Below are positions 1 through 64,000 of a DNA stretch of 64,000 bases, piece by piece. How positions within the stretch are numbered: position 1 is the first letter of the stretch; every line of letters begins with the position of its first letter. Origin of the DNA: Eledone cirrhosa. Taxonomy: Eukaryota. The translations under genes and the position numbers were made by a program. The notes beneath the pieces were generated by a model. That model ran no database searches. It saw only the letters and a list, made by a program, of their open reading frames with translations, and had not been told where the DNA came from. The stretch lies in assembly GCA_964016885.1 (NCBI GenBank), contig OZ024741.1, positions 239,444,001-239,508,000 of the forward strand, in the 5' to 3' direction.

Positions 1-59
1 TAGGAATTTGAAATTGGCTGTATCCAATAAATGGGATTTCAATGGAACATACTGAGGCA

Positions 60-195
60 GAAAATTATTGATTTCTAACTTAGACACAAGGCTAGCAAAT
101 TCGGAGGAGGCCAAAGTTGATTAAATTAACCTAATACTTAACTGGCATTTTATTTTATTAACCCAGGAAGGATCAACGGTAAAGTTAACCTCAGA
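60..195 (-). mobile_element. Degraded tRNA-derived SINE fragment
   Basis: Diverged match to the clearer copy at 31235-31415 (tttctactt..gcacaaggccagcaa ... ggatgaa..g.aaagttaacctc); duplicated at ~21058-21190. Confidence 0.55.
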
Positions 196-1249
196 AATGA
201 TTCATTTGGAAATAAATAGGAATAGTTTGAATTATCTCCCCTCTATATATACTACTAAGTTACATATTTAACAAAACAAAGCTTACACTATAATATAACT
301 TGACAATAGATATATATTGACTTATTACTGTTAATATTAAATTTATATTTTAAACTCAAAAACATTTTATGATAATATTTTTGTTCAATAAATCTCTTCC
401 CCAAAATAAAACATACTATTTTGTAATCAACTCTACCTGATGTCAAGTTATAATCTTAACATCTTGGATATCTCCAATCTTTAGCTAGAACTAATTTTGC
501 ATATAAAACCAAATATATTTTTTAAATAAATATCAAATTTTACATTATGACAATGCAAAATATATTTGCAGAAAAAAAATAATTGGACAAGATGCATTTG
601 TTTCCTATACTTGAAATGTAACATTAGGTGAAAAAAATTTAAAACAAATTCTTATAAATTTGTTTGCAATAACTTATTCAAAAAGAGGAATAAAATAATT
701 GGCACAAGATTTCTAAATCATATTGTTATTTAGTCATCTAGATGAATATTTTTTATATCAAACTTACAAGATAGATGTTATTTAACACTATCTAGTAGAT
801 ATGTCATCAAAAGCATTCCAGTTATGACCACAGCCCCAATTTATTGGTCATCTAAGTGATACAACAAAAATATGACAGATCAGATGCGTGTATGAATAGA
901 TAACAGGCAACAATATCAATATTCTTAAATATTTAAGGCCAAAAATTCTGCATTTCTTTGCTAAATTAACCTATAATAATTTTTTTAAAACATGGTTGGC
1001 AATAGTTGAAGTATCAAATATTTCGTATATGTTAACACAAATGTATCAAGAAACATATTTATGAATAAGCAAATCATCCACTGATATATATAAAGCATAT
1101 TTGTAACTTAAATCATTCAAATGAATAATTTACAAAAAAGAAAGAAATAAGCCTAATTTTAACATGAAATTATAGGAATCGGTAGATTTATACATACTGA
1201 AGATTTACAAACATTCACAGATTTCATGTATACACACATACACAATCTA

Positions 1250-1605
1250 TATTTAGTATGTACTAAGGCCATTCAATGTCTGACTGACTAATTCAGTAAA
1301 AATATATAATGATGTGTTATATTGAAATATAATAAACAAGAAAAATATAGTAAATACATCAAAGATGACAGCAAATATTTCCAGAAGTATGTTATATAAA
1401 TCTACAATTGAACATATATTCCTCTCCCTCACTGTTTCTTACAAAATACTTGATAGCCATGTTGGTAAAGGAGACATTCAATGAGAACTAACACAGATCT
1501 AATATGGCCACCATTACAATATTATATTTTGATGTTATAATATAGCTATATATGAGGTTATTATTTTACATGACTGGATAAATAATATAGAATATTAAAA
1601 CTTAC
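1250..1605 (-). promoter_or_regulatory. Conserved non-coding sequence at 5' end of intron 1 (gene off the left edge)
   Basis: Near-identical in all copies (e.g. cttacaaaatacttgatagccatgttggtaaag..cattcaatgagaactaacacagatctaatatggccaccattacaatatt), while sequence further into the intron diverges. Confidence 0.55.
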
Positions 1606-1990
1606 ATCATTGTGTAAAATCCTTTGTTATAAACTGTGAGTTGGTCCCAATGTTCTGTTGTTAATGGTTGTCTGTGTCACTGCTGCTATGGTGTGACAAT
1701 GGCTTCATGTTGATGGAATAGTGTTGGTAGTGAGTCAGTGGGAACCAGCAGTTCCCCTCAGTCTTCTGTGTATGTGTGATGTTTACTGAGTGTGAGTGTG
1801 TGTATGGGAGAGAGAGGTGGGGGAGGGTGATGATCACTCCAGCCTCACTCAGACTAGATGCGTTTCCCCTCACAGAGAAGAGGGAGAGAGAGAGAAGACA
1901 CAATATCAGCTCCACTAACAGTCAGCCATAATATGTCTATATAATACCAACATGTCTGATGTAGAGAGACTGACATAGAAATACTTAGAA
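1606..1990 (-). promoter_or_regulatory. Putative promoter + non-coding exon 1, copy 1 (gene off the left edge)
   Basis: ~385-bp block near-identical in six copies; ends in a - strand GTAAGT donor (GT at 1605-1604); contains TATA-like tattatatag, GA/CT tracts, TCAGT, GTAAACA and TGACTCA. Confidence 0.6.
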
Positions 1991-2423
1991 AATAGAGGTT
2001 ATATTAACAAAATGTGGTTGATGTTGTTAATGGTATTTAATATAAAATGTATTTAAAATATAAACAATAACAGTTAGTATGTGGTTGACCTAATTTTAAA
2101 CTAACTCTCCCACTCAGGGTATATTTAATAAAATCTACAGATGTTATGTTACCTCGCATCATTATTACAGTTTTGTCCATCTTTACATGTTAAATATATT
2201 TCCTCAAACATAAAATTTACAATATATTGTACTTATTATTTATCTATACCATAATTCAATTTATATTTTCAAGTATAAATTGTAAAGTCTATTATTATTG
2301 TAGAACATTCCCTATTATTATATTTACCTTAATATTATCAACAAACTAATATACTTCTGTAGTTTTAATTATTGTGTGGATCTTGAAGGTGATATTTCTG
2401 TTGTGTTAATTTCTCAGTCTGAC

Positions 2424-5400
2424 TTAACTAGCAACAACATCTGGTGTTGAAGGTAACTGTCTCTCTGGAGGTTTCACATATCTGTCTTGGTAATGGTCTC
2501 TCTCATTGTTACTTGACACATCAGGTGGGGCACCATAGATTCCTGAAACAAATACATCAACTCAACTTACCAAATAGTTCAGATAGACAGACAATAGGTA
2601 TTTACTGGCATTAGTTATCAATCATTTGTCTACTGCATTCATTGGTCTAATACAAAATAGCAATCATTAAAAAGGTTTTGACTGACCATCCCTAATACAC
2701 TGCAAAATCATAATCACATCAGTATGATAAATTCTTATAATGTAACAAACATGAGAACTGAAATTGCTTTACCTGACATTGCAGGTATTTCTTCATACTG
2801 TCTACTTGACCTTTCACTCCAGCATTGTCCACTACTCTTACGACTGGTCAATGTATCAGTGGGATAGTTAGCAGATGGTCTGTTGTCTCCATAAGATGTC
2901 ACCTCTATAGGTTGACTGTATTTCTGCTGTAAAATAAAGTTACAATACAATGTGTAAAAAGAAATCAAGTTTCTCTATGTACCTAAAATACAATAAATTT
3001 GTAGATATTGATGGGTATATTTATACTGTTGAATTATTGGACCTTTATATACAAAATTATCGATCCTTTTTATCTGACTATCTATCTATCATAACATAAA
3101 AAATATAACCAGTAAATGTTAACTAAAGCTGACAATCATCACAGAAATAATGTCAGCAACTTACTTGAATGGGTGCATGGTCGAGGCTCCAATTCCTCCC
3201 ACCTCTTCCATACAGCACTCCATATGGTCCACAATTTTACCAGCACTATATTACACGGTGTTGATGTGGATTGTGGCAGCCCAGAAATTTGCTACCTGGC
3301 ATATAGCAAATAAATATCTTATAGCTCACACTGGGGAAGAGAAGTGTACATGGCTTTTCTTAGACCTTTTATTGGGTTTAGTATAAGTTTATATTATGTT
3401 TGAATTTGTGGTGCAAGTGAATTTGTGAAGTAATAACAAGCAGGCAATTTGGCAGGTCTGTGTACAGAAGTACAGTTTATAGAGACATCTGAATAGTACA
3501 CAATAGGTATTCCCACAAAGGTAGCTAATATCCTATTAATATATGGTAACAATTCACATCTTAAAATGAATAGAATCATGCACAGCCACATATGAATGGA
3601 TCCTTTCATTCACTTTGTGAAGGCCTTGTACACGATTCATGTAAAAGCAAGTAACATAGAACAAGTAAATGTTGGATTATCATACGTTTGAAAATTTCAC
3701 AGGATACATTTTCATCTCCACATCATAATGATATTATTTCAACCAGATATTCTACACGACAAACCATTAATCAAACTGAAATTGTGAAATCTGAAATATT
3801 CAGATTTATCATTCTGAATTAAAGATGGAAAATATAAATAATAGACTTTACCTTTGTGGATTTCTGAAGAGATCTGTTCATTGTTGATGTCTTCCAGTCT
3901 TCAGGATAGTAATGGCTTCTAGACTGACTATATCTGTCTGATATCTCTCCTCGATTACCTGACATCACAGATACACTGTTGTTACCTTGATAGATCAACT
4001 GTCTCATCTCATTACGACATTGGTATGCCTGTTTCTCTTCTGTTGTTCTAGCTGAGTTATTTCTTACATTGTTACATCTCACAATACACAATGTTATAGA
4101 AACCACAATAGCTATAGATATTATCACAGCTGCTACTACAATGATAATCAACAATGTTGCATCTATTGTGTTATCAGTTGGTACATGGACAGCTGTGAAC
4201 ATTGGTGATGTCTTGTTACTAACAGTCAGTGTCAAAGAGACACTAGTTGTTGCTGACAGAACTGGAGTACCACTGTCTTTCACAACAAATTCCAGTTGAT
4301 ATGATCCGGCATCATTTTGGTAAACTGTACGAGAGTAAGATAAGACACCAGTGAATGAGTCCAGTTTAAATAATTGTCTCTCATTACCTGAAAGGATTTC
4401 ATACCTGAGAAAAGCATTCATGTGACTGTCTATATCAGAGGCTTTCAGAAGTGTGATGTCATTCTTACTTTGTGGATGATAGTGGACATCAAGAGTGAAA
4501 GGGTCAACACTAGGAAATGTAAAATATGGAGTATTATCATTTTTATCTAATACTTCCACTTCAACATTTACTGTGTTATTTAGAGATGGTGTTCCATTGT
4601 CTTTGACAAAAACCTCAAAGTCATAGAAATCTCTGTGTTCTCTGTCTAAAGACTGGTTTGTTGAAATAAAGCCAGAGTTGATAATCTGGAATGGTAGACG
4701 ATATTGGTGTTTATTTCTCAGATGATAACTTAATTCACCTCCCTTACCAGCATCTGGGTCTGTAGCATTGATAAAACCAATAGGGAAATTAGCTTTGTCA
4801 TTCTCATAGGTAAGGAACTTGAATGTATCTTTGGTAAAGTGTGGTTTTACATCATTCACATCTAACACTTGTATTGATAGATCTTTATCAGTTTTCAGAG
4901 AAGGTAATCCTTTATCTTGACAGGAGACAGTAAAGTGATAATGTTCCTGTGTCTCTCTGTCTACTGCTTTCTTTAGAACTATTTTATATTCTTTAGATCC
5001 CATTGACTGTAGTTTGAATGTATCATGTTTAATATTACAGCTGACCTCTCCATTGTGTCCAACATCATTGTCAGTGACCATCACATAAGCAATGAAACTA
5101 CCAACTTTGATATCTTCCAGAATGGTAGCTGTGTTGTGATTCTCTGTAGAAATATAGTTGACATCAATATTTGGAGGATTGTTGTGTTGGTTGATAACAT
5201 TTACCAGAACAGTTGCTATGGCACTGAGTGGTGGATTGCCATTATCTCTGGCTTCAATATATAATTTAAAAAATTCTTCATCAATTTGTGAAGATTTAGC
5301 TAAATATAATTTTCCTGTATTTTCATCTAAATCAAAATATTTTTTCACTTTCTCTGCAGTTTTTGTGGCAAAATAGAAAGATATTTTACCATTCCTACCA

Positions 5401-6200
5401 ATATCTAAATCATTGGCAGATAATGTCACTACTGGAATATTCTTTTTATGTTCATGTTCTATAGACACATTGTAGATACTTTGAGAAAATTCTGGTTTAT
5501 TATCATTTTCATCTTCTACAGATATTTTAACATTAAAAACACTTTGTTTTGGTGGAGTTCCTCCATCTTTAGCAATGACTTCAATATTGTAACTGTCTTT
5601 CTTTTCTCTGTCTAATTTCTTTTCTAAAATAATTTCTAATGTTGATATTCCACCAGCTTCCTTGGAAACACTTAATGCAAATTGCCCTTCATTATCTTTT
5701 AGTTCATATCTAATTAAGCTGTTCTCATATCCCACATCTTTGTCAACAGCATTGGGTATGGCCTTCTTCATACCATCTCGATCTCCTTCCCTAAACACTA
5801 GTGTAATGTCTTTCTCAGGAAACTCAGGTTGGTGGTCATTGATGTCTTCTATTATGACTTTAATTTTCAATATCTTCATAAATGTCTTGGATTTGTGAAC
5901 AGCAACTTTCACTATTTCAAAACATTCTTTCTCATAACTACACACAGACTCAGCATCCAATGTCTGAACAGTGTACAGTTTACCTGTTTTTGTCACATTA
6001 AACAATTGTTCTCCCTTTTGTTGTAGTTGACTAAATGTAATTAAATCCTTATTTTTTAAGAAGGAGCTATCTGATGTCTGTAAGTCAGTAGCAATGTCCC
6101 CTACATAAGTATAGGGATTTCTCTCTTCTTTAACATGGTATGTGATATGTTCACTTAGATAACAGTGGAAGAAAGTCAGTAAAATACACAGAGATAACAT
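2424..6200 (-). CDS. Protocadherin g1; coding exons 6200-3852, 2926/2923-2773, 2542-2424
   Basis: Signal peptide, six cadherin repeats (DxNDxxP, LDRE, AxDxG), EC1 C-x5-C, TM LLIIIVVAAVIISIAIVVSITLCIV. GT-AG introns of phase 0 then 1 join in frame to ...PDVVAS*. 5'UTR acceptor AG at 6250-6249. Confidence 0.95.
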
Positions 6201-6405
6201 CTCTGCCCCTGATGTTATCCTCAGAAATTAGAATTCCAAATATTCCACCTGAAAGAAAAAGATTTAATATATTAATGTGAAGTGAATAGAGTGTTATAAA
6301 CATGGAAACAACATTATACTGTAGCTCCTCGTGTTCTCAATGTGATGTAGAAATGGACTGTATACATATATCTATATATCTATACATATATATATACACA
6401 TACAG

Positions 6406-6466
<61 letters not shown>

Positions 6467-6805
6467 TATATAAATATATATATATATACACACATATATA
6501 TATATATATACACGCATACATACATACACATATATATATATACACACATACATACATACACATATATATATATACACACATACATACATACACATATATA
6601 TATACACACATACATACATACACATAAATATATATACACATACATACATACATATATATATATACACATACATATATATATATATACACACACACACATA
6701 CATACATACACATATATATATACACACATACATACATACACATAAATATATATACACACATACATACATACACATATATATATACACATACATACATACA
6801 TACAT

Positions 6806-6856
<51 letters not shown>

Positions 6857-6869
6857 TACATACACACAC

Positions 6870-6902
<33 letters not shown>

Positions 6903-6970
6903 TACATACACATACATATATATATACACACACACATACATACATACACATACATATATATATATATACA

Positions 6971-7025
6971 CACCGTCCCACCCTTGCAAGCAGGGAAAAA
7001 GCGGACGTAAAATGAAATGATGATA
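6971..7025 (+). mobile_element. Ultra-short RTE 3' tail fragment (second copy 7532-7586)
   Basis: ccgtcccacccttgcaagcagggaaaaagcggacgtaaaatga matches the 3' end of the RTE ending at 11230. Confidence 0.85.
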
Positions 7026-7066
7026 CATACACACACATATATATATATATATACACATACATACAT

Positions 7067-7109
<43 letters not shown>

Positions 7110-7384
7110 CATACACACATATATATATATATATATATACACATACATACACATATATATATACACATACATACATACATATATATATACACATACATAC
7201 ATACATATATATATACACATACATACATACATATATATATACATATACATACACACATAAATATATATACACACATACATACATACACATATATATATAC
7301 ACATACATACATACATACATATATATACACACATACATACATACACATATATATATACACATACATATATACATACATACACAC

Positions 7385-7417
<33 letters not shown>

Positions 7418-7422
7418 TACAT

Positions 7423-7463
<41 letters not shown>

Positions 7464-7627
7464 TACATACACATACATATATATATACACACACACATAC
7501 ATACATACACATACATATATATATATATACACACCGTCCCACCCTTGCAAGCAGGGAAAAAGCGGACGTAAAATGAAATGATGATACATACACACACATA
7601 TATATATATATATACACATACATACAT

Positions 7628-7658
<31 letters not shown>

Positions 7659-7667
7659 CACATACAT

Positions 7668-7704
<37 letters not shown>

Positions 7705-7917
7705 CATACACACATATATATATATACACATACATACACATATATATATACACATACATACATACATATATATATACACATACATACATACATATATATA
7801 TACATATACACATATATATATATACACATACATACACATATATATATATATATATACACATACATACATACATATATATATACATATACACATAAATACG
7901 TATATGTATATATATAT

Positions 7918-8063
7918 GTGAGGTGATGGGTACAGTCCTCAGATCACTGAAGCTCACGGTGGAGATGACGAAGGTCTGTGACAAGTGGAGAGATGCTGCG
8001 CTGAATAAGACCCGTCCCACCCTTGCAAGCAGGGAAGAGCGGACGTAAAATGATGATGATGAT
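7918..8063 (+). mobile_element. 5'-truncated RTE 3' fragment with (TGA)n tail
   Basis: Matches ~11080-11225; the paralogous copy is at 37209-37357. Confidence 0.85.
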
Positions 8064-8089
8064 ATACACATCCATACATACATACATAC

Positions 8090-8129
<40 letters not shown>

Positions 8130-8832
8130 CCATACATACATATATATATATACATCCATACATATATATATATATATACACATCCATACATATATATATA
8201 TACACACATCCATACATATATATATATACACACATCCATACATATATATATATACACACATCCATACATATATATATATACACACATCCATACATATATA
8301 TATATATACACATACATACATATATATATACACATACATACATATATATATATACACATACATACATATATATATACACACATACATACATATATGTATA
8401 TACACATACATACATACATATATATATATCCATACATACATATATGTATATACACATACATACATATATATATACACATACATACATATATATATACACA
8501 TACATACATATATATATATACACATACATATATATATATACACATACATACATATATATACACATACATACATATATATACACATACATACATATATATA
8601 CACATACATATATATATATACACATACATACATATATATACACATACATACATATATATACACATACATATATATACACATACATATATATACACATACA
8701 TATATATATATACACATACATATATATATACACATACATATATATATACACATACATATATATACACACATACATATATATACACATACATACATATATA
8801 TACACACATACATACATATATATATACACATA

Positions 8833-11230
8833 CCCTGGGGAAGAATGTACCCCACAGCATAGGTTAGTTGTTAGTGATATCTCAGTAAGCAAGAGATGGA
8901 ATGAGACATATAGGAAGGTGTGGAGAAGAAAGGTCTGGAAACTAAAAGACCTTTCACTAAAATTCAAATTTAGGAAAGCCCTTCAAGATGTATATGACGA
9001 AAAAGAAGACGATTTAGAGACGTATGACATAGATAATAACTGGAAGTTCTTACGTGACAACTTGCTGAAGGCTACTGATGAAACCTGTGGCTGGAGCAGA
9101 GCTCCAACCAGACAGAGAGTGACCTGGTGGTGGAACAGCAGTGTAGATAAGGCTATTAGAGACAAAAGACTAGCATGGAAGGCTTGGAATAAGGGTGGGA
9201 GTAGGGAAGAATATACAGCCACTAAGAGAGAAGCTAGACGTCAGGTGTACTTAGCACGCAGGGAGGCAGAGAGTAGGAGGAGGTTTGCCAATGTTCTGCG
9301 ACGGGAAGATCAGAGGCGTGCGGTGTTCCACATTGCAAGGCAGTGTGTCAATGCAAATCAGGATGTTGTTGGTGATAAATGTGTCCGGGATGATGCCGGT
9401 GTACTTAGTGTCACGAATGACCAGAAAAAGGAGGCCTGGAAATGTCATTATGAGAGACTGATGAATGTGGAGAACGAATGGGAGAGAGAGAAATTACCCT
9501 TGGTAGATCCGACAGAGGGACCAGCTATTGAGATTGACGAATATAGGGTCCAAGAGGCGATTAGGGAAATGAAAAATGGTAAGGCGGCCGGACCATCGGG
9601 AATAGTTGCTGAGATGCTGAAGGCATCAGGGGACGTAGGCACTAAACTGGTTGCACGCATAATCAATCAGGCTATATATGGTGGTGTCATACCCAAAGAC
9701 TGGTGCAGCAGTATTCTCATAAATTGCTACAAAGGTAAAGGGGATGCTTTGGAGAGGAGCAATTATAGGGGTATAAAACTGATAGATCAGGTTATGAAAG
9801 TGGCAGAAAGGATTTTAGCACAACTAATTAGAGAAAGGGTCAAACTAGATGAGATGCAGTTTGGTTTTGTGCCTGGGAAGAGTACAACAGATGCCCTCTT
9901 CTTGGTGAGACAAATGCAAGAGAGGTTCTTAGAGAAGAATAAGCCACTATACTTAGCCTTTGTTGACCTAGAGAAGGCCTTTGATAGGGTACCCCGATCT
10001 GTCATCTGGTGGTCCCTAAGGAAGCTGGGTGTTGAGGAATGGCTTGTAAGGACAGTGCAAACTTTGTACAGAGGTACTCTCAGTAAAGTCAGGGTAGGAA
10101 TGGAGTTTAGTGAGGAATTCCAGATACAAGTAGGAGTACATCAGGGTTCGGTCCTCAGCCCGCTCTTGTTCATTATAGTCCTCCAAGCCATAACAGAGGA
10201 GTTTAAGACTGGCTGTCCATGGGAACTTCTCTATGCTGACGATCTGGCTCTTATGGCAGAATCAGTAGAGGAGCTAGAGAATAAATTCCGGCTATGGAAA
10301 CAGCAGTTGGAAGCAAGAGGACTGAGAGTAAATCTAGCTAAGACAAAAGTGTTGATGAGTAGAAAAGAGGACAAAACCCTGATTCCGTCAGGGAAATGGC
10401 CATGTTCGATATGCAGAAAAGGAACTGGCATAAATTCTATAAAATGCACACAATGTAGGTCCTGGGTACACAAGAGATGTAGCGGGATAGCAGGCAAACT
10501 AACAGGTAGGGAGAACTATGTATGCAGTAGATGTACAGGGAAATTAGACAGTAGAAGTCGCACTGATAGACACATTTTTCAAATGCGAGAGGGCGCTATA
10601 GAAGTGGTGGATAGCTTCCGGTACCTAGGAGATCAGATTAGCATGGGAGGAGGGTGTTCCGAGGCCATAGTATCTAGAATAAGGACGGGTTGGAAGAAGT
10701 TTAGGGAGCTGTTTCCTCTGTTGACGAAGAAGGGTTTCTCCCTGCGTACGAAAGGCCGGTTGTATGATGCCTGTGTGAGGAGCGCGATGCTGCATGGTAG
10801 TGAGACATGGGCAGCTACCGCAGAAGATATGCGACGGCTGGAGAGAAATGAGGCAAGCATGCGCCGTTGGATGTGCAGTGTAAATGTGCGTGAACGACCC
10901 AGCATAAATGTGTTGAGAGAGAAACTGTGTCTGAGAGGGATAGAATGTAGTGTACGGGAGAGGAGACTGAGGTGGTATGGACATGTGATGCGCATGGAGG
11001 ATGACCGATGGGTGAAGAAGTGCCAGGAAATGCCAGTTGAAGGAAGACGTGGTAGAGGTAGACCACGAAAAACATGGGTGGAGGTGGTGAGAACAGACCT
11101 CAGATCATTGAAGCTCACGGTGGAGATGACGAGGGACCGTGACGAGTGGAGAGATGCTGTGCTGAATAAGACCCGTCCCACCCTTGCAGGCAGGGAAAAG
11201 CGGACGTAAAATGATGATGATGATGATGAT
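8833..11230 (+). mobile_element. RTE-clade LINE, 5'-truncated, open ORF (end of endonuclease, RT, internal PHD finger), stop 11209
   Basis: Motifs [52 protein letters not shown]; (TGA)n tail. Confidence 0.93.
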
Positions 11231-11508
11231 ACATATATATATATATATATATATACATACACATACATACATATATATACACACACATACAATATATATA
11301 CACATACATACAATATACACATACATACATATATATACACATACATACATATATATACACATACATACATATATATACACATACATACACATACATACAT
11401 ATATATACACATACATACATATATATACACATACATACATATACATACACATACATACATATACATACACATACATACATATACACATACATACATATAC
11501 ACATACAT

Positions 11509-11552
<44 letters not shown>
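11231..11552. repeat. (TA)/(TACA) microsatellite
   Basis: Directly visible. Confidence 0.95.
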
Positions 11553-11555
<3 letters not shown>

Positions 11556-11848
11556 GGCTGCAAACTCTGTTAAGAGTATAGCAAACGCTTGTCAGATTCA
11601 GGTGTGTGACGCTCGGATATGGCTTTTCAAGCCTGCTAGAGACTTGCACTCCATCGCACATTGAAAACAACTATGGATCTCCCTGACCTCAGGTCTTGCA
11701 TCAAGTTGCCTGTGAACCTTCACAATACCATGGAGATCATAGTTCAGTTTCTCTTTGAACATGGTTGTGACTGTGGCTCCTGGGACCAGATTTGCTCAAG
11801 AAAATTTTTCCACTCTCAGGGCACTGCAATTCAATAGAGACACCGATC
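11553..11848 (-). mobile_element. 3' fragment of an RTE-like LINE with C-terminal C2H2 zinc fingers
   Basis: - strand encodes CPESGKIFLSKSGPRSHSHNH and [23 protein letters not shown]; 3' end resembles that of the element at 39191; paralogous copy at ~46432-46725. Confidence 0.65.
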
Positions 11849-11849
11849 A

Positions 11850-12060
11850 TTTCGTCCATCTTCCATGCAAGCATGGGTTAGACGGGAGTTGTCCCACTTG
11901 AGGCAAGGTAGGTCGGGTGACCGTGTCTCGCTCATATAGGACTATCTGGCAGGTTTTCTACGGCTGGATGCCCTTCCTAACACAATCACATTTACAGTGT
12001 GGAACTGGGAACTTCTTACCGTGTTACCTACACGGCTACATTACAGCGTGGACTGTGTGT
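11850..12060 (-). mobile_element. SINE-like element with RTE-related body/tail
   Basis: Reverse complement of ttaggaagggcatccagccgtagaaa...acccatgc..gcatggaagatggacg; same family as 13405-13628. Confidence 0.75.
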
Positions 12061-12064
12061 TTTA

Positions 12065-12119
<55 letters not shown>

Positions 12120-12487
12120 CAGGGGCGAAGGGTCCGTGCATGCAACACTTGCAGTGCATGCGTTATAGAATCTTGAGTTGAACAATTGTGTCGGTTGAAG
12201 CAAGCAGAATTTTGGCTGCTTACTAAATCGTAGACACAAAAAAAGATAACATACACACATACACACAAACACACGACAGCTTTGGGGAAAGCAGAATTTT
12301 GACAACTTACTAAATCGTAGACACATAAAAAGATACACACACATACTAGATAACACTTCATGCGGCTTTGACCGGGAGGGTCATTTAGAGGGAATCGGGG
12401 GGGGGGGGGGGGGGGGCTGCACAACCCCACTTTCCGCCATGGCGATTGGACTGCATGACCTGCTTTCCAGATTACCCTTCGCCACAG
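12120..12487. mobile_element. Non-autonomous DNA transposon/MITE (hAT-like termini)
   Basis: Imperfect TIRs caggggcgaagggt / acccttcgccacag (12/14); internal direct repeat aagcagaatttt..cttactaaatcgtagacac; paralogous copy ~46970-47295. Confidence 0.55.
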
Positions 12488-13404
12488 ATATACACATATA
12501 TACATGCAGGGTATCCAAAAAAATATATACATATTTATTAGAATGCTATTGAAGTGTGTGTATATATAGTTTGTGTGTGTGTGACCAATTCACAGTAATA
12601 ATGGAATAATTTTCAATTTTCCTTTGCACAGTTTTACATTGATTGTACAAAATTTAAGATTTGTGGATACAAACCATTCGCAATTTTATTGCCTGTCTAT
12701 TACAATATTTGCAACACATGGTATCTACTTTCAGGTAAGCAGTCTGTAGTAAACTCACTAACATCTCTAATTTCTAAGGTAGATTACTTAATGAACAAAC
12801 TAACACAGCAGCATTGTAAACATGACGATGACTAAATCTCATCAGATTTAGACGTATTTCAGCAGATTATTTAATCAAACTTCAACGTATATTATTTATA
12901 TATCACATAGGTAATTAAATTTGATTGTATCAATTAATGAGATTTTAATGGAAAATACTAGGGTAGGAAATTATAAAAATATAAAAACGATTCAATGGGA
13001 AATTAGTAGGAATTATTTAATTACCTCCCCTCTGTATACTACTAAGTTCAACAAAATTACATGTTTAACAAAACAAAGCTTATATACTGTAATATATGAC
13101 AATATATATCTATTGACTTATGGTTAATATCAGTAAATTCCTATTTTAAATTGAAAAAATATTTTAGTTTAACATTTTTGTTCAATAAATCACCTTCCTA
13201 AAATAAAACAAACTATTTTGTAATCTGGTCATATATTTTGGTACGTTTGTTTTTGAGAGGTTCCTAGCAATAGTTTGTTGTATTTGTTATATTCATTTAT
13301 ATTTGTGTTTATCAACAGCATTATATTGTTAATGTTATTCTGAAAGAATTGTGAGCAATTTGTAATGTTATTTATGTGTGTATATATATATATATATATA
13401 TTAG

Positions 13405-13628
13405 GTGTCACGACAAAAAAACACACAGTGTGGCCGTATAGGTAACACGTTAAAACCTCCCAGTCCACACTGTAAACATGGTTGGTGTTAGGAAGGGCAT
13501 CCAGCCGTAGAAAACCTGCCAGACAGTCCTATACGAGCAAGACAACCAATCTTGCCTCAAGTGGGAAAATTACCGTCCAAACCCATGCTAGCATGGAAGA
13601 TGGACGTTAAACGATGATGATGATGATA
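13405..13628 (+). mobile_element. SINE-like element, 3' part, (TGA)n tail
   Basis: cacactgtaaa..ggttggtgttaggaagggcatccagccgtagaaa...acccatgctagcatggaagatggacgttaaacgatgatg; paralogous copy ~48170-48392. Confidence 0.8.
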
Positions 13629-15118
13629 TATATATACTCTACCTCAAGTCAAGTTATAATCTAAACATTTTGGATGTCTCCTTAAATAGAAATAATTCTT
13701 TAAAAGGATATCTTTCAACAATTAATTCATTTCTTTACTATACAAACAGCTTGCTTATGTGTTAAAAACAAATCTATCATTAAAATAATATTAAACCAGA
13801 CATCAGAAACCACTTTTTTATAACAGCTTAATTATACTAAATTGCTATATAAACATGTTGCTTATGTGTGAAAAAACACTTTTATATAACAGGGCTTAAT
13901 TACATTAAATTAAGACAATATTTGGCTGAAATGTTTTAATTTTGCATATAAAACCAAATATATTTTGTATGAATAACTAACTAATTTTAAATCATTAATC
14001 CTAATGTAAGATATATTTACTGAAAATAAATAATTTGATAAGCATTTGTTTCCTATAATTGAAAATAGATGTAACAACATGTAAAAATCTAAAACAAATT
14101 CTAAATTTAGTCCTGTAGATGAATATTTTTTATATCAAACCTACTAGATTGATGTTATTTAGCTCTATGTAAGCTCCTATACAGCAGACATATCAAAAGC
14201 ATTTCAGTCATGCCTCTATTGTTCAAAATATTGTACCTTTAAGCATTACAAAAGAAAATATATAACAGTTCAGGGATTTGTGTATGAATAGATAATGGGC
14301 AAGAGTTAATATAGATACCAATATTTGTTACAAAGATTTAAGGCCACAGATTCCTCATTTCTTTGCTAAATTGACATTCTCTAATTAAAGAGAAAAAAAA
14401 TCAATATCATTGGTAATTATTGAAATATCATAAATATGTCTACGTTACCACAAATGTGTTAAGATACATATATATGCATAAGTAAATCATCCACTGATAT
14501 ATATAAGGCATAATAGTAACTTAAATCATTCAAATGAATAATTTACAGAAAAGAAATTAATAAGCCTAATTTTAACATGAAATTATAGAAATCGTTAGAT
14601 TTATACATAAAGATTTACACACATTCACAGATCTCATGTATACACACATACACATAATCTATATGAAAATAATATTTCATTACCAATTTTCTTATATACA
14701 GTAATGTAGGTTTTACATAAATATTGTTAATAGATATTTCAATGATATTCTAGTTCAATATTTAGTATGTACTAAGACCCTACAATGTCTGACTGAATAA
14801 TTCAGTAAAAATATATAATGATGAGTTATGTTAAAATGTAATAAACAAGATAAATATTGTATATACATCAAAGATGACTGCAAATATTTTCAGAAGTATG
14901 TTATATAAAACTACAATTGAACATATATTCCTCTTTCTCTATCACTGTTTCTTACAAAATACTTGATAGCCATGTTGGTAAAGTAGACATTCAATGAGAA
15001 CTAACACAGATCTAATATGGCCACCATTACAATATTATATTTTGATGTTAGAATATAGCTATATATTAAATTTTTATTTTACATGAATAGACAGATAATA
15101 TAGTATAATAGAACTTAC

Positions 15119-15495
15119 ATTCATTGTGTAAAATCCTTTGTTATAAACTGTGAGTTGGTCCCAATGTTCTGTTAATGGTTGTCTGTGTCACTGCTGCTAT
15201 GGTGTGACAATGGCTTCATGTTGATGGAATAGTGTTGGTCGTGAGTCAGTGGGAACCAGCAGTTCCTCTCAGTCTTCTGTGTATGTGTGATGTTTACTGA
15301 GTGTGAGTGTGTGTGAGAGAGGTGAGGGAGGGTGATGCTTACTCCAGCCTCACTCAGACTAGATGTGTTTCCCCTCACAGAGAAGAGGGAGAGAGAGAGA
15401 AGACACTATATCAGCTCCACTAACAGTCAGCCATAATATGTCTATATAATACCAACATGTCTGATGTAGAGAGACTGACATAGAAATACTTAGAA
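15119..15495 (-). promoter_or_regulatory. Putative promoter + non-coding exon 1 of g1
   Basis: Conserved block; GTAAGT donor at 15118; predicted intron 6249-15118. Confidence 0.6.
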
Positions 15496-15935
15496 AATAG
15501 AGGGTATATTAACAAAATATGGCTGATGTTGTTAATGTGTGTGTACTATAAAATGTATTTTAAATGTTGACAATAATAGTTAGTGTGTCTGACCTAATTA
15601 TAATTTTACTCTTAAATTCAAGATATATTTAGGAAAATTTAGAGATGTTATGTTAACTATCTAAAATATATTTTCTAAAATGTTACCTATGTAAAATATA
15701 TAATTTATTCATATAAAAGTTAATTTATATTTTGAAATTTGAATAATAATTCCCTGGGAATAAAGTCTATTTATTATGATAGAGGAATTTACCCACTTTC
15801 ATAATTCCATTATAGTAAAGCAAACATATGATGATGATGATGAATATTATCAACTAACTAATATATTTCTATAATTTTAAATATTGTGTTAATGTTGAAG
15901 GTGATATTTCTGTTGTGTTAACTCCTCAGTCTGAC

Positions 15936-18900
15936 TTAACTAGCAACAACATCTGGTGTTGAAGGTAACTGTCTCTCTGGAGGTTTCACATATCTGTCTT
16001 GGTAATGGTCTCTCTCATTGTTGCTTGACACATCAGGTGGGACACCATAGATTCCTGAAACAAGTACATCAACTCAACTTACTACATAGTTCATATAGAT
16101 GCCATATATTTTCTGACTGAAATTAGTAATCAATCTCTTGTTTATTATATTCACTAAGCTAAGATATTTAATGTTCTTAGATGTAATCATTTCCATGATA
16201 TAATGATTAAAGGTTGACTGAGTATATAAGTCAGTTCCGTTAATGGTAATACACCCAGTGTATGATGTATACAGTGGTATATCTGTGTAGAAATATATAT
16301 TCACTTATAAAATTTATAAAGATTGATAGAAATAATATCAGATTATTTCATAATTGTGAAAATTAGAAATTATGAAAATCAAATAATGAAATTAATAACA
16401 GATAAGGATAAATAAAATTGTTTTACCTGACATTGCTGGTATTTCTTCATACTGTCTACTTGACCTTTCACTCCAGCACTGTCCACTGCTCTTACGACTG
16501 GTCAATGTATCAGTGGGATAGTTAGAAGATGGCCTGTTGTCTCCATAAGATGTCACTTCTATAGGTTGACTATATTTCTGCAGGACAATATAATTACAAT
16601 AAAGAACATAAAGATATCATTTAGGACATTATACCTGAAATATACCCAATATCTAGATATTGATGTGTACATGTATACTATTGAAATATTGGACCATTAT
16701 GTATAAAAGAATCAGTTGTATAGATCCTGTTTATTTGATCATTTGTCATTATACCAAATAAAATGTATCCAGTACAGGTTACAAATAATCATTTCATAGC
16801 TTACTCTGGATATAAACGTAGATGTAGCTTTTTAGGTCTATGTTAATGCATATGATATAAGTGGATGAATAAGCATGTTTTCAGTGCAAAGTTGAATTCA
16901 TAGCAGGCAGGAAATTTGGCATGTTTATCAACAGAAGTAGTTTCCAAAACAATCTGAAATTGTGTAAAATAGATGATACAACAAAGTTAAAATCCTATTG
17001 ACAAAGTTAATCTTGCTATAAATTACTAGATTCTGGCTCCACAGTGTATGACTGCATCATTGATTCAAGGCACTCATTAAAATCCATTTCCAGAAAATAC
17101 CTTACCATTTGGATTATTGTGTTTCAAAAGTAAATCATCATAACCTTATTTTTTTCAACCAGATATATTCTATACTAAAACCAATCAGAAAGTAAACGGA
17201 CTACCTACATTGGTAATTTTAAACAGTAACTGCAGAGTTGAAAATATTCAGCTGTTTCATTTTTAATTAAATGTTATTCAACAGATAGAAAATATTAGAT
17301 AGAGCTTACCTTTGTGGATTTCTGAAGAGATCTGTTCATTGTTGATATCTTCCAGTCTTCAGGATAGTAATGACTTCTAGACTGACTATATCTGTCTGAT
17401 ATCTCTCCTCGATTACCTGACATCACAGATACACTGTTGTTACCTTGATAGATCAACTGTCTCATCTCATTACGACATTGGTATGCCTGTTTCTCTTCTG
17501 TTGTTCTAGCTGAGTTATTTCTTACATTGTTACATCTCACAATACACAATGTTATAGAAACCACAATAGCTATAGATACTATCACAGCTGCTACTACAAT
17601 GATAATCAATAATGTTGCATCTATTGTGTTATCAGTTGGTACATGGACAGCTGTGAACATTGGTGATGTCTTGTTACTAACAGTCAGTGTTAAAGAGACA
17701 CTAGTTGCTGCTGACAGAACTGGAGTACCACTGTCTTTCACAACAAACTCCAGTTGATATGATCCAGCATCATTTTGGTAAACTGTGCGAGAGTAAGATA
17801 AGACACCAGTGAATGAGTCCAGTTTAAATAACTGTTTCTCATTACCTGAAAGGATTTCATACCTGAGAAAAGCATTCATGTGACTGTCTATATCAGAGGC
17901 TTTCAGAAGTGTGATGTCATTCTTACTTTGTGGATGATAGTGTATATCAAGAGAGAAAGGATCAACACTAGGAAATGTAAAATATGGAGCATTATCATTT
18001 TTATCTAATACTTCCACTTCAACATTCACTGTGTTATTTAGAGATGGTGTTCCATTGTCTTTGACTAAAACCTCAAAGTCATAGAAATCTCTGTGTTCTC
18101 TGTCTAAAGACTGGTTTGTTGAAATAAAGCCAGAGTTGATAATCTGGAATGGTAGACGATATTGGTGTTTATTTCTCAGATAATAACTTAATTCACCTCC
18201 CTTACCAACATCTGGGTCTGTAGCATTGATAAAACCAATAGGGAAATTAGCTTTGTCATTCTCATAGGTAAGGAACTTGAATGTATCTTTGGTAAAGTGT
18301 GGTTTTACATCATTCACATCTAAGACTTGTATTGAGAGATCTTTATCAGTTTTCAGAGAAGGTAATCCTTTATCTTGACAAGAGACAGTAAAGTGATAAT
18401 GTTCCCGTGTCTCTCTGTCTACTGCTTTCTTTAGAACTATTTTATATTCCTTAGATCCCATTGACTGTAGTTTGAATGTATCATGTTTGATATTACAGCT
18501 GACTTCTCCATTGTGTCCAACATCATTGTCAGTGACCATCACATAAGCAATGAAACTACCAACTTTGATATCTTCCAGAATGGTAGCTGTGTTATGATTC
18601 TCTGTAGAAATGTAGTTGACATCAATATTTGGAGGATTGTTGTGTTGGTTGATAACATTTACCAGAACAGTTGCTATGGCACTGAGTGGTGGACTGCCAT
18701 TATCTCTGGCTTCAATATATAATTTTAAAAATTCTTCTTTATCAATTTCTGAAGATTTAGCTAAATATAACTTTCCTGTATTTTCATCTAAATTAAAGTA
18801 TCTTTTCATTTTCTCTGCAGTTTTCGTAGCAAAATAGAAAGATATTTTACCATTCCTGCCAATATCTAAATCATTGGCAGATAATGTCACAACTGGAATA

Positions 18901-19661
18901 TTCTTTTTATGCTTATGTTCTATAGAGACATTGTAGATACTTTGAGAAAACTGTGGTTTATTATCATTTTCATCTTCTACAGATATTTTAACATTCAAAA
19001 TACTTTGTTTTGGTGGAGTTCCTCCATCTTTAGCAATAATTTCAATATTGTAACTGTCTTTCTTTTCTCTGTCTAATTTATCTTCTAAAATAATTTCTAA
19101 CGTTGATATTCCACCTGCTTGTTTGGAAACACTTAATGAAAATTGTCCTTCATTATCAAGAAGCTCATATTTAATTAGACTGTTCTCATATCCCACATCT
19201 TTATCAACCGCATTGGGTATTGATCTCTTGGTGTTTTTACTATCAGTTTCAGAAAACTGAATATTGACTTGTTCTGTTGGAAACTCAGGTTGGTGGTCAT
19301 TGATGTCTTCTATTATGACTTTAATTTTCAATATCTTCATAAATGTCTTGGATTTGTGAACAGCAACTTTCACTATTTCAAAACATTCTTTCTCATAACT
19401 ACACACAGACTCAGCATCCAATGTCTGAACAGTGTACAGTTTACCTGTTTTTGTCACATTAAACAATTGTTCTCCCTTTTGTTGTAGTTGACTAAATGTA
19501 ATTAAATCCTTATTCTTTAAGAAGGAGCTATCTGATGTCTGTAAGTCAGTAGCAATGTCCCCTACATAAGTATAGGGATTACTCTCTTCTTTAACATGGT
19601 ATGTGATATGTTCACTTAGATAACAGTGGAAGAAAGTCAGCAAAATACACAGAAATAACAT
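15936..19661 (-). CDS. Protocadherin g2; coding exons 19661-17310, 16577-16427, 16054-15936
   Basis: Same architecture and intron phases as g1; 5'UTR acceptor AG at 19711-19710. Confidence 0.95.
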
Positions 19662-19892
19662 CTCTGCTCTTGATGTTATCCTCAGAAATTAGAATTCCAA
19701 ATATTCCAACTGAAAGAAAAAGATTTAATATATTAATGTGAAGTGAATAGAGTGTTATAAACATGGAAACAACATTATACCGTAGCTCCTCAAATTGTGT
19801 GTGGTCTGTATAATACATCACAAAAAAGAGCAAAGCTCATATTCTTAATATGACATAGAAATAGACCACATTATATATATATATATATACAC

Positions 19893-20040
19893 AAATCATC
19901 GTTTAAGATCTATTTCCCTTCCAGCATGAGTTAGATTAGCTGCCCCATAATGAGACAAGCCAGGTTGGATGATTGTCTTGCTCATACAGAATTAAATTTG
20001 GCTAGATTTCTACAGCTGGATACCCTTCCTAACGCCAATC
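19893..20040 (-). mobile_element. Degraded SINE-like element next to a short (TA)n
   Basis: gatttctacagctggatacccttcctaacgccaa is the reverse complement of the family core. Confidence 0.65.
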
Positions 20041-20504
20041 ACACAGTAACAATGGGATAATATACAATTTTATTTTGCATAGTTTTACATTGATTTTACA
20101 AAATTTAGGTATTAACATTTTGAATTATGGAAACAAATCATTCACCATTTTATTGTCTGTCATTTTTTATATTTGCAGTAGATATGGAGTATAAAAAGGT
20201 GCAGTGCACTCAAAGTTTATGGAAGCCATGGAGTGGGAAGACGCAGGAAGAATTAGGATGAGGTGATAAAAGCTGACGTTGCTCAATTGCACCTATCAAA
20301 AGTGATGACACAGGATCGAGATCTCTAGCGTTTGCAGTCATATAGAAGACCCACGTTCCCATGAGCCCCGACTGAAACATACATCTAGTATGCACCACCT
20401 CCACTCTTTCTATTTACCTCCCACGTCCTAACATTCCACCCCTCAAACACACCCAAATATCCAACTCCCTAATCCCCACACAACTCTCCCACCAAATACA
20501 CCAG

Positions 20505-20825
20505 ACCACACTGTAAAGTTATTATGATGGCAACATGACAGACAGCACCCAGCCCATCCGAAACTGTAAAGTTGTCATGTAGGTGTCAGGACAAAAAGCA
20601 CGAAGTCCACACTGTAAAGTGGTCATGTAGGCATCACAACAAAAAGCAACCAGTACTCACTGTAAATGAGATTGGAGTTAAGAAGGGAAACTAGCTGTAG
20701 AAATCAAGCCAAAATCAGTTCTGTGTGAGCAAGAAATGGTCACCTGACCTGGCATTTCTCACAAGACAATTCATCTAACCTATGCTAGCATGGAAAAATA
20801 GACGTTAAATGGTAATGATGATGGA
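20505..20825 (+). mobile_element. SINE-like element with internal cacactgtaaagt repeats
   Basis: Similar to 36612-36878; tail catggaaaaatagacgttaaatggtaatgatgatg. Confidence 0.7.
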
Positions 20826-20988
20826 GTATATTTCCAGATAAGCAGTCTATAATAAACACACTAACATGGGTAAACCTAAGATATATTACATTATTCGACA
20901 AATAAATATAAGATAGCTGTATTGTGAGCCTGAGCATAGCTACATCACATCGATGATAGATTCAACGTCTATTATACATATTTTGATA

Positions 20989-23900
20989 TAGGAATTTGAA
21001 ATTGGCTGTATCCAATAAATGGGATTTCAATGGAACATACTGAGGCAGAAAATTATTGATTTCTAACTTAGACACAAGGCTAGCAAATTCGGAGGAGGCC
21101 AAAGTTGATTAAATTAACCTAATACTTAACTGGCATTTTATTTTATTAACCCAGGAAGGATGAACGGTAAAGTTAACCTCAGAAATGATTCATTTGGAAA
21201 TAAATAGGAATAGTTTGAATTATCTCCCCTCTATATATACTACTAAGTTACATGTTTAACAAAACAAAGCTTACACTATAATATAGCTTGACAATAGATA
21301 TATATTGACTTATTACTGTTAATATTAAATTTATATTTTAAACTCAAAAACATTTTATGATAATATTTTTGTTCAATAAATCTCTTCCCAAAAATAAAAC
21401 ATACTATTTTGTAATCAACTCTACCTGATGTCAAGTTATAATCTTAACATCTTGGATATCTCCAATCTTTAGCTAGAACTAATTTTGCATATAAAACCAA
21501 ATATATTTTTAAAATAAATATCAAATTTTACATTATGACAATGCAAAATATATTTGCAGCAATAAAAATAATTGGACAAGATGCATTTGTTTCCTATACT
21601 TGAAATGTAACATTAGGTGAAAAAAATTTAAAACAAATTCTTATAAATTTGTTTGCAATAACTTATTCAAAAAGAGGAATAAAATAATTGGCACAAGATT
21701 TCTAAATCATATTGTTATTTAGTCTTCTAGATGAATATTTTTTATATCAAACTTACAAGATAGATGTTATTTAACACTATCTAGTAGATATGTCATCAAA
21801 AGCATTCCAGTCATGACCACAGCCCCAATTTATTGGTCATCTAAGTGATACAACAAAAATATGACAGATCAGATGCGTGTATGAATAGATAACAGGCAAC
21901 AATATCAATATTCTTAAATATTTAAGGCCAAAAATTCTGCATTTCTTTGATAAATTAACCTATAATAATTTTTTTAAAACATGGTTGGCAATAGTTGAAG
22001 TATCAAATATTTTGTATATGTTAACACAAATGTATCAAGAAACATTTATGAATAAGCAAATCATCCACTGATATATATAAAGCATATTTGTAACTTAAAT
22101 CATTCAAATGAATAATTTACAAAAAAGAAAGAAATAAGCCTAATTTTAACATGAAATTATAGGAATCGGTAGATTTATACATACTGAAGATTTACAAACA
22201 TTCACAGATTTCATGTATACACATACACAATCTATATTTAGTATGTACTAAGGCCATTCAATGTCTGACTGACTAATTCAGTAAAAATATATAATGATGT
22301 GTTATATTGAAATATAATAAACAAGAAAAATATAGTAAATACATCAAAGATGACAGCAAATATTTCCAGAAGTATGTTATATAAATCTACAATTGAACAT
22401 ATATTCCTCTCCCTCACTGTTTCTTACAAAATACTTGATAGCCATGTTGGTAAAGAAGACATTCAATGAGAACTAACACAGATCTAATATGGCCACCATT
22501 ACAATATTATATTTTGATATTATAATATAGCTATATATGAGGTTATTATTTTACATGACTGGATAAATAATATAGAATATTAAAACTTACATCATTGTGT
22601 AAAATCCTTTGTTATAAACTGTGAGTTGGTCCCAATGTTCTGTTAATGGTTGTCTGTGTCACTGCTGCTATGGTGTGACAATGGCTTCATGTTGATGGAA
22701 TAGTGTTGGTAGTGAGTCAGTGGGAACCAGCAGTTCCCCTCAGTCTTCTGTGTATGTGTGATGTTTACTGAGTGTGAGTGTGTGTATGGGAGAGAGAGGT
22801 GGGGGAGGGTGATGATCACTCCAGCCTCACTCAGACTAGATGCGTTTCCCCTCACAGAGAAGAGGGAGAGAGAGAGAAGACACAATATCAGCTCCACTAA
22901 CAGTCAGCCATAATATGTCTATATAATACCAACATGTCTGATGTAGAGAGACTGACATAGAAATACTTAGAAAATAGAGGTTATATTAACAAAATGTGGT
23001 TGATGTTGTTAATGGTATTTAATATAAAATGTATTTAAAATATAAACAATAACAGTTAGTATGTGGTTGACCTAATTTTAAACTAACTCTCCCACTCAGG
23101 GTATATTTAATAAAATCTACAGATGTTATGTTACCTCGCATCATTATCAGTTTTGTCCATCTTTACATGTAAAATATATTTCCTCAAACATAAAATTTAC
23201 AATATATTGTACTTATTATTTATCTATACCATAATTCAATTTATATTTTCAAGTATAAATTGTAAAGTCTATTATTATTGTAGAACATTCCCTATTATTA
23301 TATTTACCTTAATATTATCAACAAACTAATATACTTCTGTAGTTTTAATTATTGTGTGGATCTTGAAGGTGATATTTCTGTTGTGTTAATTTCTCAGTCT
23401 GACTTAACTAGCAACAACATCTGGTGTTGAAGGTAACTGTCTCTCTGGAGGTTTCACATATCTGTCTTGGTAATGGTCTCTCTCATTGTTACTTGACACA
23501 TCAGGTGGGGCACCATAGATTCCTGAAACAAATACATCAACTCAACTTACCAAATAGTTCAGATAGACAGACAATAGGTATTTACTGGCATTAGTTATCA
23601 ATCATTTGTCTACTGCATTCATTGGTCTAATACAAAATAGCAACCATTAAAAAGGTTTTGACTGACCATCCCTAATACACTGCAAAATCATAATCACATC
23701 AGTATGATAAATTCTTATAATGTAACAAACATGAGAACTGAAATTGCTTTACCTGACATTGCAGGTATTTCTTCATACTGTCTACTTGACCTTTCACTCC
23801 AGCATTGTCCACTACTCTTACGACTGGTCAATGTATCAGTGGGATAGTTAGCAGATGGTCTGTTGTCTCCATAAGATGTCACCTCTATAGGTTGACTGTA

Positions 23901-26160
23901 TTTCTGCTGTAAAATAAAGTTACAATACAATGTGTAAAAAGAAATCAAGTTTGTCTATGTACCTAAAATACAATAAATTTGTAGATATTGATGGGTATAT
24001 TTATACTGTTGAATTATTGGACCTTTATATACAAAATTATCGATCCTTTTTATCTGACTACTATCTATCATAACATAAAAAATATAACCAGTAAATGTTA
24101 ACTAAAGCTGACAATCATCACAGAAATAATGTCAGCAACTTCTTACTTGAATGGGTGCATGGTCGAGGCTCCAATTCCTCCCATCTCTTCCATACAGCAC
24201 TCCATATGGTCCACAATTTTACCAGCACTATATTACACGGTGTTGATGTGGATTGTGGCAGCCCAGAAATTTGCTACCTGGCATATAGCAAATAAATATC
24301 TTATAGCTCACACTGGGGAAGAGAAGTGTACATGGCTTTTCTTAGACCTTTTATTGGGTTTAGTATAAGTTTATATTATGTTTGAATTTGTGGTGCAAGT
24401 GAATTTGTGAAGTAATAACAAGCAGGCAATTTGGCAGGTCTGTGTACAGAAGTACAGTTTATAGAGACATCTGAATAGTACACAATAGGTATTCCCACAA
24501 AGGTAGCTAATATCCTATTAATATATGGTAACAATTCACCCTTAAAATGAATAGAATCATGCACAGCCACATATGAATGGATCCTTTCATTCACTTTGTG
24601 AAGGCTTTGTACACGATTCATGTAAAAGCAAGTAACATAGAACAAGTAAATGTTGGATTATCATACGTTTGAAAATTTCACAGGATACATTTTCATCTCC
24701 ACATCATAATGATATTATTTCAACCAGATATTCTACACTACAAACCATTATTCAAACAGAAATTGTGAAATCTGAAATATTCAGATTTATCATTCTGAAT
24801 TAAAGATGGAAAATATAAATAATAGACTTTACCTTTGTGGATTTCTGAAGAGATCTGTTCATTGTTGATGTCTTCCAGTCTTCAGGATAGTAATGGCTTC
24901 TAGACTGACTATATCTGTCTGATATCTCTCCTCGATTACCTGACATCACAGCTACACTGTTGTTACCTTGATAGATCAACTGTCTCATCTCATTACGACA
25001 TTGGTATGCCTGTTTCTCTTCTGTTGTTCTAGCTGAGTTATTTCTTACATTGTTACATCTCACAATACACAATGTTATAGAAACCACAATAGCTATAGAT
25101 ATTATCACAGCTGCTACTACAATGATAATCAACAATGTTGCATCTATTGTGTTATCAGTTGGTACATGGACAGCTGTGAACATTGGTGATGTCTTGTTAC
25201 TAACAGTCAGTGTTAAAGAGACACTAGTTGTTGCTGACAGAACTGGAGTACCACTGTCTTTCACAACAAACTCCAGTTGATATGATCCGGCATCATTTTG
25301 GTAAACTGTACGAGAGTAAGATAAGACACCAGTGAATGAGTCCAGTTTAAATAATTGTCTCTCATTACCTGAAAGGATTTCATACCTGAGAAAAGCATTC
25401 ATGTGACTGTCTATATCAGAGGCTTTCAGAAGTGTGATGTCATTCTTACTTTGTGGATGATAGTGGACATCAAGAGAGAAAGGGTCAACACTAGGAAATG
25501 TAAAATATGGAGCATTATCATTTTTATCTAATACTTCCACTTCAACATTTACTGTGTTATTTAGAGATGGTGTTCCATTGTCTTTGACAAAAACCTCAAA
25601 GTCATAGAAATCTCTGTGTTCTCTGTCTAAAGACTGGTTTGTTGAAATAAAGCCAGAGTTGATAATCTGGAATGGTAGACGATATTGGTATTTATTTCTC
25701 AGATGATAACTTAATTCACCTCCCTTACCAGCATCTGGGTCTGTAGCATTGATAAAACCAATAGGGAAATTAGCTTTGTCATTCTCATAAGTAAGGAACT
25801 TGAATGTATCTTTGGTAAAGTGTGGTTTTACATCATTCACATCTAACACTTGTATTGAGAGATCTTTATCAGTTTTGAGAGGAGGTAATCCTTTATCTTG
25901 ACAGGAGACAGTAAAGTGATAATGTTCCTGTGTCTCTCTGTCTACTGCTTTCTTTAGAACTATTTTATATTCTTTAGATCCCATTGATTGTAGTTTGAAT
26001 GTATCATGTTTAATATTACAGCTGACTTCTCCATTGTGTCCAACATCATTGTCAGTGACCATCACATAAGCAATGAAACTACCAACTTTGATATCTTCCA
26101 GAATGGTAGCTGTGTTGTGATTCTCTGTAGAAATATAGTTGACATCAATATTTGGAGGAT
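20989..26160. repeat. Segmental duplicate of 1-~5180
   Basis: Near base-for-base identity, including introns and intergenic DNA, ending at the EC3/EC4 boundary. Confidence 0.9.
22591..22972 (-). promoter_or_regulatory. Putative promoter + non-coding exon 1 of g2
   Basis: Conserved block; GTAAGT donor at 22590; predicted intron 19710-22590. Confidence 0.6.
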
Positions 26161-27187
26161 TGTTCTGTTCACTGATAACATTTATCTGAATTATTGCAAG
26201 GGAACTGAGAGGAGAACTGCCATCATCTTTGGCTTCCACATATAATTTAAATTTCTGTTTTTTTCCAATTTCTAATGATTTTTTCAAGTATAATTTTCCA
26301 GTAATTTCATTCAAACGAAAATTATTTCTTGACTTTACATCTGTTTTCTGACTGAAATAGAAATATATTTTACCATTCCTACCAATATCTAAATCATTGG
26401 CAGATAATGTCACTATTGGAATATTTTTTTTATGGTCATGTTCCATAGAAACATTATAAATAGTCTGGGTAAATTGTGGTGTGTTATCATTTTCATCTTC
26501 TACAGATATTTTAACATTTAAAATACTTTGTTTTGGTGCAGTTCCTCCATCTTTTGCAATGACCTCAATATTGTAGCTGTCTTTATTTTCTCTGTCTAAT
26601 TTCTTTTCTAAAATGATACCTAATGTTGATATTTCATCAGCTAATTTTGATTGAGATAAGGAAAAATGTTCATCATTATTTTTTAATTCATATTTAATTA
26701 AACTGTTCTTAAAACCCACATCCTTATCAATGGCACTGGGTATTGTTTTCTTCATACCATCTCGATCTCCTTCACGAAACACTAAACTGATTTCTTTCTC
26801 AGGAAACTCAGGTTGGTGGTCATTGATGTCTTCTATTATGACTTTAATTTTTAAAATCTTCATAAATGTCTTGGATTTGTGAACAGCAACTTTAATTATT
26901 TCAAAACATTCTTTCTCATAACTACACACAGACTCAGCATCCAATGTCTGAACAGTGTACAGTTTACCTGTTTTTGTCACATTGAACAATTGTTCTCCCT
27001 TTTGTTGTAGTTGACTAAATGTAATTAAATCCTTATTCTTTAAGAAGGAGCTATCTGATGTCTGTAAGTCAGTAGCAATGTCCCCTACATAAGTATAGGG
27101 ATTTCTCTCTTCTTTAACATGGTATGTGATATCTTCACTCAGATAACAGTGGAAGAAAGTCAGTGAAATACACAGAAATAACAACAT
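23404..27187 (-). CDS. Protocadherin g3; coding exons 27187-24833, 23906/23903-23753, 23522-23404
   Basis: Same architecture; most divergent EC3; 5'UTR acceptor AG at 27244-27243. Confidence 0.95.
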
Positions 27188-28899
27188 CTCTGGTCTTGGT
27201 GCTAATACAGTGTCCTGGGAAAGATGACTATGAATATTTAATCTGAAACAGAAACAATTTCAATATATTAATGGTGTCTGATATGTTAAGTCTTGTCTTC
27301 CATTTTTTTCCTCATGAAAACAAGTGTGCAAAATGATATATAAATGAAATCCGATTAAGTTTCTTGATGTGAATTTGTGTACTAAAACGGTTAATGCTCT
27401 ATTTTGGCAGAGACATGATGACAATCAAAACACCTGCACTGTTTATCTTTCACTTTAGTTTTATTATTTATCTGGTAATTAATCAATCATTCAGTTGATT
27501 AATATTAAAATATAGGCATAATAAGAAGCTTTGAGTTATCTCTCTTGAATATGAAGTAATTTCAGATATTACACCATTTTCAATAAAACAAAGAAACATC
27601 AGATTCTAAATACTATAAGATCCTGAAAAGGTAGTATACAAATCAACATCATAAAGATATTAACCAAAAATAGTAATAATGTAATATAGTTATGAGTTAT
27701 CTTTTGTGTATTCTGTAAAACTGAACCAGATTACAGATTGAAATTTCCCAATTATTATAATCTATATTAAACAGTATTGACAAGATATCTATTTACTAAC
27801 TGCTATTGATAAATTCAGATATATATACTAAACTGAATAACATTTGATATTGTTAATATTACCACTTCAACAATTCTTCTCTCAGAAATAACATATTTTG
27901 TTAAAACCTGAAGTTCAAATAAAGTTATAATTTTAACATCTTGGATGTCACCTTAAAAACAAATTATTTAGACTGCATTCACTACATGATTCTCCTATTT
28001 GTTATATCAGCAGTTTAAGCCTTTTCCATTTTGTTTATTTATGTAAAAAATTTATGAAATTAGAATTAAAATATGAAACAAGAGATCATGTTTTTTCTTT
28101 TATTACAGTACTTGAGTACAATAAATTGTGACAGTATTAATAATTAACATTTTACAACAGATAGAATATTTGTCACAATTAGTACATGAATATTGTTCAT
28201 GCAGAATTAAGGCTACAGATTCATTATATCTCATCTTCCTAAATGTTACTAAAATTTATAACAGGAAATTATAGAAATATCATGGATATATTTGGCCTGT
28301 TATCTAAAATGTATTAATGATTGTATATTCAAAACACTAAAGATATAACATATTTGTATATATAATTTCAATCAAATCAATAAGACATTATAATATGAAG
28401 CTAGTCATCAGTAGACATATACACAGAAATAAAGACGTTTTCTTGTATGTATAAAATTATAGAATTGTGTAGAAACAAAATTTATTTATTTGAGTGTCTC
28501 ATATTATTAACATTAAACCTACATTATTGTATATATGTCAATGGTATTCTTGTTCAATACTTAGTCTATAATAAGACCATAAAATATATAACAGAATAAT
28601 ACAGTAAAAATATATAACGTAATGTTAAAATATAATTAAGATAAATATTGTAAATACATCAAAGATGACAGCAAATATTTCCAGAAGTATGTTATATAAA
28701 ACTACAATTGAACATATATTCCTCTCCCACTGTTTCTTACAAAATACTTGATAGCCATGTTGGTAAAGAAGACATTCAATGAGAACTAACACAGATCTAA
28801 TATGGCCACCATTACAATATTATATTTTGATGTTATAATATAGCTATATATGAAGTTATTATTTTACATGACTAAATAAATAAGCATGATAAAACTTAC

Positions 28900-29279
28900 A
28901 TTCATTGTGTAAAATCCTTTGTTATAAACTGTGAGTTGGTCCCAATGTTCTGTTGTTAATGGTTGTCTGTGTCACTGCTGCTATGGTGTGACAATGGCTT
29001 CATGTTGATGGAATAGTGTTGGTAGTGAGTCAGTGGGAACCAGCAGTTCCTCTCAGTCTTCTGTGTATGTGTGATGTTTACTGAGTGTGAGTGTGTGAGA
29101 GATGGGTGGGGGAGGGTGATGCTTACTCCAGCCTCACTCAGACTAGATGTGTTTCCCCTCACAGAGAAGAGGGAGAGAGAGAGAAGACACAATATCAGCT
29201 CCACTAACAGTCAGCCATAATATGTCTATATAATACCAACATGTCTGATGTAGAGAGACTGACATAGAAATAATTAGAA
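28900..29279 (-). promoter_or_regulatory. Putative promoter + non-coding exon 1 of g3
   Basis: Conserved block; GTAAGT donor at 28899; predicted intron 27243-28899. Confidence 0.6.
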
Positions 29280-29685
29280 GAGAGGTTATATTAACAAAAT
29301 ATGGCTTATGTCGTTAATGTGTAATATATAATATAAATACAATATTAATAATAATAGTTAGTGTGTGCCTGACCTAATTATAAACTAAGTCTCCTATTCA
29401 GGATATTTTTTTTTTAATTTACAGATATTGTAACCTATGTAAAATATATTTTCTCAGTAAAATTTCAAATATCATGTATATATAATTTATTATCAGGGAG
29501 AAATGTATGTTAGTTGATAATGATGATAATTCTGTTCACATTTTCAAATTAAAATTGTATTTCCTAAAGATATTTTATTAATGTAGACATTCCCATAATA
29601 TTATCAACTAATATATTATGGTAGTTTAAAATATTGTGTGAATGTTGAAGGTGATATTTCTGTTGTGTTAACTTCTCAGTCTGAC

Positions 29686-32600
29686 TTAACTAGCAACAAC
29701 ATCTGGTGTTGAAGGTAACTGTCTCTCTGGAGGTTTCACATATCTGTCTTGGTAATGGTCTCTCTCATTGTTGCTTGACACATCAGGTGGGACACCATAG
29801 ATACCTGAAATAAGTACATCAACTCAACTTACCACATAGATCACAGACAGACAATAGATATTTACTGACATTAGTTATCAATCTTTTGTCAACTGCATAC
29901 ACTGGACTAAGATATAAAATGATCATTAAAGAAGTATTTTATCAATCCTTAGAAATCATCATCAGATGAGGCTAATAATTGTTTCTACTTTAGGCACAAG
30001 GCCAGCAATTACCCAGTGCATTACTGGATGAGGCTAATAATGTCATACGTATCTGTTTGATATATACATCATCAGTGTAATGTATGTTTTTTCATGCTGT
30101 CATTAGTGGGATGAGTTCAGACAGAGATCTACAGGCAGATGCCCTTCTTGATAGTGAACCCAACACTTTTTGTAAGTAAGGTACAATTCTTTGCACATCT
30201 AAGCACTGTTCAACTAGAGCTTTCTATACATGGAACATAAACAAATATCCCCAAAAGCAATGAGTCCATGAAATGAGAAGAAACAAACACAAACACATAT
30301 AAACACATAAAAAACATATATAAAGGCTTCTTTATGTTTCTGCCTACCAAATTCATTCATAAGGCATTGTTGATCTGAGGCTATAGTAGAAGACATTTGT
30401 ATAATGTGCAGTGGGATAGAATCTAACACCAAATGGTTGCCAAAAAGTTAATAGCTAATTTTCATAATATTGATAAATAATCGTTTCTTAATCACTAGCA
30501 TTGGACATTATTTAATGAATGAATGCATGAGTGAAATTATTTTACCTGACATTGCTGGTATTTCTTCATACTGTCTACTTGACCTTTCACTCCAGCACTG
30601 TCCGCTACTCTTATGACTGGTTAATGTATCAGTGGGATAGTTAGAAGATGGTCTGTTGTCTCCATAAGATGTCACCTCTATAGGTTGACTGTATTTCTGC
30701 TGTAAAATATTGTAACAAGTTAGAGAGCAAGGATTGAATTTTTGAATGTAGACTTAAAATATCTTCAATTTCTAGCTAAAAATGGGTGTTAAAATATTGG
30801 ACCAATATAAACAAAAACATCAATTCTATAGATCCTCATCTGACCACTTTCATTCATACCATAGAAAATGTATCTAGTACAATTTATTCTGAGGATTTAG
30901 ATGTTGCAAAAAGTGATTTTAAAGCTTAACATATTTCGGAAAGATATCTAGTAATACAAGCTATGTCAATCAAAGGGTTGAAAGGATTCATTGTTGTGTC
31001 AACAACATAATCTTACATGTAATGGTGCAACAATAAAACGTATCCAGTACACCCAAATAAAGTGGTTGGTGATAAAAAAGGAAACCAGATGTTGCAACAA
31101 TATCAAAATTGGAATATATACTAGCAAGATATGGTTCCTGGGTCATCTGAGGGAACAGTAGTTCAGATTAAATACTGACTTGGTCTGTAATAACCCATTT
31201 AACCTATCTTATCAAGGGAAAATAGGCATTAAATGATAATTGTTTCTACTTTTGGCACAAGGCCAGCAATTATCCCAGTGTATTACGACCCCGTAAGGAT
31301 GAAAGGCAATGTTAACCTCGGCGGGATTTGAACTAAGTTCCTAAAGGGAAGTAACTCTTTCCTGCTAAGCATGGTGTCCGACCCTCTACCGATACCGCCA
31401 ATCCACCGCCCTTTGCTGTAAATGATAATGGTGATCCCACAGAAGAAAAAAATAAACAAAGCACTTTAGGCCTTCCTTTATTGGTGATAGTCAAAATTTA
31501 TATTGTGAGGGAGTTGTTGGTACAAAATTGGTGTCATAGTAGTCGGGGAAATTCACTGGTTACTATGCAGAAATACATTTTACAAAGGTATCAGAATTGT
31601 AAAACATAGTGTGGGTCCACAATGGTAGCTAAAATCCAATTGAGAAGTGTTAAGTTATTCTAGCTAATAATTAAGTGATTCTGGTTCTACAATATATGAA
31701 TACAACATTGATCCTCATGTCAGTTGCCTTGTTGGGAATTCATTGACCAACAAGTTACAAAGAGCAACTCATAGATTACCTAACAATTGAAAAGAGTACA
31801 AAATACATTTATATTTCTAAATTGTGATACATTATCAACCAGATATTCTAAAAAAAAAAATATTCACGATTAAAAAGTGGACATAAATTGGTAATTTAAG
31901 AAGTAAACATGAAATTTATGATATTCAATTATATTGTTCTTAATTTACAGATAGTGAAAAAACAAATCGTTTACCTTTGTGGATTTTTGAAGAGATCTGC
32001 TCATTGTTGATGTCTTCCAGTCTTCAGGATAGTAATGACTTCTAGATTGACTATATCTGTCTGATATCTCTCCTCGATTACCTGACATCACAGATACACT
32101 GTTGTTACCTTGATAGATCAACTGTCTCATCTCATTACGACATTGGTATGCCTGTTTCTCTTCTGTTGTTCTAGCTGAGTTATTTCTCACATTGTTACAT
32201 CTCACAATACACAATGTTATAGAAACCACAATAGCTATAGATACTATCACAGCTGCTACTACAATGATAATCAACAATGTTGCATCTATTGTGTTATCAG
32301 TAGGTACATGAACAGCTGTGAACATTGGTGATGTCTTGTTACTAACAGTCAGTGTTAAAGAGACACTAGTTGTTGCTGACAGAACTGGAGTACCACTGTC
32401 TTTCACAACAAACTCCAGTTGATATGATCCAGCATCATTTTGGTAAACTGTGCGAGAGTAAGATAAGACACCAGTGAATGAGTCCAGTTTAAATAATTGT
32501 CTCTCATTACCTGAAAGGATTTCATACCTGAGAAAAGCATTCATGTGACTGTCTATATCAGAGGCTTTCAGAAGTGTGATGTCATTCTTACTTTGTGGAT

Positions 32601-34323
32601 GATAGTGTATATCAAGCGTGAAAGGGTCAACACTAGGAAATGTAAAATATGGAGCATTATCATTTTTATCTAATACTTCCACTTCAACATTCACTGTGTT
32701 ATTTAGAGATGGTGTTCCATTGTCTTTGACAAAAACCTCAAAGTCATAGAAATCTCTGTGTTCTCTGTCTAAAGATTGGTTTGTTGAAATAAAGCCAGAG
32801 TTGATAATCTGGAATGGTAGACGATATTGGTGTTTATTTCTCAGATGATAACTTAATTCACCTCCCTTACCAACATCTGGGTCTGTAGCATTGATAAAAC
32901 CAATAGGGAAATTAGCTTTGTCATTCTCATAGGTAAGGAACTTGAATGTATCTTTGGTAAAGTGTGGTTTTACATCATTCACATCTAACACTTGTATTGA
33001 GAGATCTTTATCAGTTTTGAGAGGAGGTAATCCTTTATCTTGACAGGAGACAGTGAAGTGATAATGTTCCTGTGTCTCTCTGTCTACTGCTTTCTTTAGA
33101 ACTATTTTATATTCTTTAGATCCCATTGACTGTAGTTTGAATGTATCATGTTTAATATTACAGCTGACCTCTCCATTGTGTCCAACATCATTGTCAGTGA
33201 CCATCACATAAGCAATGAAACTACCAACTTTGATATCTTCCAGAATGGTAGCTGTGTTGTGATTCTCTGTAGAAATATAGTTGACATCAATATTTGGAGG
33301 ATTGTTGTGTTGGTTGATAACATTTACCAGAACAGTTGCTATGGCACTGAGTGGTGGATTGCCATTATCTCTGGCTTCAATATATAATTTAAAAAATTCT
33401 TCATCAATTTCTGAAGATTTAGCTAAATATAATTTTCCTGTATTTTCATCTAAATCAAAATATTTTTTCACTTTCTCTGCAGTTTTTGTGGCAAAATAGA
33501 AAGATATTTTACCATTCCTACCAATATCTAAATCATTGGCAGATAATGTCACTACTGGAATATTCTTTTTATGTTCATGTTCTATAGACACATTGTAGAT
33601 ACTTTGAGAAAATTCTGGTTTATTATCATTTTCATCTTCTACAGATATTTTAACATTAAAAACACTTCGTTTTGGTGGAGTTCCTCCATCTTTAGCAATG
33701 ACTTCAATGTTGTAACTGTCTTTCTTTTCTCTGTCTAATTTCTTTTCTAAAATAATTTCTAATGTTGATATTCCACCAGCTTCCTTGGAAACACTTAATG
33801 CAAATTGCCCTTCATTATCTTTTAGTTCATATCTAATTAGGCTGTTCTCATATCCCACATCTTTGTCAACCGCATTGGGTATGGCTTTCTTCATACCTCT
33901 ACCATCTCCTTCCCTAAACACTAGTGTAATGTCTTTCTCAGGAAACTCAGGTTGGTGGTCATTGATGTCTTCTATTATGACTTTAATTTTCAATATCTTC
34001 ATAAATGTCTTGGATTTGTGAACAGCAACTTTAACTATTTCAAAACATTCTTTCTCATAACTACACACAGACTCAGCATCCAATGTCTGAACAGTGTACA
34101 GTTTACCTGTTTTTGTCACATTAAACAATTGTTCTCCCTTTTGTTGTAGTTGACTAAATGTAATTAAATCCTTATTTTTTAAGAAGGAGCTATCTGATGT
34201 CTGTAAGTCAGTAGCAATGTCCCCTACATAAGTATAGGGATTTCTCTCTTCTTTAACATGGTATGTGATATGTTCACTTAGATAACAGTGGAAGAAAGTC
34301 AGTAAAATACACAGAGATAACAT
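29686..34323 (-). CDS. Protocadherin g4; coding exons 34323-31975, 30699/30696-30546, 29804-29686
   Basis: Same architecture; ectodomain nearly identical to g1; 5'UTR acceptor AG at 34373-34372. Confidence 0.95.
30310..30440 (-). mobile_element. Degraded SINE head fragment in a g4 intron
   Basis: ctatagtagaagacatttg..gtgcagtgggatagaatc resembles the reverse complement of a tRNA-derived SINE head; absent from the other paralogs. Confidence 0.45.
31235..31415 (-). mobile_element. tRNA-derived SINE with Nin/Deu-like core
   Basis: - strand: A-box-like tggcggtatcgg, B-box agttcaaatccc, core gcctttcatccttacggggtcg; fragments also at ~29975-30030 and 62650-62790. Confidence 0.7.
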
Positions 34324-34556
34324 CTCTGCCCTTGATGTTATCCTCAGAAATTAGAATTCCAAATACTCCACCTGAAAGAAAAAGATTTAATATATTAATG
34401 TGAAGTGAATAGAGTGTTATAAACATGGAAACAACATTATACCGTAGCTCCTCAAATTGTGTGTGGTGTAACACATCAATAATACTCATGTTCTCAATGT
34501 GATGTAGAAATGGATTGTATACATATATCTTTACATACATATATATATATATATAT

Positions 34557-34596
<40 letters not shown>

Positions 34597-34685
34597 ATAC
34601 ACATACACATATATATATATATACACACATACATACATACACATATATATATATACACATACATACATACACATATATATATATA

Positions 34686-36581
34686 CAACGTGAGGACCAG
34701 AAACAGGAGGTATTCAAGATTGCGAGGCAGTGTGTCAGAGATAGTTGTGATGTCATTGGAGAGAAGTGTATCCGGAATGATAAAGGTGAGCTTGCCCTCA
34801 CAAGTGCTGAGAAGAAAGATGCATGGAAGAGTCATTATGATAGATTACTAAATGAGGAGAATGCATGGGAAGAAGAGACCCTACCCCACGTAGACCCTAT
34901 AGAGGGACCAGCAGTACAAGTCAGCGGCAGCGTAGTAAGTAAGGCAATCAGAGATATGAAGATAGGGAAGGCAACCAGTCCATCGGGTATAGCTGCCGAG
35001 ATGCTGAAGGCATCTGGGTCTGTAGGTCACACTATAACCACACGTATTGTTAACCAGGTAATACTAGAGGGGGCCATACCAAAAGATTGGTGCAGTAGCA
35101 TCATTGTCAACTGCTACAAAGGTAAAGGCGATGCACTAGATAGAGGAAACTATAGAGGTATAAAGTTGATGGACCAGGTCATGAAAGTAACAGAAAGAGT
35201 TATAGCACAGCTGATTAGGGACCGGGTGAATATAGACGAGATGCAATTTGGGTTTGTACCAGGGAAAGGCACCACTGATGCGCTCTTCCTTGTGAGGCAA
35301 TTACAGGAAAAGTACCTAGCTAAAAGTAAGCCACTCTACTTGGCATTTGTCGACCTTGAGAAAGCCTTTGACAGAGTTCCACGTGCAGTAATCTGGTGGG
35401 CTCTTAGAAAACTAGGAGTAGATGAATGGCTTGTGAAAGCGGTACAAGCCATGTATAGGGGAGCAGTCAGCAAAGTTAGGATTGGCAATGAGTATAGCGA
35501 GGAATTTAGCGTACAGGTTGGGGTCCACCAGGGCTCTGTTCTTAGCCCTCTCCTGTTCATCATAGTCCTGCAGGCAATAACGGAGGAGTTTAAGACCGGA
35601 TGCCCATGGGAACTCCTGTATGCTGATGACCTCGCACTCATAGCTGAATCTATGGTAGAACTAGAGAATAAATTCCAAACCTGGAAGCAGGGACTAGAGA
35701 GAAAGGGCCTCAAAGTCAACATGACAAAGACTAAGGTCCTTATAAGTAGACGAGAAAACAGAACCCAGATCCCCTCAGGGAAATGGCCTTGCTCAGTATG
35801 TAGGAAAGGTGTAGGTAGGAACTCCATTCTTTGCCCCAAATGCAAACAATGGGTACACAAGAGATGTAGCGGGATCTCAGGAAGCTTAATTAAGAATGTA
35901 GGATTCACATGCAGCAGCTGTGCTGAAACAGCAAGCAAACAGCCACAGGAAACAAGTACCACCAATCTCTGGGAGGGCCCTGTAGAAACAGTAGACAGCT
36001 TCTGCTACCTAGGTGACCGAATTAGCAACGGAGGTGGGTGCTCAGAAAGTACAATAACTAGGGTAAGAACGGGATGGAAGAAGTTTAGGGAACTACTACC
36101 ACTGCTAGCTGCAAAAGGCTTCTCCCTCAGAATGAAAGGCAGACTGTATGATGCGTGTATCCGAACAGCGATGTTGCATGGTAGTGAGACCTGGGCGCTG
36201 AAGGTGGAAGACTTACGTAGATTAGAGAGAAACGAAGCCTGCATGCTCCGATGGATGTGTAACAGTAATATACGTGAACGACAAAGCATAAATGAATTGA
36301 GAGAGAGACTGAGCATAAGAGGAATCAAATGCTGCGTGCAGGAGAGGCGGTTACGCTGGTATGGACATGTGATGCGTATGAAGGATGACAGCTGCATAAA
36401 AAGGTGCAGAGCACTAGAAGTTGATGGAAACCGCGGAGTGGGGAGACCCAAGATGACTTGGGATGAGGTGATAAAAGCCGACCTTACCCAACTACACCTC
36501 TCAAAGTCAATGACACACGACCGTGACTTCTGGCGTCACGCAGTAATACAGGGTACCCGACCTCCCATGGGTACATGCTGA
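34686..36581 (+). mobile_element. Second RTE-clade LINE (different subfamily), 5'-truncated, open RT ORF with PHD finger
   Basis: Same RT motifs as the 8833 element but clearly divergent; no stops over ~630 codons. Confidence 0.93.
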
Positions 36582-36611
36582 AGCATATAAACAATATGCC
36601 CCCCCCCCCCC

Positions 36612-36878
36612 CCACCGCAAGGTGGTCGTGGAGGTGCCACGGCAAAAAAGCACCCAGCCCACACTGTAAAGTGGACGTGTAGGCGCCACGAAAAAGCACC
36701 CAGCACTCACTGTAAATGAGGTTGGTGTTAGGAAGGGCATCCAGCTGTAGAAATCAAGCCAGATCAGTTCCTGTATGAGCAAGGCATGGTCAGCCGACCA
36801 GACACTGCCCACAACAGGACAACCCGTCTAACCCATGCTAGCGTGGAAGAACGGACGTAAAACGGTGATGATGATGAT
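36612..36878 (+). mobile_element. SINE-like element with (TGA)n tail
   Basis: cactgtaaatgaggttggtgttaggaagggcatccagctgtagaaa...acccatgctagcgtggaagaacggacgtaaaacggtgatgatg. Confidence 0.8.
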
Positions 36879-36959
36879 ACACATACATACACACACACAT
36901 ACATATATACACACACATACATATATACACATACATCTATATATATATATATATATATA

Positions 36960-37357
36960 CACCGTCCCACCCTTGCAAGCAGGGAAAAAGCGGCCGTAAA
37001 ATGAAATGATGATGATACATACACATATATTTACACATACATACATATATATATATATATACACATATATATATATATACACATACATACATACACACAT
37101 ATATATATTTATACACATACATACATACATACATACATACAAATATATATATATATATACACATACATACATATATATACATATACACATACATACGTAT
37201 ATATATATGTGAGGTGGTGGGAAGAGACCTCAGATCACTGAAGCTCACGGTGGAGATGACGAAGGACTGTGACAAGTGGAGAGATGCTGCGCTGAATAAG
37301 ACCCGTCCCACCCTTGCAAGTAGAGAAGAGCGGACGTAAAATGATGATGATGATGAT
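36960..37357 (+). mobile_element. Two RTE 3' fragments (36960-37016, 37209-37357) in microsatellite
   Basis: Same fragments in the same order as 6971 and 7918 in the g1 intron. Confidence 0.85.
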
Positions 37358-37413
37358 ATACACATACATACATATATATATATACATATATACACATACA
37401 TACACATATCTAT

Positions 37414-38222
37414 CTAAGGCGGGTAAAATTCCCGAGATCCATGGACGAGTTCTCTCCAGCAGTCTCTGTCCCTCATTATCGCTGCCATGTCCTGCGTCTC
37501 CAACAGACCAGTGTCTGTCCTTAGGGCATCAACATACGTTAACCTTGGTCTTCCTTTTCTAGTGCGTCCATGTAGGGGCTCCCAAAGGAGCACTGAGTGC
37601 AATGTCAACTCTGGATGTCGGTGAGCATGTGCAGCTAACCTCAGTCTCCTCTGTGTCACTTTTGAGCTGACTTTTGAGCTGACTTTTGAGCTGCCCGATG
37701 AAGATCTTACAGGCTTATGGAATCCCCAAGAAGATAGTGGACCTGATATCACTGCTCTACACCAACACCCAAGTCATTACACCTGATGGGATGACAGAGT
37801 TCTTAGGGATACTGGCTGGAGTGCTCCAGGGAGATACATTGGCTCCCTACCTTTTTATCATCGTAGTGGACTATTGTATGCGCCTTGCACTGGAGAAACA
37901 CCAGGACTCTGGCTTTACTGTAGCACCGGCTCAGAGCAGGAGAGTTAGGGCAAAAAAGGTATCGGATGCTGAATTTGCCGACGACAGTTTTGGTGACAAA
38001 TACAGTGAAGGAGGCAGAGGATTTGATGCGGGAGGTTGAGACTGTGTCGATGAGTGTGGGGCTGAGAATGAATGAGACTAAAGCAAAATATCTGGTAGAG
38101 AATGTTGAGAAGCCAGAGGGGATCACTAATGTAGGCGGGAAGCCGCAAGAATTGGTTGAGGACTTCCTGTATTTGGGAGCAGAGATTGGGAATATGGAAG
38201 ATGATGTGGTTGAGAGGAAGAA
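37414..38222 (-). mobile_element. RTE-like LINE with inverted 5' part: ORF C-terminus on - (37414-37692), RT core on + (37695-38222)
   Basis: -: RRLRLAAHAHRH..WEP..GRPRLTYVD..DRDCWR. +: [17 protein letters not shown], frameshift, [14 protein letters not shown]. Confidence 0.8.
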
Positions 38223-38261
38223 CATACACATATATATATATATATACACATCCATACATAC

Positions 38262-38294
<33 letters not shown>

Positions 38295-38375
38295 CACATA
38301 CATACATATATATATATATACACATATATATATATATACACATATATATATATACACACATATATATATATACAC

Positions 38376-38408
<33 letters not shown>

Positions 38409-38926
38409 TATATATACACACATACATACATATATATATATACACATACATACACATATATATACACATACATACATATATATATACACATACATACATA
38501 TATATATACACATACATACATATATATATATATATACACATACATACATATATATATATATATACACATACATACATATATATATATACACATACATACA
38601 TATATATATACACATACATACATATATATATATATACACATACATACATATATATATACACATACATACATATATATATATACACATACATACATATATA
38701 TATATACACATACATACATATATATATATACACATACATACATATATATACACATACATACATATATATATATACACATACATACATATATATATATATA
38801 CACATACATACATATATATATATATACACACATACATATATATATATACACATACATATATATATATACACATACATATATATATATATATACACATACA
38901 CATATATATATATATACACATACACA

Positions 38927-38964
<38 letters not shown>

Positions 38965-39190
38965 TATATACATACATACATATATATATATATACATACA
39001 TACATATATATATATACACATACACATATATATATATACATACATACATACATACATATATATACATACATATATACATATATACATACATATATATATA
39101 CATACATATATATATATATACATACATATATATATATATACACACATACATACATATATATATATATATACACATACATACATATATATA
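38223..39190. repeat. (TA)/(TACA) microsatellite
   Basis: Directly visible. Confidence 0.95.
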
Positions 39191-39782
39191 TGGTGGCTGC
39201 CAACTCGTTTTCGAGTACGGCCACTACTTTATATCCATGTAGGAGAACCCCTACCGATGCGCTGAACGAGTGTGACTTTTTAGTCCAGCCAGCGACTTGA
39301 AAACTCTGGTACAAACACTACACTTGTGACAATTACTGACACATAGTGCTGGGCCCATGGTACCATGTGACGACAAGTGCAGAGAGATCTCCAGATATAA
39401 AGCAATGCCTGTGCCGTGAAGCTTTTATAGTGAGCAAAGGCACTGCACAAAGCCAGTCCCACTCTCTTAACCAAGATGATATTTACCAAAAAGAAGAACA
39501 AGTCAACATCATTGGATACCATCAGGGTTGCAGGTGTTATATCAGAGTTTTCCTTCTCCTAGAATTCTGCCTTGACAAAGGCTAAGGGGTCATCTCTCCC
39601 GGTGATTTTGGATGGCCATTGACTCTTAAGAGCTCCTTTGCCCTTTGACAGGTTTTGTTTTTAGTCCTGCAGGATGTCCAAAGTCACCCTCCTCACCAAG
39701 AAACCTTGGTGGGGTTGCCAGTTTAGTCGCCAACGACCCGACCATGGGACAGGTTGTACTGGGATACATGTTACCAGTAGCA
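39191..39782 (-). mobile_element. Internally deleted (bipartite) RTE-like element
   Basis: - strand has an RTE 5'UTR-like ctaggagaaggaaaactctga motif (recalled, not searched), then [23 protein letters not shown] and a 3' end like that at 11553. Confidence 0.55.
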
Positions 39783-39808
39783 CATATATATATACATACA
39801 TATATACA

Positions 39809-39840
<32 letters not shown>

Positions 39841-40729
39841 CACATACACACATATATACATACATATATATATACACACATACACATATACATACATATA
39901 TACATACATATATATATACATACATATATATATACATATATATATATATACATATATATATACATATATATATATATACATATATATATACATATATATA
40001 TACATACATATATACATACACACACACACACATACACACACACATACATATATATACATATATATATACACACATATATACATATATATACACATATATA
40101 TAGATATATATATACATACACACATATATACACATACATACACATATACACATACATACATACACATATATATACACACATATACATATATATACACACA
40201 TATATATATATATACATACACATATATATACACATACATATATATACACACACATACACATATACACATACACATACATATATATATATATACACATATA
40301 CACACATATATATACACATACATATATACACATACACACATATATATACATACACATATATATATACATACACATATACACACATATACACATATACATA
40401 TATATACACATATATATATACATACACATATATATATATATACACATATATATATACATACACATACACATATACATACACATATACACATACATACATA
40501 TACATATATATACACATATATACATACATATACATATATATACATACACATATATATACATATATATACACATACATATACACATATATATATACACATA
40601 CATATATATACACATATACATACATATATATATACATATATATATACATACACATATACATATATATATATACATATATATATATATACACATATATATA
40701 TATATATATACACATACATATATATATAT
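39783..40729. repeat. (TA)/(CA)/(TACA) microsatellite
   Basis: Directly visible. Confidence 0.95.
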
Positions 40730-40810
40730 GTAGGAGGTGAGTTTTATTGTAGTACAATAAAGCAATGCAGATATCGGATAAGAAGCACTCTACAGTTTGT
40801 AGGACTGGAG

Positions 40811-41152
40811 TATACATAATATAAGATCAAAAGATGGCCAAAGGAGCTCCATGCACTTCACCATGCGCACCCCAAAAACAAACACCACCATGCAACAACA
40901 CCCGTGTCCCCATCAGACAAAACAGGAGAACATGACACGAAGGCCAAAAACACTTGTGGATAGCGCAGTCCCAAATCAACATGTTGATCCAAAACTGCAC
41001 CATCCACAAGCGCCCCCAGCCCCCACATCATGCTCTCCCGCTCCACCCGATGAAAACACAAACACCATTGCACGATGATGTTTGCCCCCGAAATGCGCAC
41101 AACAAAACACATGGAACTCCCTCAACCATCTCTTGATCCCACATTATATATA
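40811..41152 (-). repeat. Gap-free palindrome; all mismatches A/C on + (G.U pairs in - strand RNA)
   Basis: Centre at 40981/40982 (atcaacatgttgat); position i pairs with 81963-i, checked by hand along the whole arm. Confidence 0.9.
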
Positions 41153-41242
41153 TACATATATATATACACATACATACACACATATACACATATATATACA
41201 TACACATATACATATATATATATATACACATACATATACATA

Positions 41243-41980
41243 TATTTTACTCTTTTACCTGTTTCAGCCATCCGGCTGAGGCCATGCTGGGGCACCGCCC
41301 TTGTTGCTACACATTTTATCTCCAGCCTGTATAGGTTGGCCACTGGTGTAGGAGGGAGTTTGTTGCTGCTGCCCTTAGGTTTCCCTCGTGTCTTGCTGTG
41401 GGCTCATCCGGGATAACAAGGTGTCGAGATGTTTCCTAAAGACATCCACCTCCACGTCATGCAAGTCTCGCAGATGCCTCGGCAGCTTGTTGAAGAGTTG
41501 AGGGCCCTTGAATCCCAGCTCCTTATTCTAGATGTGGAAGACGGGACCTTTGGCACCACACAGTGACGTCCTGTTCGACGGTTGGTCCAGCTCCCAATGC
41601 CAAAGTTTGGTGCTAGTCCCTCCAGGATTTTCCACATGTAGATCACTGCGTATCTCTCCCGTCTTCGCTCCAAGGAGTAGAGGTTCAGTTCCTCCAGCTT
41701 CTCCCAGTAGCTTGTCTCCCTCATCTTGGCAATCCTCTTGGTGTAGCTTCGCTGGATTGCCTCAAGCTCCGTGGTTAGTTTGACACTATGGGGTGACCAC
41801 AGCTGGGAGCAGTAGTCCAGGCGGCTTAGGACAAAAGTCCTCCACAGTGTCAACATGGTGTCTCGATCTCTTGTAAGGAAAGTCCTCAAGATCCAGCCAG
41901 CGAATCGTCTACATGTTGTCGCCACCTTCATGATGTGTGAAGAAAAAGATGCATCATCGCTCATGTCTATGCCCAGGTCT
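41243..41980 (-). mobile_element. 3' fragment of a CR1/L2-group LINE
   Basis: - strand [32 protein letters not shown]; short 3'UTR ending gctgaaacaggtaaaagagtaaaa. Confidence 0.8.
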
Positions 41981-42182
41981 ATACATATATACATACATAT
42001 ATACATACATATACATATACATACACATATACATACATACATATATACATACATATATATATACATACATATACATATACATACATATATATATACATAC
42101 ATATATATATACATACATATATACATACATACATATACATATACATACATATATATATACATACATACATATATATACATAC

Positions 42183-42216
<34 letters not shown>

Positions 42217-42274
42217 ACATATACATATATACATACATATATATACACACACATATATATACACACATACATAT

Positions 42275-42339
<65 letters not shown>

Positions 42340-43006
42340 CATATATATACATACATATATAGATATATATATACATATATATATATACATATATATACAC
42401 ATATATACATACATACATATACATACATATACATATATATACACATATATATATACATATATATACATAAACATATATATATACACATACATACATATAC
42501 ATATACATACATATACACACATATATATATACATATATATACATACATATATATACATATACATATATATACATATACATATACATACATATACATATAC
42601 ATATATATACATATATATACATATATATATATACACATACATATATATACATATACACACATACATACACACACATATATATATATACATATACACACAT
42701 ATACATATACATATACATATATATACATATACATATACACATATATACACACATATATATACATATACATACATATACATATATATATATACATATACAT
42801 ATATATACATATATATACACACATATATATACATATACATATATATACATATACACATACATATATATATATATATACATATATATACATATACATATAT
42901 ATATATATATACATACATATACATATACATATACATATATATATACATATACACATATATACACATACATACATATATATATATACATATATACATACAC
43001 ACATAT

Positions 43007-43041
<35 letters not shown>

Positions 43042-45947
43042 CATATATATATACACACACATATACATATATATCTATACATATACATACATACATATAT
43101 ACACACACATATACACACATATATACACATATATATATATACACATACATACATATATATATATACACATACATACATATATATATATACACATACATAC
43201 ATATATATATATACACATGCATACATATATATATATACATACATACATATATATATATATATACACACATACATACATATATATATATACACACACATAC
43301 ATACATATATATATATATATACACATACATACATATATATATATACACATACATACATATATATATACACATACATACATATATATATACACATACATAC
43401 ATATATATATACACATACATACATATATATATACACATACATACATATATATATATACACACACATACATATATATACACACACATACATACATATATAT
43501 ACACACACATACATATATATATATATACACACACATACATATATATATATATACACACACACATACATATATATATATACACATACATACATATATATAT
43601 ATACACATACATACATATATATATATACACATACATACATATATATATATACACATACATACATATATATATATACACATACATACATATATATATATAT
43701 ACACATACATACATATATATATATATACACATACATACATATATATATATATACACATACATATATATACACACATACATACATATATATATATACACAT
43801 ACATATATACACATACATATATATATATATATACACATACATATATACACATACATATATATATATATATATACACACATAAATACACATACATATATAT
43901 ATATATATATACACATACATAAATACACATACATATATATATATATATATATACACATACATACATACACATACATATATATATATATATATACACATAC
44001 ATACATATATATACACATACATACATACATATATATACGCATACATACATATATATACACATACATACATACATATATATACACATACATACATATATAT
44101 ACACATACATATATATACACATACATACATATATATACACATACATACATATATATATATACATACATATATATATATACACATACATACATATATATAT
44201 ACACATACATATATATATATACACATACATATATATATATACACATACATACATATATATATACACATACATACATATATATATATACACATACATACAT
44301 ATATATATACACATACATACATATATATATATACACATACATACATATATATATATACACATACATACATATATATATATACACATACATACATATATAT
44401 ATATACACATACATACATATATATATATATACACATACATACATATATATATATACACATACATATATATACACATACATATATATATATACACATACAT
44501 ATATATATATATATACACATACATATATATATACACATACATATATATATATATACACATACACATATATATATACATACATACATATATATATATACAT
44601 ACATACACATATATATATATATACATACATATATATATACATACATACATACACATATATATATACATACATACATACACATGTATATATATATACATAC
44701 ATACATACACATATATATATACATACATACATACATACACATGTATATATATATACATACATACACATATATATATACATACATACACATGTATATATAT
44801 ATACATACATACATACACATGTATATATATATACATACATACATATATATATATACATACATACATATACATACATATATATATATATATACATACATAC
44901 ATATATATATATATACATACATATATATATATATACATACATATATATATATATACATACATATATATATATATACATACATATATATATATATACATAC
45001 ATATATATATATATACATACATACATACATATATATATACATACATACATATATATATATACACATACATACATATATATATATATATACACATACATAC
45101 ATATATATATATACACACACATACATACATATATATATATATACACACACACATACATATATATATATACACACACACATACATACATATATATATATAT
45201 ACACACACACATACATACATATATATACACACACATACATACATATATATATATATACACACACACATACATATATATATACACACACATACATACATAT
45301 ATATATATATACACACACACATACATATATATATATACACACATACATACATATATATATATATACACATACATACATATATATATATACACATACATAC
45401 ATATATATATATACACATACATACATATATATATATACACATACATACATATATATATATACACACATACATACATATATATATATATACACATACATAC
45501 ATATATATATATATACACATACATACATATATATATATATACACATACATACATATATATATATATACACATACATACATATATATATATATATACACAT
45601 ACATATATATACACATACATATATATATACACATACATATATATATATATATACACATACATATATATACACATACATATATATATATACACATACATTT
45701 ATATATATATATACACATACATTTATATATATATATACACATACATTTATATATATATATACACATACATACATTTATATATATACATATACATACATTC
45801 ATATATATACATCTACATACATTCATATATATACATATACATTCATTCATATATATACATATACATACATTCATATATATACATATACATACATTCATAT
45901 ATATACATATACATACATTCATATATATACATATACATACATTCATA

Positions 45948-45985
<38 letters not shown>

Positions 45986-46431
45986 CATATACATACATAT
46001 ATACATATACATACATATACATATACATACATATATATATATATATACATATACATACATATATATATATATACATATACATATATATATATATACATAT
46101 ACATACATATACATATACATACACATACATATACATATACATACATATATATATATATACATACATATATATATATATACATATACATACATATATATAT
46201 ATATACATATACATACATATATATATATATACATATACATACATATATATATACATACATACATATATATATACATACATACATATATATATACATACAT
46301 ATATATATATACACATACATACAATATACACATACATACATACACATACATACATATATATACACATACATACATATATATACACATACATACATATACA
46401 CACACACACACACATACATACATATATATAT
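41981..46431. repeat. ~4.4-kb complex microsatellite
   Basis: Directly visible; sub-domains with variant units. Confidence 0.95.
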
Positions 46432-49400
46432 GATGGCTGCAAAATCTGTTAAGAGTATAGCAAACGCTTGTCAGATTCAGGTGTGTGACACTCATATATG
46501 GCTTTTCAAGCCTGCTAGAGACTTGCACTCTTTCGCACATTGAAAACAACTATGGATCTCCCTGGCCTCAGGTCTTGCATCAAGTTGCCTGTGAACCTTC
46601 ACAATACCATTGAGATCATAGTTCAGTTTCTCTTTGAACATGGTTGTGACTGTGGCTCCTGGGACCAGATTTGCTCAAGAAAATTTTTCTACTCTCAGGG
46701 CACTGCAATTCAATAGAGACACCAATCATTTCGTCCATCTTCCACGTAAGCATGGGTTAGACGGGAGTTGTCCCACTTGAGGCAAGGTAGGTCGGGTGAC
46801 CGTGTCTCGCTCATATAGGACTATCTGGCAGGTTTTCTACGGCTGGATGCCCTTCCTAACACCAACCACATTTACAGTGTGGAACTGGGAACTTTTTACC
46901 GTGTTACCTACACGGCCACATTACAGCGTGGACTGTGTGTTTTATATTTATATATATATATACACACACCAGGGGTGAAGGGTCCGTGCATGCAACACTT
47001 GCAGTGCATGCGTTATAGAATCTTGAGTTGAACAATTGCGTCGGTTGAAGCAAGCAGAATTTTGGCTGCTTACTAAATCGTAGACACAAAAAAAGATAAC
47101 ACACACACATACACACAAACACACGACAGCTTTGGGGAAAGCAGAATTTTGACAGCTTACTAAATCGTAGACACAAAGATACACACACACACACACTAGA
47201 TAACACTTCATGCGGCTTTGACCGGGAGGGTCATTTAGAGGGAATCGGGGCGATTGGACTGCATGACCTGCTTTCCAGATTACCCTTTGCCACAGATATA
47301 CACATATATACATGCAGGGTATCCAAAAAAATATATACATATTTATTAGAATGCTATTGAAGTGTGTATATATAGTTTGTGTGTGTGTGACCAATTCACA
47401 GTAACAATGGAATAATTTTCAATTTTCCTTTGCACAGTTTTACATTGATTGTACAAAATTTAAGATTTGTGGATACAAACCATTCGCAATTTTATTGCCT
47501 GTCTATTACAATAGTAAACTCACTAACATCTCTAATTTCTAAGGTAGATTACTTATTGAACAAACTAACACAGCAGCATTGTAAACATGACGATGACTAA
47601 ATCTCATCAGATTTAGACGTATTTCAGCAGATTATTTAATCAAACTTCAACGTATATTATTTATATATCACATAGGTAATTAAATTTGATTGTATCAATT
47701 AATGAGATTTTAATGGAAAATACTAGGGTAGGAAATTATAAAAATATAAAAACGATTCAATGGGAAATTAGTAGGAATTATTTAATTACCTCCCCTCTGT
47801 ATACTACTAAGTTCAACAAAATTACATGTTTAACAAAACAAAGCTTATATACTGTAATATATGACAATATATATCTATTGACTTATGGTTAATATCAATA
47901 AATTCCTATTTTAAATTGAAAAAATATTTTAGTTTAACATTTTTGTTCAATAAATCACCTTCCTAAAATAAAACAAACTATTTTGTAATCTGGTCATATA
48001 TTTTGGTACGTTTGTTTTTGAGAGGTTCCTAGCAATAGTTTGTTGTATTTGTTATATTCATTTATATTTGTGTTTATCAACAGCATTATATTGTTAATGT
48101 TATTCTGAAAGAATTGTGAGCAATTTGTAATGTTATTTATGTGTGTATATATATATATATATATATTAGGTGTCACAACAAAAAAACACACAGTGTGGCC
48201 GTGTAGGTAACACGTTAAAACCTCCCAGTCCACACTGTAAACATGGTTGGTGTTAGGAAGGGCATCCAGCCGTAGAAAACCTGCCAGACAGTCCTCTACG
48301 AGCAAGACAACCAATCTTGCCTCAAGTGGGAAAATTACCGTCCAAACCCATGCTAGCGTGGAAGATGGACGTTAAACGATGATGATGATGATATATATAT
48401 ACTCTACCTCAAGTCAAGTTATAATCTAAACATTTTGGATGTCTCCTTAAATAGAAATAATTCTTTAAAAGGATATCTTTCAACAATTAATTCATTTCTT
48501 TACTATACAAACAGCTTGCTTATGTGTTAAAAACAAATCTATCATTAAAATAATATTAAACCAGACATCAGAAACCACTTTTTTATAACAGCTTAATTAT
48601 ACTAAATTGCTATATAAACATGTTGCTTATGTGTGAAAAAACACTTTTATATAACAGGGCTTAATTACATTAAATTAAGACAATATTTGGCTGAAATGTT
48701 TTAATTTTGCATATAAAACCAAATATATTTTGTATGAATAACTAACTAATTTTAAATCATTAATCCTAATGTAAGATATATTTACTGAAAATAAATAATT
48801 TGATAAGCATTTGTTTCCTATAATTGAAAATAGATGTAACAACATGTAAAAATCTAAAACAAATTCTAAATTTAGTCCTGTAGATGAATATTTTTTATAT
48901 CAAACCTACTAGATTGATGTTATTTAGCTCTATGTAAGCTCCTATACAGCAGACATATCAAAAGCATTTCAGTCATGCCTCTATTGTTCAAAATATTGTA
49001 CCTTTAAGCATTACAAAAGAAAATATATAACAGTTCAGGGATTTGTGTATGAATAGATAATGGGCAAGAGTTAATATAGATACCAATATTTGTTACAAAG
49101 ATTTAAGGCCACAGATTCCTCATTTCTTTGCTAAATTGACATTCTCTAATTAAAGAGAAAAAAAATCAATATCATTGGTAATTATTGAAATATCATAAAT
49201 ATGTCTATGTTACCACAAATGTGTTAAGATACATATATATGCATAAGTAAATCATCCACTGATATATATAAGGCATAATAGTAACTTAAATCATTCAAAT
49301 GAATAATTTACAGAAAAGAAATTAATAAGCCTAATTTTAACATGAAATTATAGAAATCGTTAGATTTATACATAAAGATTTACACACATTCACAGATTTC

Positions 49401-52400
49401 ATGTATACACACATACACATAATCTATATGAAAATAATATTTCATTACCAATTTTCTTATATACAGTAATGTAGGTTTTACATAAATATTGTTAATAGAT
49501 ATTTCAATGATATTCTAGTTCAATATTTAGTATGTACTAAGACCCTACAATGTCTGACTGAATAATTCAGTAAAAATATATAATGATGAGTTATGTTAAA
49601 ATGTAATAAACAAGATAAATATTGTATATACATCAAAGATGACTGCAAATATTTTCAGAAGTATGTTATATAAAACTACAATTGAACATATATTCCTCTT
49701 TCTCTATCACTGTTTCTTACAAAATAGTTGATAGCCATGTTGGTAAAGTAGACATTCAATGAGAACTAACACAGATCTAATATGGCCACCATTACAATAT
49801 TATATTTTGATGTTAGAATATAGCTATATATTAAATTTTTATTTTACATGAATAGACAGATAATATAGTATAATAGAACTTACATTCATTGTGTAAAATC
49901 CTTTGTTATAAACTGTGAGTTGGTCCCAATGTTCTGTTAATGGTTGTCTGTGTCACTGCTGCTATGGTGTGACAATGGCTTCATGTTGATGGAATAGTGT
50001 TGGTAGTGAGTCAGTGGGAACCAGCAGTTCCTCTCAGTCTTTGGTGTATGTGTGATGTTTACTGAGTGTGAGTGTGTGTGAGAGAGAGAGAGGTGGGGGA
50101 GGGGGAGGCTTACTCCAGCCTCACTCAGACTAGATGTGTTTCCCCTCACAGAGAAGAGGGAGAGAGAGAGAGAAGACACTATATCAGCTCCACTAACAGT
50201 CAGCCATAATATGTCTATATAATACCAACATGTCTGATGTAGAGAGACTGACATAGAAATACTTAGAAAATAGAGGGTATATTAACAAAATATGGCTGAT
50301 GTTAATGTGTGTGTACTATAAAATGTATTTTAAATGTTGACAATAATAGTTAGTGTGTCTGACCTAATTATAATTTAACTCTTAAATTCAAGATATATTT
50401 AGGAAAATTTAGAGATGTTATGTTAACTATCTAAAATATATTTTCTAAAATGTTACCTATGTAAAATATATAATTTATTCATATAAAAGTTAATTTATAT
50501 TTTGAAATTTGAATAATAATTCCCTGGGAATAAAGTCTATTTATTATGATAGAGGAATTTACCCACTTTCATAATTCCATTATAGTAAAGCAAACATATG
50601 ATGATGATGATGAATATTATCAACTAACTAATATATTTCTATAATTTTAAATATTGTGTTAATGTTGAAGGTGATATTTCTGTTGTGTTAACTCCTCAGT
50701 CTGACTTAACTAGCAACAACATCTGGTGTTGAAGGTAACTGTCTCTCTGGAGGTTTCACATATCTGTCTTGGTAATGGTCTCTCTCATTGTTGCTTGACA
50801 CATCAGGTGGGACACCATAGATTCCTGAAACAAGTACATCAACTCAACTTACTACATAGTTCATATAGATGCCATATATTTTCTGACTGAAATTAGTAAT
50901 CAATCTCTTGTTTATTATATTCACTAAGCTAAGATATTTAATGTTCTTAGATGTAATCATTTCCATGATATAATGATTAAAGGTTGACTGAGTATATAAG
51001 TCAGTTCCGTTAATGGTAATACACCCAGTGTATGATGTATACAGTGGTATATCTGTGTAGAAATATATATTCACTTATTATAAAATTTATAAAGATTGAT
51101 AGAAATAATATCAGATTATTTCATAATTGTGAAAATTAGAAATTATGAAAATCAAATAATGAAATTAATAACAGATAAGGATAAATAAAATTGTTTTACC
51201 TGACATTGCTGGTATTTCTTCATACTGTCTACTTGACCTTTCACTCCAGCACTGTCCACTGCTCTTACGACTGGTCAATGTATCAGTGGGATAGTTAGAA
51301 GATGGCCTGTTGTCTCCATAAGATGTCACTTCTATAGGTTGACTATATTTCTGCAGGACAATATAATTACAATAAAGAACATAAAGATATCATTTAGGAC
51401 ATTATACCTGAAATATACCCAATATCTAGATATTGATGTGTACATGTATACTATTGAAATATTGGACCATTATGTATAAAAGAATCAGTTGTATAGATCC
51501 TGTTTATTTGATCATTTGTCATTATACCAAATAAAATGTATCCAGTACAGGTTACAAATAATCATTTCATAGCTTACTCTGGATATAAACGTAGATGTAG
51601 CTTTTTAGGTCTATGTTAATGCATATGATATAAGTGGATGAATAAGCATGTTTTCAGTGCAAAGTTGAATTCATAGCAGGCAGGAAATTTGGCATGTTTA
51701 TCAACAGAAGTAGTTTCCAAAACAATCTGAAATTGTGTAAAATAGATGATACAACAAAGTTAAAATCCTATTGACAAAGTTAATCTTGCTATAAATTACT
51801 AGATTCTGGCTCCACAGTGTATGACTGCATCATTGATTCAAGGCACTCATTAAAATCCATTTCCAGAAAATACCTTACCATTTGGATTATTGTGTTTCAA
51901 AAGTAAATCATCATAACCTTATTTTTTTCAACCAGATATATTCTATACTAAAACCAATCAGAAAGTAAACGGACTACCTACATTGGTAATTTTAAACAGT
52001 AACTGCAGAGTTGAAAATATTCAGCTGTTTCATTTTTAATTAAATGTTATTCAACAGATAGAAAATATTAGATAGAGCTTACCTTTGTGGATTTCTGAAG
52101 AGATCTGTTCATTGTTGATATCTTCCAGTCTTCAGGATAGTAATGACTTCTAGACTGACTATATCTGTCTGATATCTCTCCTCGATTACCTGACATCACA
52201 GATACACTGTTGTTACCTTGATAGATCAACTGTCTCATCTCATTACGACATTGGTATGCCTGTTTCTCTTCTGTTGTTCTAGCTGAGTTATTTCTTACAT
52301 TGTTACATCTCACAATACACAATGTTATAGAAACCACAATAGCTATAGATACTATCACAGCTGCTACTACAATGATAATCAATAATGTTGCATCTATTGT

Positions 52401-53400
52401 GTTATCAGTTGGTACATGGACAGCTGTGAACATTGGTGATGTCTTGTTACTAACAGTCAGTGTTAAAGAGACACTAGTTGTTGCTGACAGAACTGGAGTA
52501 CCACTGTCTTTCACAACAAACTCCAGTTGATATGATCCAGCATCATTTTGGTAAACTGTGCGAGAGTAAGATAAGACACCAGTGAATGAGTCCAGTTTAA
52601 ATAATTGTCTCTCATTACCTGAAAGGATTTCATACCTGAGAAATGCATTCATGTGACTGTCTATATCAGAGGCTTTCAGAAGTGTGATGTCATTCTTACT
52701 TTGGGGATGATAGTGGACATCAAGAGTGAAAGGGTCAACACTAGGAAATGTAAAATATGGAGCATTATCATTTTTATCTAATACTTCCACTTCAACATTC
52801 ACTGTGTTATTTAGAGATGGTGTTCCATTGTCTTTGACAAAAACCTCAAAGTCATAAAAATCTCTGTGTTCTCTGTCTAAAGACTTGTTTGTTGAAATAA
52901 AGCCGGAGTGGATAATCTGGAATGGTAGATGATATTTGTGTTTATTTCTCAGATAATAACTTAATTCACCTCCCTTACCAACATCTGGGTCTGTAGCATT
53001 GATAAAACCAATAGGGAAATTAGCTTTGTCATTCTCATAGGTAAGGAACTTGAATGTATCTTTGGTAAAGTGTGGTTTTACATCATTCACATCTAACACT
53101 TGTATTGAGAGATCTTTATCAGTTTTCAGAGGAGGTAATCCTTTATCTTGACAGGAGACAGTGAAGTGATAATGTTCCTGTGTCTCTCTGTCTACTGCTT
53201 CCTTTAGAACTATTTTATATTCTTTAGATCCCATTGACTGTAGTTTGAATGTATCATGTTTGATATTACAGCTGACTTCTCCATTGTGTCCAACATCATT
53301 GTCAGTGACCATCACATAAGCAATGAAACTACCAACTTTGATATCTTCCAGAATGGTAGCTGTGTTGTGATTCTCTGTAGAAATATAGTTGACATCAATA
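46432..53400. repeat. Segmental duplicate of ~11553-18620
   Basis: Near identity through TE remnants, exon-1 block, tail exons and introns, up to EC4 of g5/g2. Confidence 0.9.
49884..50268 (-). promoter_or_regulatory. Putative promoter + non-coding exon 1 of g4
   Basis: Conserved block; GTAAGT donor at 49883; predicted intron 34372-49883. Confidence 0.6.
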
Positions 53401-54434
53401 TTTGGAGGATTATTGTGTTGGTTGATAACATTTACCATCACAGTTGCTATGGCACTAAGAGGAGGGATGCCTCCATCTCTGGCTTCAATATATAATTTTA
53501 AAGTGTTTTTTGTGTTACTTTCTAATGGTTTTATTAAGAAGATTTCCCCAGTATTTTCATCAATATTAAAGTATCCTTTCATCTTCTCATTAGTTTTCTG
53601 ACTAAAATCGAATGATATTTTACCATTCCTGCCAATATCTAAATCAACGGCAGATAATGTCACTACTGGAATATTCTTTTTATGTTTATGTTCTATAGAA
53701 ACATTATAGATTGTCTGGGCAAATTGTGGGGTATTATCATTTTCATCTTCTACAGATATTTTAACATTTAAAATACTTTGTTTTGGTGGAGTTCCTCCAT
53801 CTTTAGCAATGACTTCAATATTGTAACTGTCTTCTTTTTCTCTGTCTAATTTCTTTTCTAAAATAATTCTTACAGTTGATATTCCATCTGCACGTTTTGA
53901 AACTGATAAAGAAAAATGGCCATTATCTTTTTTTAACTTATATGTAATTAAACTGTTTTGATACCCAATGTCTTTGTCTACAGCATTTTCTATTGATCTT
54001 TTGGTGCCTTTTCCATCAGTTTCAGAAAACTGTATATTGACTTGTTCAGTTGGAAATTTAGGTTCGTGGTCATTGATGTCTTCTATTATGACTTTAATTT
54101 TTAATATCTTCATAAATGTCTTGGATTTGTGAACAGCAACTTTAACTATTTCAAAACATTCTTTCTCATAACTACACACAGACTCAGCATCTAATGTCTG
54201 AACAGTGTACAGTTTACCTGTTTTTGTCACATTGAACAATTGTTCTCCTTTTTGTTGTAGTTGACTGAATGTAATTAAATCCTTATTCTTTAAGAAGGAG
54301 CTATCTGATGTCTGTAAGTCAGTAGCAATGTCCCCTACATAAGTATAGGGAATACTCTCTTCTTTAACGTGGTATGTGATATGTTCACTTAGATAACAGT
54401 GGAAGAAAGTCAGTAAAATACACAGAAATAACAT
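50706..54434 (-). CDS. Protocadherin g5; coding exons 54434-52083, 51350-51200, 50824-50706
   Basis: Same architecture; 5'UTR acceptor AG at 54493-54492. Confidence 0.95.
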
Positions 54435-55254
54435 CGCTGCTCTTGGTGTTAATACAGAGTCCAGGAGAAATTACAGCTTCAAATATTCAATCTGAAATTA
54501 AATGATTTAATATATTAATGTGAAGTTAATGGATTTCTATAAATAAACAACATTGTATAGTAACTATCAAATTGTTTGTTATAACAGTCACATTATAAAG
54601 CTCACAATATATTTTTTACATGATGTACCTGTGGACCAGGTTTATATGATCAATTCACAGAAACAAATGAATAATTTTCTACCTCTTTTACAATTTTAAA
54701 CCCATTTAAGTTGTTTGTACAAAATTTAGATATTTACATTTTGGTATTATTTGTTGAAACTTTTTTTGGCAGTTTCCGTGTGTTATAACTATTATGTTAG
54801 AAACGCAAATTATGAGTTTCCTCCCTAGTGTGTAGCACAGTAACTAAACAGAAATAACACTTCTTTTATAGGTTGTATTATTTGTACAGGCCTGGAGAGG
54901 GATGGGCCCGCCAGGCTTAAAATGCCCAAGAAACGCTGTATGTCAATACGCGGTCCCTACGATTATCAAGAGTTATGGGACCATGCATACATACATACAT
55001 ATATACATACATTATTTGTACAGCAACACTTTGTGAAGATAGTGTGAAAAACTAATACCATAAAAATAAATGACAGTAATGTTTTAATATCTGCTGCAAG
55101 TCATTTTCTGTTGTGTATATTGCAAAACACATACATACACAGATATATATATACATATTTTATAATTAAATATTAATTAATATCTAATATTTAAACATTT
55201 CAATGAATGGATAAAATGTATAGATAAAATATCAATCAGAGAAGCAATATTACA

Positions 55255-55422
55255 TATTAAATTTAAGTGAAAAACTATCTATGGGAATATAAGCCAGAGA
55301 TCAAAAAACATTTTTGTCAATCTCACTTATATATGATCTCCCTACCATGATTTCATTTGTGGAAGAAGTAATTATTCTTCAACAAATGAAACCATGATAG
55401 AGTTTTTCACTTAAATTTAATA
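55255..55422. mobile_element. Small MITE-like inverted-repeat element
   Basis: TIR tattaaatttaagtgaaaaact / agtttttcacttaaatttaata (22 bp perfect). Confidence 0.6.
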
Positions 55423-56575
55423 AGTAAAATATATAGAGAGATGGGGGGGGGGGGGACAGTTATTGACATTGATAAATTCATACTTCCATTGTAAACAGAT
55501 CAACATTTGATATCATTTTATGTTCAATAAGTCTTGTTCAAGAAATAGTACAAATAATCCGTCAATACATCTACCTTACATCAAGTGATATTGTAACATG
55601 CTGGATATCACATTAAACAAAATAATTTTTTTAACACAGTATTATTCATGAGACCTATCTATTTATAAGACAAACAGTTGCCACCCTTATGTAAAATAAA
55701 GAACCTTCTATTTTGTCTAGCTTTATATGAAACTAGCGGGTGGTTTTCTGCTAGCATGTGTAGTGTGTATATTGATATTATACACAAATATATATGCATG
55801 TAAATATGATACATCAAATAAAATCGTAATTGACAATATACACAGAAATTGAACAAAGCCTATGTTACACTGTCTTCTGTAATCAGTAATCCATGATATA
55901 TTTAAAAAACGACGACTTTATATATAAACTGCAATAGGAGAAAATTAGTGACGGAAATATATGCGATTATAAGTGTTATAATATAACGGCCGCTAACCGG
56001 AAGTGTTGACATTTGATAATTTTAAAGAAGTGAATTTTAAAGATTAAGCTATAAAATATATTTAATCAACAGCCACGAAATTTAGCACATAAATTATGTA
56101 ATATTCATTCATTATTTATTCAAAGTAATCCAACTTATTTTACAAACGGGGTAAAAAAATATATTCTGGACACAATCCAGACCTTCCTTTATTATAGTTA
56201 AGATTTAATTGAATAATTTAAATTTAACATATACACCAGAATGTCATACATTTGTTTAAATATCAAACTAATTTTAGATAAAACCATCTAATGTATGATA
56301 TCTTACAGTAAATCAAATAATCAACAAATTACATTTGTCTCTTACATTTCAATATCAAAATATGAAAATTCTAAAACAATATTCCTATTGAATTTCTCTC
56401 TAATTACTTATTCTGAAATACACACATTACCATACCTTAAACTGCTCCTCCAAGTGAATAATTGAAATCTAAGACTAACTAGATATTTTTTATTGCTGTT
56501 ATGTGTGAAGATATTTGACAGAACATAGATTTGTAATTAAACAGATAGAAGGCCTGAAATAACATATCAACAGCC

Positions 56576-56790
56576 TTAACCTTTTAGTATTAAAACAGTC
56601 CATAGCTGGCCAGAATTCTCTCACCTCTTTCTTTTCAAACTGGCCATAACTGGCTGCTCATACTTATGTTAAGGTATTGTTCTCAAAATGAATAATATCA
56701 AAATCTTGTAGATTCGATATCATGTGAGATAAAGTGTTTACCATGAAAATACATAGTAAATATAGAGTAATGTAAATACTAAAGGGTTAA
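56576..56790. mobile_element. TTAA-flanked MITE (piggyBac-like)
   Basis: ttaa-ccttttagtatt ... aatactaaaggg-ttaa; TIR with one mismatch. Confidence 0.65.
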
Positions 56791-56969
56791 AGCCACATAT
56801 TCTACATCCCTTTGTTTAATTAACATATTTAACTATAAGAAATGGAAATTATCGAACTGTGATATATCTGATGTGTTATCTAAAATGTATAAAGATGAGA
56901 TAAGGATATTTAAATCAATAATTTCCTAATCAAACAATGTCATATTTATAATTCCATTATTTAAATATA

Positions 56970-57010
56970 ACCCTTGCAAGCAGGGAAAAGTGAACGTATG
57001 ATGATGATGA
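56970..57010 (+). mobile_element. Ultra-short RTE 3' tail
   Basis: acccttgcaagcagggaaaagtgaacgtatgatgatgatga. Confidence 0.7.
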
Positions 57011-57577
57011 ATAAACATAATTCACTCTGATAAAATTCAAATAAATGAGAAATACTAAAACCACACTATTGCCATCAACATAGAATGATTTACACACACA
57101 CATTGTATATATACATATATATAAACAAAATATAAAAATATTAACATGTATATCACCAATTATCTGATATTATTTACATATAACCTACATCCTACATTAC
57201 TATTTCAAAAACATTCTTGTTCAATATTTAGTATGTACTAAGACCATACAATATATGACTGAATAATTCAGTAAAAATATATAATGATGAATTATGTTAA
57301 AATGTAATATACAAGATAAATATTGTAAACACATCAAAGATGACAGCAAATATTTTCAGAAGTATATTATATAAAACTACAATTGAACATACATTCCTCA
57401 TCCTCACTGTTTCTTACAAAATACTTAATAGCCATGTTGGTAAAGACATTCAATGAGAACTAACATAGATCTAATATGGCCACCATTACAATATTATATT
57501 TTAATGTTATAATATAGCTATATGTGAAGTTATTATTTTACATGACTGGATAAATAATATAGAATAATAAAACTTAC

Positions 57578-57959
57578 ATTCATTGTGTAAAATCCTTTGT
57601 TATAAACTGTAAGTTGGTCCCAATGTTCTGTTGTTAATGGTTGTCTGTGTCACTGCTGCTATGGTGTGACAATGGCTTCATGTTGATGGAATAGTGTTGG
57701 TAGTGAGTCAGTGGGAACCAGCAGTTCCTCTCAGTCTTCTGTGTATGTGTGATGTTTACTGAGTGTGAGTGTGTGTGAGAGAGAGGTGGGGGAGGGTGAT
57801 GCTTACTCCAGCCTCACTCAGACTAGATGTGTTTCCCCACACAGAGTAGAGGGAGAGAGAGAGAAGATGCAATATCAGCTCCACTAACAGTCAGCCATAA
57901 TATGTCTATATAATACCAACATGTCTGATGTAGAGAGACTGACATAGAAATACTTAGAA
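57578..57959 (-). promoter_or_regulatory. Putative promoter + non-coding exon 1 of g5
   Basis: Conserved block; GTAAGT donor at 57577; predicted intron 54492-57577. Confidence 0.6.
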
Positions 57960-58378
57960 GAGAGACGTTATATTAACAAAATATGGCTTATGTTGTTAAT
58001 GTCTATGCAATTTAATGTTTAAATACAATATTTACAATAATAGTTAGTTTAGAATTAGGTCAGTCACACACTATCTTTCCTATTCAGGATATACTTAGAA
58101 AAGTTTAAAGATGATATGTAATCTATGTGAAATATATTTTCTCAGTTATTAATATTTGCAATATAATTATATTTTTTTAGTAGATTTATCCGATAATTTC
58201 ATTCAAATGTCCAATTTTAAATTACCAGGACATATCAACCTATAATTTCTTACAATATATTGTCTGAAAACATTCAGTTATATATAAGAAATGGCATTAA
58301 CTAATATATTTATGTTGTTTTAAATATAATGTGAATGTTGAAGATGACATTTCTGTTGTGTTAACTTCTTAGTCTGAC

Positions 58379-61300
58379 TTAACTAGCAACAACATCTGGT
58401 GTTGAAGGTAACTGTCTCTCTGGAGGTTTCACATATCTGTCTTGGTAATGGTCTCTCTCATTGTTGCTTGATACATCAGGTGGGACACCATAGATTCCTG
58501 AAACAAGTACATCAACTCAATTTACCATAAAGTTCATAGAGACACAATAGATATTTACTGACGAACATTAGTAATCAATATCTTGTCTACAAGGTTCAAT
58601 AGACTTCCATTCTGTTTTCTCCTGACATTGACACCAATTTGAGAGACTCCTGCATCACAGCATGTGTAGTACAGCTGAACCTCCCTAGTGCAAGCCACAA
58701 TGGACTCTTCCTTCAGGCTGCTAAAAGAGAACTTCAACTTGTAATAATCATGCAGGGCAATGCTGATGAACTGAAATTTTGCATTCTGAAAATTAAATTT
58801 TAATAGTCTAACCCATGCCAGCATGGAGAAACATTTTAAATGATGATGATGTCATAACAAATTGCTTTACCTGACATTGCTGGTATTTCTTCATACTGTC
58901 TACTTGACCTCTCACTCCAGCACTGTCCACTACTCTTACGACTGGTCAATGTATCAGTGGGATAGTGAGAAGATGGTCTGTTGTCTCCATAAGATGTCAC
59001 CTCTATAGGTTGACTGTATTTCTGCTGTAAAATATAGTTACAATATGAAGTGTAAAGATATTTAATATAAATTTTGAGGTGAAATATACCAAATACCTAG
59101 ACATTGGCAGGTAAATGTGTGATGTTTAATAGGATACCAATATCTAGATGTTTTTTATTTGACAACTTTCAATCCTAACATAGAAAATGTAACTACTATA
59201 CATTGCAAATAACTATTTTATAGTTTACTCAAATGAATAAAGGTCCACATGGCTTTTTAGGCCTCAACTTTAATGGTGATCATGTAAATTTATATTGTGT
59301 GTGGGTTTGCAATGCAAGGTATGAGTAATAAGAAGTACAGAATTGGGAAGGTTTGTCTTCTGGATTACAGGTGAGAAGAATCTGAATACTACAAAGTAGG
59401 GTGATTTACAATTTTAAAAACCTATTGAGAAATAAATTGTATTCTGCAATGTATGAATATATCCATGAGTCTCTTGGAGGTAGCCTTGTTAGAGATTCAT
59501 TTTCTAACAAATACCTTACAACATGCAAACAGCAGTAAATCAAGGATTGACTCACAAAAATAAACAGATTAGACTTTTATCTCCACATCATAATGATATA
59601 TTTCTAGTCACAGATATTATATACTAAAAACACTGGGAAAATAAACATGCCTAAATTAACAATATAAATAATCTATGAATTTTAATAATCTATGAAATTA
59701 AAGATTATTTCTTAACAGGTGAAAAATATAAAATAGACTTTACCTTTGTGGATTTCTGAAGAGATCTGTTCATTGTTGATGTCTTCCAGTCTTCAGGATA
59801 GTAATGGCTTCTAGACTGACTATATCTGTCTGATATCTCTCCTCGATTACCTGACATCACAGATACACTGTTGTTACCTTGATAAATCAACTGTCTCATC
59901 TCATTACGACATTGGTATGCCTGTTTCTCTTCTGTTGTTCTAGCTGAGTTATTTCTTACATTGTTACATCTCACAATACACAATGTTATAGAAACCACAA
60001 TAGCTATAGATACTATCACAGCTGCTACTACAATGATAATCAACAATGTTGCATCTATTGTGTTATCAGTTGGTACATGGACAGCTGTGAACATTGGTGA
60101 TGTCTTGTTACTAACAGTCAGTGTTAAAGAGACACTAGTTGCTGCTGACAGAACTGGAGTACCACTGTCTTTCACAACAAACTCCAGTTGATATGATCCA
60201 GCATCATTTTGGTAAACTGTGCGAGAGTAAGATAAGACACCAGTGAATGAGTCCAGTTTAAATAACTGTCTCTCATTACCTGAAAGGATTTCATACCTGA
60301 GAAAAGCATTCATGTGACTGTCTATATCAGAGGCTTTCAGAAGTGTGATGTCATTCTTACTTTGTGGATGATAGTGTATATCAAGAGAGAAAGGATCAAC
60401 ACTAGGAAATGTAAAATATGGAGCATTATCATTTTTATCTAATACTTCCACTTCAACATTCACTGTGTTATTTAGAGATGGTGTTCCATTGTCTTTGACT
60501 AAAACCTCAAAGTCATAGAAATCTCTGTGTTCTCTGTCTAAAGACTGGTTTGTTGAAATAAAGCCAGAGTTGATAATCTGGAATGGTAGACGATATTGGT
60601 GTTTATTTCTCAGATAATAACTTAATTCACCTCCCTTACCAGCATCTGGGTCTGTAGCATTGATAAAACCAATAGGGAAATTAGCTTTGTCATTTTCATA
60701 GGTAAGGAACTTGAATGTATCTTTGGTAAAGTGTGGTTTTACATCATTCACATCTAACACTTGTATTGAGAGATCTTTATCAGTTTTCAGAGAAGGTAAT
60801 CCTTTATCTTGACAAGAGACAGTAAAGTGATAATGTTCCTGTGTCTCTCTGTCTACTGCTTTCTTTAGAACTATTTTATATTCTTTAGATCCCATTGACT
60901 GTAGTTTGAATGTATCATGTTTGATATTACAGCTGACTTCTCCATTGTGTCCAACATCATTGTCAGTGACCATCACATAAGCAATGAAACTACCAACTTT
61001 GATATCTTCCAGAATGGTAGCTGTGTTGTGATTCTCTGTAGAAATATAGTTGACATCAATAATTGGAGGATTGTTGTGTTGGTTGATAACATTTACCATA
61101 ACAGTTGCTATGGAACTGAGAGGTGGACTGCCATTATCTCTGGCTTCTATGTATAATTTAAAAGACTTTTCCAAATCAATTTCTGAAGATTTAGCTAAAT
61201 ATAACTTTCCAGTATTTTCATCTAAATCAAAGAATCTTTTCATTTTCTCTGAAGTTTTCCTTGTGAAATAAAAAGATATTTTACCATTCCTACCAATATC

Positions 61301-62092
61301 TAAATCATTGGCAGATAATGTCACTACTGGAATATTCTTTTTATGTTTGTGTTCAATAGAAACATTATAGATACTTTGAGAAAATTGTGGTGGGTTATCA
61401 TTTTCATCTTCTACAGATATTTTAACATTTAAAATACTTTGTTTTGGAGGAGTTCCTCCATCTTTAGCAATGACCTCAACATTGTAGCTGTCTTCCTTTT
61501 CTCTGTCTAATTTTTCTTTCAAAATAATTCCTATTGTTGATATTTCATCAGTTTGTTTAGAAACTGATAAAGAAAAATATGCATTATACTTTTTTAATTC
61601 ATATTTAATTAAGCTGTTCTGATACCCAACATCTTTATCAACAGCATTTTCTATTGATCTTTTGGTGCCTTTACCATCAGTTTCAGAAAACTGAATATCA
61701 ACATGTTCAGTTGGAAACTCAGGTTGGTGGTCATTGATGTCTTCTATTATGACTTTAATTTTTAATATCTTCATAAATGTCTTGGATTTGTGAACAGCAA
61801 CTTTAACTATTTCAAAACATTCTTTCTCATAACTACACACAGACTCAGCATCCAATGTCTGAACAGTGTACAGTTTACCTGTTTTTGTCACATTGAACAA
61901 TTGTTCTCCTTTTTGTTGTAGTTGACTAAATGTAATTAAATCCTTATTCTTTAAGGAGCTATCTGATGTCTGTAAGTCAGTAGCAATGTCCCCTACATAA
62001 GTATAGGGATTACTCTCTTCTTTAACATGGTATGCGATATGTTCACTTAGATAACAGTGGAAGAAAGTCAGTAAAATACACAGAAATAACAT
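58379..62092 (-). CDS. Protocadherin g6; coding exons 62092-59744, 59024/59021-58871, 58497-58379
   Basis: Same architecture; ATG at 62092 aligns with the paralog starts; 5'UTR acceptor AG at 62149-62148. Confidence 0.95.
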
Positions 62093-62649
62093 CTCTGCTC
62101 TTGATGGCAATGCAGTGTCCAGGGAAAGATGACTATGAATATTCAATCTAAAACAGAAACAGTTTCAACATATTAATGTGGTCTGCTATAATAAGTCCCG
62201 TCTTCCATTTTTTTTTTTTCAAGAAAACAACATAGTGCACAGAATAGATTAAATATACATTATTAAACTATACATTGTTTTTATATTTGTTTTACAAGTT
62301 TCTTGATGTGAAATTGAGTGTTGAAATAGATATTGTATTTTGAGAAGCTCATGCTGCCAATCATAACATGCGCTGGTAGATTTTTTCCTTCAGTTTTTTT
62401 ATTTATCCAGTCAGTAATCCAGCAATCAAATAGTCTCTATTAAAAAATAGGCATTCTAGGAAGTTCAGAGTTATCTCTCTTGAACATTAACTAATTTCAA
62501 ATATTAAATGTTTAACAATACAAACATCTTATAAAGATGGTGTGCAAAACATCATAACCAAGAATAGTAATAATGTGATATTAGTTGTAATTCACCTATT
62601 GTGTATTCTTTAAAACTGGACGAAATTAGATTGAAGTTTCCCAATTATT

Positions 62650-62790
62650 ATAATTGTTTCTACTTTTGGCACAAGGCCAGCAATTTCACAGTACATTACT
62701 GGTACTTTATTTTATCGACCCTGTAAGGATGAAAGACAAAGTTAACCTCGGCGGAATTTGAACTCAGTCCATAAAGGGACGGAACTCTTT
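62650..62790 (-). mobile_element. tRNA-derived SINE fragment
   Basis: tttatcgaccctgtaaggatgaaagacaaagttaacctcggcggaatttgaactc. Confidence 0.7.
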
Positions 62791-63154
62791 GCTACTAAAC
62801 AGTATTGACATTACCACTTCAATAATTCTCTCAGAAATAACATACTTTGAAAAAACCTTTTCTTCGGATAAAGTTATAATTTTAACATCATGGATGTCAT
62901 GTTAAATAGAAGAAATTCTTTAGACCAATAACATTAAGTACTTGATTTTTCAATAATAGTACACCAAAAACAAAGAACCCTTTTTTGTATATCAAGACAT
63001 AATTCCATTAAATTGTGGCAGTATTTATCTAAAAACGATAAATTTTATATTTTATAACAGAATGTGTATTTTGTTTAGATATCAAACTAATATTTAATAA
63101 AGTCACCTAATGGACAAATTTACATTTAATTAAACATAAATAAAACAAATTACT

Positions 63155-63733
63155 TAGCTGTAGAAAGAAAGCCAAAATCAGTTCTGTATGCACAAGACAT
63201 GGACACCTAACCTAACATTGCTCACTACAGAACAACCCATCTAACCCATATTAGCATGGAAAAATTGATGTGTAATGATGATTGTATATTTCTGTAGGAA
63301 TAGGTAGCAAGCCACAATTAGAACATCAAAATCATTTATGCAGGATTAAGGTTCAGATTCTTCACAGCTCATCTTGCTAAATGTTACTAAAAAATATAGC
63401 AGGAAATTATAGAAATATAATGGAGATATATGGGGTGCTATCCAAAGTGCATTACTGTATGTATATTTGAAACAGTTATTTACAATTTAAGATATGTCAT
63501 ATTTGCAAATATAATCTCCATAAAAATGAAAAAATAAGACATATTATAACATGAAACTAGAGGCAGTGATGGACATGTACACAGAAATAAAGATTTACAT
63601 ACACGCAATGTGTGTGCCTGTGTGTGTGTGTGTGTATGAGTGAGACATGGTCACCCGACCCAACTTGCCGCTAAATGGAACAAACCCGTCTCACTCATGC
63701 GACCGTGGAAGATAGACGTTAATCGATGATGAT
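63155..63733 (+). mobile_element. Two SINE-like 3' fragments (~63155-63282, ~63643-63733)
   Basis: acccat..agcatggaa / catgcgaccgtggaagatagacgttaatcgatgatg tails. Confidence 0.6.
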
Positions 63734-63834
63734 ATATATATATAGTGTGTGAAGATATACGTGTTATAACAAATTTTGGTTTATTACTATTTACATAAAA
63801 CCTAGATTTTTCTGTATATGTCAATGTTATTCAT

Positions 63835-64000
63835 GTTCAATATTCGGTATGTACTAAGAAATTAGAATGTCTGACTGAATAATTCAGTAAAAATATATAA
63901 TGGTGAGTTATGTTAAAATATAATAAACAATATAAATATAGTAAATATATCAAAGATGACAGCAAATATTTTGAGAAGTATGTTATATAAAACTACAATT
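63835..64000 (-). promoter_or_regulatory. Conserved intron-1 5' element of g6 (exon 1 predicted just beyond the window)
   Basis: Homologous to 1250-1410. Confidence 0.55.

What the first reader, a model, noticed from the sequence alone, without database searches (positions are those of the whole stretch)
1606..1990. Repeated promoter/exon-1 cassette packed ~430 bp behind the previous gene's stop
Seen: six near-identical ~385-bp blocks, each ending in a - strand GTAAGT (1605, 15118, 22590, 28899, 49883, 57577). Every large exon has a polypyrimidine-AG 48-57 nt before its ATG. Inference: each block is the non-coding first exon and promoter of the next gene, so interchangeable promoters drive different ectodomains. 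That would be a substrate for stochastic choice analogous to vertebrate clustered-Pcdh promoters. Identical donors could also splice to more distal acceptors or join read-through transcripts.
Basis: partly seen in the sequence, partly recalled or inferred. Interest (0 to 1): 0.75.

Follow-up and report, generated by a model that had tools for sequence, protein, structure and literature searches.

The report
Shared first exon, octopus protocadherin array
Each gene in this octopus protocadherin array appears to start from an almost identical non-coding first exon, probably with its promoter, which offers a concrete DNA element for testing how octopus neurons choose among these wiring genes.

Summary
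The repeat is real. Six copies (95.6-99.2% identical to the first) sit 402-438 bp behind the stop codons of six complete minus-strand octopod protocadherin genes. All six large exons have an acceptor 48-57 nt before the ATG, so each needs an upstream exon. Between-copy variation jumps just after the GTAAGT (22 of 24 substitution-only runs), as at the coding donors. A non-coding exon feeding the next gene is therefore well supported; a promoter is plausible but unshown.

Three corrections. (1) The conserved island runs about 350 bp past the donor. (2) The copies form four lineages, and the block is no more uniform than gene-converted synonymous sites (16/376 vs 10/168, P=0.39), so identity alone does not show selection. 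(3) The vertebrate choice machinery is missing: no CGCT box, no CTCF core, 0-1 CpG. The island instead has clustered GCCAT/GAGAG motifs, picked after the fact.

The block's 5' edge reads equally as an initiator or a splice acceptor, so an internal relay exon on read-through RNA remains a live rival. Stochastic choice is untested, and no RNA evidence could be read.

The parts
1606..1990 (-). Block, copy behind gene A: putative promoter-proximal region plus non-coding first exon of the next (off-window) gene
   Evidence: stops in all three frames
1600..1605 (-). GTAAGT donor at the conservation step; 7-8 of 11 matches to the recalled U1 complement versus 6-7 for the coding donors
1246..1599 (-). 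Conserved start of the putative intron 1 (82-91% between lineages), AT-rich, with two GCCATNTT sites at 1456-1463 and 1501-1508
1968..1990 (-). 5' edge of the block: pyrimidine tract ending TGTCAG|TC; reads either as initiator TCAGTC (1973-1968) or as a 3' splice site (first exon base 1969)
1914..1943 (-). Alternative core-promoter pair: TATATAGA (1943-1936) 27 nt before the A of TTAGT; not above chance
1661..1708 (-). 15-codon upstream ORF present in 6 of 6 copies
15119..15495 (-). Block copy behind gene B (donor G 15118); predicted partner acceptor 6248 (gene A), intron 8870 nt
22591..22972 (-). Block copy behind gene C (donor G 22590); predicted partner acceptor 19709 (gene B), intron 2881 nt
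28900..29279 (-). Block copy behind gene D (donor G 28899); predicted partner acceptor 27242 (gene C), intron 1657 nt
49884..50268 (-). Block copy behind gene E (donor G 49883); predicted partner acceptor 34371 (gene D), intron 15512 nt
57578..57959 (-). Block copy behind gene F (donor G 57577); predicted partner acceptor 54491 (gene E), intron 3086 nt
63785..64000 (-). Post-donor flank of a seventh copy upstream of gene F; the block itself is beyond the window
2424..6248 (-). Protocadherin gene A: large exon 6248-3852 (ATG 6200), 151-nt exon 2923-2773, last coding exon 2542-2424
15936..19709 (-). Protocadherin gene B (ATG 19661), same exon plan
23404..27242 (-). Protocadherin gene C (ATG 27187), same exon plan
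29686..34371 (-). Protocadherin gene D (ATG 34323), same exon plan
50706..54491 (-). Protocadherin gene E (ATG 54434), same exon plan
58379..62147 (-). Protocadherin gene F (ATG 62092), same exon plan

Best explanation
The island (about 2030 to 1246 in the first copy) is the 5' end of the downstream protocadherin gene: promoter-proximal DNA, a non-coding first exon of about 180-365 nt ending at GTAAGT, and a regulatory start of intron 1. Exon 1 splices to the acceptor 48-57 nt before the next ATG; the upstream gene ends in the roughly 430-nt gap. Function kept the island alignable and gene conversion keeps making the copies alike, as it does for EC1, EC4-EC6/TM and the tail exons, while EC2-EC3 diverge. 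Equivalent start sites therefore sit in front of different specificity modules, so differences in expression among these paralogues must come from outside the block (position, distal enhancers, read-through interference, chromatin state) or from chance. Shown from sequence: the repeat, gene plan, acceptors, conservation step, conversion signature and absence of CSE/CTCF/CpG features. Inferred: use of the donor, transcription start in the block, polyadenylation in the gap. Speculative: stochastic choice and a YY1/Polycomb-type route.
For: 6 of 6 large exons need an upstream exon. Between stop and next acceptor, the island is the only segment shared by all lineages at above 85%; other shared intron pieces between different lineages are at most 85% or are simple-repeat/LINE hits. 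The best variability change-point falls at offsets -10 to +2 around the donor G in 22 of 24 substitution-only runs and 13 of 24 gap-counting runs; 1 of 30 columns varies before the donor versus 13 of 30 after GTAAGT. The last 185 nt are slightly more conserved than converted four-fold sites (3/181 vs 10/168, P=0.046). The block is non-coding and unstructured. O. vulgaris median 3'UTR is 350-380 nt (PMC9699675 passages), which fits the gap. Conversion: synonymous distance 0.03-0.07 in EC4-TM versus 0.19-0.40 in EC2-3 for 14 of 15 pairs (the recent A-D pair is 0.04), and GC3 0.29-0.34 versus 0.20-0.21, the signature used for fugu Pcdh (PMC1852091). GCCAT occurs 5 times per island versus 0.6-0.9 expected, and 0 of 69 background tiles reach 5.
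Against: No RNA, CAGE or ATAC evidence was read. Initiator and TATA matches are at chance level. The 5' edge also fits an acceptor. Unlike at the coding donors, conservation recovers 35 nt after the GTAAGT and stays at 64-100% per 25-column bin for about 300 nt. No canonical AATAAA in the gap for lineages A/C and F, and AATAAA is expected by chance anyway. The whole block is not more conserved than converted synonymous sites (P=0.39). CpG depletion (o/e 0-0.06, like the coding exons at 0.08-0.12 and below several intron and LINE stretches at 0.31-0.51) looks more like a gene body than an unmethylated start, although counts are small.
Confidence: 0.6

Rival explanations
1. The block is an internal non-coding relay exon of 356-364 nt (AG...GT). 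It is used on read-through or long pre-mRNAs that start further upstream. Which complete gene is translated is then decided by splicing (block to block, or block to a near or distal large exon) and polyadenylation, not by promoter choice.
For: Invariance begins about 21 nt before TGTCAG|, much as at the exon-3 and exon-4 acceptors, with a CTAAK branch-like motif. Styfhals 2022 had to split PCDH gene fusions caused by read-through transcripts (PMC9712504 methods). The block is CpG-depleted like the gene body. A/C and F have no AATAAA in the gap.
Against: An extra AG lies 14 nt upstream of that AG in 3 of 4 lineages. No conserved strong upstream donor exists in the 3'UTR gap. Fused NCBI models of this subfamily (P0001, P0121) join genes without any block translation, and 0 of 120 homologues match a block frame credibly. 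No intron-to-acceptor RNA pairing beyond shuffles in 4 of 5 adjacent pairs; the fifth is only about 1.4 sd better. Albertin 2022 states that cephalopod diversity comes from full-gene duplication rather than shared-exon splicing.
Confidence: 0.2
2. The island is a DNA element (enhancer, insulator or Polycomb/YY1-type element) or a conserved 3'UTR/termination element of the upstream gene. The GTAAGT is incidental, and the true first exons lie elsewhere.
For: Conservation extends 350 bp on the intron side. GCCAT (5), GAGAG (8-10, mostly from two CT repeats) and YGAGYG (3, borderline) cluster in it; these are listed Drosophila PRE motifs (PMC6735708). A non-functional GTAAGT exists in intron 3.
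Against: It does not explain the conservation step at the GTAAGT, or where the obligatory upstream exons are when no other shared conserved segment exists, even in the 1657-nt interval. No RNA structure (z 0.75). The motifs were chosen after the fact, and GAGA factor and Zeste are, from recall, arthropod or insect proteins.
Confidence: 0.13
3. The island is functionless DNA that was duplicated with the genes and homogenised by conversion tracts.
For: Block variability equals that of converted synonymous sites. B and E differ at 6 sites in the block but at only 4 in the other 3.3 kb, which points to recent overwriting of the block (or to sequencing error).
Against: Introns 2 and 3 and the 3'UTR gap on both sides have decayed to 26-71% global identity between lineages, so conversion here follows exons. 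An isolated 95% island needs prior constraint.
Confidence: 0.07

Closest known systems
Coleoid cephalopod clustered protocadherins (Albertin 2022, PMC9068888; Jiang 2022, PMC9795677)
   Same: Head-to-tail array of complete multi-exon genes with six cadherin repeats; recent duplication and gene conversion; best hits are O. sinensis (74-88%), A. hians (71-85%) and O. vulgaris (74-85%) proteins among the top 35 hits.
   Different: No description of a homogenised promoter or non-coding first exon was found in the passages and searches done. Albertin 2015 and Wang & Ragsdale 2017 were not read.
Vertebrate clustered Pcdh (alpha/beta/gamma) promoter choice
   Same: Tandem array with similar promoter-side elements; EC2-EC3 diverge while EC1 and EC4-EC6 are converted. 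Complete genes resemble the Pcdh-beta arrangement in not sharing constant exons (beta plan partly recalled).
   Different: Vertebrate CSE is a short CGCT/CTCF motif about 200 bp before the ATG, and choice is tied to CpG methylation. Here the shared element is about 750 bp, lies 1.7-15.5 kb before the ATG across an intron, and has no CGCT, no CTCF core and 0-1 CpG.
Chelicerate sDscam (alternative promoters with cis- and trans-splicing; PMC9258826, abstract only)
   Same: Invertebrate neuronal adhesion diversity from tandem units with their own promoters; a precedent for trans-splicing between similar units.
   Different: sDscam variable cassettes are coding and splice to shared constant exons with RNA pairing. 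Here the repeated exon is non-coding, the bodies are complete genes, and no pairing was detected.
Drosophila Polycomb response elements (motif list from PMC6735708)
   Same: Clustered GCCAT, GAGAG and YGAGYG within less than 1 kb.
   Different: Motif resemblance only. GTGT and RRGGYG are not enriched, GAGAG comes from CT microsatellites, and no binding or silencing data exist here.

Membership tests
Coleoid clustered protocadherin genes | Six cadherin repeats, TM and octopod-type tail; closest relatives are octopod PCDHs | tested here: met
   Pfam Cadherin_2 plus 5 Cadherin stretches in 2 of 2 genes scanned; top hits octopod; tail matches NCBI models
Coleoid clustered protocadherin genes | Head-to-tail complete multi-exon genes with conversion | tested here: met
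   6 of 6 intact 873-875 aa genes on one strand; pS and GC3 patterns
Spliced non-coding first exon with promoter | Functional 5' splice site at the 3' end | tested here: inconclusive
   Consensus match and conservation step support it; no junction reads seen
Spliced non-coding first exon with promoter | No coding capacity | tested here: met
   Stops in all frames of 6 of 6 copies; no credible match among 120 homologues
Spliced non-coding first exon with promoter | Transcription start and open chromatin in the element | not testable with these tools
   Needs CAGE, 5'RACE or ATAC; core motifs at chance level
Vertebrate clustered-Pcdh promoter-choice system | CSE with CGCT box / CTCF site at each promoter | tested here: not met
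   0 CGCT and 0 matches to a recalled CTCF core (3 mismatches allowed) in 4 of 4 lineages scanned
Vertebrate clustered-Pcdh promoter-choice system | CpG-bearing promoter switched by methylation | tested here: not met
   0-1 CpG per block in 4 of 4 lineages
Vertebrate clustered-Pcdh promoter-choice system | Variable exons spliced to shared constant exons (alpha, gamma) | tested here: not met
   Every gene has its own exons 3 and 4
Vertebrate clustered-Pcdh promoter-choice system | Specificity variation concentrated in EC2-EC3 | tested here: met
   pN 0.08-0.19 in EC2-3 for 14 of 15 pairs versus at most 0.034 elsewhere
Vertebrate clustered-Pcdh promoter-choice system | Stochastic, monoallelic single-neuron expression | not testable with these tools
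   No data; passages report broad and type-specific expression only
Structured ncRNA, tRNA-derived SINE or MITE | Rfam or tRNA match, stable fold, terminal repeats, dispersed copies | tested here: not met
Polycomb response element | Recruits PcG proteins and maintains silencing | not testable with these tools
   Only motif counts

The most novel reading that the evidence does not exclude
Octopods pick among near-identical protocadherin genes by a route independent of CTCF and CpG methylation. Either equivalent GCCAT/GA-rich start sites are switched by chance in single neurons, or the block acts as a relay exon that lets one transcript splice past whole genes to a chosen ectodomain. Both would be a third solution to neuronal barcoding, beside Dscam1 splicing and vertebrate Pcdh promoter choice.
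Probability: 0.25. Interest if true: 0.85.

Novelty: new variant of a known kind. Interest (0 to 1): 0.55.

Why it matters
How cephalopods regulate their independently expanded protocadherin clusters is open; the papers read describe counts, synteny and bulk or cell-type expression, not promoters. This window supplies a defined element of about 750 bp repeated before every gene, explicit predicted junctions, and copy-diagnostic differences. Existing Iso-Seq and FLAM-seq data can test promoter versus relay exon at once. It also shows the vertebrate EC2-EC3-diverged, rest-converted pattern arising separately in an octopod, but without the vertebrate CTCF/CpG features.

Tried and rejected
Structured RNA: Rfam on 1000-3500 gave one sub-threshold hit; fold z 0.75, 77 of 100 shuffles as good; no tRNA in the window.

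Mobile element: no meaningful terminal or internal repeats.

Coding exon: stops in all frames; tblastn of 120 homologues gave one weak, stop-containing hit outside the block. 9 long or fused octopus models showed no block translation above the 45% identity display filter; 4 of them were read in full, and the fusions among them (P0001, P0121, P0129) look like annotation joins.

Dscam-like RNA pairing between the post-donor region and the next acceptor: not beyond shuffles for the 5 adjacent pairs, with only 15 shuffles each.

Core-promoter motifs (recalled consensus): at chance level. Poly(A) signal: AATAAA in B/E and D, only variants in A/C and F, and expected by chance.

A first robustness run of the change-point put the break near the alignment end in 18 of 18 runs, because end gaps were counted. 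It was redone on interior columns, where 35 of 48 runs give the donor; the gap-counting runs over the whole block often pick the microsatellite indels instead.

Transcript models: the annotation files of PMC9712504 and PMC9699675 exist but were too large to read and may settle the main question. Supplement text searches found nothing relevant. Other annotated isoforms in the clusters of the top octopus hits stayed unexamined. No other cephalopod genomic DNA was available, so cross-species conservation of the block is unchecked.

Full report
Setting. The window holds six long minus-strand ORFs that encode six-repeat protocadherins. The best database relatives are Octopus sinensis, Argonauta hians, O. 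vulgaris and O. bimaculoides proteins at up to 88% identity, so this is an octopod other than those annotated there. I label the genes A (ATG 6200), B (19661), C (27187), D (34323), E (54434) and F (62092). Each has a large exon, a 151-nt exon and a last coding exon, giving intact 873-875 aa proteins in 6 of 6 cases, with tails matching NCBI models.

Observation. The 385-bp block has six full copies at 95.6-100% identity to the first, each ending at a minus-strand GTAAGT at the stated positions, 402-438 bp behind a stop. All six large exons have a pyrimidine-rich acceptor 48-57 nt before the ATG. The conserved island is larger than reported: it continues about 350 bp past the donor at 82-91% and ends near 1246. 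A seventh downstream flank lies at 63785-64000. The 3' halves of the units form four lineages (A=C, B=E, D, F). Between lineages, introns 2 and 3 are at 26-60% global identity, the stop-to-block gap at 64-71%, and the block at 94-97%, like the coding exons.

Is the GTAAGT a donor? The hexamer is common (25 seen, 44 expected), and a second one in intron 3 is too close to its acceptor to work. The position is what counts. Among four lineages, 1 of 30 columns varies just before it and 13 of 30 just after. A change-point scan, blind to the motif, lands within -10 to +2 of the donor G in 22 of 24 substitution-only runs and 13 of 24 gap-counting runs. An earlier version was spoiled by end gaps and pointed near the alignment end in 18 of 18 runs. 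The match to a recalled U1 complement (7-8 of 11) equals or beats the coding donors (6-7). Each gene needs an upstream exon, and no other segment between stop and next acceptor is shared at high identity across lineages, even in the 1657-nt interval. Against a simple picture, conservation recovers after a 35-nt dip, which the coding donors do not show. That suggests a regulatory intron start or longer conversion tracts.

What the block is not. It has stops in all frames and no credible protein match, no Rfam family, no unusual fold, no tRNA and no terminal repeats. It holds a 15-codon upstream ORF and an ATG just before the donor that would form a 6-10 codon junction ORF in 5 of 5 predicted splices, ending before the main ATG.

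Why the copies are alike. Synonymous distance is 0.03-0.07 in EC4-TM but 0.19-0.40 in EC2-EC3 for 14 of 15 pairs, and GC3 is higher in the uniform parts (0.29-0.34 vs 0.20-0.21). This is the regional gene-conversion signature described for fugu and Xenopus Pcdh (PMC1852091 and PMC4978886, passages). The block varies at 16 of 376 columns, not different from converted four-fold sites (10 of 168, P=0.39); only its last 185 nt are slightly tighter (3 of 181, P=0.046, uncorrected). B and E differ at 6 block sites but only 4 in the other 3.3 kb, suggesting recent overwriting or sequencing error. Units are mosaics that exchange inside EC4-TM: A's 5' half is D-like and its 3' half C-like. A block therefore travels with both the upstream tail and the downstream EC1-EC3, which does not tell which gene it serves. 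Near-identity does not prove selection for equal promoters, but it makes the copies equivalent in practice.

Promoter or relay exon? Three initiator-like and several TATA-like motifs (recalled consensus) are present at chance frequency. The 5' edge, TGTCAG|TC after a pyrimidine tract, is both a perfect TCAGTC initiator and a plausible acceptor; invariance starts about 21 nt upstream, as at real acceptors. Styfhals 2022 reports read-through PCDH transcripts (PMC9712504, passages and methods section), which keeps the relay-exon reading alive. A 430-nt gap is enough for a typical octopus 3'UTR (median 350-380 nt; PMC9699675, passages), but no conserved poly(A) signal stands out. I found no intron-acceptor pairing beyond shuffles. 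The transcript annotations that would decide this were too large to read.

Comparison with vertebrate choice. Vertebrate promoters carry a CGCT/CTCF element about 200 bp before the ATG and are switched by methylation (PMC7811963, PMC4978886, passages). The island has no CGCT, no CTCF core match and 0-1 CpG. Octopus methylation is mainly on gene bodies (PMC9476566, passages). The island does carry 5 GCCAT (0.6-0.9 expected; 0 of 69 background tiles reach 5), 8-10 GAGAG and 3 YGAGYG, motifs listed for Drosophila Polycomb elements (PMC6735708, passages). I chose these after seeing the sequence, so they are a lead only; the YY1 link is recalled. Single-cell studies report broad and type-specific PCDH expression, about 21 genes per neuron (also passages of PMC9795677 and two bioRxiv preprints). 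None of the passages tests stochastic choice.

Novelty. Clustering, whole-gene duplication and conversion of cephalopod PCDHs are known (PMC9068888, passages; PMC6339937, parts 1-3 of 5). Eight full-text searches turned up no description of a shared non-coding first exon or promoter in these arrays. Albertin 2015 and Wang & Ragsdale 2017 were not read, most subscription papers are outside the library, and unread supplements may bear on this. For sDscam I saw only the abstract (PMC9258826).

Verdict. A real, previously undescribed (as far as searched) 5' cassette of a known gene family: most likely promoter plus non-coding exon 1 homogenised by conversion (0.6), possibly an internal relay exon (0.2). 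Stochastic choice is untested and cannot use the vertebrate CTCF/CpG route. Interest 0.55.

Noticed in passing
window 5150-5810 and the equivalent part of each large exon: Divergence among the six proteins is confined to EC2-EC3 (pN 0.08-0.19 in 14 of 15 pairs), while EC1, EC4-EC6, TM and tail are homogenised. This is the vertebrate clustered-Pcdh pattern, reached independently.
   Followed up: partly
window 1-6205 vs 20989-27192; 12124-19802 vs 46974-54579; 3785-6330 vs 31910-34453: Mosaic duplications with exchange points inside EC4-TM: A is D-like 5' and C-like 3'; B and E share 3' halves but not EC2-EC3.
   Followed up: partly
window 8864-11206 (+) and 34710-36578 (+): Two LINE-type ORFs (RVT_1 plus PHD finger), antisense to the genes, inside the two longest putative first introns and flanked by long (TA/CA)n tracts.
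   Followed up: partly
window 2923-2926 and equivalents in C, D, F: NAGNAG acceptor at exon 3 (ACAGCAG) allows a one-residue Q insertion; NCBI homologues occur both with and without it.
   Followed up: no
window 2565-2570 and equivalents in B, C, D, E: The 28 nt before the last exon's acceptor are nearly invariant and begin with a GTAAGT that cannot be a donor; possibly a splicing silencer or the edge of a conversion tract.
   Followed up: no
window 1495-1530: A 36-nt run invariant in all six copies about 75-110 nt into the putative intron, containing GCCATATT.
   Followed up: partly
window 11850-12059, 13375-13606, 20568-20813, 36619-36867, 46729-46968, 48140-48381: A dispersed 200-250 bp repeat in both orientations in intron-1 regions, SINE-like by appearance; unrelated to the block.
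   Followed up: no
window 1731-1737: A TGACTCA (AP-1-like, recalled) site in 4 of 4 lineages scanned, inside the putative exon 1; 0.24 expected by chance.
   Followed up: no

Follow-up and report, generated by a model that had tools for sequence, protein, structure and literature searches.

Short-tract gene conversion probably (we would put the chance at about 0.7) homogenises the octopod protocadherin genes analysed here from EC4 to the tail and also shuffles their EC2-EC3 domains, while selection would keep the variants of these two domains for a predicted homophilic EC2:EC3 surface between cells. Such selection is considered likely because EC2 and EC3 are predicted to face each other in an antiparallel EC1-EC4 homophilic dimer. 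We infer DNA-level gene conversion as the copying route, together with the antiparallel dimer, an isoform-specific homophilic binding and a role in neuronal identity. In such a scheme, constant EC1 and EC4 would provide shared docking, constant EC5-6, TM and tail would allow interchangeable cis pairing and a single signal, and the patches on EC2 (A-B, D-E side) and EC3 (C-D, F-G side) would choose which copy binds which; conversion would generate new patch combinations, of which mismatched ones would be purged.

The window, that is, the whole stretch of 64,000 nucleotides that was analysed, contains six intact protocadherin reading frames (g1 to g6), all on the (-) strand, as are all the features given below. 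They are members of an octopod array of 44 frames lying on a single strand over about 410 kb as complete, head-to-tail, multi-exon genes, with a second array about 250 kb away. The reading frame is open in all 44, and one of them, in which no start motif was matched, was left out of the gene analyses. The six window genes all fall within a core subfamily of 32 genes, the array also holding a second subfamily and singletons. In g1 (p26), the large coding exon (3852..6248, ATG at 6200) encodes the signal peptide, EC1-EC6, TM and the start of the tail, and the join 3852/2926 is present in the RNA-like runs X4 and X12; tail exon 2, an own and homogenised copy (2773..2926), is supported by sequence comparison and RNA-like splice joins, and tail exon 3 runs through the stop codon (2424..2542; join 2772/2541 in RNA-like runs). 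Every array gene has its own 5' exon and its own near-identical tail exons 2 and 3, which are not shared between genes, so that variable-to-constant splicing of the vertebrate type (alpha, gamma) does not describe the array. The other large exons are those of g2 (p25; 17310..19709, EC2-EC3 18633-19289, tail exons 16427-16580 and 15936-16054, 5' exon donor 22591), g3 (p24; 24833..27242, EC2-EC3 26156-26812, tail exons 23753-23906 and 23404-23522), g4 (p23; 31975..34371, EC2-EC3 33298-33951, tail exons 30546-30699 and 29686-29804, 5' exon donor 49884), g5 (p22; 52083..54491, EC2-EC3 53406-54062, tail exons 51200-51353 and 50706-50824, 5' exon donor 57578) and g6 (p21; 59744..62147, EC2-EC3 61067-61723, tail exons 58871-59024 and 58379-58497, 5' exon just past the window end). 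A promoter-like region with its 5' exon also occurs in one near-identical copy per array gene, compatible with either stochastic choice or co-expression. Array comparison placed it at 14849..15405 for g1 (homogenised, with the non-coding 5' exon, donor 15119, and the start of the first intron) and at 1340..1900 for the neighbour p27, which has its coding exon immediately left of the window; that of g3, with its 5' non-coding exon, is at 28640..29189, the donor 28900 being joined to a family coding exon in runs X4, X12 and X19, not X1. Spliced protocadherin-family transcripts are thus present in the RNA-like runs, in contigs not assignable to single genes.

The protocadherin identity of these genes is given by six EC repeats, a TM, a cytoplasmic tail and an invariant EC1 cysteine pair, as well as by one PF08266 (Cadherin_2) and five PF00028 (Cadherin) stretches in the two of six window genes scanned with Pfam. 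The closest proteins are Octopus and Argonauta protocadherins, with 81-88% identity. A model of EC1-4 of an array protein (pLDDT 86.7) resembles solved protocadherin EC1-4 structures, and its top Foldseek matches are protocadherins throughout. Both by sequence and by fold, the best matches are the delta-2 protocadherins (Pcdh8, 10, 17, 18, 19; about 30% identity), which, unlike the octopod array, are single genes without an array or conversion-driven diversity. Since these dimerise via antiparallel EC1-4, according to the accessible part of PMC5115871, the surface is suggested to be ancestral, and the available text of PMC5001838 likewise makes an EC1-4 dimer surface probably ancestral to protocadherins. 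The convergent recognition code proposed by the sequence-only reading is a candidate with indirect support from the specificity positions and residue pairings described below; convergence concerns the expansion and the pattern of diversification alone, the dimer surface itself being probably inherited. The linkers EC1-2, EC2-3 and EC4-5 are of the DxND type, and the canonical DxNDN is absent from the EC3-EC4 linker in 134/134 octopod rows. This linker is a family variant of octopods, compatible with protocadherin status, and because of it the octopod rod may differ from the vertebrate one.

Within the six-gene alignment, variation rises at the codon after DINDH and drops back at NNPP, just as the sequence-only reading had described, the diverse segment of g1 being placed by the alignment and per-domain dS at 5175..5828 (5172-5821 in that reading). 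Mean dS over the 15 gene pairs amounted to 0.452 in EC2 and 0.384 in EC3, compared with 0.065 in EC1, 0.070 in EC4, 0.033 in EC5, 0.059 in EC6, 0.025 in TM and 0.041 in the tail part, and the uniform dS which that reading had named as contrary evidence is therefore excluded (0.38-0.45 versus 0.03-0.07 elsewhere). The pair g1-g4 (1/15) is an exception, with an EC2-3 dS of 0.038, no higher than in the remaining domains. Amino-acid variation affects 97/218 codons in EC2-3 versus 27/548 elsewhere (p=4e-37), and silent variation is found in 39/121 versus 40/512 of the amino-acid-invariant codons (Fisher p=4e-11). Variation inside EC2-3 is patchy, EC2 strands F-G and EC3 strands A-B being almost constant. 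Among 43 array genes, 42 distinct EC2-3 proteins were counted, p25 and p27 carrying an identical one. The earlier claim that EC1, EC4-EC6, TM and tail are all homogenised holds for EC4 onwards; EC1 is constant only inside subfamilies, its dS reaching 1.07-2.18 between the 32-gene subfamily and the other subfamily or singletons. Between the core and the second subfamily (192 pairs), EC4-6 dS is 0.04-0.06 although the silent sites of EC1-3 are saturated. The introns of different units, also said to be diverged, are near-random (gapped identity 0.58-0.63 versus 0.56-0.58 for shuffles; 150/496 core pairs sampled). Some long segments between array genes are 95-98% identical. In the second, long-separated array EC2 and EC3 are again the domains with the highest dS.

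Three lineages, namely the source genome, Octopus spp. and Argonauta, were compared at the protein level. Lineage-diagnostic columns, determined on 43+37+26 sequences (6/69 foreign units were dropped, five lying outside the array and one partial), numbered 19 in EC4-6 and none in EC1-3. The EC4-6 tree splits into three lineage clades and EC2-3 types cross lineages; the monophyly of the source-genome genes is rejected for EC2-3 (AU p=2e-109) and present for EC4-6 with a support of 99.7 (15 versus 26 chosen rows). Polymorphic columns common to the lineages were 26/111 in EC2 and 22/107 in EC3, compared with 1/108 in EC1 and 0/110 in EC4, three gappy foreign models having been dropped from the 77 core rows. 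Within the core subfamily one-to-one isoform orthology is absent. EC4-6 of the 44-gene array has therefore undergone concerted evolution, its homogenisation being lineage-specific as is that of the tail, and the grouping by lineage, not shared by EC2-3, supports the earlier proposals of homogenisation by conversion and of whole-gene copies that keep a virtual constant region, each with its own near-identical exons.

EC2-3 is itself exchanged, at a scale of about 60-120 nt: r2 declines from 0.26 to 0.06 by 120 nt, a PHI-like test is significant (p=0.001), and 110/496 pairs show an excess of identical runs, with a median run of 61 nt. The same test was non-significant in EC1 (p=0.48) and EC4-tail (p=0.66), two regions that offer few sites and show a high incompatibility whatever the distance. 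Thus, the confinement of diversity to EC2-EC3 was correctly anticipated, and the restriction of conversion to the remaining parts was not, since tracts of some 60 nt move within EC2-3 as well. Three modules can be followed in g1. M1 (EC2 strand A, A-B loop and start of B; mature residues 113-130; 5763..5816), which carries a mapped specificity site, is hypervariable and swaps freely, independently of its flanks and, in both arrays, of every EC3 segment. M2 (EC2 B to D-E loop; residues 131-170; 5643..5762) covaries with M3 (EC3 C-D loop to F-G loop; residues 258-310; 5223..5381), which follows g1's own flanks. Natural pairs differ by module: g2 resembles g1 in EC3 and has another M1, g3 has the M1 type of g1 with other M2 and M3, g4 is 98% identical to g1 in EC2-3, and p04 and p05 have a common M2/M3 type and distinct M1. 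EC2 C-E and the EC3 C-D loop vary together in all three lineages (r 0.38/0.56/0.63), and this coupling, block-like and not focal in the 44-gene array, persists when flanks and array position are controlled for (r 0.26, p=0.004). Nevertheless, descent explains part of it, since M3 follows the flanks and silent sites show the coupling too (r 0.21, p=0.008; 0.13, p=0.10 once near-duplicates are removed). Tested for charge complementarity, the 44-gene array gives a symmetric outcome (of 247 pairs, z<-3 in 5 and z>3 in 6). The best long-range r2 among 29 non-redundant genes, 0.64, is below the permutation 95% mark of 0.77, and with 32 genes it is borderline (0.82 versus a 99% mark of 0.82).

Focal pairings were found in the second array, in which 35 long frames were detected (two without a start motif were dropped and one gene lies outside the array) and 30 of the 32 genes were counted, two edge genes being left out. 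F309 is present in 12/12 genes with N173 and in 1/18 of the others, in both subfamilies, and the sites lying between 173 and 309 show an r2 of 0.3 or less; in 13 proteins from other species, all 4 with N173 have I/F309 and all 9 with K173 have L309. In turn, D347 occurs with E89 in 0/16 cases versus 11/14 otherwise. Outside these counts, five genes (p37-p41) do combine E89 and D347 and are counter-cases. The 173/309 (EC2-EC3) and 89/347 (EC1-EC4) pairings are independent of each other, and both lie inside the contact zones listed for vertebrate dimers in the accessible part of PMC5115871. The family-wise p of the top r2 was 0.026, and there is a weak correlation of the EC1/EC4 types with the flanks upstream (r 0.19-0.20). 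This covariation supports the expectation for an antiparallel EC1:EC4/EC2:EC3 dimer, the same evidence being weak in the 44-gene array.

As regards selection, the domain-wide positive selection for which the sequence-only reading proposed a dN/dS check is absent (0.30-0.36), and no tested domain or sub-region reaches a dN/dS of 1. Six vertebrate EC2:EC3 specificity positions, taken from the available text of PMC5106212 and mapped by hand onto the octopod alignment, average 1.56 bits versus 0.59 (p=0.0005; Octopus 0.002; Argonauta 0.06). The named vertebrate contact pairs 119-306, 133-263 and 134-266 show no covariation in the source genome, the element-level interface test was weak (p 0.088/0.032/0.51), and the comparison of the faces ABDE and CFG held for EC2 and failed for EC3. 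Much of the variation falls in loops that are not among the listed contact zones (EC2 C-D, EC3 E-F).

These loops, together with a dN/dS below 1 everywhere, the symmetric charge test and a coupling shared with silent sites and flanks, would suit a neutral island, in which conversion operates but EC2-3 once became too dissimilar by drift to be exchanged, all isoforms have the same binding and the array serves mainly dosage. This is nevertheless unlikely: despite continuing exchange inside EC2-3, three lineages have kept the same variants, near-constant stretches lie within the two domains, these are again the highest in dS in the long-separated array, and the focal pairings of that array recur in other species. 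Selection could also diversify EC2-3 for binding molecules other than self, for instance a microbe, a different isoform or some further surface protein. A combination of short-tract shuffling with old shared variants is typical of immune-type families, the free and hypervariable M1 of both arrays fits such a ligand, and many protocadherins are also expressed in octopus non-neuronal cells (PMC9712504, as far as accessible). However, a homodimer, unlike an outside ligand, leads one to expect pairings between distant domains of one gene, and the enrichment of variation at mapped vertebrate specificity sites also argues against this rather improbable alternative.

Copying via reverse-transcribed mRNA would account for a homogenisation that follows exons: over the 50 nt next to a splice donor, identity goes down from about 0.95 to 0.34, exon 2 (150 nt) has a fourfold-site p-distance of 0.096 between unalignable introns, the end of exon 1 correlates with exon 2 in pairs whose introns are unrelated (r 0.33, p=0.014), and the window holds frames that look reverse-transcriptase-like by their motifs. 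However, the correlation between exons 2 and 3 is negative (r -0.42), the first intron is still about 80-85% alike across genes over about 200 nt, and splice-joined forms occur, among the matches listed, in the RNA-like runs only, not in X1 or X5, all of which makes this route very improbable. Finally, recent whole-gene duplication with fast EC2-3 change, a nucleotide constraint such as RNA editing, or an assembly artefact might be read from the long near-identical segments and from p25 and p27, whose identical EC2-3 means that single copies could be haplotype duplicates. Such explanations are scarcely credible, since silent sites of EC2-3 have diverged along with replacement sites, introns are near-random, counterparts of the EC2-3 heads exist in other species and EC4-6 bears lineage-specific residues, and the independently assembled Octopus and Argonauta proteins repeat the domain pattern.

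Sub-arrays of clustered protocadherins in coleoids are likewise made up of complete multi-exon genes copied head to tail along one chromosome, and their homogenisation by gene conversion has been suggested in general terms (accessible parts of PMC9068888, PMC6339937, PMC9795677), the word "conversion" being absent from the available text of PMC9795677. No by-domain account was found in this literature, "EC2" being absent from the available text of PMC9068888 and PMC9795677; supplements of PMC9068888 may hold one. Compared with these sources, domain-bounded concerted evolution, lineage-crossing EC2-3 variants, short-tract shuffling and the residue pairings are new. Moreover, the "recent burst" at 8-14 Ma, dated from whole-gene distances (PMC9795677, in part), may in part reflect conversion having reset the clock, the clusters of that work being possibly other than the 44-gene array. 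The accessible coleoid cluster papers make no functional claim, and no binding assay of a cephalopod protocadherin was found in the available literature.

Vertebrate clusters, which expanded independently (PMC9068888, PMC4978886, accessible parts), likewise encode the six EC domains, the TM and the beginning of the tail by a single exon, especially in mouse Pcdh-alpha and zebrafish Pcdh2ab, and their dS is highest in EC2/EC3 and lowest in EC5/EC6 (available text of PMC4978886, PMC5001838, PMC5106212 and PMC8901172). Identity in EC1/EC2/EC3/EC5, at 96/69/59/98% for mouse alpha in these sources, is similar in the octopod core array (97/77/78/98%), and known specificity positions overlap octopod variable sites. 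Unlike them, the octopod array has unshared tails, each probably kept constant by conversion, a non-canonical EC3-EC4 calcium linker and no one-to-one isoform orthology within its core. Vertebrate clusters are known for strictly homophilic, isoform-specific binding, promiscuous EC5-6 cis dimers and stochastic promoter choice through CSE/CTCF. Their EC2/EC3 is apparently not converted, judging from the accessible part of PMC4978886, whereas that of the octopod array is actively reshuffled.

The role of cephalopod protocadherins in neuronal identity has been in question since the octopus genome. Conversion instead of shared exons represents a second way to hold a constant region, and whole-gene trees and dates make octopod arrays seem younger than their EC1-3 heads. 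In addition, the domain-level evidence leads to specific tests, such as natural isoform pairs differing in one module and two-residue switches. A more far-reaching version, to which we give somewhat less than an even chance, is a self-renewing homophilic barcode, in which conversion would write a single constant region and a single promoter onto dozens of entire genes and deal ancient EC2/EC3 patches in ever new combinations, and selection would keep only self-complementary EC1:EC4 and EC2:EC3 pairs. If true, this would amount to a recombination-driven, modular code of neuronal identity built on an ancestral antiparallel dimer, with 173/309 and 89/347 as switch pairs, a free EC2 A-B cassette and, unlike the vertebrate rod, a calcium-poor EC3-EC4 hinge.

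Six protocadherin genes with intact frames (g1 to g6) lie on the minus strand of the window (C2:239444001-239508000), within a 3.0-Gb genome; their closest relatives are Octopus and Argonauta proteins with 81–88% identity. Including 200 kb on each side raises the number of open frames to 44, each about 800 codons long and all on one strand, and gene models were built for 43 of them. Each modelled gene consists of a non-coding 5' exon, a single large exon encoding the signal peptide, the cadherin repeats EC1-6, the transmembrane segment and the beginning of the cytoplasmic tail, and two private tail exons. Predicted splice sites are joined in RNA-like runs for family members, whose contigs assign neither gene nor tissue. 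The window genes belong to a 32-gene core subfamily; outside this core, the first array holds a six-gene subfamily and five singletons. A promoter-like region with the 5' exon occurs once per gene, 87–99% identical across the core (window 1340-1900, 14849-15405, 22325-22882, 28640-29189, 49614-50178 and 57315-57867); it holds a near-invariant 15-codon upstream frame and lies merely some hundreds of bases from the last exon of the preceding gene. In most genes exon 2 has a tandem NAGNAG acceptor (window 2923-2926 in g1), and at this site one Q is present or absent among Octopus and Argonauta proteins. Two RNA-like runs contain a partial join, 26947/28899, from the 5' exon to a point inside EC1, which may derive from a different family member. 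Amid very long AT/AC microsatellites, the first intron of g1 and that of g4 each hold a reverse-transcriptase-like frame (8444-11209 and 34956-36581, both plus strand, about 70% alike in DNA), presumably LINE-like from their motifs.

As the sequence-only reading had claimed, the diversity of the window genes is limited to EC2-EC3, silent sites included: mean dS reaches 0.45 for EC2 and 0.38 for EC3 but stays at 0.03–0.07 in every other part, and among codons with an invariant amino acid, silent variation affects 39 of 121 inside EC2-3 and 40 of 512 elsewhere (p=4e-11). The segment boundaries it proposed match those found, and the introns of different units, described there as diverged, show near-random similarity; g1 and g4 form the sole non-diverged pair in EC2-3 among 15. 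In the core (496 pairs), dS is also strongly non-uniform along the gene (0.075, 0.48, 0.36, 0.077, 0.046 and 0.050 from EC1 to EC6), with dN/dS of 0.30–0.36 in EC2-3 and 0.14–0.24 in the other parts. The homogenisation claimed for the remainder holds array-wide for EC4-tail, but for EC1 solely within a subfamily, since between the core and the six-gene subfamily or singletons EC1-3 is near saturation (dS 0.7–2.2) and EC4-6 differs by just 0.03–0.16.

This homogenisation is lineage-specific. At the protein level, once 37 units from Octopus and 26 from Argonauta are added, 19 lineage-diagnostic columns (two of them an indel) fall in EC4-6 and none in EC1-3; exon 2 has Argonauta-specific residues too. 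The EC4-6 tree forms three lineage clades, while in EC1-3 trees singletons group with their counterparts from other species. With 41 chosen protein rows, a single clade for this genome's genes is rejected in EC2-3 (AU p=2e-109), whereas in EC4-6 these genes already form one, with support of 99.7. Neither recent duplication nor nucleotide-level constraint fits this lineage-grouped EC4-6 and cross-lineage EC2-3, and gene conversion is almost certainly at work in the array. Moreover, long duplicated segments (window -3689..6199 with 17299..27183, 98%; 12747-19802 with 47512-54579, 97%) have both their ends inside coding exons, joining the head (EC1-3) of one gene to the tail of a neighbour. The constant part has therefore probably undergone unequal crossing-over too.

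EC2-3, taken as the part spared from conversion, is itself exchanged over short ranges: linkage has decayed to background at a distance of about 120 nt, a PHI-like test gives p=0.001, and excess identical runs (median 61 nt) occur in 110 of 496 pairs, this run test being one that clustered variable sites may inflate. Old variants are also common to the lineages, the same variants occurring in all three in 26 of 111 columns of EC2 and 22 of 107 of EC3, against 1 of 108 in EC1 and 0 of 110 in EC4. Of three modules, numbered by mature residues of g1, M1 (113-130, EC2 A-B) shows no association with flanks, array position or EC3, M3 (258-310, EC3 C-G) tracks its own gene's flanks, and variation in M2 (131-170, EC2 B to D-E) goes along with that in M3. 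The gene lying left of the window and g2 are identical in EC2-3, so the pair may reflect very recent copying or haplotype duplication.

In the vertebrate antiparallel dimer, EC2 A-B/B/D-E/E faces EC3 C-D/F/F-G/G, and EC1 F-G faces EC4 strand A/B (PMC5115871), specificity coming mostly from EC2/EC3 and affinity from EC1/EC4 (PMC5001838; bioRxiv 10.1101/493106). Strand limits were set here by motifs, in agreement with an EC1-4 model (pLDDT 86.7, pTM 0.58) whose best fold matches are protocadherins without exception. Six specificity positions from section 10 of PMC5106212, mapped by hand onto residues 119, 133, 134, 263, 266 and 306, have a mean entropy of 1.56 against 0.59 bits in the first array (p=0.0005; 0.003 against polar sites), the p values being 0.002 and 0.009 in Octopus and 0.06 and 0.16 in Argonauta. 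The M2-M3 coupling is seen in all three lineages, and it holds when flanks, position and spacer are controlled (r 0.20, p=0.017). Several results from the first array speak against a recognition surface: the coupling is block-like, extends to silent sites and lacks charge asymmetry; none of the individual long-range pairs reaches significance once redundant genes are set aside; the named vertebrate contact pairs do not covary; and an element-level interface test is weak. From the first array alone, descent and co-adaptation are inseparable.

A second array of 32 genes (C2:239.91-240.23 Mb, L041-L072) repeats the domain pattern (dS 0.23, 0.64, 0.56, 0.07, 0.05 and 0.03 from EC1 to EC6), with two EC1 F-G types. 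When 8158 long-range site pairs are ranked within the 22-gene subfamily of this array, the first 41 all join EC1 82-97 with EC4 339-347, or EC2 173 with EC3 308-309. The family-wise p for the highest r2 in the array is no better than 0.026. N173 accompanies F309 in 12/12 genes against 1/18 others, in both subfamilies, with r2 <=0.3 at intervening sites and no link to flanks; E89 accompanies K/N347 (16/16), and R or T89 accompanies D347 (11/11), these EC1/EC4 types weakly tracking upstream flanks. The two pairings are mutually independent, as expected of the nested contacts in an antiparallel dimer. Among 13 proteins of other species, N173 occurs with I/F309 (4/4) and K173 with L309 (9/9), and like-charged 89/347 pairs are absent. 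Against this, five genes of the first array combine E89 with D347, though the window six are K89/D347. One D-E loop type and one C-D loop type are combined in all 32 second-array genes, and the same two types co-occur in the first array.

The array belongs with the clustered protocadherins of coleoids, for which gene conversion has been suggested in general terms (PMC9068888; PMC6339937); PMC10084454 gives a general description, and our literature search found no domain-level analysis or binding assay for coleoid arrays, part of which supplements may contain. On present evidence it would work like the vertebrate clusters without being one: the coleoid expansion was independent (PMC9068888), each octopod gene has its own tail exons whereas vertebrates share constant exons, and octopod EC2-3 is actively shuffled whereas vertebrate EC2/EC3 is apparently unconverted, as far as PMC4978886 goes. 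A further difference is the EC3-EC4 linker, devoid of the DxNDN calcium motif in 134/134 octopod protocadherin rows (window 5175-5192 in g1); the EC3 E-F loop is variable at the usual DRE site and neighbouring linkers are canonical, suggesting a calcium-poor hinge where the diverse part meets the constant one.

The observation of the sequence-only reading is confirmed, and its interpretation, once refined, is partly supported. Octopus neurons express about 21 protocadherins apiece (PMC9712504), which is compatible with a combinatorial label and falls short of proof. The overall model, to which we assign a probability of roughly 0.7, is that ectopic conversion and unequal crossing-over would hold one promoter and one EC4-tail on all genes, and one EC1 per subfamily, while new combinations of EC2-3 patches would be dealt out and selection would retain distinct, self-compatible surfaces, the isoforms being predicted to bind homophilically and to label neurons.

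Follow-up and report, generated by a model that had tools for sequence, protein, structure and literature searches.

Octopod clustered protocadherins have been described as tandem arrays on a single strand without shared constant exons, and gene conversion among them has been suggested earlier (PMC9068888). Vertebrate tail motifs were not found in cephalopod protocadherins, for which different intracellular pathways were suggested (PMC6339937); Table S2 of that study lists EC1, EC5, EC6, transmembrane (TM) and PP1 motifs only, and the tail motifs considered here are not among them. In vertebrates, the tails of alpha/gamma and delta protocadherins are described as coupled to signalling through tyrosine kinases and actin (FAK, Pyk2, WAVE; PMC7339444, whose interactor table does not include Src), and Ret phosphorylation has also been described (PMC3601302). 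Furthermore, precedents for two-site engagement and activation of Src-family kinases have been described for Pyk2/FAK (PMC8527176) and p130Cas (PMC8542790).

Six tandem protocadherin genes with private tail exons

The window, i.e., the whole 64,000-nt stretch of Eledone cirrhosa DNA analysed here, contains six octopod protocadherin genes in tandem, all on the minus strand (Table 1). In agreement with octopod clustered protocadherins, the cadherin repeats and the TM helix are encoded in one large exon that is followed by short 3′ exons, and the organisation of the array corresponds to the published description (PMC9068888). The genes are about 90% identical over EC6, TM and tail to proteins annotated as 'protocadherin beta-15-like' from O. 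sinensis, O. vulgaris, O. bimaculoides and Argonauta hians, and belong to the same subfamily, with an identical tail join and head-to-tail full-gene duplicates; compared with these named octopods, they form a separate clade in quick trees of EC4-6 and of the tail.

Exon A of gene 1 was delimited from the open reading frame list, ATG and TM checks, Pfam cadherin matches and the splice donor. The spliced tail proposed in the earlier note was borne out, since in each of the six genes exons B and C are bounded by GT-AG and join in frame, and an identical join is seen in annotated proteins of Octopus and Argonauta. Choice between the tandem acceptors corresponds to a one-Gln difference between RefSeq isoform pairs of O. 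sinensis; in genes 2 and 5 the first AG is missing, and exon B should therefore begin 3 nt later, without the Gln. An extra coding exon was rejected both for intron 1, which is barely alignable between lineages, and for the downstream block, which lacks any long open frame on the strand of the gene; the stop codon position, common to all annotated relatives, likewise counts against a further coding exon. A search for Rfam matches within the 64-kb window returned none.

Table 1. Features of gene 1, its tail motifs and the remaining genes of the window (exons and motifs in window positions).
Feature	Position	Strand	Remarks
Gene 1 exon A	3852..6200	(-)	signal peptide, six cadherin repeats, TM helix, first ~80 tail residues
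Gene 1 TM helix	4089-4154	(-)	
Gene 1 intron 1	2927..3851	(-)	925 nt, phase 0, GT...AG, tandem CAG/CAG acceptor
Gene 1 tail exon B	2773..2926	(-)	154 nt; contains KYSQP and YEEI; same exon in annotated relatives
KYSQP (YxxP site 1)	2909..2923	(-)	6/6 genes
YEEI	2786-2797	(-)	6/6 genes; YEEIP at 2783..2797, candidate SH2 ligand
Gene 1 intron 2	2543..2772	(-)	230 nt, phase 1
Gene 1 last coding exon C	2424..2542	(-)	119 nt including stop
IYGAP (YxxP site 2)	2526..2540	(-)	IYGAP in genes 1, 3; IYGVP in genes 2, 4, 5, 6
RYVKP (YxxP site 3)	2469..2483	(-)	6/6 genes
RQLPSTP	2442..2462	(-)	6/6 genes; candidate class I SH3-type ligand
Near-invariant non-coding block 3′ of stop	1281..2075	(-)	after all six genes; probably 3′ UTR
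Gene 2	15936..19661	(-)	exon A 17310-19661, B 16427-16580 (acceptor probably 16577), C 15936-16054
Gene 3	23404..27187	(-)	exon A 24833-27187, B 23753-23906, C 23404-23522
Gene 4	29686..34323	(-)	exon A 31975-34323, B 30546-30699, C 29686-29804
Gene 5	50706..54434	(-)	exon A 52083-54434, B 51200-51353 (acceptor probably 51350), C 50706-50824
Gene 6	58379..62092	(-)	exon A 59744-62092, B 58871-59024, C 58379-58497

Among the six genes, 164 of the 171 tail columns are invariant, and the pairs 1/3 and 2/5 are 99–100% identical, introns included. In quick trees, tails cluster by species, unlike EC2-3; this pattern points to gene conversion as the process that keeps the private exons B and C near-identical within a species. 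The result is a subfamily combining varied EC2-3 with a quasi-constant tail, whereas vertebrate clusters use shared constant exons. Accordingly, the retention of the tail motifs in all six genes, as emphasised in the earlier note, is correct as a count but carries no evidential weight, because the copies are homogenised.

Candidate docking motifs in the spliced tail

All motifs named in the earlier note are real and lie at the positions given there, and the distance of about 35 residues between the tyrosine of YEEI and the downstream RQLPSTP was confirmed as exactly 35 (Tyr to Arg). In 20,000 shuffles of one tail, the chance of occurrence for these patterns, which had been picked after the fact, was 0.0015 for YEEI, 0.0017 for RxLPxxP, 0.03 for three YxxP sites (3 observed versus 0.76 expected) and 0.09 for [IVL]YxxP. 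In the AlphaFold model of the relative P0006, residues 715-876 are unstructured (pLDDT < 50), and Y-E-E-[IL] lies in a cytoplasmic, predicted-unstructured and conserved stretch, making it a candidate Src-family SH2 ligand. RQLPSTP also contains PxTP, a pattern of proline-directed kinases.

We read Y-E-[ET]-[IL]-P at the end of exon B as a selected motif and, tentatively (probability about 0.42), as most likely a phosphotyrosine dock for SH2 domains of the Src family. Adhesion would cluster the receptors, a tyrosine kinase would phosphorylate the motif, and a Src-family kinase would bind pYEEI or pYEEL through its SH2 domain; less firmly, the downstream class I ligand (RQLPSTP in this subfamily, KPLPxxP in a second paralog group) might engage an SH3 domain, either that of this kinase or that of an adaptor, which would raise avidity and displace autoinhibition. 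In this best reading, the SH3 ligand is optional beside the predicted SH2 dock, the YxxP sites play a secondary part, and the Abl-type site is regarded as incidental. Such SH2 and SH3 linear motifs on an adhesion receptor would be ordinary biochemistry.

The assay series reported in PMC2888578 is consistent with this assignment, since Src SH2 bound pYEEI (IC50 0.5 µM) and pYEEL (0.8 µM) about equally, and six residues (QYEEIP) of its probe EPQ(pY)EEIPIYL are identical to the window tail. The consensus of the octopod family also takes in YEEL and YETL and is thus wider than the pYEEI ligand type. The probe has its origin in middle T of hamster polyomavirus.

Conservation of the tyrosine motif among octopod paralogs

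An alignment-free comparison covered 34 octopod tail clusters, after seven of the initial 41 had been dropped because their tails are shorter than 135 aa, and YE[ET][IL] was detected in 26 of the 34, versus 0.24 expected and a maximum of three in 2000 shuffles. A larger set took in 244 of 245 named octopod proteins, grouped into 49 clusters by their exon-A residues alone; among the 40 long-tailed clusters, YE[ET][IL] was found in 32, [RK]xLPxxP in 16 and both in 11. In the 33 clusters other than that of the window, the tyrosine column reached a conservation of 0.85, the following glutamate 0.82 and the proline 0.67, compared to a mean identity of 0.225 for the 43 preceding exon-B columns; past the first 12 juxtamembrane residues, the motif Y is the best-conserved tail column, followed by the motif E. 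Thus, with respect to distant octopod paralogs, the YEEI-type site withstood the comparison with its flanks on which the earlier note had made its proposal depend. Residue exchanges in the larger set (Leu 17 and Ile 15 at +3, Glu 23 and Thr 9 at +2) are all SH2-compatible, and the diverged tails of the Argonauta paralogs P0008 and P0032 (branch lengths 0.58 and 0.64) still contain YEEIPA. The presence of the motif in about four fifths of the long-tailed paralog clusters offers a single residue as a mutation target and a single phosphopeptide as bait.

These values also bear on the view that the motifs lack a protein function and owe their persistence to gene conversion, common descent or nucleotide constraint. 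Signs of conversion are clear within the subfamily, the paralog clusters do not count as independent samples, and the two Glu codons read GAAGAA, a splice enhancer consensus, about 20 nt from the exon-B donor. However, identity has dropped to 22% in the flanks and is still 61-85% in the motif, the YETL form breaks GAAGAA and retains Y-E-x-L, the exchange of Ile and Leu is a protein-level pattern, and pN/pS in exon B is 0.012/0.149, so that this explanation appears very improbable.

A function in trafficking is an alternative that we consider unlikely. The motif would be read unphosphorylated, as a YxxPhi signal for AP mu or as a LIR for Atg8-family proteins, setting surface level and turnover, with the proline motif binding endocytic SH3 proteins. 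The core Y-x-x-[IL] fits both patterns, which consist of an aromatic residue, two free positions and a bulky hydrophobic one, and paralog P0075 carries Phe-Asp-Asp-Leu-Pro at the site, i.e., Phe for Tyr with the acidic +1/+2 and L-P kept. The top match of both atlas searches was 'cadherin Y-type LIR motif' (PF01049; 0.78 and 0.79), values exceeded by shuffled proteins a third of the time. Against the trafficking reading, +1 Glu agrees with the reference in 27 and +4 Pro in 22 of the 33 other clusters, which is tighter than either pattern needs, and Phi is restricted to Ile or Leu. LIRs swap W, F and Y freely, whereas Tyr is replaced by Phe once and by Trp never among the 33 clusters, a substitution pattern closer to that of an SH2 ligand. 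Vertebrate clustered protocadherin tails are described as controlling trafficking (PMC3601302), which speaks for such a role.

Beyond the octopods, conservation across cephalopods, which the earlier note had proposed as a check, was not supported: YE[ET][IL] occurs in 1 of 19 cuttlefish-type clusters, and there upstream of the homologous site. In the one cuttlefish-type clade sampled, the homologous Tyr is missing and Y[QER]EI is found upstream instead. A tail search with P0119 recovered 7 proteins among 42 candidates, all octopod, and no relatives outside the octopods, and neither exon B nor exon C had a match among PDB chains at E-values up to 10. The representative-library search for tail relatives was dominated by giant cadherins.

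A far-reaching extension of the Src-docking reading would treat the conversion-homogenised private tail exons as a 'constant region' with a two-site Src-activating module, by which different EC2-3 codes lead to one kinase output, switched by inclusion or omission of exon B and by A-to-I recoding of Tyr to Cys, the Y[QE]EI at the exon A/B junction of squid and cuttlefish being of independent origin; we regard this as a long shot. One GenBank O. vulgaris protein differs from its genome-derived counterpart at a single position of 852, namely the motif Tyr. When the six genes were searched for a double-stranded RNA partner for editing around the Tyr codon, the best duplexes (-25 to -30 kcal/mol) did not surpass those of control windows. 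Should the motif dock Src-family kinases, octopus and vertebrate clusters would have converged on a tyrosine-kinase output by different genomic routes, and the convergence would also cover the combination of EC2-3 diversity with a uniform tail.

Proline motif and YxxP sites in relation to FAK and p130Cas

The class I SH3-type motif recurs beyond chance in about a third of the paralog clusters ([RK]xLPxxP in 12 of 34 versus 0.19 expected, mostly with Lys), which supports the earlier note on this point. The motif is present in 33 of 35 close relatives (lost in P0031 and P0033), while the Arg type is limited to the cluster of the window among the 34, plus the P0358 cluster in the larger set. It is located 35-133 residues downstream of the tyrosine motif; both occur together in 8 of 34 clusters, and 4 of the 12 SH3-type clusters lack the exact tyrosine motif. 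Moreover, RxLPxxP is also described as a high-affinity motif of the nephrocystin SH3 domain and is therefore not Src-specific (PMC4380453).

Like the window tail, p130Cas and FAK/Pyk2 have an SH2-type tyrosine motif and a class I RxLPxxP-type motif together within one disordered region, accompanied by YxxP sites (PMC8542790, PMC8527176). Here, in contrast, the motifs reside on a transmembrane receptor without sequence homology to these proteins, the spacing is variable, one site or the other is absent from most paralogs, and three scattered YxxP sites compare with the 15 described for Cas (PMC8542790). A fixed two-site geometry of the FAK/Cas kind could thus not be upheld. The SH3 site of FAK and Cas lies shortly N-terminal to the SH2 site, an order that is reversed in the window. 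Membership in the class of FAK/Cas-type bipartite Src activators was rejected on the grounds of this reversed order, the unconserved pair and the few YxxP sites.

The uncoupling of the two motifs (tyrosine motif only in 21 of 40 clusters, i.e., about half, and proline motif only in five) would also suit a phosphotyrosine site read by another SH2 protein, such as Csk, Syk/Shark, SHP2, Cbl or an adaptor, with an unrelated SH3 adaptor on the proline motif, forming a generic or inhibitory scaffold. YETL in 9 of 32 clusters fits this view, as does YD[VIAD]P, a site type that points to Crk/Nck-type adaptors and is kept in the KPLP-type paralog group (12 of 34 clusters versus 0.10 expected). An ITAM (YxxI/L-x(6-8)-YxxI/L) was rejected, since the following Tyr, although correctly spaced for an ITAM, carries Pro at +3, and the second half fails. 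Vertebrate alpha/gamma-protocadherins are described as inhibiting Pyk2 and not as kinase activators (PMC8527176), whereas YEEI and YEEL are the best measured Src SH2 ligands in the series of PMC2888578; overall, a different SH2 partner seems possible, yet rather doubtful. The Src-docking reading has points against it as well: the residues before Tyr are mostly G-[HLQ] in the clusters and Arg-Gln in the window, and good Src substrates have an acidic or aliphatic context there; in two genome-encoded paralogs (P0074 and the P0358 cluster), moreover, the Tyr is replaced by Cys. The WIRS motif (Phi-x-T/S-F; PMC10318009) had no match in the tail of gene 1 and was found in 4 of 34 clusters versus 4.8 expected.

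For the YxxP sites, the picture is uneven. The assignment of IYxxP as an Abl substrate, with the consensus taken as given in the earlier note, could not be sustained, as [IVL]YxxP occurs in 2 of 34 clusters versus 2.2 expected and in 4 of 35 close relatives; the Tyr of site 2 is kept in 34 of these 35 and YxxP in 16. KYSQP was rejected as a selected site, because in distant paralogs its Tyr (12 of 33 clusters) and Pro (7 of 33) are conserved below the neighbouring T and S. Of the 35 close relatives, 33 retain site 3 as YV[KN]P, and [YF]xKP is present in 12 of 34 clusters; P0008 and P0032 also keep the block YV[KN]PP...[RK]xLPxxP.

Conservation of the tail motifs in octopod protocadherins

The earlier note had read the cytoplasmic tail as a Src/Abl signalling scaffold with a YEEI-type SH2 ligand, an RxLPxxP SH3 ligand and Abl-type IYxxP sites. 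All of these motifs were located where it had placed them in 6/6 genes (see the Table for gene 1), the ~35 residues claimed between YEEI and RQLPSTP being exactly 35 from Tyr to Arg. Likewise, the spliced tail that it proposed is well supported at the sequence level: exons B (154 nt) and C (119 coding nt) are predicted with GT-AG borders and in frame, and annotated relatives share the join. Shuffling a single window tail yielded P values of ~0.002 for YEEI, ~0.002 for RxLPxxP and 0.03 for three YxxP, for patterns picked after the fact. Residues 715-876 in the AlphaFold model of the relative P0006 (47-row alignment) lacked structure (pLDDT <50), consistent with a disordered tail.

Table. Features of the protocadherin array and its surroundings.
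Feature	Position	Strand	Remark
Near-invariant non-coding block, ~800 nt	~1281-2075		Copies 3' of each gene
RQLPSTP (gene 1)	2442-2462	-	Exon C
RYVKP (gene 1)	2469-2483	-	Exon C
IYGAP (gene 1)	2526-2540	-	Exon C start
YEEI (gene 1)	2786-2797	-	Exon B
[DS]-S-G-x-G-W-S stretch	2816-2836		Ahead of the Tyr motif
KYSQP (gene 1)	2909-2923	-	
Tandem CAG/CAG acceptor (gene 1)	2924-2929		+/- Gln isoforms predicted in genes 1, 3, 4 and 6
Same site (gene 2)	16578-16583		First AG absent
Same site (gene 5)	51351-51356		First AG absent
Genes with domain-restricted concerted evolution	3852-62092	-	
LINE-like ORF	~8864-11209	+	Intergenic, antisense to cluster
LINE-like ORF	~34680-36581	+	Intergenic, antisense to cluster
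Match to gene 1 downstream block	63837-64000		At the right edge

To evaluate conservation in distant paralogs, 117 named octopod proteins were grouped using a cutoff of 50% tail identity, which gave 41 clusters, and one row was counted from each of the 34 clusters with tails of at least 135 residues (seven short clusters excluded, the window's cluster included), with expected values derived from 2000 within-tail shuffles. The Tyr motif, YE[ET][IL], was found in 26/34 clusters compared to 0.24 expected, and YEEI itself in 14 (0.04 expected); since the clusters are related and do not represent independent trials, what matters is how far the motif stands out from its decayed flanks. The 43 aligned columns of exon B that precede the motif averaged 22.5% identity to the reference, whereas the motif reached 85% (Y), 82% (E), 61% (E), 39% (I; Leu 52%) and 67% (P), its Y and first E being the best-kept columns past the first 12 juxtamembrane residues. 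The SH3-type site also persisted in the form [RK]xLPxxP, the proline motif (12/34 clusters, 0.19 expected), but usually with Lys in place of Arg, the RxLPxxP form of the earlier note being found in one cluster (0.09 expected). [YF]xKP and YxxP occurred in 12 (1.5 expected) and 25 clusters (12.1 expected), respectively. The Abl-type pattern [IVL]YxxP did not exceed expectation (2/34 clusters, 2.2 expected). A second count, in which clustering of 244 of 245 named proteins relied solely on the first 85 residues of the tail, comprised 49 clusters, including 40 long ones; 32 long clusters featured the Tyr motif and 16 the proline motif, namely 11 both, 21 the former only, 5 the latter only and 3 neither.

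Within the window's own subfamily (tail cluster; 35 proteins), YEEI was present in all members, YV[KN]P and [RK]xLPxxP in 33 each, and KYS[QE]P in 32. At the exon C start, YxxP was found in 16/35 and [IVL]YxxP in 4/35, a Gly insertion disrupting YxxP in the Octopus proteins. Two Argonauta paralogs on long tail branches (P0008 and P0032) kept YEEIPA and the exon-C block, one of them with RKLPSPP, which is close to the p130Cas site RPLPSPP (PMC8542790). The orthologous pair P0031/P0033 lost this block.

A second paralog group was also observed (P0072, P0073, P0085, P0087, P0098, P0100, P0105, P0112, P0118 and kin), whose tails end in [YF]xKPLPx[VIL]P, 77-133 residues past YEEL or YETL, within a W-N-L-P...S-F-T-x-[YF]-x-K-P-L-P end. 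Together with YD[VIAD]P near the membrane (12/34 clusters, 0.10 expected), its YE[ET]L and KPLP end give a fuller likeness to Cas; a strict WIRS match was seen in only 2/11. In one cluster, RPLPPIP was present and the Tyr was replaced by a genome-encoded Cys. The EC4-TM tree, quick, unrooted and of a kind disturbed by conversion, placed the window's subfamily among Tyr-only paralogs, apart from the KPLP group; thus, RQLPSTP may have been gained separately, or it may be a remnant that was remodelled.

Outside the octopods, 119 proteins were gathered around a squid-like record, only 20 of them with tails of at least 135 residues (19 clusters); those placed in a tree formed a single clade, joined by six named cuttlefish proteins, and the following counts refer to this cuttlefish-type clade only. 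Its exon-B region was recognisable and the motif Tyr was gone (YE[ET][IL] in 1/19 clusters), while [RK]xLPxxP occurred in 2/19 (0.23 expected). Instead, 9/19 clusters contained Y[QER]EI (0.05 expected; P0122, P0142, P0149, P0160, P0164, P0165, P0197, P0204 and P0230) some 40 residues upstream, where it apparently spans the exon A/B junction and is possibly an analogue of the octopod motif. A search with the tail of P0119 matched 7 of 42 candidates, octopods only.

Candidate role of the Tyr and proline motifs

Judged from these comparisons, Y-E-[ET]-[IL]-P is a selected motif, accompanied optionally by a class I proline motif downstream, and the private tail exons are homogenised. We assign a probability of about 0.9 to a function of the Tyr motif at the protein level. 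It probably represents a phosphotyrosine-SH2 site: receptor clustering would result in phosphorylation of the tail Tyr, the phosphorylated motif would dock an SH2 domain, and the proline motif, where present, could co-engage an SH3 domain. That the motif acts instead as a YxxPhi or LIR trafficking signal is considered less likely. A Src-family kinase as the partner is favoured only tentatively. In PMC2888578, the Src SH2 domain bound pYEEI and pYEEL with IC50 values of 0.5 and 0.8 uM, and the assay probe shares QYEEIP with the window tail.

Activation of a Src-family kinase by two-site binding appears rather doubtful. Strict likeness to FAK and Cas, in which the motif order is the reverse of that in the window tail, was not borne out. 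Several features count against a Src-specific two-site switch: the distance between the sites varies freely, most clusters carry just one of them, Lys is usual in place of Arg, and the residues preceding the Tyr differ from the usual context of Src substrates. The SH3-binding sequence of FAK, RALPSIP, was not found among the literature matches listed. Engagement of both sites would be expected to switch on Src-family kinases through competition with their internal contacts (PMC8527176); RxLPxxP is also a nephrocystin SH3 ligand, a further point against Src specificity (PMC4380453).

Altogether, the observation in the earlier note was confirmed, and its signalling interpretation is partly supported. 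The comparison of distant paralogs that the note had called for favours the YEEI-type site and in part the SH3-type site, and speaks against the Abl site and a strict resemblance to FAK/Cas. A cephalopod protocadherin study reports that vertebrate tail motifs were not found, its octopus motif table containing EC1, EC5, EC6, TM and PP1 patterns only (PMC6339937). No publication on SH2/SH3 ligands in cephalopod protocadherin tails was among the matches listed, and prior mention is possible. The Tyr motif, being conserved, is a candidate signalling element of this protocadherin family.

Possible recoding and isoforms of the tail

QBA31128.1 (P0058, O. vulgaris), probably derived from the transcriptome deposit of PMC6339937, has Cys at residue 843, where P0414, the protein derived from the O. 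vulgaris/O. sinensis genomes, has the Tyr of YEELP; this accounts for the 1/852 residues at which the two differ. Tyr is likewise found at this position in O. bimaculoides and Argonauta. This A-to-G type change possibly reflects RNA editing, which is reported to be enriched in cephalopod protocadherins (PMC6339937; bioRxiv 10.1101/714394); being one case noticed after the fact, it may also be a polymorphism or error. Two other GenBank proteins of this sort showed nothing similar (P0498, one other difference; P0358, nine), and no special RNA duplex was found at the Tyr codon in the window's genes.

The Gln predicted from the tandem acceptor was the sole difference within O. sinensis RefSeq isoform pairs, models presumably supported by RNA reads. 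Many paralog clusters include short-tailed RefSeq/GenBank models lacking the exon-B motif, but only 1/55 in the window's subfamily; regulated exon-B inclusion or incomplete models are both possible. The [DS]-S-G-x-G-W-S stretch recurs in octopod and cuttlefish-type tails alike (also P0073, P0090, P0093, P0121, P0145 and P0364) and may resemble CM1 of the vertebrate delta-Pcdhs or a degron for beta-TrCP, the degron pattern not being significantly enriched (4/34 octopod clusters, 1.7 expected).

Concerted evolution of the gene array

Each of the six tandem minus-strand ORFs (~800 residues each) encodes six cadherin repeats, preceded by a signal peptide and followed by a TM helix and ~80 tail residues. 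The ORFs lie amid long microsatellites and two reverse-transcriptase ORFs. The nearest proteins were 'protocadherin beta-15-like' entries from Octopus sinensis, O. vulgaris, O. bimaculoides and Argonauta hians (~90% identity, EC6-TM-tail), Octopus and Argonauta representing separate families of incirrate octopods.

Retention of the motifs in all six genes, as claimed, holds for their presence, but carries no evidential weight because the tails evolve in concert and 164/171 tail columns are invariant (Gln retained in all six genes despite the acceptor of genes 2 and 5, affecting one column). Gene pairs 1/3 and 2/5 were 99-100% identical through both introns, the remaining pairs 53-77% in aligned intron columns compared to 95-99% in the tail exons. 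Synonymous difference among genes 1, 2, 4 and 6 (six pairs) amounted to 0.30 in EC2 and 0.17 in EC3, and 0.02-0.08 in EC1, EC4-6 and the TM/juxtamembrane region, with exons B and C reaching 0.15 and 0.06, respectively; EC1 is likewise almost uniform among the window's genes.

In quick trees of 39 subfamily proteins, the three species groups were intermixed for EC2-3 (10 label changes) and separated for EC4-6 and the tail (3 label changes), where the window's genes formed a clade of their own, indicating an octopod other than the species named above. Mean tail identity, four divergent rows excluded, was 95-98% within and 87-90% between species groups. Therefore, the lineages were already distinct before the species diverged, and their tails undergo concerted evolution. 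Homogenisation via gene conversion was previously proposed for cephalopod clusters (PMC9068888).

The downstream block, separated from each stop codon by ~250 nt of divergent sequence, had no match in Rfam and probably represents either a conversion tract or an element of the 3' UTR. Both LINE-like ORFs are long and open, with Pfam matches to reverse transcriptase and PHD-finger. As the right edge resembles the gene 1 downstream block in sequence, a seventh gene probably lies beyond it, its 3' end apparently touching the edge.

What the first reader, a model, noticed from the sequence alone, without database searches (positions are those of the whole stretch)
18630..19283. EC2-EC3 sub-blocks are combinatorially shuffled
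Seen: EC2 start is EKxIxLVFREGD in g1/g3/g4 but TExVxIQFSETD in g2/g5/g6. EC2 middle DNEGQF..AGGISTLE groups g1/g2/g4. EC3 LAKSS(E/Q)ID groups g1/g2/g4/g6, versus TPQFxQT..FSQKT in g3/g5. The groupings conflict, so g2, g3 and g6 are mosaics. Inference: conserved cadherin motifs act as recombination anchors that generate new specificities.
Basis: partly seen in the sequence, partly recalled or inferred. Interest (0 to 1): 0.72.

Follow-up and report, generated by a model that had tools for sequence, protein, structure and literature searches.

The report
Octopus protocadherin recognition-domain shuffling
In a tandem array of 32 octopus-type nerve-cell adhesion genes, the two domains that likely set partner choice are patchworks of old DNA pieces traded between neighbouring genes; one short piece is swapped almost freely while the rest stay partly coupled, which would give a way to make new self-recognition codes without new mutations.

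Summary
All quoted motifs are present. The six genes belong to a 32-gene octopod protocadherin sub-array whose EC1 and EC4-to-tail are homogenised (dS 0.02-0.09) while EC2-EC3 stay diverse (dS 0.52/0.38). Recombination inside EC2-EC3 is strong: block-tree conflict 632 log-units against a no-recombination maximum of 25; 30 of 32 genes are significant mosaics. Corrections: g2 and g6 are mosaics but g3 is not shown to be (g1/g4 are). Shuffling is not free: the EC2 A-B strand block (about 70 bp) is uncoupled from everything, but the rest of EC2 and EC3 stay partly co-inherited, also across species. Switching is about 2-2.7 times enriched in conserved stretches, yet it is also frequent inside variable blocks, so 'anchors' holds only in part. 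Block types are shared with Argonauta and Octopus. One EC2/EC3 residue pair (161/280) is never basic in both positions in 202 proteins, a possible trans contact. New binding specificities are untested. Gene conversion in octopus protocadherins was already suggested in print. This scan reported similar patterns earlier in this array and in two other sub-arrays of this genome.

The parts
17295..19661 (-). g2 first coding exon ORF (signal peptide, EC1-EC6, TM, proximal tail; splice donor after codon 784)
19293..19613 (-). EC1 (aa 17-123), homogenised across 32 genes (dS 0.078)
19206..19280 (-). B1: EC2 A-B strands and AB loop (aa 128-152); three old types (EGD..G[ML]KK, ETD..[GN]TKR, ERD..GSKL); uncoupled from all other blocks and from array position
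   Evidence: strands from the model
19182..19220 (-). B1/B2 boundary zone (aa 148-160, holds the AxDxD motif); linkage with B1 type falls from r2 0.87 to at most 0.30
19077..19196 (-). B2: EC2 C-D-E strands and DE loop (aa 156-195)
19179..19181 (-). codon 161 (S in all six window genes; R in 9 of 32 array genes), covaries with 280
18876..19076 (-). B3: LDRE-AxDxGxP-DxNDN and EC3 A-B (aa 196-262); aa 196-234 is conserved, has low pS (0.23) and the highest fitted switch rate
18642..18875 (-). B4: EC3 C strand, CD helix, through FG loop (aa 263-340)
18822..18824 (-). codon 280 (K in all six window genes; T in the same 9 of 32 genes that have R161)
17310..18632 (-). EC4 to proximal tail, 97-98% identical across the array and species-specific; likely zone of unequal crossover (g2 switches from L007-like to g5-like between aa 526 and about 632)
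16425..16580 (-). g2's own exon 2
15939..16055 (-). g2's own exon 3 (approximate ends)
3819..6200 (-). g1 exon 1: EC1-EC3 twin of g4, 3' region twin of g3
24800..27187 (-). g3 exon 1: divergent EC2-EC3 lineage also seen in L006, Argonauta P0019 and O. vulgaris P0025
31945..34323 (-). g4 exon 1
33898..33903 (-). g4 codons 141-142 GGT AGA against g1 CGA GAT: a 6-bp patch between otherwise near-identical cassettes; both versions occur letter for letter in several other paralogs
52068..54434 (-). g5 exon 1; its 3' region is 99.3% identical to that of g2
59705..62092 (-). g6 exon 1; significant mosaic

Best explanation
These are tandem octopod protocadherin genes whose EC2-EC3 coding region is a patchwork shared among paralogs, most likely made by ectopic gene conversion and unequal crossing-over and likely filtered by selection on a cell-to-cell binding surface. 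Step 1 (shown): EC1 and EC4-to-tail are homogenised within each species, while EC2-EC3 keep old variants shared between species. Step 2 (shown by intron and promoter twins): whole 5' halves (promoter through EC3) were exchanged by crossovers in EC5-EC6. Step 3 (shown): short tracts are traded inside EC2-EC3; switching is about 2-2.7-fold enriched in conserved stretches but not confined to them. Step 4 (shown): the EC2 A-B block is reassorted freely onto a handful of longer-lived B2-B3-B4 backbones. Step 5 (inferred from vertebrate structures): the traded blocks carry the positions that face the partner in an antiparallel EC1-4 dimer, so reassortment would change recognition; selection would keep old variants and remove clashing combinations such as basic 161 with basic 280.
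For: dS by domain. Between-species differentiation is 0.73-0.84 for EC4-tail but 0.05-0.24 for the EC2-3 blocks. PHI, AU, simulation and triplet tests. A synonymous Pro128 codon is linked to B1 type (p=0.002) and codons are shared letter for letter, which argues for descent over convergence. Intron-1 twins g1/g3 (99%) and g2/g5 (100%) have very different EC2-3; promoter twin g2/L007 shares EC1-3 with 1 difference. A 223-nt short-read contig bridges g2's B1/B2 junction with 1 difference. All 9 of 9 B1 x B4 type combinations occur among 30 non-twin genes. B1-B2 Mantel r <= 0.06 arose in 0.2% of 515 matched uniform-conversion simulations. Variable positions 135, 149, 279 and 323 align approximately to gammaB 111, 125, 253 and 294, which are named trans-contact pairs. 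Pair 161x280 ranks 1 of 1054 EC2xEC3 pairs here and 1 of 682 in Argonauta with different residues; basic+basic occurs in 0 of 202 proteins, about 21 expected.
Against: Pairwise pN/pS is below 1 in every block (0.50-0.61 in the variable ones), so diversifying selection is not demonstrated. The vertebrate-homologous pairs 135x323 and 149x279 do not covary (p 0.37 and 0.93), and B1 shows no association with any of 85 downstream columns; strict lock-and-key on B1 would predict some. A perfect long-range pair appears in 14-30% of neutral simulations with low to similar background linkage, and the independent-pairs test gives 4-5 to 0, p=0.06. Position 161 is not among the vertebrate contacts in the passages I read. 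The synonymous-only PHI signal is modest. My searches found no binding study of octopod protocadherins.
Confidence: 0.68

Rival explanations
1. Neutral patchwork: conversion acts along the whole gene but is slowed where sequences have already diverged, so EC2-EC3 are mosaic as a by-product and the combinations do not change binding; B2-B4 coupling is only shared history.
For: pN/pS < 1 throughout. B2 and B4 distance correlates with distance along the array (r 0.20, 0.32). Neutral simulations often give one perfect long-range pair. In the neighbouring 29-gene sub-array, B1 type does not cross between two diverged backbones, as homology dependence predicts.
Against: The same amino-acid block types persist in Argonauta and three Octopus species while flanking domains turned over. 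B2-B4 coupling survives control for array distance (partial r 0.35, p=0.004). 161x280 ranks first in two species with different residues.
Confidence: 0.2
2. One reading: conserved cadherin motifs are dedicated recombination anchors and all EC2-EC3 sub-blocks assort freely to make new specificities.
For: Switch-rate enrichment in conserved and motif stretches. The B1 boundaries coincide with DxNDxxPxF and AxDxD. Synonymous diversity is low in motif stretches 196-234 and 251-276.
Against: B2-B3-B4 stay coupled. Uncorrected, about half of the fitted switching is in variable stretches (my arithmetic). Micro-patches occur inside B1. The main boundary (aa 154-167) is not a DNA-identity island (pS 0.55).
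Confidence: 0.08
3. Artefact or convergence: the mosaics are assembly chimeras of near-identical genes, or repeated mutation at a few surface positions mimics block sharing.
For: Exons are 98% identical over 1.3 kb, a hard case for assembly. g2 and L007 are identical over the 1327 upstream bases compared.
Against: A short-read contig spans g2's junction. The duplicated spacer has about twice the contig depth of a single-copy spacer in three runs of one sample, which is weak evidence. All 32 genes have intact frames and mostly distinct introns. Multi-codon DNA tracts with linked synonymous sites are shared. The same patchwork is seen in Argonauta proteins.
Confidence: 0.04

Closest known systems
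Coleoid protocadherin sub-arrays (PMC9068888, PMC6339937, PMC9795677; passages read)
   Same: Tandem, same-strand, multi-exon full-gene duplicates; these papers already suggest duplication plus homogenisation by gene conversion (PMC9068888, PMC6339937).
   Different: The passages give no domain-level or within-EC2-EC3 analysis. Here homogenisation is domain-restricted, EC2-EC3 are themselves patchworks, and block types cross species.
Regional gene conversion in vertebrate clustered protocadherins (fugu PMC1852091, Xenopus PMC4978886, PMC4828864; passages read; Noonan 2004 seen only as cited there)
   Same: Membrane-proximal ectodomains homogenised; EC2-EC3 the most diverse.
   Different: Those passages say EC2-EC3 seldom or do not undergo conversion; here they do, in a reassorting way. 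No shared constant exons here.
Vertebrate protocadherin antiparallel EC1-4 trans dimer (PMC5001838 passages; PMC5106212 passages and section 10; bioRxiv 10.1101/493106 passages and section 6; PMC8901172 passages)
   Same: Same fold; the variable positions align approximately with named EC2:EC3 contacts.
   Different: Binding mode is not established for octopods; EC1 and EC4 are nearly invariant here; two homologous contact pairs do not covary.
Dscam1 exon expansion by staggered homologous recombination (one passage citing Lee et al. 2010 in PMC12431208); MHC-style patchwork conversion (recalled, not checked)
   Same: Ectopic recombination between tandem copies remodels a recognition repertoire.
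   Different: Unrelated proteins; here whole genes, not alternative exons, and the exchanged unit is part of a domain.

Membership tests
Coleoid (octopod) clustered protocadherins | Six cadherin repeats, TM and cytoplasmic tail; protocadherin-type EC1 | tested here: met
   Pfam Cadherin x5 plus Cadherin_2; linker motifs; top PDB fold matches are protocadherins
Coleoid (octopod) clustered protocadherins | Tandem same-orientation sub-array | tested here: met
   33 close hits on the minus strand within about 290 kb; 32 analysed as one group
Coleoid (octopod) clustered protocadherins | Full-gene duplicates, each with its own 3' exons | tested here: met
   6 of 6 window genes have their own exons 2 and 3
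Coleoid (octopod) clustered protocadherins | Nearest relatives are octopod protocadherins | tested here: met
   Top hits are Octopus and Argonauta, 68-84% over aa 100-360 for the first 22
Vertebrate clustered protocadherins (alpha/beta/gamma) | Variable first exons spliced to shared constant exons (alpha, gamma) or single-exon genes (beta; recalled) | tested here: not met
   Each gene carries its own exons 2-3
Vertebrate clustered protocadherins (alpha/beta/gamma) | Regional homogenisation outside EC2-EC3 | tested here: met
   dS 0.02-0.09 against 0.52/0.38
Vertebrate clustered protocadherins (alpha/beta/gamma) | EC2-EC3 largely spared from conversion | tested here: not met
Vertebrate clustered protocadherins (alpha/beta/gamma) | Strictly homophilic antiparallel EC1-4 trans binding | not testable with these tools
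   Needs a binding assay or solved structure; sequence covariation is mixed
Vertebrate clustered protocadherins (alpha/beta/gamma) | Stochastic promoter choice (CTCF/CSE) | not tested
   Outside this finding
Vertebrate clustered protocadherins (alpha/beta/gamma) | Orthology | not tested
   PMC4978886 passage calls the octopus clusters convergent

The most novel reading that the evidence does not exclude
Octopods run a modular self-recognition code made by recombination. A trans-species set of EC2 A-B 'cassettes' is swapped at high rate onto co-adapted EC2/EC3 backbones, each new combination being a new homophilic identity, with trans-contact pairs such as 161/280 policing which mosaics survive. 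This is the opposite of vertebrates, where EC2-EC3 are reported to be shielded from conversion.
Probability: 0.35. Interest if true: 0.8.

Novelty: new variant of a known kind. Interest (0 to 1): 0.52.

Why it matters
If the binding step holds, it explains how cephalopods diversify neuronal adhesion codes without vertebrate-style splicing. It also supplies natural, ready-made chimeras (L021/L023/L024 share B2-B4 but carry three B1 types; g1 vs g2) and a named residue pair, which make cephalopod protocadherin specificity directly testable. Independently of function, whole-gene trees and distance-based dates for octopod protocadherin expansions (such as the 8-14 Ma burst in PMC9795677) likely reflect homogenisation rather than gene age, because exons are 97-98% alike while most introns and promoters are 75-90% alike or unalignable.

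Tried and rejected
Shared constant exons (a vertebrate-like layout): rejected, each gene has its own exons 2-3. Homodimer prediction of EC1-4: no answer, score 0.00, alignment not used; no evidence either way. The monomer model (pLDDT 87) gave secondary structure only, so no distances were measured. Covariation of B1 with the EC3 FG loop: none. Of 15 candidate pairs tested, 147x278 (p=0.007), 147x279 (0.016) and 135x321 (0.035) were nominal only. Charge anticorrelation of 183-184 with 279-280 held here (r -0.63) and in Argonauta (-0.68) but not in 9 Octopus proteins (-0.16); it was one of six window pairs tried. EC1 SNPs are not linked to B1 type (23 EC1 site rows, none significant), so no sign that tracts start in EC1. 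The exact-tract list (225 tracts in 406 pairs, median 37 bp) is weighted to variable sites and was not used for breakpoint location. Positive selection was only looked at as pairwise pN/pS; no site model was run. Sequencing-run rows with small shares were not used. Three papers (Noonan 2004, Rubinstein 2015, Albertin 2015) were not available, and no supplements were read; the supplement of Albertin 2015 may already describe domain-level conversion.

Full report
What it is. The window holds six minus-strand ORFs of 788-795 aa with five Cadherin hits plus a protocadherin EC1 in the two scanned; each of the six has its own second and third exon. A search of the own genome found 33 hits at 65% or more identity to g2's EC2-EC3 within about 290 kb, and at least 150 matches genome-wide. 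I fetched 80 loci of those matches and analysed 32 genes as one sub-array (26 fetched plus six in the window; L027 at the edge left out as divergent). The closest database proteins are octopod (Octopus, Argonauta), at most 84% identical over aa 100-360. The finding's coordinates are EC2-EC3 of g2.

Observation. Every quoted motif grouping is present. Across 32 genes dS is 0.52 in EC2 and 0.38 in EC3 but 0.016-0.085 in EC1, EC4-6, TM and tail. PHI is significant for all sites (six genes z 8.5-11; 32 genes z 15-22); for synonymous-only sites it is significant only for 32 genes at 100 bp (p=0.004; p=0.16 at 50 bp; six genes not significant). With four blocks (B1 aa 124-153, B2 154-200, B3 201-262, B4 263-343), each block of the 32-gene set rejects every other block's tree by AU; in six genes the clear conflict is B1 against the rest. 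Because a block always fits its own tree best, I simulated without recombination: observed gain 632 against mean 7.7 and maximum 25.2 (20 replicates); six genes 18.5 against maximum 3.4. A max-descent triplet test (exact p for the six best-screened triplets per child, near-twins excluded as parents, Bonferroni) of 32 genes mosaic; g3 and g5 are the exceptions. g3's combination also appears in Argonauta P0019 and, for B2-B4, in O. vulgaris P0025, so it looks like an old lineage rather than a recent mosaic. Such tests cannot always tell child from parent.

Not an assembly artefact, as far as testable. A 223-nt contig from a public run bridges g2's B1/B2 junction with one difference; that run may be of the assembled individual. 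Pieces of the spacer that the assembly shows twice have contig depth about 16 against about 8.5 for a single-copy spacer in two runs, and about 9.5 against 4-5 (one piece 11.5) in a third, all of one sample. Heterozygosity could mimic this, so it is weak support.

Two levels of exchange. Non-coding DNA gives an independent frame. g1 and g3 share their 3' region (99.1% over 3.8 kb) and g2 and g5 theirs (99.3% over 4.6 kb), while g2 and L007 share the upstream region (100% over 1327 bp) and EC1-EC3 (1 difference), and g1 and g4 differ at 11 sites in EC2-3. g2 matches its 5' twin at all 15 diagnostic sites from aa 350 to 526 and mostly its 3' twin from aa 604 on; g1 switches similarly around aa 500. 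So whole 5' halves moved by crossovers in homogenised EC5-EC6 (inference). Inside EC2-EC3 the patches are short: five of the 11 g1/g4 differences lie in codons 141-142, and both versions occur letter for letter in other paralogs. L021, L023 and L024 share B2-B4 but carry three different B1 types.

Anchor test. A copying model with two switch rates (30 genes, two twins dropped) gave 0.038 per bp in variable and 0.061 in conserved stretches, ratio 1.60. Forward simulations with uniform breakpoints gave 0.33-0.97 (40 runs) and 0.27-0.97 (40 runs matched for diversity and bracketing the switch rate). For eight canonical motifs the ratio was 1.33 against maxima of 1.03 and 1.22. So there is roughly a 2-2.7-fold bias to conserved stretches relative to the null means, but switching inside variable stretches is frequent. 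Linkage with B1 type is 0.76-1.0 at many sites in codons 128-147, 0.23-0.45 at 148-152 and at most 0.30 beyond, so the main boundary is at the AxDxD motif, although that zone is not homogeneous in DNA (pS 0.55 for aa 154-167). The test cannot separate repair-level homology dependence from selection for intact A-B strand pairs.

Shuffling is uneven. Among 30 non-twin genes all 9 of 9 B1 x B4 type combinations occur, and B1 type is associated with none of 85 downstream columns in 29 genes. DNA Mantel r is 0.07 or less in size for B1 with every other region, but 0.37 (B2-B3), 0.38 (B2-B4) and 0.26 (B3-B4), little changed by array distance. At protein level B2-B4 is 0.39 here and 0.71 in 16 Argonauta proteins, with cross-species r 0.16-0.30; in Argonauta B1 keeps weak coupling (r about 0.25). 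B1-B2 r <= 0.06 occurred in 0.2% of 515 uniform-conversion simulations with comparable B2-B4 coupling. In a neighbouring 29-gene sub-array, variation is concentrated in the EC2 A-B region and the EC3 FG loop, and B1 types do not cross between two backbones of 21 and 8 genes.

The variants are old. Differentiation from Argonauta and O. sinensis is 0.73-0.84 for EC4 to tail but 0.07/0.05 for B1 and 0.15-0.24 for B2-B4; 15 of 24 B1 columns are polymorphic for the same residues in this species and Argonauta. The three B1 types also recur in sub-arrays only 54-60% identical in EC2.

Link to function (inferred). The EC1-4 model (pLDDT 87) matches protocadherin structures. By the phmmer alignment to gammaB4, g2 positions 135, 149, 279 and 323 correspond approximately to gammaB 111, 125, 253 and 294, given as EC2:EC3 contact pairs in PMC5106212 section 10; all four vary in the array. 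Those two pairs do not covary here. The top long-range pair is 161x280 (first seen): S/K in 23 and R/T in 9 of 32 genes; in Argonauta basic 161 goes with Q or E at 280 in 6 of 6 and non-basic 161 with K in 9 of 10; it ranks first of 1054 and of 682 EC2xEC3 pairs; basic+basic occurs in 0 of 202 proteins (86 own, 116 database entries), about 21 expected. By cadherin strand topology (my knowledge plus the model's secondary structure) 161 lies at the EC1-proximal end of EC2 and 280 at the EC4-proximal end of EC3: far apart in one chain, close in an antiparallel dimer. Against this: a perfect long-range pair arises in 14-30% of neutral simulations with low to similar background linkage, the nine R/T genes may have one origin, independent pairs give 4-5 to 0 (p=0.06), and pN/pS is below 1 in all blocks. 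All six window genes are S161/K280, so this signal comes from the wider array.

Literature. PMC9068888 and PMC6339937 (passages) already suggest conversion in octopus protocadherins at whole-gene level; PMC9795677 (passages) has no occurrence of 'conversion' or 'recombination'. Vertebrate papers (passages) describe homogenised C-terminal ectodomains with EC2-EC3 spared. Eight protocadherin full-text searches (most hits seen only as listings) turned up no paper describing within-EC2-EC3 reassortment or binding tests in cephalopods. The library lacks most subscription journals, three key papers were not available, and no supplements were read.

Verdict. Mosaicism is real (about 0.95). The anchor idea is partly right, free combinatorial assortment is wrong except for the EC2 A-B block, and new specificity is plausible but untested. 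New variant of a known kind; interest 0.52.

Noticed in passing
window 8444-11209 (+) and 34956-36581 (+): Long open frames that look like LINE-type reverse transcriptase (my recognition of motifs, not searched), next to TA-rich microsatellites; the two copies are only 72% alike and sit in the related spacers g2-g1 and g5-g4.
   Followed up: no
L028-L037 (G000:C2:239.28-239.37 Mb): Six neighbouring genes (L032-L037) with EC1-EC3 only 53-66% identical to the main sub-array share EC4-to-tail at 97-98% with it: the 3' homogenisation domain is wider than the EC1 one.
   Followed up: partly
L042-L070 (G000:C2:239.96-240.23 Mb): A 29-gene sub-array with two interspersed EC2-EC3 backbones (21 and 8 genes) that do not exchange B1 types; variation is concentrated in the EC2 A-B region and the EC3 FG loop.
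   Followed up: partly
window 1-3819 / 20989-24800 and 12747-17295 / 47512-52068: Recent duplications at 99% identity whose unit is 'the 3' half of one gene, the spacer and the 5' half of the next', not a whole gene.
   Followed up: yes
   Followed up: no
L073 (G000:C2:239914928): A nine-residue insertion duplicating the EC2-EC3 linker motif.
   Followed up: no
exon 2 acceptor of the array genes: Database proteins show the tail beginning with either QKY or KY, which suggests a tandem (NAGNAG-type) acceptor.
   Followed up: no
window 6337-8860, 37800-46540: Very long TA/CA microsatellite arrays that give spurious long ORFs.
   Followed up: no

What the first reader, a model, noticed from the sequence alone, without database searches (positions are those of the whole stretch)
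40811..41152. Candidate ADAR hyper-edited dsRNA hairpin fixed in the genome
Seen: ~170-bp arms, no loop, no indels, ~65 mismatches by hand count, every one A/C on + and spread over both arms. The - strand RNA (Pcdh sense) is therefore a continuous stem of Watson-Crick and G.U pairs. Neutral decay would give G/T mismatches and transversions too. Surviving - strand As are mostly preceded by G or C and almost never by U, and reverting the G.U Gs to A gives ordinary AT-rich sequence. Established: ADAR hyper-edits long dsRNA with 5' neighbour preference U>A>C>G, RT reads I as G, and coleoids edit heavily. Inference: a foldback RNA was hyper-edited and then retro-inserted into this nest, an RNA-edit-to-germline route. 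Alternatives: a selected G.U-rich hairpin RNA (siRNA precursor) or C-to-U deamination.
Basis: partly seen in the sequence, partly recalled or inferred. Interest (0 to 1): 0.92.

Follow-up and report, generated by a model that had tools for sequence, protein, structure and literature searches.

The report
RNA edits copied back into DNA
This stretch is a near-exact copy of a 2.8-kb region on another chromosome, except for about 140 A-to-G changes that fall almost only where its RNA would fold into double strands, so it is likely an RNA that was chemically edited by ADAR and then reverse-transcribed into the genome, a route that would turn RNA edits into DNA mutations.

Summary
Confirmed and extended. 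The palindrome has 171 pairs, 67 mismatched, all A/C. It is the inverted pLTR of a Hydra-clade Penelope-like element; its tail motif occurs 8,469 times, and sister hairpins are near-perfect.

I found the unedited donor locus, G000:C11:126.7-129.5 kb, with the same neighbours and junctions. Donor-to-window T>C changes (A>G on minus) hit 140 of 522 Ts in self-pairing parts (hairpin, TA arrays) and 3 of 386 in unpaired parts (p=2e-33). The 5' neighbour preference is U/A over C/G, as for ADAR.

A second donor-copy pair has edits where an inverted partner lies at the donor (25 of 61 against 2 of 206). Only 35 bp of that partner lies near the copy, so editing happened on donor RNA. Seventeen loci are A>G-loaded, each with its own pattern; five copies have edits mirrored in both arms. 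A public-run contig matches the window hairpin.

Corrections: the RNA came from C11, not the protocadherin locus; the copy is at least 2.8 kb; population fixation is untested; the reverse transcriptase is not identified.

The parts
38253..39192 (.). TA/CA array left of the copy; likely the tail of X or target DNA, not shown to come from the donor
   Evidence: Aligns to the donor's left array no better than mismatched controls: donor Cs kept 88, lost 29
39193..39779 (-). Element X, a ~603-bp repeat, likely a non-autonomous LINE derivative; its 3' end marks the left boundary of the copy; unedited
   Evidence: 0 of 154 donor Ts changed; 1,922 first-look candidates; 14 of 14 truncated hits keep this end, some ascertained by it; weak C2H2 match below cut-off, E=0.004
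39780..40730 (-). (TA)n/(TACA)n array copied from the donor with added T>C (A>G on minus)
   Evidence: 868 matches, 69 T>C, 2 C>T; donor Cs kept 100 of 102, against about 60-76% in three mismatched controls
40731..40810 (-). 3' 'tail' of the Penelope-like pLTR; unpaired and unedited
   Evidence: 0 of 22 donor Ts changed; tail motif has 8,469 exact copies
40811..40981 (-). pLTR arm, sense on minus, hyper-edited
   Evidence: 27 private A>G in pLTR-sense text; maps to both pLTRs of full element L027
40854..40924 (-). Type I hammerhead motif of the pLTR; its core is altered by the edits (CUGAUGA to CUGAUGG at 40916-40910, GAAA to GGGG at 40873-40870)
   Evidence: Motif with stems I and II and a palindromic stem III found in L002, absent from the window arm; no hammerhead family among Rfam's matches; cleavage untested
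40982..41152 (+). Inverted pLTR arm (pLTR 1-172, sense on plus), edited as the antisense arm of the minus-strand RNA
   Evidence: 37 private T>C in pLTR-sense text; whole hairpin 63 of 119 donor Ts changed
41153..41245 (-). Short TA array copied from the donor, edited
   Evidence: 8 of 36 donor Ts changed
41246..41979 (-). 3' piece of a LINE (CR1/L2-like by recalled resemblance of its translation); essentially unedited; identifies the donor
   Evidence: Best hit other than the window itself is C11:126702-127435, 99%, same 734-bp length where most others are ~755; two variants shared only with the donor among 11 copies; 3 of 210 Ts changed
41980..46432 (.). Long TA/CA array; the 5' end of the copy lies somewhere in it
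   Evidence: The first 100-250 bp align closely by eye; overall C retention is near control level
31945..34350 (-). Protocadherin exon left of the nest (context)
   Evidence: 801-aa cadherin-repeat ORF; name from recalled resemblance
52068..54470 (-). Protocadherin exon right of the nest (context)
   Evidence: 800-aa cadherin-repeat ORF; name from recalled resemblance

Best explanation
The window holds a copy of at least 2.8 kb of a locus on contig C11 that differs by strand-specific A-to-G changes in self-pairing sequence, likely because a read-through RNA of that locus was hyper-edited by ADAR and then reverse-transcribed into a TA-rich array of the protocadherin cluster. Steps: (1) shown: the donor carries a perfect Penelope-like hairpin between TA arrays, element X and a LINE piece; (2) inferred: the donor was transcribed on the strand that reads LINE piece, hairpin, tail, X; (3) shown as a sequence pattern, enzyme inferred: about half of the hairpin As and a fifth of the array As became G, while unpaired parts stayed intact; (4) inferred: a retrotransposon RT primed at or near the 3' end of X and ran at least 2.8 kb upstream (5' transduction), reading I as G; (5) inferred: the insertion is germline and recent (6 other substitutions in about 2.8 kb). 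Which RT did it is open: an RT recognising X's 3' end (my odds about 0.55), priming inside (UA)n by any TA-targeting RT (0.3), or the RTE frame 2 kb downstream at the donor (0.1). Shorter edited copies end at the two usual pLTR ends and were likely made by the Penelope-like RT itself.
For: Donor with the same junctions and shared private variants. Paired 140/522 vs unpaired 3/386, p=2e-33. Second pair, C3:318.63 Mb to C1:284.01 Mb (L046): 91 T>C vs 4 other substitutions in 1,606 columns; flank edits 25/61 where the donor has a distant inverted partner vs 2/206 elsewhere (p=2e-16); only 35 bp of that partner lies within 21 kb around the copy. 17 loci with at least 5 private A>G or T>C: 376 such changes vs 31 others. 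5' neighbour in the other loci: U 93/165, A 126/256, C 27/153, G 13/98 (p=1e-21); G depletion upstream is the conserved ADAR motif (PMC5625713, passages). Either strand of the hairpin can be the edited one (window vs L046). Mirrored A>G in both arms in L052, L106, L108, L116 and L008 (29 shared sites, 1 unshared) means the edits existed before the second arm was made. Adenosine-deaminase (PF02137) domains are encoded at several loci of G000. A 308-bp contig of run X1 matches 40808-41115 with one other letter.
Against: No RNA from the donor was observed. No target-site duplication can be read, because both ends lie in TA arrays. The RT is unidentified, and no autonomous partner of X appeared among the 8 of 150 scored hits I examined. 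X1 is of unknown library type and may be the assembly's own sample; no piece spanned the junction into protocadherin DNA. 3' G preference is weak (26/48 vs 233/624), although PMC5625713 reports reduced downstream-G preference in octopus. The search motifs were built from sites edited in the window, so site sharing among copies is inflated. L111 and L116 are marginal members of the 17. Three T>C in the LINE piece have no partner within 30 kb of the donor.
Confidence: 0.9

Rival explanations
1. A DNA-level duplication of the C11 segment was followed by adenine deamination in place, by ADAR acting on the DNA strand of an RNA:DNA hybrid or on an extruded DNA hairpin.
For: ADARs can edit DNA in RNA:DNA hybrids (cited in PMC12925331, passage). 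All 21 long arrays of the window are C-biased on the same strand. No TSD is readable.
Against: In L046 the edits track an inverted partner that lies at the donor, with only 35 bp of it near the copy. Mirrored edits in five copies cannot come from one strand of a finished palindrome. A hybrid would cover the tail and X, which are unedited. The neighbouring RTE and other nest pieces in the window show no T>C excess. The strand bias of the arrays is already present at the donor and around X copies.
Confidence: 0.04
2. An assembly or sequencing artefact, such as a consensus error on a hairpin or an edited cDNA read built into the assembly.
For: The donor region itself shows many 1-bp indel errors. 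X1's library type is unknown and no piece spans the junctions.
Against: 20 other best-hit hairpins in the same assembly are near-perfect. 17 loci on several contigs carry distinct patterns with a biological neighbour bias. An independent contig matches at all but one of 308 letters. The copy sits inside a 416-Mb contig between protocadherin exons.
Confidence: 0.04
3. A selected G.U-rich hairpin RNA (siRNA precursor), or C-to-U deamination of a GC-rich ancestor.
For: The minus strand folds as an unbroken stem.
Against: The ancestral state is T, not C: family and donor are perfect AT-rich palindromes. Patterns differ among copies; none of the window's pairwise comparisons is identical. The changes lower the predicted stability, -288 to -242 kcal/mol even when read as G.
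Confidence: 0.02

Closest known systems
[quoted passage not shown]
   Same: A-to-G clusters on one strand, nearly 50% of As in an inverted repeat, fixed in DNA by reverse transcription.
   Different: Those are infectious retroviruses in somatic or cultured cells. Here they are endogenous non-viral elements and host read-through RNA in a nuclear assembly, with unedited donor loci in the same genome, copies of 2-3 kb, and edited microsatellites.
APOBEC-edited LTR retrotransposons in vertebrate genomes (PMC4866542, PMC2873906; passages)
   Same: Hypermutated, strand-biased retroelement copies recognised against unedited relatives.
   Different: Those are G-to-A from C-to-U on cDNA, not confined to dsRNA, and were absent from 19 invertebrate genomes in that screen. 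This is A-to-G, confined to paired RNA.
RNA-level hyper-editing of repeats (PMC5625713: octopus highest, lizard Penelope, palindromic frog Harbinger; PMC9068888: ubiquitous editing of repeats in squid; passages)
   Same: Same substrate class, same upstream-G depletion, Penelope elements as targets.
   Different: Those edits are seen in RNA against an unedited genome; here they stand in genomic DNA.
Hydra-clade Penelope-like elements (PMC8557442, section 11 read whole)
   Same: Domain order, RW/DKT/CxCx5C/CxxC/CxH motifs, hammerhead, pLTR, tail, inverted 5'-truncated copy, (TA)n target.
   Different: At least 8,469 copies in this genome; edited copies act as barcodes for how the inverted arm is made; the passages read do not mention editing.
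Retroprocessing of edited transcripts in plant organelles and kinetoplastids (recalled; only a search listing of PMC12548569 seen)
   Same: An RNA edit becomes a DNA change through reverse transcription.
   Different: C-to-U or U-indel editing in organelles with gene replacement; not ADAR, not nuclear new insertions.

Membership tests
ADAR hyper-editing product | A-to-G only, on one strand, clustered | tested here: met
   66 A>G and 0 other substitutions vs L002; 91 vs 4 in L046 against its donor
ADAR hyper-editing product | Confined to double-stranded RNA | tested here: met
   140/522 vs 3/386; 25/61 vs 2/206; 192/460 vs 1/117 in five hairpins
ADAR hyper-editing product | 5' neighbour U/A favoured, G depleted | tested here: met
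ADAR hyper-editing product | 3' neighbour G favoured | tested here: inconclusive
   7/12 in the window (p=1.0); 26/48 pooled, highest of the four but p=0.12 in the smaller pool
ADAR hyper-editing product | Host encodes ADAR | tested here: met
   PF02137 matches over cut-off at several loci; the family also covers ADAT/ADAD (recalled), genes not assigned
ADAR hyper-editing product | Inosine in donor RNA, dependent on ADAR | not testable with these tools
   Run X3 (type unknown) has short contigs resembling the edited form and C at 41081 in all 6 contigs laid there; not assignable to the donor
Retrotransposed copy (5' transduction) | Identifiable donor with shared junctions | tested here: met
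   second pair
Retrotransposed copy (5' transduction) | One boundary at a retroelement 3' end | tested here: met
   Clean homology stops at X's end, 39193; polarity of X from truncations. In the L046 pair X is not at the donor position
Retrotransposed copy (5' transduction) | Target-site duplication | tested here: inconclusive
   Both ends lie in TA/CA arrays
Hydra-clade Penelope-like element | Single ORF, RT then C-terminal GIY-YIG-type nuclease | tested here: met
   808-aa frame in L027 with RT-like FD and YRDD motifs and IYEC...YFGST. Pfam and PDB gave no significant match; 1 of 37 homologues carries PF00078
Hydra-clade Penelope-like element | RWK, DKT, CxCx5C linker, CxxC and CxH, no CCHH (PMC8557442 section 11) | tested here: met
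   RW(I), DKT, CxCx5C, CxxC, CxH all found; third residue of RWK differs; CCHH not searched separately
Hydra-clade Penelope-like element | Hammerhead in pLTR | tested here: met
   Pattern and stems in L002; Rfam did not report it; activity untested
Hydra-clade Penelope-like element | Tandem/inverted pLTRs, tail, (TA)n target | tested here: met
   25 of 60 loci have a head-to-head inverted arm
Hydra-clade Penelope-like element | Placement in the Hydra clade by RT phylogeny | not tested
   No reference PLE proteins with clade labels were held
APOBEC-edited retroelement | G-to-A on the element's sense strand | tested here: not met
   The ancestral base is T/A at all changed sites
Bipartite non-autonomous RTE (element X) | 5' and 3' parts match one autonomous RTE (PMC5786205, passages) | tested here: inconclusive
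   No autonomous partner among 8 of 150 scored hits examined; the RTE 5'UTR resemblance is recalled

The most novel reading that the evidence does not exclude
In this heavily editing lineage, ADAR plus retrotransposition is a recurrent germline mutagen. Kilobase read-through RNAs are hyper-edited and written back across the genome, turning (TA)n into strand-biased TA/CA mosaics over successive rounds and able to carry edited exons into DNA. The edits also barcode single RNA molecules, showing that both arms of a Penelope inverted repeat are copied from one RNA primed at two internal sites.
Probability: 0.35. Interest if true: 0.93.

Novelty: new variant of a known kind. Interest (0 to 1): 0.85.

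Why it matters
It gives donor-and-copy evidence that A-to-I edits can become nuclear DNA sequence in an animal through endogenous retroelements. In the papers I saw, this was documented only for infecting retroviruses. One event delivers about 140 mutations at once, so such copies look 20% diverged and would distort repeat ages and mutation spectra. If the copies are germline, each is a record of ADAR activity and specificity in germline or early embryo. The edits alter the hammerhead core and would weaken the stem, which bears on whether editing restricts or helps mobility. The mirrored copies make an open question, how Penelope inverted repeats form (named as open in PMC8557442), testable from sequence alone. 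No function is claimed for this insertion; it looks like neutral debris.

Tried and rejected
Rfam on an unedited copy gave only hairpin-shaped matches below gathering score, no hammerhead; on X nothing useful. Pfam and PDB searches with the 808-aa ORF found nothing significant.

I first read the hairpin as retro-inserted alone by the Penelope RT from its tail; the donor comparison rejected this for the window copy. I considered that all window arrays were edited in place along the protocadherin strand; rejected because the donor's arrays and X's flanks already carry one-strand Cs and the neighbouring nest pieces are unedited. One-strand mosaics on both sides occur in 1 of 25 unedited loci.

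X as the driver in L046 is not supported: X is not at that position in its donor. Five X loci tried as L046 donors were not donors. The window RTE (34688-36876) is 99.7% like the RTE at the donor, but descent was not shown.

A tail-plus-array motif search added only a count. Three look-ups of earlier scan findings returned nothing. No donors were sought for the other 15 edited loci.

Full report
OBSERVATION. The best symmetry centre lies between 40981 and 40982. Of 171 pairs out to 40811/41152, 104 are Watson-Crick and 67 are A/C on the plus strand; there is no other mismatch and no gap. The minus strand folds into a single stem (-231 kcal/mol, z=-22).

THE FAMILY. A DNA search of the own genome (G000, 3.0 Gb; window = C2:239,444,001-239,508,000) had 555 candidates, of which 40 were scored; nearly all were full-length at about 80% identity. 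The 20 distinct other loci fetched are near-perfect palindromes. Each differs from the window by 63-68 T>C and at most a handful of other changes. All have an 80-bp unique tail on one side and (TA)n on both. A 26-letter tail motif occurs 8,469 times. Longer copies contain an 808-aa frame between tandem pLTRs (L027) with RW, DKT, YRDD, CxCx5C, GIY-YIG-like, CxxC and CxH motifs. These match the Hydra clade of Penelope-like elements in PMC8557442 (section 11). Pfam and PDB did not recognise the protein, and no tree was built. The pLTR holds a type I hammerhead pattern that Rfam did not report. Of 60 loci not chosen for edits, 25 have a head-to-head inverted arm, a known PLE feature. The palindrome itself is therefore ordinary; its mismatches are not.

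THE EDITS. Against natural copy L002 the window has 66 A>G on minus and no other substitution: 66 of 122 stem As and 0 of 21 tail As. By 5' neighbour: U 22/32, A 30/45, C 8/28, G 6/17. The hammerhead core of the sense arm is altered.

THE DONOR. The window's right flank (41246-41979) has its best outside hit at C11:126,702-127,435: 99% identical and of the same 734-bp length, where most other copies are about 755. An unedited hairpin lies 90 bp away. On its minus strand the locus reads X, array, tail, hairpin, array, LINE piece, array, with the window's junctions and the same truncation of X. Two variants in the LINE piece are shared only with this locus among 11 copies. Donor Ts read C in the window at: X 0/154, array 69/367 (2 C>T), tail 0/22, hairpin 63/119, short array 8/36, LINE piece 3/210. 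Self-pairing parts total 140/522 and unpaired parts 3/386 (p=2e-33). The array between X and the tail keeps 100 of 102 donor Cs, against about 60-76% in three mismatched controls, so it is a true copy. The array left of X and most of the 4.4-kb array on the right align no better than controls, so the copy is bounded at X's end (39193) and somewhere past 41979. Truncated X copies keep this end (14 of 14, partly ascertained), which places X's 3' end at the 3' end of the edited strand.

A SECOND PAIR. L046 (C1:284.01 Mb) has a unique hairpin-centre junction found at one other place, C3:318.63 Mb. Over 1,606 columns the copy differs by 91 T>C and 4 other substitutions. Beyond the hairpin, RTE fragments are edited at 25 of 61 Ts where the donor has an inverted partner about 3.5-4.5 kb away, and at 2 of 206 elsewhere (p=2e-16). 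Only 35 bp of that partner occurs in 21 kb around the copy. This is the strongest argument that editing took place on a long RNA of the donor, not on DNA at the new site. Against a simple role for X: X adjoins L046 but is not at that place in its donor.

MORE COPIES. Eight short degenerate motifs gave 109 rows with overlaps. I fetched 40 loci: all rows with two or more Cs and some single-C rows. Ten single-change loci (L056-L065) showed at most 2 of either change per pLTR segment and were not in the later count. Of the other 30 plus the window, 17 have at least 5 private A>G or T>C: 376 such changes against 31 others; L111 and L116 are marginal. The 60 background loci reach at most 3. This is a lower bound of about 0.2% of tail-bearing copies. 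Three classes appear. Whole hairpins edited on one strand: window, L046, L050, L051 and the tail-to-tail repeat of L054 (paired 192/460, unpaired 1/117). Single arms: L047-L049, L053, L107, L109. Mirrored copies, with the same sense-strand A>G in both arms: L052, L106, L108, L116, L008 (29 shared sites, 1 unshared). L055 is a mosaic. In the other loci, mirrored duplicates dropped, the 5' neighbour rates are U 0.56, A 0.49, C 0.18, G 0.13 (p=1e-21). No copy repeats the window's pattern, though hot sites are shared and the motifs were built from window sites. The mirrored class suggests that both arms were copied from one edited RNA, primed at the two pLTR ends (172 and 253). That fits the two internal initiation sites and both-strand extension shown in vitro for a lizard PLE (PMC11167929, parts 1-2 of 4 read). 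This step is inference: a lost DNA parent with the same pattern is not excluded.

REALITY OF THE SEQUENCE. Run X1 has a 308-bp contig (depth 3.6) matching 40808-41115 with one other letter (4 of 23 listed runs laid). Its library type is not on record, it may be the assembly's sample, and nothing spans the junctions. X5 and X21 do not cover the core. Adenosine-deaminase domains are encoded in G000.

MECHANISM. Shown: donor, direction, strand, confinement to pairable sequence, neighbour bias, recurrence. Inferred: transcription of the donor, ADAR as the enzyme, reverse transcription and integration, germline origin. Open: the RT. For the window the copy runs past the Penelope tail to X's end, so the Penelope RT starting at its own tail does not explain it. 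An RTE with a long open frame lies 2 kb downstream on the same strand at the donor.

WHAT IS KNOWN. A-to-G hypermutated proviruses are described for avian retroviruses (nearly 50% of As in an inverted repeat; review passage, PMC12925331; original not held) and BLV (PMC8025556, passages). Genome screens for edited retroelements targeted APOBEC G-to-A and found none in 19 invertebrates (PMC4866542, passages; PMC2873906, passages). Hyper-editing of repeats, including lizard Penelope, is reported at RNA level (PMC5625713; PMC9068888; passages). An L1 study found no edits in L1 RNA (PMC5224506, passages). Passages of PMC5974252, PMC5786205 and bioRxiv 10.64898/2026.07.22.740005 gave no report of edited genomic copies. 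Ten full-text searches listed no paper on ADAR-hyper-edited endogenous retrocopies with donors. The library lacks most subscription papers; I recall a review on DNA and RNA editing of retrotransposons that I could not see, and no supplements were read, so the absence from print is not established.

VERDICT.

Noticed in passing
window 6474-46432, 21 arrays: All long alternating arrays are TA/CA mosaics with C on plus and almost no G. In other loci 38 of 97 mixed arrays are this skewed. Part is inherited from X-type tails; one array demonstrably gained 69 Cs relative to its donor. How much of the genome's TA/CA mosaic is edit-derived is open.
   Followed up: partly
L055 3134-4162 (G000:C10:50.89 Mb): Two adjacent hairpin units; one arm carries the antisense-arm edits of the other unit over pLTR 32-71 and sense-arm edits over 112-145, which suggests template switching on an edited hairpin.
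   Followed up: no
L054 4114-5058 (G000:C1:120.06 Mb): The normally unedited tail is edited where it forms a tail-to-tail inverted repeat (11 of 34 vs 0 of 11); the distant partner arm is unedited.
   Followed up: partly
pLTR position 87 (window about 40896): The motif forcing this site gave 37 rows against 3-21 for other motifs; it lies in the hammerhead's own stem II, so monomer RNAs may be lightly edited there.
   Followed up: no
L046 4467-4760: At the 5' end of the second copy, arrays switch to G-rich polarity and a short junction sequence is duplicated, as a 5' inversion would give.
   Followed up: no
window 3819-6227, 17295-19688, 24800-27259, 31945-34350, 52068-54470, 59705-62164 (-): Six near-identical protocadherin exons in tandem; two units share an ancestral RTE-end nest at the same position.
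   Followed up: no
window 34688-36876 (+): Young 5'-truncated RTE-type LINE, 99.2-99.8% like other copies, with an RT and a PHD finger in its relative L041; no edit excess.
   Followed up: partly
run X3 laid on window 40819-41121: Short contigs resemble the edited form, and all 6 contigs over 41081 read C where the window has T; if X3 is RNA, the family is still being edited.
   Followed up: no
G000:C11:122-131 kb: The donor region has many 1-bp indels relative to the family, so its consensus quality looks lower.
   Followed up: no
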